From the IMG/VR virus record IMGVR_UViG_3300003375_000024: a stretch of 20,000 nt of DNA; one strand, 5' to 3'. Of this stretch, positions 1 through 20,000 are shown piece by piece. The position numbers and the translations under genes are program-made. How positions within the stretch are numbered: the first letter of the stretch is position 1; every line of letters starts with the position of its first letter. The stretch comes from an uncultured virus (IMG/VR IMGVR_UViG_3300003375_000024). Lineage: Duplodnaviria; Heunggongvirae; Uroviricota; Caudoviricetes. The notes under the pieces were generated by a model, which saw only the letters and a program-made list of their open reading frames with translations, did not search any database and was not told the origin of the DNA.

Positions 1-1
1 G

Positions 2-37
2 CAGAAGTTTGCCGAGATGTGCGAAGTTGACAATTAA
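2..37 (+). CDS. 3' end of a gene truncated by the window edge (...QKFAEMCEVDN*)
   Basis: Open frame ending at the TAA inside the cassette core, as seen for other array genes. Confidence 0.5.
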   Translation, partial: QKFAEMCEVDN

Positions 38-55
38 ATCAGGTTAGGCTATAAT
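27..55 (+). promoter_or_regulatory. Consensus sigma70 promoter, representative copy of the cassette
   Basis: TTGACA 27-32, 17-bp spacer, TATAAT 50-55; GGAGA RBS before ATG 87. Confidence 0.92.
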
Positions 56-86
56 TCTTTTACTGAAACGAAACACGGAGAACCAC

Positions 87-353
87 ATGGCAGCAACCCC
101 TCAAGTTCCGGCTATACCAGGTATGACCCCGTTGGGCATCAAGCCCAGTTATGACAAGACCCACAACGGACCGTGGGACCGTGGCTCGGCCGACTCATAC
201 TATCATCGTCCTAGTATCCCGCACTACTATGACTGGTCTACAGGTGATCGCGTCCGAGTAGAGCGGGCCGATATGACGGCTGAGCAGGTGACTGCATATC
301 AGGCTGGCTACCAGTGGAACGAGGACTTCGGTGATAAGAAATCTTGGGAGTAG
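87..353 (+). CDS. Hypothetical phage protein, 88 aa
   Basis: ORF with cassette promoter and ACGGAGA RBS. Confidence 0.85.
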   Translation: MAATPQVPAIPGMTPLGIKPSYDKTHNGPWDRGSADSYYHRPSIPHYYDWSTGDRVRVERADMTAEQVTAYQAGYQWNEDFGDKKSWE

Positions 354-415
354 TTGACAATTAAATCAGGCAGGGCTACAATAGCCCTACTGAAACAAAC
401 CACACGGAGAACCAC

Positions 416-763
416 ATGACTACATTGTTAGAGCGTTTCCAACGTCTGGCACAATATGAAACTGCCACGATTGATAAGTTTAAGCAGGAGTTAGATAAAG
501 ACCCGGCGTATGCCCTGTCATGGGGATGCGAAGTGTTTGCCGCTGCTGCCAAGTTGCGTATACTTAAGCAACTGATCAATGCGCTAGAGGATGAACAGAC
601 TACTACCGAAAATATTCGAGATCATTTAATGGGTCATATTATGCACAAAAGCCGGTACCCTGCACAGAGTACCAGTCCGACCAGTAATCTGATTGAGCAA
701 TATGAACTGGCGGCCTGTGCCAGGATTGTAGGTGATTTACCTCGCTACACTCTTGACAATTAA
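416..763 (+). CDS. Hypothetical phage protein, 115 aa
   Basis: Own promoter/RBS; ends LDN* in the next cassette. Confidence 0.85.
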   Translation: MTTLLERFQRLAQYETATIDKFKQELDKDPAYALSWGCEVFAAAAKLRILKQLINALEDEQTTTENIRDHLMGHIMHKSRYPAQSTSPTSNLIEQYELAACARIVGDLPRYTLDN

Positions 764-814
764 ATCAAGTAGGGCTACAATAGCCCTACTGAAACAAACC
801 ACACGGAGTTAATA

Positions 815-1000
815 ATGGCTAAAGAATTTCAATGTACTACTTGTCATGGCAATAATGTATTGCAGGACGCATGGGTTAGCCTCAACGATCCCGAGGATGT
901 TCAAACCTTTGACCAGACTTACTGCGAGGACTGTGGTGGTGAATGTAATGTTGAAGAGGTAGAAGTGTCGGAAGATGATGATGACGAGGTTGACAATTAA
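815..1000 (+). CDS. Small Zn-ribbon-like protein with acidic tail
   Basis: CTTC...CEDC pairs; own promoter/RBS; ends VDN*. Confidence 0.8.
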   Translation: MAKEFQCTTCHGNNVLQDAWVSLNDPEDVQTFDQTYCEDCGGECNVEEVEVSEDDDDEVDN

Positions 1001-1050
1001 ATCATAGTCGTTTACAATGTAGTTCTTGAAACAAAACTTACGGAGAAATT

Positions 1051-1323
1051 ATGAAACTGCAAGAAATCAAGCATGCCATTAAGTTTGGTGCATTTACCAA
1101 TGACGAGTTGAACACCTTGTCCGAGGCAATTAAGTTTGCTAGAACAGAATTGGTTCACGAAGTAAAGCGTGGGCTTAGCATTGGTGACAATGTTAGCTTT
1201 ACCTCCTCACGTACCGGCAAGGATATCACCGGGGTTGTAGAGAAGATCGCGGTCAAGTATGTTACCGTGCGTACCATTGAAGGTGGCTGGCGCGTACCTG
1301 CCAATATGTTAACGGCAGTTTAG
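1051..1323 (+). CDS. Hypothetical protein, possible SH3/KOW-like C-terminal barrel
   Basis: Own promoter/RBS; IGDNVSF...GVVEKI..KYVTV...WRVP pattern; fold is inference. Confidence 0.8.
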   Translation: MKLQEIKHAIKFGAFTNDELNTLSEAIKFARTELVHEVKRGLSIGDNVSFTSSRTGKDITGVVEKIAVKYVTVRTIEGGWRVPANMLTAV

Positions 1324-1399
1324 TACAGTGGACTAGGTTGACAATTAAATCAACCTAGTCTATAATTACCTTACTGAAACAAACAACACGGAGAAGTAA

Positions 1400-1819
1400 A
1401 TGGCAACTCGTTCAACTATTGCAATTGAAAATGCTGACGGTCTAGTGTTTCAAGTTTATTGTCATTGGGATGGCTATCTGTCGGGTGTAGGTAAGACCCT
1501 GCTTGATCATTATACCACCCCTGAGCAAGTCCATGAATTGATCTCACATGGTGATATTAGTTCACTAGGCACTACGATTGGCACTAAGCATGATTTTAAT
1601 GCTATGGGCCATGATGGCACTACGTTCTATGGTCGTGACCGTGGAGAATCAGGTTGTACAGCACGACTGTTTACCGACTTTTACGATTACACAGCTAACC
1701 ATGAATGTCAAGAGTATGAATACATTATGACCAAGGATGGCGTGTGGTTGGTTAGCAGTGATGGTTATGCTTACACTAGTCTGAAAGATCAGATTGCAAT
1801 GGAATTGTCCTACGACTAA
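1400..1819 (+). CDS. Phage hypothetical protein (MATRS...YCHWDGY type)
   Basis: Own promoter/RBS; motif recalled from phage hypothetical proteins. Confidence 0.85.
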   Translation: MATRSTIAIENADGLVFQVYCHWDGYLSGVGKTLLDHYTTPEQVHELISHGDISSLGTTIGTKHDFNAMGHDGTTFYGRDRGESGCTARLFTDFYDYTANHECQEYEYIMTKDGVWLVSSDGYAYTSLKDQIAMELSYD

Positions 1820-1895
1820 GTGAAGGCAAACGAGGTTGACAATTAAATCAACCTCGTTTACAATGTAGTTACTGAAACGAAACACGGAGCAAGCC

Positions 1896-2123
1896 ATGAA
1901 ATACAGCAAAGTCGTTAACATTGGTAATATGTCAGAAGCCGAGATGCGTAAACTTCAGCCGGGTCAATGGGTCTACACCGACCAAGATCGTCCCTTATGG
2001 CGCGGTCGATTCTGGGGTGTTAAGCCAAGTGGCACCGTTGTTGTTGCGTGGCAAGGCAACGCAGTTAAGCAGTCCAAGTACTGGGAATACCAGTCCATGT
2101 TAAACAACTACGCAAAGGCTTAA
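1896..2123 (+). CDS. Hypothetical protein, 75 aa
   Basis: Own promoter/RBS. Confidence 0.8.
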   Translation: MKYSKVVNIGNMSEAEMRKLQPGQWVYTDQDRPLWRGRFWGVKPSGTVVVAWQGNAVKQSKYWEYQSMLNNYAKA

Positions 2124-2124
2124 T

Positions 2125-2253
2125 ATGTCTAATCAAGAGATCCGGGACTTCTACGACTCAAGTAATATTACGCTTAGGGAATTATCACGAATCACCGGCA
2201 AGAGTCAGGATGATTTGTTTCATATCCTTTGTTGCGAAGGTGATACCTTCTAG
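2125..2253 (+). CDS. 42-aa protein with HTH-like segment (ITLRELSRITGKS); not in ORF track
   Basis: ATG 1 nt after upstream stop; translated by hand: MSNQEIRDFYDSSNITLRELSRITGKSQDDLFHILCCEGDTF. Confidence 0.6.
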   Translation: MSNQEIRDFYDSSNITLRELSRITGKSQDDLFHILCCEGDTF

Positions 2254-2387
2254 TATAACATAGAGGCAGGAGAGGATCCTGCCGGCGGTACTGCCTTCCA
2301 CGGGGAAAATCATGTGAATCATCTGTTGACAATTAAATCAATCTTGTTTACAATGTAGTTATTGAAGCAAACAACACGGAGAACGGC

Positions 2388-2786
2388 ATGAGAAACTTTG
2401 AACTGAAGAAACCTATGCGAGTTTTTGTCTACTTCAATCTACACAAGAAACTCTTTAGTGTAAGAGCATTAGAGGGCGACAAGAAAGGTCTGGTAGTGGC
2501 CCACGTTAATCGTATTCTGATTGATGAGCCAGAGTTTGTGGTATCAGAGGCAGGCAGACAGCGGGTGCTTCGTGAACAGAAGAAGAATGTACACGCCGGT
2601 CTCCGAGGCACCTGGACAGCCTGGGTTGATGGTATTGAAGAGTGGGATCACCTAACTCCTGTTACCTACAATCCATACTTGTACAGTACCTTTGTAGAGA
2701 AGTCAACACTAGCACCGGTACACAAAGCAACCTTTGCTGTGCTGGACAATAAACGTATTTTCGCTGAACTTCAGGAGATAGCATAA
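2388..2786 (+). CDS. Phage hypothetical protein (VYFNLHK...GRQRVLRE..KNVHA...YNPY type)
   Basis: Own promoter/RBS; motif recalled from phage hypothetical proteins. Confidence 0.85.
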   Translation: MRNFELKKPMRVFVYFNLHKKLFSVRALEGDKKGLVVAHVNRILIDEPEFVVSEAGRQRVLREQKKNVHAGLRGTWTAWVDGIEEWDHLTPVTYNPYLYSTFVEKSTLAPVHKATFAVLDNKRIFAELQEIA

Positions 2787-2944
2787 TGGCTAAAGTTTAT
2801 ATCAATGTACAAGTGAAATTGGTGTTGGATACCGAAGATATTAAGGAGGCCATGGACGAGATTGAGTGGTCATTCAACTCAGGGGACTCTTGGGATGTTG
2901 TTGACCAAGAGATGGTCGAGTACGAAGTTTATGATGTCAAATAA
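2786..2944 (+). CDS. 52-aa acidic hypothetical protein; not in ORF track
   Basis: TAATG coupling to the previous gene, AGGAG RBS upstream, open frame to TAA 2942-2944. Confidence 0.75.
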   Translation: MAKVYINVQVKLVLDTEDIKEAMDEIEWSFNSGDSWDVVDQEMVEYEVYDVK

Positions 2945-3037
2945 AGGATCTCTGGTGTATTGACATTTAATTCATTGTCTATTATAATGTAGTTGTAGTG
3001 AATAACCTTTAACCTTTAACAAAGAGAGGAACCCAAA

Positions 3038-3607
3038 ATTCCAAATTGGTGCCAGAATTCCTTAACGATTTCCCACAATGACCCAGCTATGATTGCCCGG
3101 GCTAGACAGGCAGTTAAAGACGACAGGTTGCTTTCTGAATTTATTCCTGTGCCACAAGAATTGGTTGATACGGTATCTGGTGGCTATGCTGACGCAGAGG
3201 AACAGCGCAAGCTAGAGGAGCAGATTGCCAAGAATCTTGAAACCTATGGATGCAAGGACTGGTATGAGTTTTGTATCAATCAATGGGGTACCAAGTGGGA
3301 TATAAATGGCGGTGAGATTGCAGGTGAAAGTGATACCAGTCTGACCATTTATTTTGAAACAGCCTGGAGCCCTCCTATTGAAGCCTATCGTAAGTTGGAT
3401 GAGTTGGGCTTTAATATTGAAGCTATGTATTACGAAGATGGTATGGCGTTTTGTGGCGAGTATACCACAGGGCATGGTGAGAACTCAATCAGTATTACTG
3501 GTGATAGTGACTGGGTTGAGGCGAATGTGCCTAGTCATATTGACGAGGCATTTGCCATTAGTGAGAACATGGCACAATGGGAAGAAGAGGACGAGGTTGA
3601 CAATTAA
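3038..3607 (+). CDS. YubB/DUF1281-like ferredoxin-fold protein; probable start at ATT 3038
   Basis: Motifs (M)PNWCQN, WYEF..NQWGTKW, FETAWSPP; GAGAGGA RBS 7 nt before ATT 3038, in frame with ORF 3089. Confidence 0.75.
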   Translation: MPNWCQNSLTISHNDPAMIARARQAVKDDRLLSEFIPVPQELVDTVSGGYADAEEQRKLEEQIAKNLETYGCKDWYEFCINQWGTKWDINGGEIAGESDTSLTIYFETAWSPPIEAYRKLDELGFNIEAMYYEDGMAFCGEYTTGHGENSISITGDSDWVEANVPSHIDEAFAISENMAQWEEEDEVDN

Positions 3608-3660
3608 ATCAACCAGCTGTACAATGTAGTTCTTGAAGCAAACAACACACGGAGAAACAA

Positions 3661-3924
3661 ATGAAAGTATCTTATCTTACACAGTTTGTAGACCACAAGA
3701 ATTCCTTTGCCAGTTTGTTTAAGCAACCACAGCTTGACATCAGCAACGCACAGGACCGGCAGCGTATCGCCAATATGATAGACGGTGCTCTCTCGCCCGA
3801 GAACTTGACTTGCGACGGTGAACTCAGCCGCACCGAGGTCCAGCGTCGGTACCGAGAGTTAACAGGTGCCGCTAGAGAATTGCTGACACTTGATCCTTCA
3901 GTTAAGTTTTACGAGTACGAATAA
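3661..3924 (+). CDS. Phage hypothetical protein (LSPENLTCDGE motif)
   Basis: Own promoter/RBS. Confidence 0.85.
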   Translation: MKVSYLTQFVDHKNSFASLFKQPQLDISNAQDRQRIANMIDGALSPENLTCDGELSRTEVQRRYRELTGAARELLTLDPSVKFYEYE

Positions 3925-3927
3925 TAC

Positions 3928-3949
3928 CAACGGGGCTTCGGCCCCGTTG
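3928..3949 (+). terminator. cUUCGg-tetraloop hairpin overlapping the next -35
   Basis: CAACGGGGC-TTCG-GCCCCGTTG, 9-bp perfect stem; no poly-U tail. Confidence 0.55.
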
Positions 3950-4005
3950 ACAATTAAATCAGTATCGGCTACAATGTAGTTACTGAAACGAAACACGGAG
4001 TTAAT

Positions 4006-4239
4006 ATGACTACGCTAACCACACCTAGTTACTTGATGTACACCGAAGCAGGCGACGAGGACGTCCACAAGATTGTCGAAGTTGCATTAGCTCTTAAACT
4101 TACCTGGGCAGAAACATATCCCATGCTTGTACGCTTAGCCAAGTTACCAAATCGTGGTGATGCTACAGATACTTCCGTCCGAGAGTGCGTCCATGAAGCT
4201 ATTGGCGCGTTTGACCGTTGCGAACCTTTTTACCTATAA
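4006..4239 (+). CDS. Hypothetical protein, 77 aa
   Basis: Own promoter/RBS. Confidence 0.8.
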   Translation: MTTLTTPSYLMYTEAGDEDVHKIVEVALALKLTWAETYPMLVRLAKLPNRGDATDTSVRECVHEAIGAFDRCEPFYL

Positions 4240-4248
4240 GGCACCATC

Positions 4249-4497
4249 ATGCTAAAGAATTACGTAGTATTGTATCGCATTGAAAGCGTTATGTCACCAC
4301 TAGACGCGCCGTTTGGTTTCCAGTGTTACGCTGAAGACTCCGATCATGCCGAGGAACAATGTCTTAATGCCTATGGTGACTGTGATGTCGTCTGGGTACA
4401 TCAAAGCACCCCAGATGCGGGTATGTCAGAAGCATTGAATGACTATTGGAATAATGGTATCGACGATCATAGTCCATACGGCACCATCAACTCCTAG
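4249..4497 (+). CDS. Hypothetical protein, 82 aa
   Basis: Follows previous gene by 9 nt, AAGG RBS. Confidence 0.75.
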   Translation: MLKNYVVLYRIESVMSPLDAPFGFQCYAEDSDHAEEQCLNAYGDCDVVWVHQSTPDAGMSEALNDYWNNGIDDHSPYGTINS

Positions 4498-4498
4498 G

Positions 4499-4590
4499 AT
4501 CTCAACCTAGAATCTCGGACCTAAAATCTCAACCTAGAATCTTAAACCTAGGTTGAGATTCTAATATCTCGGACCCGGATTTCGCGCGGC
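4499..4590. repeat. Degenerate 13-14 bp tandem repeat (ATCTCAACCTAGA) with one inverted unit
   Basis: Units at 4499, 4512, 4526, 4539, 4566; AATCTCAACCTAG 4525-4537 is inverted as CTAGGTTGAGATT 4548-4560. Confidence 0.85.
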
Positions 4591-4660
4591 AGGTTCACGC
4601 TTGACAATTAAATCATCATGCACTATAATGTTTATACATTAACACACGGGAGCAAGTGAT

Positions 4661-4822
4661 ATGCGTACATATAAAGCGTTCTACAAGGGCAAGTCATGTG
4701 TAGTGATAGCATCGTCATCATATGATGCCCAAGAGCAAGCCGCTAAGTTCTTCGGTGCTCGCAAATCATACCAGGTAGCTATTGTATTGGCTGATGTTGA
4801 AATTGATCCGGCGGGTCTGTAA
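4661..4822 (+). CDS. 53-aa hypothetical protein (MRTYKAFYKGK...); not in ORF track
   Basis: Cassette promoter 4601 and ACGGGAG RBS; TAATG coupling to next gene. Confidence 0.8.
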   Translation: MRTYKAFYKGKSCVVIASSSYDAQEQAAKFFGARKSYQVAIVLADVEIDPAGL

Positions 4823-5010
4823 TGGATGACATTACAATCGTTGTAATTGCCGGTGTTACCGCTATGAATGTGGTAGCGTTTATTGTAGGCTATATCTGGG
4901 GTGGCCACAATGAGCGAGTAGATTGGAATGATTTGATTAAGGAAGGTAAGTTACCACGGCCTGTGGTAGAACCTTATCGGTACTATAATACCGTCAAGTA
5001 CAGGAGATAG
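4822..5010 (+). CDS. Small single-pass membrane protein
   Basis: Hydrophobic N-terminal segment ITIVVIAGVTAMNVVAFIVGYIWG. Confidence 0.75.
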   Translation: MDDITIVVIAGVTAMNVVAFIVGYIWGGHNERVDWNDLIKEGKLPRPVVEPYRYYNTVKYRR

Positions 5011-5012
5011 TT

Positions 5013-5126
5013 ATGTTGGAACGAGGCAAAATTAAAGTGATTACCGAGTTGCTGGCGCAGTGGCAGTCAGGTGAGTTAAGTTCATATGACTTTGCTGAGG
5101 CAGTAAAGAAAGTGTTGTCGGTATAA
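5013..5126 (+). CDS. 37-aa hypothetical protein; not in ORF track
   Basis: AGGAG RBS, ATG 5013, TAA 5124-5126. Confidence 0.6.
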   Translation: MLERGKIKVITELLAQWQSGELSSYDFAEAVKKVLSV

Positions 5127-5135
5127 CCAAGGAGA

Positions 5136-5336
5136 ATGGCAATGTATCCTGACAAGAAGTTCGGACCACGTAAGGGCCTGGAAGGCCCGTTTACCTTTGT
5201 GAATGGCCGTGTCCTGTACTATGACGCCAAAGAAGGCCAGTATTATGATCCGCTAACGGATTTTTTTGTAGACAATGAGGAAATAGCCCTACTTCACGGC
5301 CTTCTGATGCGCCGTATACAGACTAACTCAATTTGA
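5136..5336 (+). CDS. Phage hypothetical protein (GLEGPF...LYYD.KEG.YYD)
   Basis: AAGGAG RBS; its TGA overlaps an inverted cassette core. Confidence 0.8.
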   Translation: MAMYPDKKFGPRKGLEGPFTFVNGRVLYYDAKEGQYYDPLTDFFVDNEEIALLHGLLMRRIQTNSI

Positions 5337-5348
5337 TTTAATTGTCAA
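5320..5348 (-). promoter_or_regulatory. Inverted cassette copy (TTGACA-17-TAGTCT)
   Basis: GATTTAATTGTCAA at 5335-5348. Confidence 0.55.
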
Positions 5349-5409
5349 GTGGTGTTGGAGATGGGTAGCCCCGCTGTCCATCCCGGGAAGCCCCTTCGAA
5401 TACACTACC

Positions 5410-5438
5410 AGTATAACCCCTCCTGATTTAATTGTCAA
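5410..5438 (-). promoter_or_regulatory. Inverted cassette promoter (TTGACA-17-TATACT), back-to-back with forward copy 5452
   Basis: GATTTAATTGTCAA 5425-5438; AGTATA 5410-5415. Confidence 0.75.
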
Positions 5439-5451
5439 GTCAATATAGCGG

Positions 5452-5523
5452 TTGACAATTAAATTCCAGTATGCAATAATTCGTTTGTTGACGAAAGCTG
5501 TATCGCAAAGCGAAAGCTAGCAG
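5452..5523 (+). repeat. Gene-less 72-bp cassette
   Basis: Near-identical to 12875-12946 and 12947-13018; no RBS/ORF. Confidence 0.85.
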
Positions 5524-5594
5524 TTGACAATTAAATCGTAGTCGGTTACAATGTAGTTCTTGAAGCGAAACGAAGTTCTTAAGCGAGAGCAAAT

Positions 5595-5774
5595 ATGTTT
5601 ACTTACAATGAAAGCACCAAGTCGTTTGACAGTGCAACAGAATCTATCTCGCTGTATGAGATAGAGCCGAGCTTGATGTACTCGCTGGTACGCAAGAGCG
5701 CAATTAGTGTTGCTGATTTTGAGCGTTGGCTTCAGCATTGCCAAGACGCATACATAGCGTTTAAAGCGAGTTGA
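5595..5774 (+). CDS. 59-aa hypothetical protein (MFTYNESTKSFD...); not in ORF track
   Basis: Promoter 5524, GAGAG-type RBS, stop is the TGA of the next -35. Confidence 0.7.
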   Translation: MFTYNESTKSFDSATESISLYEIEPSLMYSLVRKSAISVADFERWLQHCQDAYIAFKAS

Positions 5775-5944
5775 CAATTAAATCGTAGTCGTTTACAATG
5801 TAGTTCTTGAAGCGAAACGAGTTCCACGGGAGACTGACGATCATGGTGATACAAGACTTAGCCCGACTAGTCCCGGGCAGGACGCTTGACAATTAAATCA
5901 GTATCGCTTATAATTCTTTTATCGAAACGCAACGGAGAAAGACT

Positions 5945-6331
5945 ATGACCACATTGTTCAGCTTTGAAGCAGACGTTAGCGAGTTGGACCAGGCTCGCTC
6001 GGAGTATAGCGATTTTCACAAAGAAGCATTCGGCTTTCGCCCGCGCTGGGACTACAGCGCAATGACGCTCGCGGACTTTGACCGCGAGTTCGAGTATCTT
6101 GCACAAGAGTGCAAGCGCAATGCAGAACTACGCGCCGAGGCCGAGGCCGCCGCCTCAGTACGTCTTGAGCAGCGCATACTAAGCCTGCTTGAGTGTGGGG
6201 CTAAGAGCCGTGCAATGGCTCTGCGCTGGCTTGACGAAGCCGAAGGCACCAGAGGTGATGTTGACTTTCTGTGCTATTGTCTTGGTGTAGATTACGGCTA
6301 CATCAAGCAAGAAGACCTGCTTGATTCATAG
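5945..6331 (+). CDS. Phage hypothetical protein (YSDFHKEAFGFRPR motif)
   Basis: Own promoter/RBS. Confidence 0.85.
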   Translation: MTTLFSFEADVSELDQARSEYSDFHKEAFGFRPRWDYSAMTLADFDREFEYLAQECKRNAELRAEAEAAASVRLEQRILSLLECGAKSRAMALRWLDEAEGTRGDVDFLCYCLGVDYGYIKQEDLLDS

Positions 6332-6496
6332 GTCTGCCGGCCCATAGGAGAGCCCTGGTGCTCTCCCAGCCATGTGGTTGATACTAACACGTGGGTCTGT
6401 GCAAAAGCAACGCATAGGCTGTTTTAATCTCATTTGACAATTAAATCGTCAGGCTGTACAATGTAGTTCTTGAAGCAAACAACACGGAGAAAGACC

Positions 6497-6787
6497 ATGA
6501 TTTCAGCAGCCAAGCTTGAAGTGTTCACTAAAATGTCATCAGACTCGCTGACAGATATTATGCTTGACCAAGGCTACGACAACAGCGATGAGCCAATTTT
6601 GTTCACGCGGTTCAAGGGAATCAAAACACGCAGTGCGACAAAGCTTGACTTTTTGTACATCGTATCGTATCTAGACGGCCACGTTAAAGGCGGGTTAGCT
6701 GATGCGACTATCATTGTGACATATGATACAATGACAGAAAAGCTTGATGTTGAGTACGCAGATGGCAGAGAATACAACGAAGGTTAA
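6497..6787 (+). CDS. Hypothetical protein; start corrected to the ATG after the RBS
   Basis: ACGGAGA RBS then ATG 6497; track start 6470 lies inside the cassette. Confidence 0.8.
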   Translation: MISAAKLEVFTKMSSDSLTDIMLDQGYDNSDEPILFTRFKGIKTRSATKLDFLYIVSYLDGHVKGGLADATIIVTYDTMTEKLDVEYADGREYNEG

Positions 6788-6792
6788 CTAAA

Positions 6793-6809
6793 AGGGGCTT
6801 AGTGCCCCT
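6793..6809 (+). terminator. GGGGC-TTAGT-GCCCC hairpin just before a -35 (also at 7641-7661 and 13755-13771)
   Basis: Three copies with the same loop, each between a stop codon and the next TTGACA. Confidence 0.55.
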
Positions 6810-6875
6810 GCTGTTGACAATTAAATCGTCATCAGTTAATATATCAGTTCTGAAGCGAAACACACGGGGAAAGAC

Positions 6876-7052
6876 ATGGACCAAAAAGTAGAGCAGTTGC
6901 TAGAAGTGCAAGCGTTACTTCAGCAAGCTATTTACAAGCTGGGCAAAGTGGGCCTCAGGCGTGAGCGTGGCTATCGCACTAAAATGCACGACTTAGTGTT
7001 AGCAATAAATGCTGAGATTGAGAGCCTGCCCCAAGTAGAGCTTGACAATTAA
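6876..7052 (+). CDS. 58-aa helical hypothetical protein; not in ORF track
   Basis: Promoter 6814, ACGGGGA RBS, ends ELDN*. Confidence 0.75.
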   Translation: MDQKVEQLLEVQALLQQAIYKLGKVGLRRERGYRTKMHDLVLAINAEIESLPQVELDN

Positions 7053-7104
7053 ATCGTAGTGTGCGACAATGTAGTTCTTGAAGCAAACGACACGGAGATC
7101 TAAA

Positions 7105-7269
7105 ATGGACCGAATTCAAAAGCTTGAGCAAGTCAATCGCCTCTTGACTATCGCTCATGAGTTACTTCACGACAATGACGAGAAAGCTCTTGCTGACCAA
7201 TTGATTGACGTGATGGATGAAGTCAATGAAGTATTGTACGAATTAGAGCGTGACCCGCTTGACGATTAA
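7105..7269 (+). CDS. 54-aa helical hypothetical protein
   Basis: RBS then ATG 7105; ends LDD* in a TTGACG cassette variant. Confidence 0.75.
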   Translation: MDRIQKLEQVNRLLTIAHELLHDNDEKALADQLIDVMDEVNEVLYELERDPLDD

Positions 7270-7292
7270 ATCATAGTCGAGTACAATGTAGT

Positions 7293-7356
7293 TGTGGCCC
7301 AGTCGTGAGAACGCTTCACGATGCCGCGGATGACCGGGCCTCCGCTAACTCTCTGA
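7293..7356 (+). ncRNA. Candidate small structured RNA in a gene-less cassette
   Basis: Promoter 7259 without RBS/ORF; pairings GGCCC/GGGCC, TCGTGA/TCACGA, GCGGA/TCCGC. Confidence 0.35.
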
Positions 7357-7424
7357 CAGCATCGCTTGACAATTAAATCAAGCGATGCTATAATTCTTTT
7401 ACTGAAACGAAACGGGAGAAATTC

Positions 7425-7637
7425 ATGAAGACAGCAACGGTGCGAGGCGGTACAGTCAAGATTGGTGACTACGTTAGTTTTAAGAGCGACTATGAGCAAT
7501 GCGGGAAAGTCGTTGACATTAAAGACGCATGGGGTGGCACAATGCTAGTGCTTGAGAATGAGAACGGCTTCGGGGGCGATTATCTACAGTATGCTACTCG
7601 CACTCAAGAGATGGCTAGCGACTGCTGGGTAGAGTAA
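7425..7637 (+). CDS. Hypothetical protein, possible SH3/KOW-like barrel
   Basis: Own promoter/RBS; KIGDYVSF...GKVVDI. Confidence 0.8.
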   Translation: MKTATVRGGTVKIGDYVSFKSDYEQCGKVVDIKDAWGGTMLVLENENGFGGDYLQYATRTQEMASDCWVE

Positions 7638-7722
7638 CTAAAGGGGGCTTAGTGCCCTCTTGCTTGACAATTAAATCGTCGTATGAGATAATTCTTTTGT
7701 CGAAACGAAACGGAGAAAGACC

Positions 7723-7920
7723 ATGACTAACGAACAATTCGCTAAAGCATACGAAGCCTACTTAGAGCAAGGTGGTCGTGTGATTGTACTTAAAGCTGCT
7801 AAGCCCCGTAAAGAAGAGCGGTGGTTGTCTAAGCGTTATACTATCGCTAGCATGGGCAATCTAAAGTCCCGTCTCACAGGTATCTCTAGTGTTGACAGAG
7901 TTAAAGACGGTACTGCTTGA
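7723..7920 (+). CDS. Basic hypothetical protein, 65 aa
   Basis: Own promoter/RBS; stop is the TGA of the next -35. Confidence 0.8.
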   Translation: MTNEQFAKAYEAYLEQGGRVIVLKAAKPRKEERWLSKRYTIASMGNLKSRLTGISSVDRVKDGTA

Positions 7921-7974
7921 CAATTAAATCAAGTGGGGCTATAATAGCCCTACTGAAACGCAACGGAGAAAGTA

Positions 7975-8154
7975 ATGCAGACTAAATCGAAAAACCCTAT
8001 CCCACGCAACGGGCTGTTTGCTGAAAAGACTCTTGGCGAGTTACAAGAGTACATTGAGCAGATGTCGGCTAAAGAGAAGGCTTTTGCTTACATGATTATG
8101 ACAATGACAATGAATTCTTGTCATCGTCTTGTAAACGAAGCAGAAACCGTGTAA
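7975..8154 (+). CDS. 59-aa hypothetical protein; not in ORF track
   Basis: Promoter 7917, ACGGAGA RBS, ATG 7975, TAA 8152-8154. Confidence 0.75.
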   Translation: MQTKSKNPIPRNGLFAEKTLGELQEYIEQMSAKEKAFAYMIMTMTMNSCHRLVNEAETV

Positions 8155-8158
8155 TCAG

Positions 8159-8176
8159 GCGGGGGTTCGCCCCCGC
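8159..8176 (+). terminator. GC hairpin with TTCG loop abutting the next -35
   Basis: GCGGGGG-TTCG-CCCCCGC. Confidence 0.55.
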
Positions 8177-8239
8177 TTGACAATTAAATCGCTGTCGTTT
8201 ACAATGTAGTTCTTGAAGCAAACAACACGGAGAAATACC

Positions 8240-8578
8240 ATGGGTTATGTAGACAACGCTGAGTTCAGCAACACCGACGATATGATTGATAGCGTGAACA
8301 ATATCGTTCACAATCATGTGCAGAATATGCGTCAGGTGGGCGCGGTGGAGCTTGGCCTAGATCGCCGGTGTGGGTCAGCATGGGTCAATGACGATTACAT
8401 CGTTACAGATGCCGGTAGTCGATTTGACTACTATGCAGGTTTCGAGTATGTAGACGCCGATGACATTCGCGTGGTTGGTGAATATAAATTCTATTCACGA
8501 CATTCAAGTCGTATCGCTGATTGTCTTGAAAATCTGGCAGAGGCAGACGGGTTGTGTGAGTCAGAGCTTGACAATTAA
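8240..8578 (+). CDS. Hypothetical protein; start corrected
   Basis: RBS then ATG 8240; ends LDN*. Confidence 0.8.
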   Translation: MGYVDNAEFSNTDDMIDSVNNIVHNHVQNMRQVGAVELGLDRRCGSAWVNDDYIVTDAGSRFDYYAGFEYVDADDIRVVGEYKFYSRHSSRIADCLENLAEADGLCESELDN

Positions 8579-8630
8579 ATCAGTATCGTCTACAATGTAG
8601 TTCTTGAAGCGAACAACACGGAGAAAGACC

Positions 8631-8858
8631 ATGACTAATGACCAGAAGCTGGCAGTAAAAGCAATTCATGAGCTTAGCTCGTTGGCAGCTGACTTCAAGA
8701 TGGGCATCATAAGCAACGATTACATTCGTGCTCAGCTGTTCAATGCGTTTGTTGGCATTGGCCTTGATGCGCCAAAAGTCGTAAAAGAAATTAAGTCCGC
8801 TATGCAGAACTGGGGCGAGTATGATGACGAAGAAGAAGAAGACGAGCGGGTCGCTTGA
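8631..8858 (+). CDS. Hypothetical protein with acidic tail; start corrected
   Basis: RBS then ATG 8631; stop is the TGA of the next -35. Confidence 0.8.
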   Translation: MTNDQKLAVKAIHELSSLAADFKMGIISNDYIRAQLFNAFVGIGLDAPKVVKEIKSAMQNWGEYDDEEEEDERVA

Positions 8859-8917
8859 CAATTAAATCAGTATCGTTTACAATGTAGTTCTTGAAGCAAA
8901 CAACACGGAGAAATACC

Positions 8918-9106
8918 ATGACTGACTTTAACGCACAAGATTATCCCGACGGTGTAGAAGACGATCAGTACGAAGTCACCGGCTGTGCTGAGGGCGAGGA
9001 AGAGTATGACTACGACGATAGCATGGATGGCGACTGGGACTCTGCCATGGCTTCGGCAGGGTTCGGTACCGACGAAGACTACGGCTTCGCTGACGAAGTT
9101 TATTAA
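8918..9106 (+). CDS. Extremely acidic 62-aa protein (SAMASAGFGTDEDYG motif)
   Basis: RBS then ATG 8918; Asp/Glu-rich with no Lys/Arg. Confidence 0.8.
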   Translation: MTDFNAQDYPDGVEDDQYEVTGCAEGEEEYDYDDSMDGDWDSAMASAGFGTDEDYGFADEVY

Positions 9107-9182
9107 CTAGTATGCGCGAGGTTGACAATTAAATCAACCTCGCGTACAATGTAGTTCTTGAAGCAGACAACGGAGAAAGACC

Positions 9183-9278
9183 ATGCGTGAAAAGACAGCT
9201 GAAGACCTACGTGTACTTGCTGAACTCAAAGCAAAATTGTACACAGCATTACTAATGGCCCGCTTACAACGAGGTTGA
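9183..9278 (+). CDS. 31-aa peptide; not in ORF track
   Basis: Full cassette with RBS; MREKTAEDLRVLAELKAKLYTALLMARLQRG*, stop in the next -35. Confidence 0.65.
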   Translation: MREKTAEDLRVLAELKAKLYTALLMARLQRG

Positions 9279-9337
9279 CAATTAAATCAACCTCGCGTAC
9301 AATGTAGTTCTTGAAGCAAACAACACGGAGAAATACC

Positions 9338-9667
9338 ATGATTACAGTAGATCAAGTTCTAGTCGCAAAGCAAGCCGCAGTCCAGGCCTCTAACGAGTAT
9401 TTCATGACACACCTCAAAGGCCGCGATACCGGCGCGTGTGGGTTCGCATGGGTTGAAGTGTACGTTGACCGCACTAACAGCAAGCAGGCGCAAGAGCTGA
9501 TCAAAGCCGGCTTCCGTAAAGACTACAAGCCCAAGTGCCTGTCGATGTGGAATCCCGGTGAGCTTCGTGCTCAGAACATTGACGCCAAAGATGCTGGCGC
9601 TAGACGCATGGCTGCAATGCTTGCGAATCTTGGCTTGAAGGCCTACGCTGGCTCACGACTAGACTAG
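9338..9667 (+). CDS. Phage hypothetical protein (GACGFAWV motif); start corrected
   Basis: RBS then ATG 9338. Confidence 0.85.
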   Translation: MITVDQVLVAKQAAVQASNEYFMTHLKGRDTGACGFAWVEVYVDRTNSKQAQELIKAGFRKDYKPKCLSMWNPGELRAQNIDAKDAGARRMAAMLANLGLKAYAGSRLD

Positions 9668-9745
9668 CAGTACATACGCCTGGTTGACAATTAAATCAGC
9701 CAGGCGTATAATGTAGTTCTTGAAGCAAACAACACGGAGAACGGC

Positions 9746-9934
9746 ATGGCTTATACTGAAAAGCAGTTAGACAAGATTTATAAGGCGCATGAAAAGTCAG
9801 GTCCGCGTGGTGCCTATTTTGATTGGTTTGGTTATCATCCGCTTCCGGGTAATAAAGGCACTCAAGACGTAGAGGATTTTATCATTGATTTTTATACTCA
9901 GTATAACGCTCTCGCCGGTTATCCTGTTTATTAA
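9746..9934 (+). CDS. Hypothetical protein, 62 aa
   Basis: Own promoter/RBS. Confidence 0.8.
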   Translation: MAYTEKQLDKIYKAHEKSGPRGAYFDWFGYHPLPGNKGTQDVEDFIIDFYTQYNALAGYPVY

Positions 9935-10063
9935 GAGTACCTCCACTGAGTAGGGTCAGTCGTTTCACCCCTTGAGCAAGGTTCCCTACCGCTCACCTCC
10001 ACTTGACAATTAAATCAGCCTAACATACAATGTAGTCATAGCAGTTAACAACAGGAGCTTACC

Positions 10064-10384
10064 ATGAAAAAAGTACTCGCAGTTCTTGTATTAGCGATTA
10101 TGACTACAGGCTGTGCATCGGCACAAAACCGTGGCTATAATCGTGGCTATGCCAATCCAGGCTACAACAATTCCTATCGTGTAAACAACGGTTACAACTA
10201 TGCTGGCGCTGCCATCGTCGGAGCGGTCGTAGGAGCTGTGGCTGCTGGCGTCATTAGTCAATCATACGCCCAACCAATGTCACAGCCGGTGTGTTACCAG
10301 GTGCCCGCCACCACATATGTGCCTAGTCAATTGAACCCTAACCAGATGGTGCCTATCACCACCGTTAATACTGTTTGTCGTTAG
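10064..10384 (+). CDS. Predicted lipoprotein with glycine-zipper-like segment
   Basis: MKK + hydrophobic core + TTGC lipobox-like site; GAAIVGAVVGAVAAG. Confidence 0.75.
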   Translation: MKKVLAVLVLAIMTTGCASAQNRGYNRGYANPGYNNSYRVNNGYNYAGAAIVGAVVGAVAAGVISQSYAQPMSQPVCYQVPATTYVPSQLNPNQMVPITTVNTVCR

Positions 10385-10439
10385 TTGACAATTAAATCAG
10401 GTAGGTCTACAATAGACCTATCGAAACAGGAGAAGCAAA

Positions 10440-10622
10440 ATGCCTAAATTTTATTCAGAACAAGCCTTCCAAGAAATGGTGGCACAGTATGTAGCGAATG
10501 GTTTCACCACCTCAGCTGCCGAGGAGATTGTTCGAGCAGAGGAAGTGATTGCCATGCAGGAATTTGATGAGTGGTTAGATGAGGTAGACGACACATCATA
10601 CTACACAGACATTGACAATTAA
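10440..10622 (+). CDS. Acidic hypothetical protein, 60 aa
   Basis: Own promoter/RBS; ends IDN*. Confidence 0.8.
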   Translation: MPKFYSEQAFQEMVAQYVANGFTTSAAEEIVRAEEVIAMQEFDEWLDEVDDTSYYTDIDN

Positions 10623-10671
10623 ATCAGTATCGGTTACAATGTAGTTCTTGACACACACAACGGAGAGTACC

Positions 10672-10857
10672 ATGTTTACAGATAAGCAAATGAAAGATTT
10701 TATAGCGTATCGCAAAGTCCAGCTGGGTGGCAAGTACAATATGTTTGATCCGCGAGCCACTCGGGCCACAGGTTTGTCCGAGTCCGAGTACGTGTTTGTA
10801 ATGAAGAATTACACAGCATTGAGAGAAGCTGCCGAGAAAGCTGCGGTTGACAATTAA
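10672..10857 (+). CDS. Hypothetical protein (KVQLGGKYNMF motif); start corrected
   Basis: RBS then ATG 10672; ends VDN*. Confidence 0.8.
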   Translation: MFTDKQMKDFIAYRKVQLGGKYNMFDPRATRATGLSESEYVFVMKNYTALREAAEKAAVDN

Positions 10858-10905
10858 ATCACCATCGCTTATAATGTAGTCACTGAAACGAAACGGAGAA
10901 ATACC

Positions 10906-11313
10906 ATGGCCTACATGTCCCAAGAAAAGAAAGCGAAACTTGCTCCCACCATCAAATCAATTCTTAAGCGGTATAACATCAAAGGCAGTCTGGCAGTCCG
11001 TAATCACAGTTCGCTTGTCTTGAACATCAAGTCAGGTCCGATTGACTTCATCACCAATACTAACGAGACCATCCAGCGCCAGCCAGGTGGCTTCCGTAAC
11101 GGCTCACCAGCGGTAGATCGCATTCAGGTCAATCCATACTGGTACCGTGAACACTTTACCGGCGAGGCCCTGGCCTTTCTGTCAGAAGTAATCCCTGCCA
11201 TGAATGACGGCAACCATGACCGCAGCGAGGCCCAGTACGACCACTTTGATGTGGGTTGGTATATTGATGTTAACATCGGGCAATGGGATAAGCCTTACAT
11301 CGTTACCGCTTGA
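10906..11313 (+). CDS. Phage hypothetical protein (MAYMSQEKK...DHFDVGWY)
   Basis: Own promoter/RBS; stop is the TGA of the next -35. Confidence 0.85.
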   Translation: MAYMSQEKKAKLAPTIKSILKRYNIKGSLAVRNHSSLVLNIKSGPIDFITNTNETIQRQPGGFRNGSPAVDRIQVNPYWYREHFTGEALAFLSEVIPAMNDGNHDRSEAQYDHFDVGWYIDVNIGQWDKPYIVTA

Positions 11314-11369
11314 CAATTAAATCAGGTAGGGCTATAATAGCCCTACTGAAACAACCAACGGAGAAATAC

Positions 11370-11576
11370 ATGGAAATCATCATGCCAGAACAAGTAGCAT
11401 TTGACATTGTAGGTGGTCGGGAAATCTCCACCATTAAGTTGAATTCCATGGGTCCAGGGTACGAGACCTGTGTATTCTATCCGAACGGAGACAACCAGGT
11501 GGTAGCCACGTATGATACACTAGAGGATGCCATTGCGAATCACAAGTTCATAGTTGCATGTGATTTTGCCGTTTGA
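11370..11576 (+). CDS. Hypothetical protein (YETCVF motif); start corrected
   Basis: RBS then ATG 11370. Confidence 0.8.
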   Translation: MEIIMPEQVAFDIVGGREISTIKLNSMGPGYETCVFYPNGDNQVVATYDTLEDAIANHKFIVACDFAV

Positions 11577-11630
11577 CAATTAAATCAGGTAGGGCTATAA
11601 TAGCCCTACTGAAACAAAACGGAGAGCCCC

Positions 11631-11831
11631 ATGAAGTTCACAGCCGGCAAGATCAAGCGATCAGGTAAGATTGTGGAAGTTCTAGGCATCACTCCAGGGA
11701 AGGGCATCTCCGTATGCTCTGAAGTATACAGCGACAAAGCATTAGAGCAGCAACGGTACCTACCGCTATCCACCGAGTTCGTTTGGGTAAGAGAGTTTAA
11801 CTTTAAGGATCAACCATGCCAGTCCGAGTAG
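11631..11831 (+). CDS. Hypothetical protein, 66 aa
   Basis: Own promoter/RBS. Confidence 0.8.
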   Translation: MKFTAGKIKRSGKIVEVLGITPGKGISVCSEVYSDKALEQQRYLPLSTEFVWVREFNFKDQPCQSE

Positions 11832-11995
11832 AAGTCCAATTCACCGCCTACGAACCAGGCACTGGCAACATCCTAGCCGAGGGTATCAGTACCATTCCAG
11901 GTAGTACCAATTGTTGGCAGGCAGAACAGGCCGTTCGAGCCATGTACAACGGCCTAGAAGTCTGTATCCGGAGTTCAACTCCATTCTACAACTAA
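11816..11995 (+). CDS. 59-aa hypothetical protein (MPVRVEVQF...); not in ORF track
   Basis: AAGGA RBS, overlaps previous gene end, TAA 11993-11995. Confidence 0.7.
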   Translation: MPVRVEVQFTAYEPGTGNILAEGISTIPGSTNCWQAEQAVRAMYNGLEVCIRSSTPFYN

Positions 11996-11996
11996 C

Positions 11997-12127
11997 ATCT
12001 CGGACCTAGAATCTCAACCTAGGATCTTAAACCTGAAATCTCAACCTCAAATCTCAACCCTAGATTTCAAACCTAACATTTCGCATCCAGGTTTCGCATC
12101 CGAATTTCGCGCCCGCATTTCGTACAC
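11997..12127. repeat. Ten 13-14 bp tandem units drifting from ATCTCAACCTAG to ATTTCGCATCC
   Basis: Units at 11997, 12011, 12024, 12038, 12051, 12064, 12078, 12091, 12104, 12117; homologous to 4499-4590. Confidence 0.85.
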
Positions 12128-12188
12128 TTGACAATTATATCATGTGACGCTATAATACGTACACATTGATACACACACGGAGATCCAC

Positions 12189-12458
12189 ATGGACTACACA
12201 GTAGAAGTATACAAGCGTGACGGACGTACCAAAGCGGGTGAGCGTCTTGAGATTAAACTTAGCTACCCTGCTGTAAACAACTGTATTCAACTTGAGAAGG
12301 ATCTGCTAAAGGTCTTTACTCACGAGAAAGGCTTCCGTCTTGCTATCCACGAGACATTCGTAACACGCAAGAATCTGCTCTCAGGCGTAGAGTTCCAAGA
12401 GCGGTACGATACACCAAGTTTCTGTAGTCCGTCAAGCGAAAGCTTCTGGGCTAACTAA
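12189..12458 (+). CDS. Phage hypothetical protein (YK.D.RTK.GERL...TP.FCSPSSE.FW)
   Basis: Own promoter/RBS. Confidence 0.85.
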   Translation: MDYTVEVYKRDGRTKAGERLEIKLSYPAVNNCIQLEKDLLKVFTHEKGFRLAIHETFVTRKNLLSGVEFQERYDTPSFCSPSSESFWAN

Positions 12459-12526
12459 GCATGGGGGCGAGGTTGACAATTAAATCAACCTCGCGTACAA
12501 TGTAGTTCTTGAAACAAGGAGAAGTT

Positions 12527-12712
12527 ATGGTTAAGCTATCAGATATTCAGGTGGGCTCACGGGTAATGGTCCGCGGTTGTTTCGGTATGGATGAGCCGGT
12601 TAAGGCCACAGTCACAGAAGTATTCGAGGAAATCAAGAACGGTAAGCCGGGAATCACCTATGATAATTCCTGGGCCTACCTCAACCAGGTGGTCCAGGTG
12701 GTGGAATACTAG
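12527..12712 (+). CDS. Hypothetical protein, possible SH3-like; start corrected
   Basis: AAGGAGA RBS then ATG 12527. Confidence 0.8.
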   Translation: MVKLSDIQVGSRVMVRGCFGMDEPVKATVTEVFEEIKNGKPGITYDNSWAYLNQVVQVVEY

Positions 12713-12833
12713 GACCGGGCCGCCAGGCCTGGGATCCAACCACCAGGCCAGCCGCCAAGGCCGCAGCCCCACCGCCAGGAGCGGAAGCGGGCAGGACCAA
12801 ACGCCGCCCTCGCGGAGGAGGTCAGCAATTTAT

Positions 12834-12862
12834 ATTGTACACGATAATGATTTAATTTGCAA
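12834..12862 (-). promoter_or_regulatory. Inverted cassette promoter (TTGCAA-ATTAAATC...-TACAAT), back-to-back with forward copy 12875
   Basis: GATTTAATTTGCAA 12849-12862; ATTGTA 12834-12839; 17-bp spacer. Confidence 0.7.
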
Positions 12863-12874
12863 GCAAAATCTCAG

Positions 12875-13018
12875 TTGACAATTAAATCATCGTATGAGAT
12901 GATTCGTTTGTCGAAGAAAACTGTATCGCTAAGCGAAAGTTAGTAGTTGACAATTAAATCGTAGTATGCAATAATTTGTTTGTTGACGAAAACTGTATCG
13001 CAAAGCGAAAGCGACTAG
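12875..13018 (+). repeat. Two tandem gene-less 72-bp cassettes
   Basis: -35 starts at 12875, 12947, 13019, exact 72-bp period; shared CTGTATCGC(A/T)AAGCGAAAG. Confidence 0.9.
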
Positions 13019-13091
13019 TTGACAATTAAATCGTAGTATGCAATAATTCAGTTTCTGAAGTTAAACGAAGTTTCTTAACAAGCGAGAAATT

Positions 13092-13325
13092 ATGCGTAAA
13101 GTATCTCAGACAGCAGCACAGATTTTAGATTTAGCAGACACGCACTACTCTACGACTATGACGTTTAGCGATGCTGATAGCGTGTCAAGTCGCAACAACA
13201 CGACAGTATCAGAATGGTTTTTGTTGTCAAGTGATGACGCTGAAGTGACAATTAAAATTGTCGAAGATAGCGAGCGCAATACTGACGACTATGTATCGCT
13301 TAGCGTGATAGTCGAGCGATTCTAG
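13092..13325 (+). CDS. Hypothetical protein, 77 aa, no Gly or Pro
   Basis: Promoter 13019; AAGCGAGA in place of the GGAG RBS. Confidence 0.75.
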   Translation: MRKVSQTAAQILDLADTHYSTTMTFSDADSVSSRNNTTVSEWFLLSSDDAEVTIKIVEDSERNTDDYVSLSVIVERF

Positions 13326-13409
13326 CAGTAAAAAGTAGAGCTTGACAATTAAATCGTCAAGCTCTACAATGTAGTTCTTGCAGCGAAACACTTAACAAGA
13401 GAGTGAAAC

Positions 13410-13748
13410 ATGAAAACAGATTACACTTTAGTCGAAGTACAGAGCATTTCCGATTCGTACTACGGTTGCTTTATCGTGAATGATCGTGATGCTGACATCA
13501 AGCTGAGCGATTTGCTTGCGAACGAACGCACTAGCATCTTTTTGTTCGAGTGTCAAGACGCATACTGCGAAGTGCGAATGACGAATCCGCTAGACGAGGA
13601 GGACCAAGAGTGTGACGTTGCGCTAGTGTCGAGCGTGACTGTGCTAAGCAAAGAGCAGTATGCTGAGCGCCAGCGCACCATCGACGCGGCGCGCAAGCGT
13701 GATCGTGCAGCAATTGCTGCGCTGCAAACGCTGATCGTAGTCGAGTAA
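13410..13748 (+). CDS. Hypothetical protein, 112 aa
   Basis: Promoter 13342; AAGAGAG RBS. Confidence 0.75.
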   Translation: MKTDYTLVEVQSISDSYYGCFIVNDRDADIKLSDLLANERTSIFLFECQDAYCEVRMTNPLDEEDQECDVALVSSVTVLSKEQYAERQRTIDAARKRDRAAIAALQTLIVVE

Positions 13749-13849
13749 GCTAAAGGGGGCTTAGTGCCCCCGCTAGTTGACAATTAAATCGTAGTATGCA
13801 ATAATTCAGTTTCTGAAGTGAAACGGTTCTTAACAAGTGAGAGCGAAAA

Positions 13850-14128
13850 ATGCGTAATACTTTCAACGCCAGCAATGTCCTGTTCGTCAAAGTCGCAGTC
13901 AAGAAAAACTTAGACGCTAAGTTTCTCGCAGTGACAGCAGATAACTTCGAGTCGTTCAATGCTAAAAATGCTTTATACTATGCTACTCTTAGCGCAGCGT
14001 CACTCTACGCTGATCTCATTAAGCAAGTTTTAGTGTTACAGAACGCAAGTAACACAAAATTAGTTAAGTTAATCTTAACTAAGCAAGTCGAGAAATTGCT
14101 CGAAAAGAACAGCGAAGTAACAGCGTAA
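13850..14128 (+). CDS. Hypothetical protein, 92 aa, no Gly/Pro/Trp
   Basis: Promoter 13777; GAGAG RBS. Confidence 0.75.
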   Translation: MRNTFNASNVLFVKVAVKKNLDAKFLAVTADNFESFNAKNALYYATLSAASLYADLIKQVLVLQNASNTKLVKLILTKQVEKLLEKNSEVTA

Positions 14129-14234
14129 AACACACGCTGTAAGCGCATTAGAGAGCGTATGCGCTCTTTAATGCGCGAGTTGATAGTAGCGTATGCGTTT
14201 CAGTTTAAAGCGCATACAGAGCGTTTAAATCGAT
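14129..14234 (+). repeat. Structured intergenic element (copies at 14989-15096 and, diverged, 6332-6433)
   Basis: CTGTAAGCGCA(T/C)TAGAGAGC...GCTCTTTA(A/G)TGCGC.AGTTGATAG...TACAGAGCGTTTAAATCG shared by the two desert copies. Confidence 0.8.
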
Positions 14235-14391
14235 TTGACAATTAAATCGTAGTATGAGATGATTCGTTTGTTGACGCAGCAAACGAAGCGCAGCGAAGTG
14301 AAGTGCAGATAGTGCTTGACGATTAAATCGAAGTAGTTTAAAATGTAGTTTCTGAAGTTAAACGAAGTACTCTTAACAAGTGAGAGCGAAT

Positions 14392-14988
14392 ATGTTTACA
14401 TCAATCGACGCAGTTGCAGTAAAAGCAAAGCAAGACGCAGCAACGAATTTTCTCAGCGCAAGCGACATTAGCGCAGCACTGCGAGCAGGAACTAACTTCG
14501 CTAACATCGAATACTGTGTTGAGCTTAACACTAGCGCAGCGAATCGTGCTGTTAAAATTCGCAAAGCTGTACGCTGCAACGCTCAGTTATTCGCAAGCAT
14601 TAAAGATTACGATTTGTATCGTAAGCAAGTGCTGCGCTCAGCAAGCAAGCTCAGCGAGTCAGAAATCACTGACTTCGTAGTAAGCGAAACTTACTTCGAG
14701 CACACAGATTGCTTTAGCATCGTGCAACACAAGAAAGACGCTGCTAAGCAATACTTGTATGCGATCTATAATCGTGCTGAGTCAGTAATCTTTGTTGACG
14801 ATGTTGAGTCTACTAAAGAATACGCAGCATCGTTCATGACTAAAAGTGACGCAGCAAAGCTGCTAGACGATAGCAAGTTAGTCTATAACAAGACTAACGA
14901 CGTAACGCACGACGTAACTCTGCGAGTGCTGACGCTGAGCAACATCGTAGAAATGACAGTCAACAAGCAAGTGCTGACTGTATCGTAA
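14392..14988 (+). CDS. Hypothetical protein, 198 aa, with one Gly and no Pro/Trp; start corrected
   Basis: Promoter 14316 (TTGACG-17-TAAAAT); GAGAG RBS then ATG 14392. Confidence 0.8.
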   Translation: MFTSIDAVAVKAKQDAATNFLSASDISAALRAGTNFANIEYCVELNTSAANRAVKIRKAVRCNAQLFASIKDYDLYRKQVLRSASKLSESEITDFVVSETYFEHTDCFSIVQHKKDAAKQYLYAIYNRAESVIFVDDVESTKEYAASFMTKSDAAKLLDDSKLVYNKTNDVTHDVTLRVLTLSNIVEMTVNKQVLTVS

Positions 14989-15096
14989 AACGCACTCTGT
15001 AAGCGCACTAGAGAGCTGCTAACGCTCTTTAGTGCGCTAGTTGATAGCAGAGCATCACTTTACGATTTGAACGCTTACAGAGCGTTTAAATCGTTC
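14989..15096 (+). repeat. Second copy of the structured intergenic element
   Basis: 15-bp stem 15002-15016/15024-15038 with a compensatory change relative to 14143-14176. Confidence 0.8.
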
Positions 15097-15221
15097 TATT
15101 TAATTGTCAAGCGATTCCAAAAACTGGGACACCGTGGTGTTGTTTTTTAGCTACAATACAAGCTTACTTTAGTGCTGTCGCGCCAAACAAAAAGTGCGTA
15201 AACCTATTTTCTATGGTTGCC

Positions 15222-15302
15222 TCGTGGATTACGGTAGGTTACGGTAGATTTCCGGATATCCGGTAGGTTACGGTAGGTTATCGTGGATTACGGTAGCTTA
15301 CG
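15222..15302. repeat. 10-bp-period tandem repeat (TTACGGTAGG)
   Basis: ACGGTAGGTT, ACGGTAGATT, CGGTAGGTTA x2, CGGTAGCTTA, with TCGTGGATTA twice. Confidence 0.85.
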
Positions 15303-15386
15303 CCGGAGCTAGGGCAAAGGTAGAAAAACGGTATTTTCAAAAACCGGAATAAAATTTTTTCCAGGATCCCGGTAGATTTTTGGTCT

Positions 15387-16055
15387 CTATGCTTTATTAC
15401 TTTGAATCCACGCTCTAGCAGGATTCTTATTAGGGGCTTGGTTAGTGAATTTCACTAGCTTCTTATACGTGGCTTCTATCTGTTCTCTTGTAGTTTTATC
15501 ATCTCCACTGTTATCTATGACAGCGGCATTCTCAAAAGCGTTTGCAAACTTACCCATATTGTTATGGGCGGCATGCCATTTCTTACTAATAACATCATCA
15601 GGAACTGTTCTGGTACGGAGTTGATTGCGTTGTCTTGCAACTTCAAAGTCTGTATTCACTATAACAACAAAGTTATTATATCCTAGCTCATCAAATTTGG
15701 CTTTCATTCTGATGACTTTATCAAAGTTATCACCGGTTCCGTCTATAACGATGCCTAGTCTTCCGTATACGGCTAGAGCTATCTTAGATGCGGTAACTTG
15801 TTTTGCACGGTCTCTGACTTGATTTCGTTGATCTTGTTCTGCATCTGGCATTTTAAAGTCTAGATTATTCTTAGACATCAGATATTCAAATGCTGTATCA
15901 CTGTTGATGGGAACGTATCCTAGGCTTTGGAGGCCTAGTTGTTTTGATATATAACCCTTGCCGCTACCGGGTCCGCCTATTAGGAAGACTATCTTGAATA
16001 TGGCAGGATCGTTGATACCTTCTATCAGGTCAATCATTTCTCTTAGTGTTTTCAT
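15387..16055 (-). CDS. P-loop kinase (AAA_33 / zeta-toxin-like fold)
   Basis: Walker A GGPGSGKG, INSD, IVIDGT Walker-B-like, R..LR.R lid. Confidence 0.8.
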   Translation of the reverse strand: MKTLREMIDLIEGINDPAIFKIVFLIGGPGSGKGYISKQLGLQSLGYVPINSDTAFEYLMSKNNLDFKMPDAEQDQRNQVRDRAKQVTASKIALAVYGRLGIVIDGTGDNFDKVIRMKAKFDELGYNNFVVIVNTDFEVARQRNQLRTRTVPDDVISKKWHAAHNNMGKFANAFENAAVIDNSGDDKTTREQIEATYKKLVKFTNQAPNKNPARAWIQSNKA

Positions 16056-16071
16056 AATATACTCACGATAG

Positions 16072-16087
16072 CTTATTTATAAATAAG
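16072..16087. promoter_or_regulatory. Bidirectional T4-type late promoter (TATAAATA on both strands)
   Basis: Perfect palindrome CTTATTTATAAATAAG between divergent genes. Confidence 0.7.
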
Positions 16088-16106
16088 TATTAGATAATGG
16101 AACATT

Positions 16107-17150
16107 ATGAGATATAAAGAATTCGCTATAGAGAGTTATGAGTTAGATGAAGAGATTAGTCTATCAAAATATGATTCTGAAGTTAAAAAAGTTATTCAAA
16201 CAGGAATTGTTAAGGCATTAAAAGATGTGTACGAATCCTACTGGGCTGATGACGACGAATACGAGAATAGTAAAAAAGAATACAACAAGGGAAATACAGA
16301 AAAATTCTATAAATTAATGGAGGTAGATCTTTTAAATCATGTAGCATACGAGGTAAATGATGCATTATACGTGTTAGGATATAGAATCGAACCCGCATTA
16401 CAGGAGATAGACTCTAAATTACTTAATGATAATATAGGCGGATATGCTAAAGGTTATGAAATAGTCATGAATAGAAGTGTCATGGTAAAGATAACTTCTT
16501 TAATCTGTAAAGTAATAAAAAATAAGGTAGAGAAAAAATATGTAATCGGAGAATTACTAAAGGGATTGTATTCAGTGGTAGAGGAAATGATTGAAAATGG
16601 CGGGGNAGATTTATTAGAGTTCAGTGATTTAAAGAAGGCTATTAATGAATATGCCGGTACATTTATACATGAATTAGTCCATATAATCCAACATGCACGG
16701 CAAAAGCATAGAGGCGGTAAATTTGAATTTCGCAGTCATCTTGACAAAGAAAAAAATGAATTTGCTAAGTTAGCAAGAAAAAATAGTGTATTTCCTAGTG
16801 ATGACTCGGCTTCATCTCCTAAGTTATCCAGGGAAGAACAAGCAAGATACTATGATTTATACCTTGCCAGTACTGCGGAAATAGCTGCCCATGCTCACAA
16901 TATTGCGCTAGGTATAATACGTAGGTATGCGTTAGAACAACCAAGGCCGATTAAAAGTTCGTACATAAATGTAGGTAACAATGCTCTTAGGGATATAACT
17001 CGTCTAATTGACGAATATCTAGATAAACGATATAAAGGTAAAACAGATCCCAAGGTTCAGGCAGTATATAAACGATATCATAAGTTAGTGTATCAAGAAG
17101 TATATAAACAGATACAAGATACTCTTAAGACAGCTAACTTTAAGGCGTAA
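16107..17150 (+). CDS. Protein with HExxH zinc-metallopeptidase-like motif, possibly virion-associated
   Basis: FIHELVHIIQH and downstream EIAAHA; late promoter upstream; one ambiguous base at 16606. Confidence 0.7.
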   Translation: MRYKEFAIESYELDEEISLSKYDSEVKKVIQTGIVKALKDVYESYWADDDEYENSKKEYNKGNTEKFYKLMEVDLLNHVAYEVNDALYVLGYRIEPALQEIDSKLLNDNIGGYAKGYEIVMNRSVMVKITSLICKVIKNKVEKKYVIGELLKGLYSVVEEMIENGGXDLLEFSDLKKAINEYAGTFIHELVHIIQHARQKHRGGKFEFRSHLDKEKNEFAKLARKNSVFPSDDSASSPKLSREEQARYYDLYLASTAEIAAHAHNIALGIIRRYALEQPRPIKSSYINVGNNALRDITRLIDEYLDKRYKGKTDPKVQAVYKRYHKLVYQEVYKQIQDTLKTANFKA

Positions 17151-17360
17151 TTATTTATTCCAAAGTAGGGCAAACATAGTAGCCCTACTTTCATCGTCAC
17201 TATAGAATCTAAAGTGTATTTCCTTCAGATTACCCATAAAGCTCCAATCAAAGTCTTTACTATGCACTAGACCGTTTTCCTTGCACCAGTTACTCATTTC
17301 AATGGCACGTTTAGAGGCATATAACTGAGCATCTTTATAGGGTATTTTAACTATAATCAT
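17151..17360 (-). CDS. Small paralog-family protein (C-terminal F...A.MFAL.W)
   Basis: Clear paralog of 17357-17569. Confidence 0.85.
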   Translation of the reverse strand: MIIVKIPYKDAQLYASKRAIEMSNWCKENGLVHSKDFDWSFMGNLKEIHFRFYSDDESRATMFALLWNK

Positions 17361-17569
17361 TTATTCCACACTAGGGCAAACATACTGGCCCAGCTTTCAC
17401 TATCACCGTAAAATTTAAACTCTATCTCATTGTCATCAGGATGGTATGACCAGCTATAGTCAGTATGATTAACCAGTCCCTGTTGCCTACACCATATACT
17501 CATTTCAATGGCATTGTTTGCTGCAGGGCCATGCCTAACAAATGGTATTTTAACCAGGGCTGTCATCAA
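17357..17569 (-). CDS. Small paralog-family protein
   Basis: AIEMS.WC...GLV...D..WS...EI.F.FY...ES.A.MFAL.WNK shared with neighbour. Confidence 0.85.
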   Translation of the reverse strand: MMTALVKIPFVRHGPAANNAIEMSIWCRQQGLVNHTDYSWSYHPDDNEIEFKFYGDSESWASMFALVWNK

Positions 17570-17775
17570 CGTTGCCAGCGAAGTGCAAACATGGTAGCAT
17601 CATAATCGCTCTCAAACTTAATACCATATCTAAAACCGTTGTTTTTATCCTGACCCAGTGTCCAGCGTTGTGGCTCTGGTAAGGGTGGATTGGGCATGTG
17701 TTGTTCTAACCATAGACCCACTTCTACAAATTCAGCACCTGTAAATCTTATTTTTGTCAGTTCAAAATCAATCAT
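17566..17775 (-). CDS. Small paralog-family protein
   Basis: Ends IKFESDYDATMFALRW; 4-nt overlaps with both neighbours. Confidence 0.85.
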   Translation of the reverse strand: MIDFELTKIRFTGAEFVEVGLWLEQHMPNPPLPEPQRWTLGQDKNNGFRYGIKFESDYDATMFALRWQR

Positions 17776-18059
17776 TCGTATTTCAACCTAAAGAAAGTTT
17801 CCTCTTGGGGTGATGCAAACTTTAATCTATATGAATAACCATGATATTCATGGTAGTATTTCTCAAGCGTGTAATTACCTGGACTGTGTTCTTGCATCAT
17901 TTTCAATGATTTCTCATCATGATTGTCTGAGATTTTAATCTCTTCTTCTGTAAGATGCCACGCAGGTCGTGGATGCAGAGATAATAAGTAGTCGCGCCAG
18001 GGTTTCTTTTTAAACATATAAGGTGTTGTGTCCATTTCAAAGAAATGCATGTTAGACAT
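17772..18059 (-). CDS. Hypothetical protein (PGNY...F.S..EE..F.LKY)
   Basis: Shares motifs with 19069-19305. Confidence 0.8.
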   Translation of the reverse strand: MSNMHFFEMDTTPYMFKKKPWRDYLLSLHPRPAWHLTEEEIKISDNHDEKSLKMMQEHSPGNYTLEKYYHEYHGYSYRLKFASPQEETFFRLKYE

Positions 18060-18531
18060 ATTGATCTAATCTTGTAACAAGGTCTGTGTAGCTTTCAGTG
18101 GCTATGCATATCTTAAACAGTATTCGCTCTGTATCTTCAGTTTGTACCGAGTGATATACTGTGGGATTAATTATTGCTGTAGTATATGTATAATGTACTG
18201 CTTCACCTAAGTTGGAGGAGTCAACTGCGTTAGGATAAAATGTAATAGGCGCAGGCTCTGGACTTAGAACAAAGTTAATGGCTGATATACTTTTTGGATC
18301 TCTGTGTGGCAGTAGAAATGAGTTGGGTTCTTGAAAGTAAAAGTCAACCCAGCCTGTGACCTTTAGATCCCGCATTAGTGTGTCAAAGTATGGATGTTTG
18401 ACATTGTTGCTCCAGCGCCAGTTCTGCATGGAACTGTGGTACACGCTACTGTTAGTTCGTTCTGTTGTTACGATAGACAACAGTAACTCTTTATCCACAG
18501 TATAGTTAAAGTTGGTAATTAAGTTATTCAT
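18052..18531 (-). CDS. 2OG-Fe(II) oxygenase / cupin-like protein
   Basis: PHRD...YHSV...R pattern (HxD...H facial triad). Confidence 0.65.
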   Translation of the reverse strand: MNNLITNFNYTVDKELLLSIVTTERTNSSVYHSSMQNWRWSNNVKHPYFDTLMRDLKVTGWVDFYFQEPNSFLLPHRDPKSISAINFVLSPEPAPITFYPNAVDSSNLGEAVHYTYTTAIINPTVYHSVQTEDTERILFKICIATESYTDLVTRLDQYV

Positions 18532-18737
18532 ATCTGTTGTCTAAGTGGTCTGGTTAAACTTTCTATTGTCATCTGTAGTATAGCATAGTCCATCACTGAT
18601 AGCAATAATGACAGTACCAGAACTAATACTGTAATTAGTATTACTTGCCTAAGTGTTAATACTTTGCCTATAGCCAGTACTATGTTTGCCATTACTAGAA
18701 TAACCAGGACCAGCTTTAGTACAAACAGATACATCAT
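18528..18737 (-). CDS. Small two-helix membrane protein
   Basis: Two long hydrophobic stretches; 4-nt overlaps. Confidence 0.7.
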   Translation of the reverse strand: MMYLFVLKLVLVILVMANIVLAIGKVLTLRQVILITVLVLVLSLLLSVMDYAILQMTIESLTRPLRQQI

Positions 18738-19072
18738 TCTGCGGAATCTTTATATAAACTATCGACATCACTATAGTAGCAATAACCGTTGTTTCTAATC
18801 AGTGCCTTTGCTGACTCGGCATCGTTCCTAAATGCCTCGGTAACATCGGCGGTAGTAACACCTTCCACAACTGTAATACTGTAAATCTCATATTGGCGAT
18901 GTGTATTAGCTCTGGCCCTAAGCTCAAGGTGCATTAGACTTGGAAACGTCGAGCTAAAAGGTTTGCTCTGCAATTCTGCCCACATACGATCCTGTGAGTA
19001 TTCTGTATAGTCACCACAGAACTCAAGACCGTTTATATCCCATACTACTATTAGTTGATGTTCTGCTGTCAT
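18734..19072 (-). CDS. Phage hypothetical protein (WD..GLE...LRARAN.HR.YEIY)
   Basis: ORF in a tightly packed operon. Confidence 0.8.
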   Translation of the reverse strand: MTAEHQLIVVWDINGLEFCGDYTEYSQDRMWAELQSKPFSSTFPSLMHLELRARANTHRQYEIYSITVVEGVTTADVTEAFRNDAESAKALIRNNGYCYYSDVDSLYKDSAE

Positions 19073-19305
19073 GAGTATTTCAATATAAACATTATTTCAT
19101 CTTGCTCTGTGAAGAAGTCAATTGTAATCCTTAGTTTACCTGAATCATCTTCTTCAAATTTTAACATGTAATTGCCAGGCATTTCCTGATGCATCTTTTC
19201 AGAAAGTCCCGTTATAAAATATTCAGGAGAATCTGTAGTGTTAGACTCAAACTTTTTTTCCAAGTTAGCAAAAAATTTATTAAGTTCTGATATAGTTAAT
19301 GTCAT
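19069..19305 (-). CDS. Hypothetical protein (PGNY...F.T..DE..F.LKY)
   Basis: Shares motifs with 17772-18059. Confidence 0.8.
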   Translation of the reverse strand: MTLTISELNKFFANLEKKFESNTTDSPEYFITGLSEKMHQEMPGNYMLKFEEDDSGKLRITIDFFTEQDEIMFILKYS

Positions 19306-19320
19306 ATCATGCTTGTAAAT

Positions 19321-19914
19321 TTAAAGTCTCTTAGTAATTATTTTATCAACAAGTCCCCAATCCATTGCTTCCTGAGCTGACATAAAAGTATCTCTTTCCA
19401 TCATTGTTGCAAATTCTTCAAAAGTTTTATTTTTTGAATTATGATTAACATAAATCTGTGTCAGTTCTTTTTTCATTTTTAGAATTTCATTAACTTGAAT
19501 TTCCATATCTGTTGCTTGCCCACGAGCACCACCCGAGGGCTGATGACACATATGACGAGCATATGGGAGAATCAATCGCTTGCCTGCAGTGCCTGCTTGC
19601 GCCAACAATGAACCCATGGAACAGGCTTGACCCATAACAATAGTTGAAACATCACACTTAATGAACTGTAGTGTATCATAAATTGCCATGCCGGCTGTAA
19701 CACTTCCGCCTGGACTGTTAATATAAAATAGGATATCTGATTCTGGATCGTCAGCTTCTAGGAATAGCAGCTGAGCTACAATTAAACTGGAACTGGTTTC
19801 GTTAACATCTGTATCTAGCATAACGATACGGTCCTGCAATAGACGGCTATAGATATCGTGGCTACGTTCGCCTTTAGCGGTTTGCTGTACTACCATGGGG
19901 ATTAAACTGGGCAT
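19321..19914 (-). CDS. clpP: ATP-dependent Clp protease proteolytic subunit
   Basis: DIYSRLL, YINSPGGSV, ACSMGS (catalytic Ser), HQPSGG (His), ERD (Asp). Confidence 0.97.
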   Translation of the reverse strand: MPSLIPMVVQQTAKGERSHDIYSRLLQDRIVMLDTDVNETSSSLIVAQLLFLEADDPESDILFYINSPGGSVTAGMAIYDTLQFIKCDVSTIVMGQACSMGSLLAQAGTAGKRLILPYARHMCHQPSGGARGQATDMEIQVNEILKMKKELTQIYVNHNSKNKTFEEFATMMERDTFMSAQEAMDWGLVDKIITKRL

Positions 19915-19944
19915 TCAACTTCCTTATAATGTTAATGTTACGTT

Positions 19945-19973
19945 ATAATAACATGTCCACATTATATTGTCAA
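19945..19973 (-). promoter_or_regulatory. sigma70-type promoter for the clpP operon, lacking the ATTAAATC box
   Basis: Minus strand TTGACA (19973-19968), 17 bp, TATTAT (19950-19945); AAGGAAG RBS. Confidence 0.7.
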
Positions 19974-20000
19974 GATATTATTATCCGAATCCTTTTGATT

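Follow-up and report, generated by a model that had tools for sequence, protein, structure and literature searches.

At the fixed leading end of their genomes, phages T5 and T7 have early DNA that is free of particular 4-6-bp sites: in T5 the first-step-transfer (pre-early) DNA, in T7 the early region that enters by transcription. In some animal DNA viruses the APOBEC3 target dinucleotides (TC, CC) are depleted, an effect that is partial and genome-wide; we know of no bacterial APOBEC3 counterpart that edits phage DNA. Avoidance of restriction sites and PAMs by phages has likewise been described across whole genomes, as partial effects in the available text of the reports (PMC4687349, PMC4246573), and the accessible part of another study reports that avoidance of Rho shapes coding-strand composition, giving a graded purine bias (PMC13323073). 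Enzymes that modify phage DNA can also be selective: phage DpdA enzymes reportedly select G by its 3′ neighbour, iggy having a strict GA motif and CAjan two motifs (PMC10484667, PMC7544227), and phage ArcS2, which consists of the ArcS core domain, makes dG+ in DNA together with DpdA2 (PMC10516641, available text).

Here we describe a tract of ∼2.3 kb (12821..15116) within a 20 000-nt stretch of DNA, hereafter the window, from contig IMGVR_UViG_3300003375_000024 of an uncultured freshwater giant phage. The tract is written nearly without the dinucleotides GG and CC, so that its proteins are nearly without glycine, proline and tryptophan. The earlier note on this DNA knew of no description of such a localized desert, and our literature search found no published account either. 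Like the early DNA of T5 and T7, the tract is a short, strongly promoted early segment with small, putative take-over or anti-defence genes, lacking sites that a nuclease would cut before a counter-measure is made; unlike them, it bans a whole dinucleotide, has reshaped proteins and tolerates sites that are avoided elsewhere in the genome, and a fixed leading end is doubtful for it. With restriction-site and PAM avoidance it would share that selection strips a short word needed by a nucleic-acid-reading factor, but the effect here is local, near-absolute, limited to two letters and, in sister lineages, strand-specific. The words of those sister lineages that ban YC (C after a pyrimidine) resemble APOBEC3 targets, a C defined by its 5′ neighbour on single-stranded DNA, whereas APOBEC3 depletion concerns eukaryotic viruses and is neither local nor complete. 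The PeSL cassettes of T4-type phages are similar in architecture, with small early genes that each have the same promoter, are often overlapped by a stem-loop and form modules that shuffle (PMC2839356, PMC4122927); correspondingly, the promoter described below occurs in 43 copies, and cassette genes are relocated in the related contig L036. The PeSL concept is, however, one of modular architecture, and the available text of the two papers does not mention a dinucleotide ban.

A sister contig of 33.7 kb has a CheckV completeness estimate of 9%, implying a genome of ∼370 kb. The near-complete phage G001, which shares the family of the 198-aa tract protein, belongs to the T4 superfamily and encodes Gp23, Gp20, a T4-type terminase and gp15 (T4-type portal, capsid and terminase). 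ClpP and UvdE are encoded in the window and its close relatives, along with proteins that are otherwise without assignment; a Gp23 search of a single genome fragment gave no match. The σ70 promoters, together with the GGAG ribosome sites, suggest that the host is a proteobacterium. The contig ends of this group fall within repeated promoters, and the window contains a single N, at position 16606, outside the tract.

The desert coincides with a whole cassette, whose features are given below together with the array upstream of it and a paralogous element elsewhere in the window.

5423..5823 (+): partly relaxed paralogous mini-cassette, with the same double promoter and spacer as the tract and a GG-free ribosome site
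12641..12820 (+): array immediately before the desert, dense in GG/CC, rich in C and poor in T
12821..15116 (no strand): GG/CC desert, the whole cassette, with sharp, conserved borders
12875-12903, 12947-12975 and 13019-13047 (+): three tandem σ70-type promoters, 72 nt apart, with TG before each -10 hexamer
13092..13325 (+): gene of a 77-aa acidic protein, whose only GG, at 13216, lies in its one conserved Trp codon
13342..13370 (+): promoter of the 112-aa gene, from the promoter scan
13410..13748 (+): gene of a 112-aa acidic protein, the relaxed member, with 9 GG+CC against 20.7 expected for the same protein
13755..13771 (no strand): G5/C5 stem-loop between two units, holding 8 of the 22 residual GG/CC
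13777..13805 (+): promoter of the 92-aa gene with a TG-extended -10, from the promoter scan
13850..14128 (+): gene of a 92-aa protein without Gly, Pro or Trp
14129..14232 (+): structured terminator-like element of alternating GC/CG, paralog of 14989-15094
14235-14263 (with TG) and 14316-14344 (+): two tandem promoters, from the promoter scan
14392..14988 (+): gene of the 198-aa protein, the cassette's conserved member, with one Gly (GG at 14488)
14989..15116 (+): terminal structured element with a hairpin at 15062-15094; 0 GG/CC against 11.4 expected

Both the right border (...TTAATTGTCAAGCGATT, then CC) and the left border (...CGCGGAGGAG, then GTCAGC) are repeated in relatives, and the promoter's TTGACAATTAAAT box recurs in inverted orientation at the right border (15097-15112). 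The 100-nt segments richest in GG+CC anywhere in the window (28-32) lie in the upstream array; the part of this array at 12713-12820 (C 44, G 38, T 3, CC 20, GG 14) is non-coding and follows the stop codon of the 12509-12712 ORF. An array of variable length occupies the equivalent place in L036, L037, L040/41, L043 and L044, and comparison of relatives gave no consistent reading frame through it. Homologs of the 77-aa protein (66-90% identity) were found in five related contigs, as were those of the 92-aa protein (82-93%, five contigs). The 112-aa homologs in relatives carry 0-8 GG+CC against 32-40 expected, and the closest allele (93%) sits in a second, satellite desert of L036, flanked by G4/C4 hairpins similar to the stem-loop of the tract. 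The paralogous elements at 14129..14232 and 14989-15094 share the direct repeats D5 and D7. In the mini-cassette, promoters at 5452 and 5524 precede an ORF (5595-5770) that begins MFT, and 8 GG/CC are present in about 400 nt, against an estimated ∼35.

Base composition predicts ∼205 GG+CC in the tract, and 22 were observed. Twenty of these fall in one relaxed patch of ∼430 nt (13450-13880; GG 9, CC 11, against ∼54 expected from base counts), and the sole two outside it belong to codons for Trp and Gly, both conserved. Thus, 12822-13449 (628 nt) holds one GG (at 13216) and no CC for 26.5 and 16.6 expected, and 13881-15116 (1236 nt) one GG (at 14488) and no CC for 60.3 and 50.2. The longest GG/CC-free gaps of the tract measure 628, 608, 395 and 233 nt; elsewhere such gaps are ≤ 104 nt, save one of 122 nt within the relaxed patch. 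Outside the tract, observed/expected (O/E) values for GG/CC are 0.8-1.2 in most 500-nt windows of the window and 0.45-0.75 at 5251-9500. Homopolymer collapse is excluded, because AA and TT are normal in the tract and GC (O/E 1.6-2.0) and CG (1.6) are raised; AG is somewhat raised as well (1.2-1.3). The G+C content of the tract is 0.42 against 0.36-0.48 in the flanks, and that of the L001 tract 0.43-0.46 against 0.30-0.40. The residual GG/CC show no general restriction to hairpin stems.

The ban spans codon choice, codon junctions, promoters, leaders and terminators. The 198-aa ORF has one GG+CC, compared with 29.0 ± 4.7 for the same protein written in the codon usage of the window (5000 simulations, lowest value 12) and 22.9 ± 3.6 when its own codons are shuffled. 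Under the codon-level null, 12.6, 13.8 and 20.7 are expected in the 77-, 92- and 112-aa ORFs, which contain 1, 2 and 9. Four non-coding pieces of the tract have no GG/CC at all, against 14.1, 5.7, 22.6 (14129-14391) and 11.4 expected, and the only ordinary one is 13749-13849 (9 against 9.0). In the four tract proteins (479 aa in all), Gly occurs twice and Pro and Trp once each; the other proteins of the window contain 5.9, 2.9 and 1.4% of these residues. What the earlier note had read from the letters is borne out: recounting gave one GG and no CC in each clean stretch, the Trp codon at 13216 and the single Gly of the 14392 ORF, with none in the 13850 ORF, are as described, and the G5/C5 element does survive at 13755-13771. 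Its view that the constraint acts on the nucleic acid rather than the proteins agrees with the codon-level nulls and the non-coding pieces. Two of the comparisons that it had proposed point the same way, the 198-aa ORF lying outside the codon-shuffled null and the conserved Gly/Pro columns of the 198-aa family being replaced in the clade of the window.

The tract is a special cassette that ends a 15-kb early region. On the + strand of this region, 43 copies of one σ70 promoter were counted (consensus TTGACAATTAAATC-N10-TAnAAT, many copies inside an inverted repeat such as CGAGG...CCTCG), seven of them within the tract. The other 36 promoter units have GGAG ribosome sites and ordinary GG/CC, and leaders of the form GGAG-N4-12-ATG number 34 outside the tract and none inside. 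TG precedes the -10 hexamer in five of the seven cassette promoters and in neither of the two neighbouring ordinary promoters scanned. Because the tract is one of at least 37 units with the same early promoter, and the others are ordinary, being early DNA is insufficient for a ban; and because the 36 ordinary units tolerate GG/CC, heavy early transcription alone does not impose it.

To what extent the desert is conserved can be seen in eight related contigs from independent assemblies, which diverge by 13-25% from the window. Among eight analysed metagenome contigs at 69-92% protein identity, the gene has kept ≤ 3 GG+CC in seven, where 56-65 would be expected, the relaxed one being L042, and in the closest relatives GG/CC are left only at the Trp and Gly codons. 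Over 14231-15116, 114-212 substitutions separate each of seven relatives from the window; GG+CC number 1-8 in these relatives, whereas the same substitutions placed randomly gave 23-47. Since the ban is kept despite divergence in independent assemblies, it is maintained by selection and is no artefact; as judged from these alignments, purifying selection on the cassette is ongoing.

A ban on GG/CC only defines one clade (nine rows, support 100/99). Within it, O/E is 0.93-1.07 for TC and 0.83-0.96 for GA, with TC at 0.74 in the most distant member, L044, so that the ban is symmetric. Sister lineages have other words. In L008, L012 and L017, GG, CC, GA and TC are all zero or nearly so, and in L013 all four have an O/E of 0.21 or less. 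The coding strand of L014 has no TC and no CC, against 39 GA and 20 GG, and L050 is similar; among 12 partly depleted lineages, by our own reading, coding-strand YC is the more depleted in seven and GR in one. The sister lineages ban every TC, beyond TTC. In L017, the count is zero over 1.3 kb with conserved residues sacrificed, which fits a per-site cost better than a cumulative binding signal. As the ban is symmetric in the clade of the window, only the sister lineages point to strand sensing.

The 198-aa protein belongs to a family of 223 clusters in 1.84 billion representatives, and among the matches listed the ban is present in about one in nine full-length clusters. Its AlphaFold2 model (pLDDT 91) has only weak similarity to Sm/WYL/Rof-like barrels (Z ≤ 5.6); the best VIA-align match, to the Rho inhibitor YaeO/Rof (Z 5.6, 69 residues, rmsd 2.7), is below the level that would exceed a common barrel. 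Foldseek against the PDB returned no match with E ≤ 0.001 for this protein, a PDB sequence search returned none, and no Pfam or PHROG family was found for any of the four tract proteins. The protein may serve as a counter-measure or as a take-over factor, and its family is a concrete candidate for testing.

The ban, its maintenance by selection, the anatomy of the cassette and the lineage-specific words are observed; from them we infer the nature of a reader, its host or phage origin and what the proteins do. Tentatively, we favour a self-contained immediate-early cassette that is GG/CC-free because a hypothetical early-infection factor acts at each C preceded by C. The cassette consists of tandem host-type promoters, GGAG-free leaders, the four small genes and GC-alternating terminators. 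Such a factor would hit each C preceded by C (on the opposite strand, each G that has a G 3′ to it), and each hit would be costly to a unit whose products must be made regardless; given this per-hit cost, the unit would have been rewritten without the word, paying with Gly, Pro, Trp and the normal ribosome site. Because sister lineages ban C after any pyrimidine, some of them on the coding strand only, the reader would in our view be strand-sensing. Its substrate may be DNA that very heavy transcription has opened, or the template and non-template strands separately, rather than duplex sites, and it could be a nuclease, a deaminase or a base-modifying enzyme with one-base context.

The earlier note had proposed evasion of a GG/CC-reading defence by first-exposed DNA, which now appears quite unlikely. 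The defence would act on duplex DNA and need GG/CC, as the CC PAM of type I-F, the NGG PAM of type II or restriction sites; type I-F and type II CRISPR are common in proteobacteria, the group suggested for the host by its promoters and GGAG sites. The tandem strong promoters suggest very first transcription, and in the window the PAM words are depleted in both orientations (CC 0, GG 1 per clean stretch), the ban of its clade being symmetric across strands and including non-coding DNA. A restriction-proof first-entering segment should, however, also avoid TCGA, TGCA and ACGT, which have an O/E of 0.44-0.64 in 107 kb of non-desert DNA of the clade, and the persistence of TCGA and TGCA in the tracts argues against evasion. 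TCGA occurs 16 times in the tract against 8.4 expected (outside, 105 against 236) and TGCA 11 times against 8.4 (outside, 287 against 450), and both are at or above expectation in six of the seven tracts of the window and six relatives (slightly below in L036); ACGT is mixed, with 4 against 8.4 in the window tract. Neither a PAM nor a palindromic site explains why YC is banned on one strand only in L014 and L050, or why all TC and not TTC alone is banned in sister lineages; as these two lineages deplete a single strand, the two-orientation PAM feature fails for the tract family as a whole. A fixed first-entering end is itself doubtful, to judge from the T4-type portal, capsid and terminase genes of the relative G001, since in T4 such packaging genes accompany headful packaging and permuted ends. 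The other units with the identical early promoter have ordinary GG/CC, and dropping ∼200 sites of tens of thousands would be useful only while the remaining genome is unexposed. The sequence comparisons thus speak against first-entering DNA that evades a PAM-dependent defence or restriction. A footprint of mutation unaided by selection, e.g. repeated CC-context deamination of a hyper-transcribed region, would leave the raised AG that is expected from GG to AG changes, but is extremely unlikely: the G+C of the tract is not lowered, its GC and CG are more abundant in absolute terms, its two residual GG belong to the conserved codons for Trp and Gly, and frequent substitutions still avoid creating the word. 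An assembly or base-calling artefact, already doubted in the earlier note, has practically no chance of being the cause and is refuted by the same tract in contigs of many separate assemblies, with open frames and normal AA/TT runs.

Modification of guanine by the phage itself is a live rival to the early-infection factor, although we consider it unlikely. The cassette would be kept free of a G modification with 3′-neighbour context (GG here, GA and GG in the sisters), because unmodified host polymerase would read it from incoming DNA and it must stay unmarked. The banned words match the 3′-neighbour choice of G by phage DpdA enzymes, the motifs of CAjan reportedly being GA and GGC. An ArcS-core protein of 303-316 aa (DUF5591, E 1.5e-6 to 5.9e-6; NCBIfam archaeosine synthase alpha, 4.6e-10; PC-X3-KPW motif) is encoded 2.9-4 kb to the right of the tract in L001/L038, L043 and L036, and G001 has genes for GTP cyclohydrolase I (FolE), a PTPS/QueD-like protein and at least nine radical-SAM proteins. 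The likeness to 7-deazaguanine phages with DpdA/ArcS2 extends to the choice of G and to the ArcS2-like gene adjoining the tract in three relatives; it ends with the transglycosylase, which was not found here, and with an unmodified island, which the available text of PMC10516641 does not mention. The TGT model PF01702 had no match in ten of ten related records, a result that is uninformative since the same model is silent in Vibrio phage nt-1, a DpdA2 carrier; phrog_10773 had none in five of five records, QueC above its cut-off was absent from five of five, and DUF5591 had none in five of five more distant records, two of which are ≥ 92% complete. Moreover, the ArcS2-like gene is missing at the equivalent place in the window, L040/41 and L044, all of which have the desert. 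DpdA2-type insertion affects < 0.1% of G (PMC10516641, available text), far too sparse for a dinucleotide word, and Vibrio phage nt-1, with DpdA2 and ArcS2, has no local desert (longest GG/CC-free gap 262 nt; genome-wide O/E, GG 0.66 and CC 0.56). Replication genes would also be read from incoming modified DNA, yet they contain the word. Constraint on the transcript, finally, would serve escape from Rho (YC), from a RegB-like GGAG RNase or from SD-like pairing of GG runs, so that expression persists after early shutoff; we regard this as very unlikely. Coding-strand-only YC bans in L014 and L050 are in its favour, as are the leaders (GGAG in 34 of 34 ordinary ones, in none of the cassette), the C-rich array just upstream, which resembles a Rho loading site, and the Rho inhibitor YaeO/Rof as the best, weak structural match of the 198-aa protein. 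Rho avoidance is also a precedent for coding-strand composition (PMC13323073, accessible part), with a YC-preferring termination factor shaping the message strand as in the YC-only sister lineages. Here, however, the count falls to zero, the ban is as strict for GG as for CC (Rho leaves this unexplained), and coding-strand TC is untouched in the window (O/E about 1.0), so that Rho YC sites remain. Avoiding GGAG requires loss of the 4-mer only, and a hazard at each site would account for zero tolerance better than a binding signal that accumulates. A RegB family search of five relatives gave no match, and its control was also silent.

Motif avoidance is usually weak and genome-wide. Here it is local and nearly absolute, and strips a cassette of three amino acids and the normal ribosome site; such a ban is thus usable as a sequence-only marker of a critical early cassette in uncultured phages. 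The lineage words (GG/CC; GR/YC; YC on one strand) would describe the specificity of the hypothetical reader, and are a handle for finding it, be it a defence or a host-shutoff enzyme yet to be described, or an effect of DNA modification that has gone unrecognised. It is possible, if doubtful, that a widespread undescribed activity, whether host immunity or phage weapon, strikes individual C sites in infected bacteria by their 5′ neighbour alone (CC, or TC and CC), that phages write the cassette that must work first, or go on working, without the word, and that the 198-aa Sm-like protein may be the antidote, its own gene invisible to the attack.

Recounting bore out the figures of the earlier note for the tract at 12821-15116: 12822-13449 and 13881-15116 each hold one GG and no CC, against ~43 and ~110 GG+CC predicted from base composition. 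The middle patch of 431 nt (13450-13880) is relaxed, with 9 GG and 11 CC where ~54 are predicted. In a window-wide scan of observed/expected (O/E) ratios, the tract with its 22 GG+CC lay far below its flanks; the remainder was mostly at 0.8-1.2, with a mild drop to 0.45-0.75 at 5251-9500. Gaps free of both dinucleotides reached 628, 608, 395 and 233 nt within the tract and at most 104 nt outside it. Since AA and TT counts are normal there and GC and CG are raised 1.6- to 2.0-fold, homopolymer collapse is ruled out and G+C content has been kept.

The ban on GG and CC exceeds what amino-acid usage explains. The four cassette proteins (479 aa in total) contain 2 Gly, 1 Pro and 1 Trp. The ORF of the 198-aa protein (14392-14988, + strand) has 1 GG+CC, compared with 29.0 ± 4.7 for the identical protein in the codon usage of the window and 22.9 ± 3.6 when its own codons are shuffled. 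Four non-coding pieces of the tract have no GG or CC, against 14.1, 5.7, 22.6 and 11.4 expected. Codon nulls and non-coding pieces thus agree with the earlier proposal that the constraint is on the DNA and not on the protein. A tRNA- or codon-level cause is out, since codon junctions and non-coding DNA follow the ban, as is avoidance of UV or oxidative damage, since TT is not avoided; mutational decay is unlikely, with G+C maintained or raised and conserved codons making up the leftover sites. Confinement of residual GG/CC to hairpin stems holds for the window hairpin at 13755-13771 and for two related loci (L036 and L008), and fails at the other residual sites.

The 198-aa protein, the conserved member of the cassette, had 36 homologs in a 90%-cluster collection and 223 matches among 1.84 billion 50%-identity cluster representatives, none of them named or assigned to a family. 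Scans of IMG/VR and of metagenomes found 17 and 18 loci with this family, respectively (loci and contigs carry L numbers); related contigs reach 327-353 kb, and CheckV implies genomes of ~350-370 kb for most records. In cultured phages, tblastn with an ordinary family member gave no match, and no near-identical DNA to the window was found. Among eight metagenome contigs at 69-92% identity (L038 is the same contig as L001 and was excluded), seven kept the tract over 1.3-2.5 kb and one, L042, was relaxed. These assemblies are independent, which rules out an artefact. Over 14231-15116, 114-212 substitutions separate the relatives from the window, yet only 1-8 GG+CC are present in them; the same substitutions at random positions give 23-47. 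In the closest relatives, residual GG occurs only at the same Trp and Gly codons as in the window. The proposed homolog alignment was also positive: at columns where the family majority has Gly or Pro (DG..ATK, LTPS, LLxP), the window clade has other residues. Collectively, the simulation, the leftover codons and the replaced columns show that the ban is held by selection. One clade member, L036, has a second, satellite GG/CC-poor cassette at 1391-2350 with homologs of the 92- and 112-aa proteins and G4/C4 hairpins at its bounds, indicating that cassette genes move between positions as modules.

The early region spans all of 1-15116 and ends with the tract as its final unit block. A sigma-70-type promoter, TTGACAATTAAATC-N10-TAnAAT, occurs in 43 copies on the + strand between 27 and 14344, nearly one per small gene and many embedded in an inverted repeat, with none on that strand right of 15116; the promoter word was absent from IMG/VR. 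This layout is that of the PeSL cassettes of T4-type phages, as excerpts of two reports describe them (PMC2839356, PMC4122927). Thirty-six promoter-bearing units are ordinary in GG/CC content. From a TTG codon, ORF callers run several genes upstream through the leader, producing false common N-termini ('MKQTTRRNTM'). Both tract borders are sharp and conserved base-exactly in relatives. The features are as follows.

Features of the cassette and of related elements in the window
5423-5823: paralogous mini-cassette, partly relaxed
12641-12820, directly upstream of the tract: GG/CC-dense array, C-rich, T-poor and non-coding, the GG/CC-densest stretch of the window
Tract, + strand: promoters, three in tandem, then one or two per gene; five of seven with TG preceding the -10 hexamer
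Tract: leaders of the type CTTAACAAGTGAGAGCGAA
Tract, + strand: four genes, for proteins of 77, 112, 92 and 198 aa
Tract: two terminator-like elements, paralogous and GC-alternating
Tract, right border: inverted copy of the promoter box

Arrays of variable length occupy the equivalent place in six related contigs (L036, L037, L040/41, L043 and L044), where they are the GG/CC-densest stretch of each locus. The array of the window folds only a little more stably than shuffled sequences (z -2.0) and might serve Rho loading, act as a decoy or mark a boundary. Over 12400-15500, no Rfam model matched at E ≤ 1. Immediately to the right of the tract, six overlapping iterons with 10-bp periodicity (GGTTACGGTAG and variants; 15224-15309, palindromic centre 15253-15262) coincide with a switch in gene orientation and G+C content and could represent an origin or a regulator array. 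They are followed by a gene for a 222-aa P-loop kinase of the Zeta-toxin/AAA_33 type (15387-16055, - strand) and by a 347-aa ORF (16107-17150) broken by a lone N at 16606.

The banned word varies between lineages. Tracts of L008/L009, L012, L017, part of L006 and L015/16 lack GA, TC, GG and CC over up to 1280 nt, and L013 nearly so; the encoded proteins are devoid of Gly, Pro, Trp, Asp and Glu, and a Shine-Dalgarno sequence is entirely missing from the leaders. In L014, which is 326.4-328.4 kb of the near-complete phage genome G001, the coding strand has no TC and no CC, with 39 GA and 20 GG; L050 is similar. Further lineages show partial or hardly any depletion. In L051-L053 the 198-aa homolog is ordinary and the adjoining genes are GG/CC-free over 490-730 nt, so that the ban tracks the cassette position and not one gene. 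In the protein tree, whose topology composition may distort, the 9 rows of the GG/CC-only type group together in a single clade (support 100/99), and the other types lie dispersed. The 150 best of the 223 matches supplied 135 full-length representatives. Of these, 15 have at most two Gly+Pro+Trp (six of them with at most one Asp+Glu as well), 34 are low in these residues and 86 are ordinary. Throughout, the banned word is 'C after pyrimidine / G before purine', or its CC/GG half, and the ban covers both strands in some lineages and only the message strand in others.

A segment that enters first and is proof against restriction would be expected to lack at minimum the sites avoided elsewhere in the genome. 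Across 107 kb of DNA outside the deserts of the window clade, O/E was 0.44 for TCGA, 0.64 for TGCA, 0.62 for ACGT and 0.74 for GATC, and AGCGCT was absent against 15.3 expected, which suggests host restriction systems at these sites. Among seven tracts, that of the window and those of six relatives, TCGA and TGCA are nevertheless at or over expectation in six, and slightly under in L036; the window tract has 16 TCGA against 8.4 expected. ACGT is mixed, with 4 against 8.4 in the window tract. The suggestion of a restriction-evading, first-exposed segment was therefore not supported, as the tract keeps TCGA and TGCA that other DNA of its clade avoids. Evasion of a PAM or of restriction is in all quite unlikely to explain the tract: neither a PAM nor a palindrome can produce the one-strand ban of L014 and L050, a TTC PAM would not need every TC lost, and early transcription alone is insufficient, since 36 units carrying the promoter of the tract are ordinary. 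G001 (99% complete; it comprises L018-L035) is a T4-superfamily phage with Gp23, Gp20 portal, T4-type terminase, gp15, a UvsX-like recombinase and family B polymerase; its ORFs of ≥ 150 aa, 234 in number, include no RNA polymerase subunit. T4 has permuted ends. Judging from G001, and not from the window, such phages would likely share them, which makes a fixed first-entering end doubtful. A search for Gp23 covered a single 33.7-kb fragment and gave no match, its control being silent. G001 further encodes (e.g. L025:11483-12028, L022:7365-8822, L018:10922-19894) a NADAR domain protein, NAMPT, an NMNAT/NUDIX enzyme and at least nine radical-SAM proteins in a row, as well as ClpX/ClpP/ClpB, DnaJ, peptide deformylase and a large sugar-modification gene set including a 1576-aa multi-glycosyltransferase/methyltransferase. 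Its CC-free + strand tracts with excess GG (262369-264643, 266905-268066, 275211-276154) are collagen-triple-helix repeat fibre genes, a trivial cause unrelated to the cassette.

That the cassette is kept free of the phage's own G modification seems unlikely, though somewhat less so. The check for base-modification genes was split: L001/L038, L043 and L036 have, 2.9-4 kb right of the tract, a 303-316-aa ArcS-core protein (DUF5591; NCBIfam archaeosine synthase alpha, E 4.6e-10; PC-X3-KPW motif), while this ArcS2-like gene is missing at that place in the window, L040/41 and L044, all of which keep the tract. According to excerpts of one report, phage ArcS2 is exactly this core domain and, with DpdA2, converts dPreQ0 to dG+ in DNA, with DpdA2-type insertion at under 0.1% of G (PMC10516641), a level that speaks against this reading. 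Phage DpdA enzymes are reported to act at short motifs, GA among them, and the banned word is of this kind. DUF5591 and QueC were not found in five more distant records, and the ArcS2-like protein had no tblastn match in cultured phages. A TGT search (0 of 10 related records) carries no weight, as the same model was blank in DpdA2-bearing Vibrio phage nt-1 (HQ317393.2). That phage, which has DpdA2 and ArcS2, shows low GG (O/E 0.66) and CC (0.56) genome-wide and no depletion of GA or TC (1.11), but no local desert is present in it, the longest gap without GG or CC being 262 nt. DarT1 (guanine ADP-ribosylation), which according to excerpts of one report lacks a consensus motif (PMC11543638), was dropped as a specific candidate despite the NADAR domain encoded by G001. 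Readers of the transcript are less probable still. Rho binds YC (TC and CC), the upstream C-rich array resembles a Rho loading site, and Rho avoidance shapes coding strands, as part of one report has it (PMC13323073). In structure comparison the 198-aa protein came closest to the Rho inhibitor YaeO/Rof, at a Z of 5.6, no more than a shared Sm-like barrel would give, with WYL domains and Hfq scoring alongside. Rho by itself does not account for the tract, however: the window leaves TC untouched, and its ban on GG is as strict as that on CC. GGAG precedes ATG in 34 leaders in 1-12820 and in none in the tract, a difference that recalls T4 RegB; the RegB family was found in none of 5 records, with a silent control. 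TG-extended -10 promoters resist AsiA-type shutoff, and the cassette may thus be built to go on working once ordinary early units are off. For the four cassette proteins, Pfam and PHROG gave no family (one weak PHROG match, E 0.0016). Foldseek gave nothing in the PDB at E ≤ 0.001 and only uncharacterised phage proteins in BFVD, and a PDB sequence profile search no match; ESM Atlas scores (≤ 0.77) were uninformative.

Our own reading, which we hold tentatively, is that a strand-sensing enzyme would act per site on C or G according to one neighbouring base. The finding itself is a real, selection-maintained, word-free early cassette; as the earlier note had supposed, no description of such a desert was found in the published literature. 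The main new point is that the word depends on the lineage. To this the window contributes a clade of giant phages in which the GG/CC ban is symmetric, one protein family whose lineages show all three word forms, an internal control in the 36 units that share the promoter and are ordinary, and evidence against a generic anti-restriction reading.

Follow-up and report, generated by a model that had tools for sequence, protein, structure and literature searches.

The first-step-transfer DNA of T5 and BF23 is an example of motif-free leading DNA in phages that enter the cell stepwise. Motif-free leading DNA in phages with stepwise entry is also described for the leading region of the Autographiviridae (PMC12455610). 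Phages of Pseudomonas aeruginosa that are targets of type I-F CRISPR-Cas show a mild, genome-wide depletion of the CC PAM (PMC12174588). T4 RegB requires GGA followed by an 11-nt A-rich single-stranded stretch (PMC1702504). The locus presented here resembles each of these systems in part. Its own features are the jumbo-phage clade, a split Shine-Dalgarno (SD) sequence, a single conserved anchor gene and a stricter rule that extends to G-purine/pyrimidine-C steps; our literature search found no paper describing gene units free of GG and CC.

The window, that is, the whole stretch of 20,000 nucleotides that was analysed, is the early-gene array of a freshwater jumbo phage that has not been cultured, one related contig being estimated as 9% of its phage genome. 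The array contains ~43 near-identical host-type promoters, mostly with one small gene apiece, and at the downstream end of its 15 kb lies an island almost devoid of GG and CC. The island, its borders and an outlying cassette of similar composition comprise the following features:

12713-12862, - strand: left border, a variable block of repeats with very many GG/CC sites (38 within ~108 bp), lying downstream of a promoter that points leftward (-35 at 12862)
12822-15116, no strand assigned: GG/CC-poor island ('desert') with seven promoters, four genes and GG/CC-free terminators, conserved in relatives
12875-13047, + strand: three tandem sigma-70-type promoters (12875, 12947 and 13019, 72 nt apart), the first two without an ORF of their own
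13092-13325, + strand: 77-aa gene; 1 GG/CC site (a Trp codon), O/E 0.05; dN/dS 0.13-0.22 against 4 orthologues
13410-13748, + strand: 112-aa gene; 9 GG/CC sites, O/E 0.20; dN/dS 0.18-0.27
13753-13772, + strand: canonical GGGGG/CCCCC terminator hairpin of family D11, common to the cassettes at 6785 and 7635
13850-14128, + strand: 92-aa gene without Gly, Pro or Trp; O/E 0.09; dN/dS 0.08-0.15
14392-14988, + strand: 198-aa gene, the conserved island anchor, with 1 Gly and without Pro or Trp; O/E 0.02; dN/dS 0.09-0.22
15062-15094, + strand: terminator-like hairpin without GG/CC at the island's right edge, a 15-pair stem followed by a T-run; paralogue at 14162-14232 (D13)
5446-5774, + strand: outlying GG/CC-poor cassette with tandem promoters (5452, 5524), a split SD and a 59-aa ORF (5595-5774, O/E 0.28)

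An earlier note on this DNA had spoken of a desert, and the counts agree with it: positions 12821-15116 (2296 bp) hold 22 GG/CC sites against ~182 expected at the mean rate of the window, 8 of the 22 lying within the terminator hairpin at 13753-13772. GG and CC are lost equally, with 10-11 sites of each left (O/E 0.09 and 0.13), and GC and CG reach O/E values of 1.84 and 1.57. The longest runs without either dinucleotide measure 629, 609 and 396 bp, the median gap being 7. The exclusion spans promoter spacers, of which 0/7 contain GG/CC versus 19/34 of the others, as well as leaders, codons, codon junctions (8/538 with GG/CC in depleted genes versus 335/3037) and most terminators. Within codons, the ban leaves almost no Gly, Pro or Trp, and codons ending in CC fade too (GCC 1 versus 75 and ACC 2 versus 65 in depleted and other genes, respectively). 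Avoidance of these three amino acids at the codon or tRNA level was rejected, as it would not clear codon junctions and non-coding DNA, both of which have also lost GG/CC. Scanning viral contigs with a 14-base promoter sequence gave mostly chance matches, which were reused as a control set; among 189 viral loci, a 400-bp stretch with at most 2 GG/CC at a G+C content above 35% occurs only in L001 and L187, two entries for a single related contig. A sequencing or assembly artefact was set aside, since the island recurs across independent assemblies. Logan contigs from four DNA runs have ordinary depth over it, with breaks at the repeated promoters and no hint of unusual DNA; no RNA run is among those listed for the stretch.

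Long-lasting purifying selection holds the island nearly free of GG/CC on both strands. The window and L001 differ by 234 and 116 substitutions, yet L001 has only 1 and 2 GG/CC sites, whereas random placement of these changes would create 44 +/- 5 and 27 +/- 4 of them, none of 2000 simulations being as low. The synonymous divergence between island orthologues (dS) reaches ~1-1.9. The orthologues of the 112-aa gene, the least depleted of the four in the window, contain 0-1 GG/CC sites (O/E 0.00-0.03). At the protein level, dN/dS values of 0.08-0.27 across 16 comparisons indicate purifying selection, which speaks, together with the confident predicted fold of the 198-aa protein, for these ORFs being translated genes.

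The ribosome-binding site appears to follow the same ban. The GG-free motifs that the earlier note had pointed out before five genes are all found where it placed them, and each has the form AAG-N-GAG:

5581-5587, + strand: split SD AAGCGAG, 7 nt to the ATG at 5595; predicted duplex -5.4 kcal/mol
13080-13086, + strand: split SD AAGCGAG, 5 nt to the ATG at 13092; predicted to pair with the 16S tail as a bulged duplex, -4.7 kcal/mol
13397-13403, + strand: split SD AAGAGAG, 6 nt to the ATG at 13410; predicted duplex -7.9 kcal/mol
13835-13841, + strand: split SD AAGTGAG, 8 nt to the ATG at 13850; predicted duplex -5.8 kcal/mol
14378-14384, + strand: split SD AAGTGAG, 7 nt to the ATG at 14392; predicted duplex -5.3 kcal/mol

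Judged from its letters, AAG-N-GAG reads as AAGGAG with one base inserted (C, A or T, never G), GG being thereby broken. For the 42 + strand genes called in the window, leaders were scored at positions -20 to -4, and genes with an ORF GG/CC O/E of 0.3 or less formed the low class. AAG-N-GAG without any GG precedes all five genes of that class (starts 5595, 13092, 13410, 13850 and 14392). Among the remaining 37, the leader contains GG in 36 and GGAG in 31, and the split form in none; the sole exception is gene 3089, whose start is uncertain and whose leader shows no SD. The association between SD type and local GG/CC content suggested in the earlier note is thereby confirmed (Fisher exact p = 1.2e-6), although the five window leaders are homologous and thus represent roughly one event from the window alone and not five independent ones. 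The motif itself is not in excess, with 8 copies in the whole window versus 9.9 expected by shuffling, and its non-random feature is the placement 5-8 nt ahead of these ATGs.

The relatives extend this pattern. The island is conserved in nine close relatives, in all of which the SD type switches exactly at the island border. In 71 non-redundant promoter-linked cassettes from the window and these relatives, a GG-containing SD accompanies all 42 with normal O/E and the split GG-free SD all 28 with low O/E, 1 cassette being borderline. Split leaders are not equally common in GG-rich parts; they occur in 0/37 of the other window genes and 0/42 of the normal-O/E cassettes. Other phage contigs with the same -35 motif contain 31 leaders whose start can be recognised, and each of these has a GG SD (O/E 0.66-1.2). 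Both AAG and GAG are fixed in 25/25 distinct split-SD leaders, and the middle base differs between orthologues (T, C or A). The GG-free cassette subfamily proposed in the earlier note is real, being set apart by its -10 type, its leader and the hairpin within that leader.

Several lines of evidence suggest that AAG-N-GAG functions as a putative SD, namely its complementarity to the 16S tail, its normal spacing and its conservation among orthologues. Like the canonical SD/anti-SD system, it is purine-rich, lies 5-8 nt before the ATG and has a predicted pairing energy within the range of neighbouring GGAG leaders; unlike it, it contains no GG, an unpaired base dividing the complementary stretch in two. 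With duplexfold, the split SD is predicted to form 3+3 pairs around one bulged nucleotide, with energies from -4.7 to -7.9 kcal/mol, GGAG leaders having a median of -6.6. The mean energies are -5.8 (split) versus -6.4 kcal/mol (GGAG), computed with a 16S 3' tail that we assume to be of the E. coli type, which may differ from that of the host. The spacers to the ATG are 5, 6, 7, 7 and 8 nt, those of GGAG leaders mostly 5-8. We propose that initiation is largely preserved because this bulged duplex can form at normal spacing. The split form, one base away from AAGGAG, would thus show how initiation may be kept under a GG ban.

The earlier note had also proposed that selection against GG outweighs optimal anti-SD pairing. 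The first half of this idea stands, as GG loss in the SD tracks the exclusion of GG/CC, in the window and the relatives alike, but in the window clade little pairing is sacrificed. The trade-off appears in distant relatives: in three the SD is almost gone (-0.1 to -1.9 kcal/mol), and the SD is the only place where GG is retained in three genes with strong depletion. In relatives free of G-purine and pyrimidine-C steps, GAG cannot be written and only AAAG is retained.

What ties these genomes together is the 198-aa gene, as the island is anchored on a gene family of jumbo phages to which this gene belongs. Every one of 42 distinct family genes has an O/E below 1 (0.00-0.87), and strict deserts occur in at least three clades. 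In the fragments G001 and G004-G006 the family gene marks the only strong desert, with an O/E in G001 of 0.02 in the island versus ~1.0 over the other 32 kb. Two rule sets exist, one banning GG/CC only (window clade) and the other GG/CC plus GA/TC, at 0.00 (L198, L199 and L209). Since GG, CC, GA and TC are all absent in these distant members, their proteins lack Asp, Glu, Gly, Pro and Trp. Several viral contigs (G001, L202, L203, L207 and L208) stop in or near the family gene, as they would at a physical DNA end, but an assembly that broke at repeats or at variable sites would look alike. The left-border repeat block is kept, with varying length, in L219, L220, L223 and L226.

Like the leading DNA of T5/BF23 and the Autographiviridae, the island is a small host-transcribed early set without a word that is present elsewhere in the genome and, as in stepwise-entry leading DNA, strong tandem host-type promoters open it. 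By contrast, the banned word here is a dinucleotide, costing three amino acids, and the island sits at the downstream end of the array, the window extending beyond both of its sides. With the type I-F case, it shares the under-representation of the same dinucleotide in phage DNA, counted on both strands. However, the depletion here is near-total, spans ~0.6-3 kb and is tied to one gene family, and sister clades ban GA/TC too. The genome-wide depletion expected of CRISPR PAM avoidance is not seen, as the loss is confined to 2.3 kb and the flanks and the rest of G001 have O/E ~1. GG/CC is normal elsewhere, including GGCC- and CCAGG-type words beside the island, so that simple restriction or PAM avoidance does not explain why this unit alone is protected.

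Other candidates were also set aside. UV-dimer avoidance does not fit, TT not being depleted and TC being allowed in the window clade, and avoidance of Rho loading through pyrimidine-C would account for one strand only. As for 7-deazaguanine DNA modification, searches for a TGT-family (DpdA-like) transglycosylase (PF01702) and for QueC (PF06508) gave 0/5 matches in related records, two of them 92% and 99% complete, whereas the controls matched in 14/14 and 13/14 genomes. The two near-complete relatives in that search are only mildly GG/CC-depleted.

We consider it probable that AAG-N-GAG works as an SD and that GG/CC is avoided because the infected cell contains a factor by which this step is read. 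A block of 2.3 kb, composed of expression units, and one displaced copy (5446-5774) would be kept almost free of GG/CC in every layer, including the ribosome site, where the usual GGAG would have become AAG-N-GAG. The reader would target the GG/CC step (G-purine/pyrimidine-C in sister clades) and most likely cut or modify DNA, and the start-up gene set anchored on the 198-aa protein would have to escape it. We favour a reader acting at the DNA level. The earlier note took the rewritten SD as independent support for such a constraint, an argument that fails because the SD lies in the transcript and therefore cannot show it. Better pointers to DNA are that GG and CC disappear to the same degree and that promoter spacers contain neither, although read-through RNA is also compatible with both observations. 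A ban that removes three amino acids (five in sister clades), together with a redesigned SD, implies a powerful and undescribed reader in infected cells, and finding it could expose a general layer of phage-host conflict or of phage self-control.

Escape might instead operate on RNA, which we regard as unlikely: a factor reading single-stranded GG, such as a RegB-like endoribonuclease cleaving GGAG at ribosome sites or a CsrA-like GGA-binding repressor, would hit ordinary early messages with their unstructured ACGGAGA leaders and A-rich tail, and GG-free messages would be spared and translatable for longer. The layout recalls T4 RegB control, with GGAG and an A-rich tail in unstructured early leaders beside target-free messages, here those with island leaders. 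In the 31/37 ordinary leaders with GGAG, the next bases are mostly AAAGACC or AAATACC, and folding is weak (-2.6 to -3.5 kcal/mol); in the single-gene deserts of relatives the depleted stretch coincides with the transcription unit. Surviving GG/CC lies mostly in terminator stems, base-paired in RNA, so that an RNA-level reader would also fit it. Nevertheless, the specificity of RegB does not account for the disappearance of CC or for the recoded ORFs; CC is removed as fully as GG (0 and 0 in L198, L199 and L209), which a GG-reading RNA factor leaves unexplained, and promoter spacers are cleared as well. No REGB_T4 match (Pfam) was found among 53 window proteins, nor in five related records, where the search was uninformative as no control genome matched either. 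Equally unlikely, but compatible with the GG/CC reader that we prefer, is that GAGAG owes its conservation mainly to a stem-loop (loop AACAAGN) of which it forms the 3' arm and which serves regulator binding or message stability, ribosomes being recruited via other features. One such hairpin lies before the 198-aa gene:

14370-14386, + strand: leader hairpin, CTCTT / loop AACAAGT / GAGAG, its 3' arm being the GAG half of the split SD

The other four split-SD leaders have counterparts of this hairpin (for example, 13072-13088), the stem persisting in the 5595 leader with a 4-nt loop. The 5-bp stem is present in 25/25 distinct leaders, with 89% of cells paired and two-sided exchanges at two pairs (U-A 21 / A-U 4; C-G 13 / U-A 2 / U-G 2). 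Its covariation score is reached by 0/500 shuffles and by none of the slid controls, but corresponds to only about two independent compensatory events. Moreover, the stems are weak and fold no better than shuffles (z -0.8 to +0.1), and both the spacing and the complementarity of AAG and GAG to the 16S tail suit an SD. The GAG half is predicted to be paired inside this hairpin, and its conservation may therefore partly reflect that structure.

Common descent could also, in principle, account for the SD, an ancestral AAG-N-GAG leader having been copied with its promoter as a family mark not shaped by the ban. The 25 leaders are alike (mean column identity 72%), with promoter type and hairpin in common, and the cassette at 5446-5774 is a segmental copy (repeat family D8, 74-84% identity to 12869-13072) whose homologue in L227 is located within the island. 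We judge this very unlikely, however, as the inserted base swaps among T, C and A, never G, while dS is near saturation, and the SD switch coincides with the island border in all nine close relatives. Furthermore, the unrelated leaders of L198, L199 and L209 have also lost every GG, and GG persists in those of L197, L204 and L205, where depletion is less strict. A context-specific mutational process without selection, such as cytosine deamination at CC on either strand, seems extremely improbable. Strand symmetry would suit a DNA-damaging process, and pyrimidine-C, the step banned in sister clades, resembles known cytosine deaminase contexts. Yet base contents are almost unchanged (G 22.7% versus 24.4%, C 19.5% versus 21.2%), for which reason hypermutation was set aside; GC and CG, not TG and CA, are enriched, the proteins are under purifying selection, and the edges are sharp and conserved among relatives with dS ~1. 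Returning to a reader of GG/CC, a distinctly doubtful variant is that the 198-aa protein or a co-made partner is the reader itself and, as an enzyme or by binding, targets the GG/CC step in nucleic acid (G-purine/pyrimidine-C in sister clades). With transcription and translation coupled, the nascent protein would first meet its own gene and message, hence a unit without its own target, and the two rule sets would reflect two specificities within the protein family.

Neither Pfam nor PHROGs gave a match for the four island proteins or the 59-aa protein, and Rfam (E <= 1) and a tRNA scan gave 0 matches each. Neither the island nor the whole window matched INPHARED by blastn or megablast, and tblastn with the 198-aa and 347-aa proteins had no match either. 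A 135-aa array protein has tblastn matches in scattered large phages, which are uninformative. For the 198-aa protein, the best Foldseek match in the PDB had an E of 0.19 and a PDB sequence profile gave 0 matches; VIA-align ranked small beta-barrels (WYL, Sm and YaeO type) best, at a Z of 4.6 that is below the meaningful level, and a protein atlas search gave a top score of 0.77, under the level of a useful lead. Its matches in BFVD are uncharacterised phage proteins only. In an alignment of the family, His104, Thr105, His173 and Arg178 are among the residues that never vary, and Cys107, His113 and Lys114 hardly do. The protein has 36 homologues and is predicted by AlphaFold2 with a pLDDT of 90 and a pTM of 0.83; its family represents natural folds built from a 15-17-letter amino-acid alphabet.

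Our comparison of ribosome-binding sites with local dinucleotide composition shows that the genes of the GG/CC-poor island of the window carry, in place of the ordinary GGAG Shine-Dalgarno (SD) site, a split form, AAG-N-GAG. The earlier note had reported GG-less sites before the four island genes (starts 13092, 13410, 13850 and 14392) and an outlying cassette (start 5595); all five leaders are as it described, and all are AAG-N-GAG, ending 5–8 nt upstream of the ATG, the spacing of the GGAG sites of other genes. Among the 42 genes called on the + strand, the five with an ORF observed/expected (O/E) GG/CC ratio ≤0.3 all have the split form and no GG at −20 to −4, whereas 36 of the remaining 37 have GG there (GGAG in 31; the start of the sole gene without GG, 3089, is uncertain) and the split form is absent from all 37, which bears out the proposed association between site type and GG/CC density (Fisher p = 1.2e-6). 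The AAG-N-GAG word is not enriched across the window (8 matches, 9.9 expected); its placement alone is special. With relatives included, the observation extends further: in promoter-linked cassettes of the window and nine relatives, the site is split and GG-free in 28/28 low-O/E cassettes and contains GG in 42/42 normal-O/E ones, one borderline cassette (O/E 0.32) being split. By our reading, the 31 leaders with a recognisable start in other phage contigs that carry the same −35 word all have GG sites (O/E 0.66–1.2).

The depletion itself is severe. Positions 12821-15116 contain 22 GG/CC sites against ~182 expected at the window's own rate, eight of the 22 in one terminator hairpin, and the longest GG/CC-free runs reach 629, 609 and 396 bp (median gap 7). 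Island O/E is 0.09 for GG, 0.13 for CC, 1.84 for GC and 1.57 for CG, with G and C contents near normal. In the encoded proteins, Gly, Pro and Trp each make up 0.4% of residues (6.5, 3.1 and 1.6% elsewhere). The ban nevertheless works on nucleotides, not amino acids, because codon junctions are also cleared (GG/CC at 8/538 in the island, 335/3037 elsewhere) and synonymous choice shuns GCC (1 vs 75), ACC (2 vs 65) and TCC (1 vs 21). Among 189 viral loci scanned, a control set mostly obtained through chance promoter-word matches, the only two with a comparably depleted stretch, L001 and L187, belong to one related IMG/VR contig, G001. GG/CC-free gene units were not described in the literature searched.

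Nine close relatives, assembled independently, carry the same island, its left border likewise lying after the homologue of gene 12527-12712. Two aligned island blocks differ between the window and L001 by 234 and 116 substitutions, and L001 has one and two GG/CC sites in them; random placement of the same substitutions yields 44 ± 5 and 27 ± 4, and 0/2000 simulations were as low. The absence of GG/CC is thus kept by selection rather than history. Synonymous divergence among orthologues reaches ~1–1.9, and each of the 16 comparisons made across the four island genes gives a dN/dS of 0.08–0.27; these ratios are, if anything, overestimates because the ban also restricts synonymous sites. These values argue that the ORFs, whose possible lack of translation the earlier note had raised, are translated and evolve under purifying selection. 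For the 198-aa protein encoded at 14392-14988 (+), AlphaFold2 gives a confident model (pLDDT 90, pTM 0.83).

The earlier note went on to propose that selection against GG outweighs optimal anti-SD pairing, an interpretation that is partly supported. In ViennaRNA duplexfold predictions with a 16S 3′ tail (E. coli-type, and possibly not that of the host), each island leader forms paired AAG and GAG blocks separated by one bulged base. With this tail, the island leaders range from −4.7 to −7.9 kcal/mol (mean −5.8) and the other 37 average −6.4 (median −6.6; Mann-Whitney p = 0.08), so the window clade is predicted to have met the ban at a small pairing cost, which speaks against the proposal there. 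AAG and GAG are invariant in 25 distinct clade leaders, whereas the base between them (T, C or A) varies among orthologues; G would restore GG. The GAG half is also the 3′ arm of a shared 5-bp stem (YNCTT, loop AACAAGN, GAGNR), in which 89% of cells pair, two pairs show both-side exchanges and 0/500 shuffles attain the covariation score, although this covariation amounts to only ~2 independent events and the leaders fold no better than shuffled sequence. The stem may be an operator or modulating structure, compatible with SD function.

The best support for a trade-off comes from distant relatives. The 198-aa protein has 36 homologues, and 42 distinct family genes, taken from the homologues' DNA, have GG/CC O/E of 0.00–0.87, all below 1, with flanks near 1. 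GG is missing from the SD zone in every one of the ten genes with O/E ≤0.05, of which seven carry AAG-N-GAGAG and three only AAAGT(A/G); of four with O/E 0.07–0.18, three retain GG and one is split; above 0.3, GG is found in 27/28. The exception, L195, is rejected as a first-ATG artefact, its second ATG following ACGGAGA. Since SD types differ across these O/E classes, different lineages have settled the conflict differently, keeping GG, splitting the SD or nearly losing it. In a 41-row maximum-likelihood tree, from which L253 was dropped for its doubtful start, strict deserts require no fewer than three changes. In three loci the family gene contains no GG, CC, GA or TC at all, with GC O/E ~3:

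L198, 5971-6489: GG/CC/GA/TC-free homologue of the 198-aa gene
L199, 5935-6501: GG/CC/GA/TC-free homologue of the 198-aa gene
L209, 5872-6537: GG/CC/GA/TC-free homologue of the 198-aa gene

Their proteins (172–221 aa) lack Asp, Glu, Gly, Pro and Trp. The loss is partial in L197, L204, L205, L257 and L228. Because the window clade bans GG/CC alone (GA/TC O/E 0.8–1.0) and these three loci also GA/TC, two rule sets can be read from the sequences, one against GG/CC alone and one against G-purine/pyrimidine-C. Under the stricter rule GAG is unwritable and only AAAG is left ahead of the ATG, which fits AAG as the SD part common to both. In L199 this rule extends over ~3 kb and several cassettes, and the island's only GG/CC sites (5640-5745, 6590-6665 and 7405-7430) all fall within intergenic AGAGGGAC / GGGACGC..GTCCC repeats that could be hairpins or protein-binding sites. 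Five viral contigs of 17–162 kb (L202, L207, L208, L203 and G001) have an end that falls in the family gene or its island or no more than ~1 kb away. Assembly breaks, a hypervariable spot or a physical end of the DNA could each produce this pattern.

The dinucleotide ban is strong, and the split SD is its testable by-product. As for what may read the banned step, the equal loss of GG and CC and the clearing of promoter spacers (GG/CC in 0/7 in the island, 19/34 elsewhere, p = 0.01) point towards DNA, whereas the coincidence of the depleted stretch with the transcription unit in single-gene deserts and the leftover GG/CC in terminator stems point towards RNA. Avoidance of ordinary restriction does not account for GG/CC being retained elsewhere in the phage, unless island DNA acts first or alone. 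T5 is a phage whose DNA enters stepwise. Stepwise entry (PMC12455610) would be such a case of DNA acting first or alone. From the near-total removal of GG/CC it follows that even one site is costly, and cleavage or a lesion fits this strength of selection better than PAM avoidance, which is reported to be mild and genome-wide (PMC12174588).

A RegB-like nuclease, reading GG in messages, would account for the SD contrast (PMC1702504) but leaves the loss of CC unexplained. Nothing spoke for a guanine-modifying enzyme: TGT and QueC were missing from five related records in searches whose controls worked, and the two near-complete records among the five are only mildly depleted. That the 198-aa protein is itself the reader, its gene avoiding its own target, is a further possibility, though an improbable one. 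The tracking of rule set with protein clade is compatible with this protein as reader and equally with host-specific readers. The protein has no Pfam, PHROG or PDB-sequence match and no clear fold match.

The island lies in an array of 43 copies (≤2 mismatches) of a near-consensus sigma-70-type promoter word followed by a −10 box, on the + strand from 1 to ~15100; downstream of 36 of them, within 40–110 nt, an ORF of ≥30 aa starts at an ATG. Minus-strand genes right of the array include a ClpP-family protease and a Zeta/AAA-type kinase-like protein. We read the window as a probable early-gene array of a jumbo phage, because G001 (33.7 kb, 72–92% nucleotide identity) has a CheckV completeness of 9% and more distant homologues of one island gene sit on 327–353 kb contigs. 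A nucleotide search of INPHARED gave no match to the window; the sequencing runs containing it are freshwater and lake metagenomes.

Thirteen successive cassettes (5945-9667) have intermediate O/E (0.46–0.75) and ordinary GGAG sites; O/E is mostly 0.8–1.4 before 5336 and after 9746. Left of the island, 12713-12862 holds 38 GG/CC sites in ~108 bp, in CCAGGCC-like repeats whose copy number differs among relatives. A good promoter reading leftward (−35 at 12862) lies upstream of this block, which may encode either a small G-rich RNA or, on the + strand, an ORF rich in Pro and Gly. Directly beyond the island's right edge, a GGTTACGGTAG-like repeat with a 10-bp period occurs in six overlapping copies (15224-15309, D10), an arrangement that resembles an iteron or binding-site array. 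The paralogous 3′ regions 14124-14232 and 14984-15094 (D13, D15) form long, terminator-like hairpins with GCGC-type stems free of GG/CC, in contrast to the GGGGG/CCCCC terminator at 13753-13772. Four promoters (12875, 12947, 5452 and 14235) have no ORF of their own, and stand in tandem 72–81 nt upstream of the next; a conserved ...CTGTATCGCAAAGCGAAAG... segment follows every one of the four. The promoter word also occurs twice leftward on the minus strand at 5348-5440, and the transcript from 5438 holds a GGGATGGAC..GCG..GG element, a candidate small RNA with no match in Rfam, which also follows promoters in L160, L162 and L175 from other phage contigs. Arrays of ~13-nt ATCTCAACCTAGA-like repeats (D9) lie between cassettes at 4493-4585 and 11978-12110, and two neighbouring paralogous small minus-strand genes occupy 17148-17569 (repeats 73–77% identical, 206 nt apart; D12, D14).
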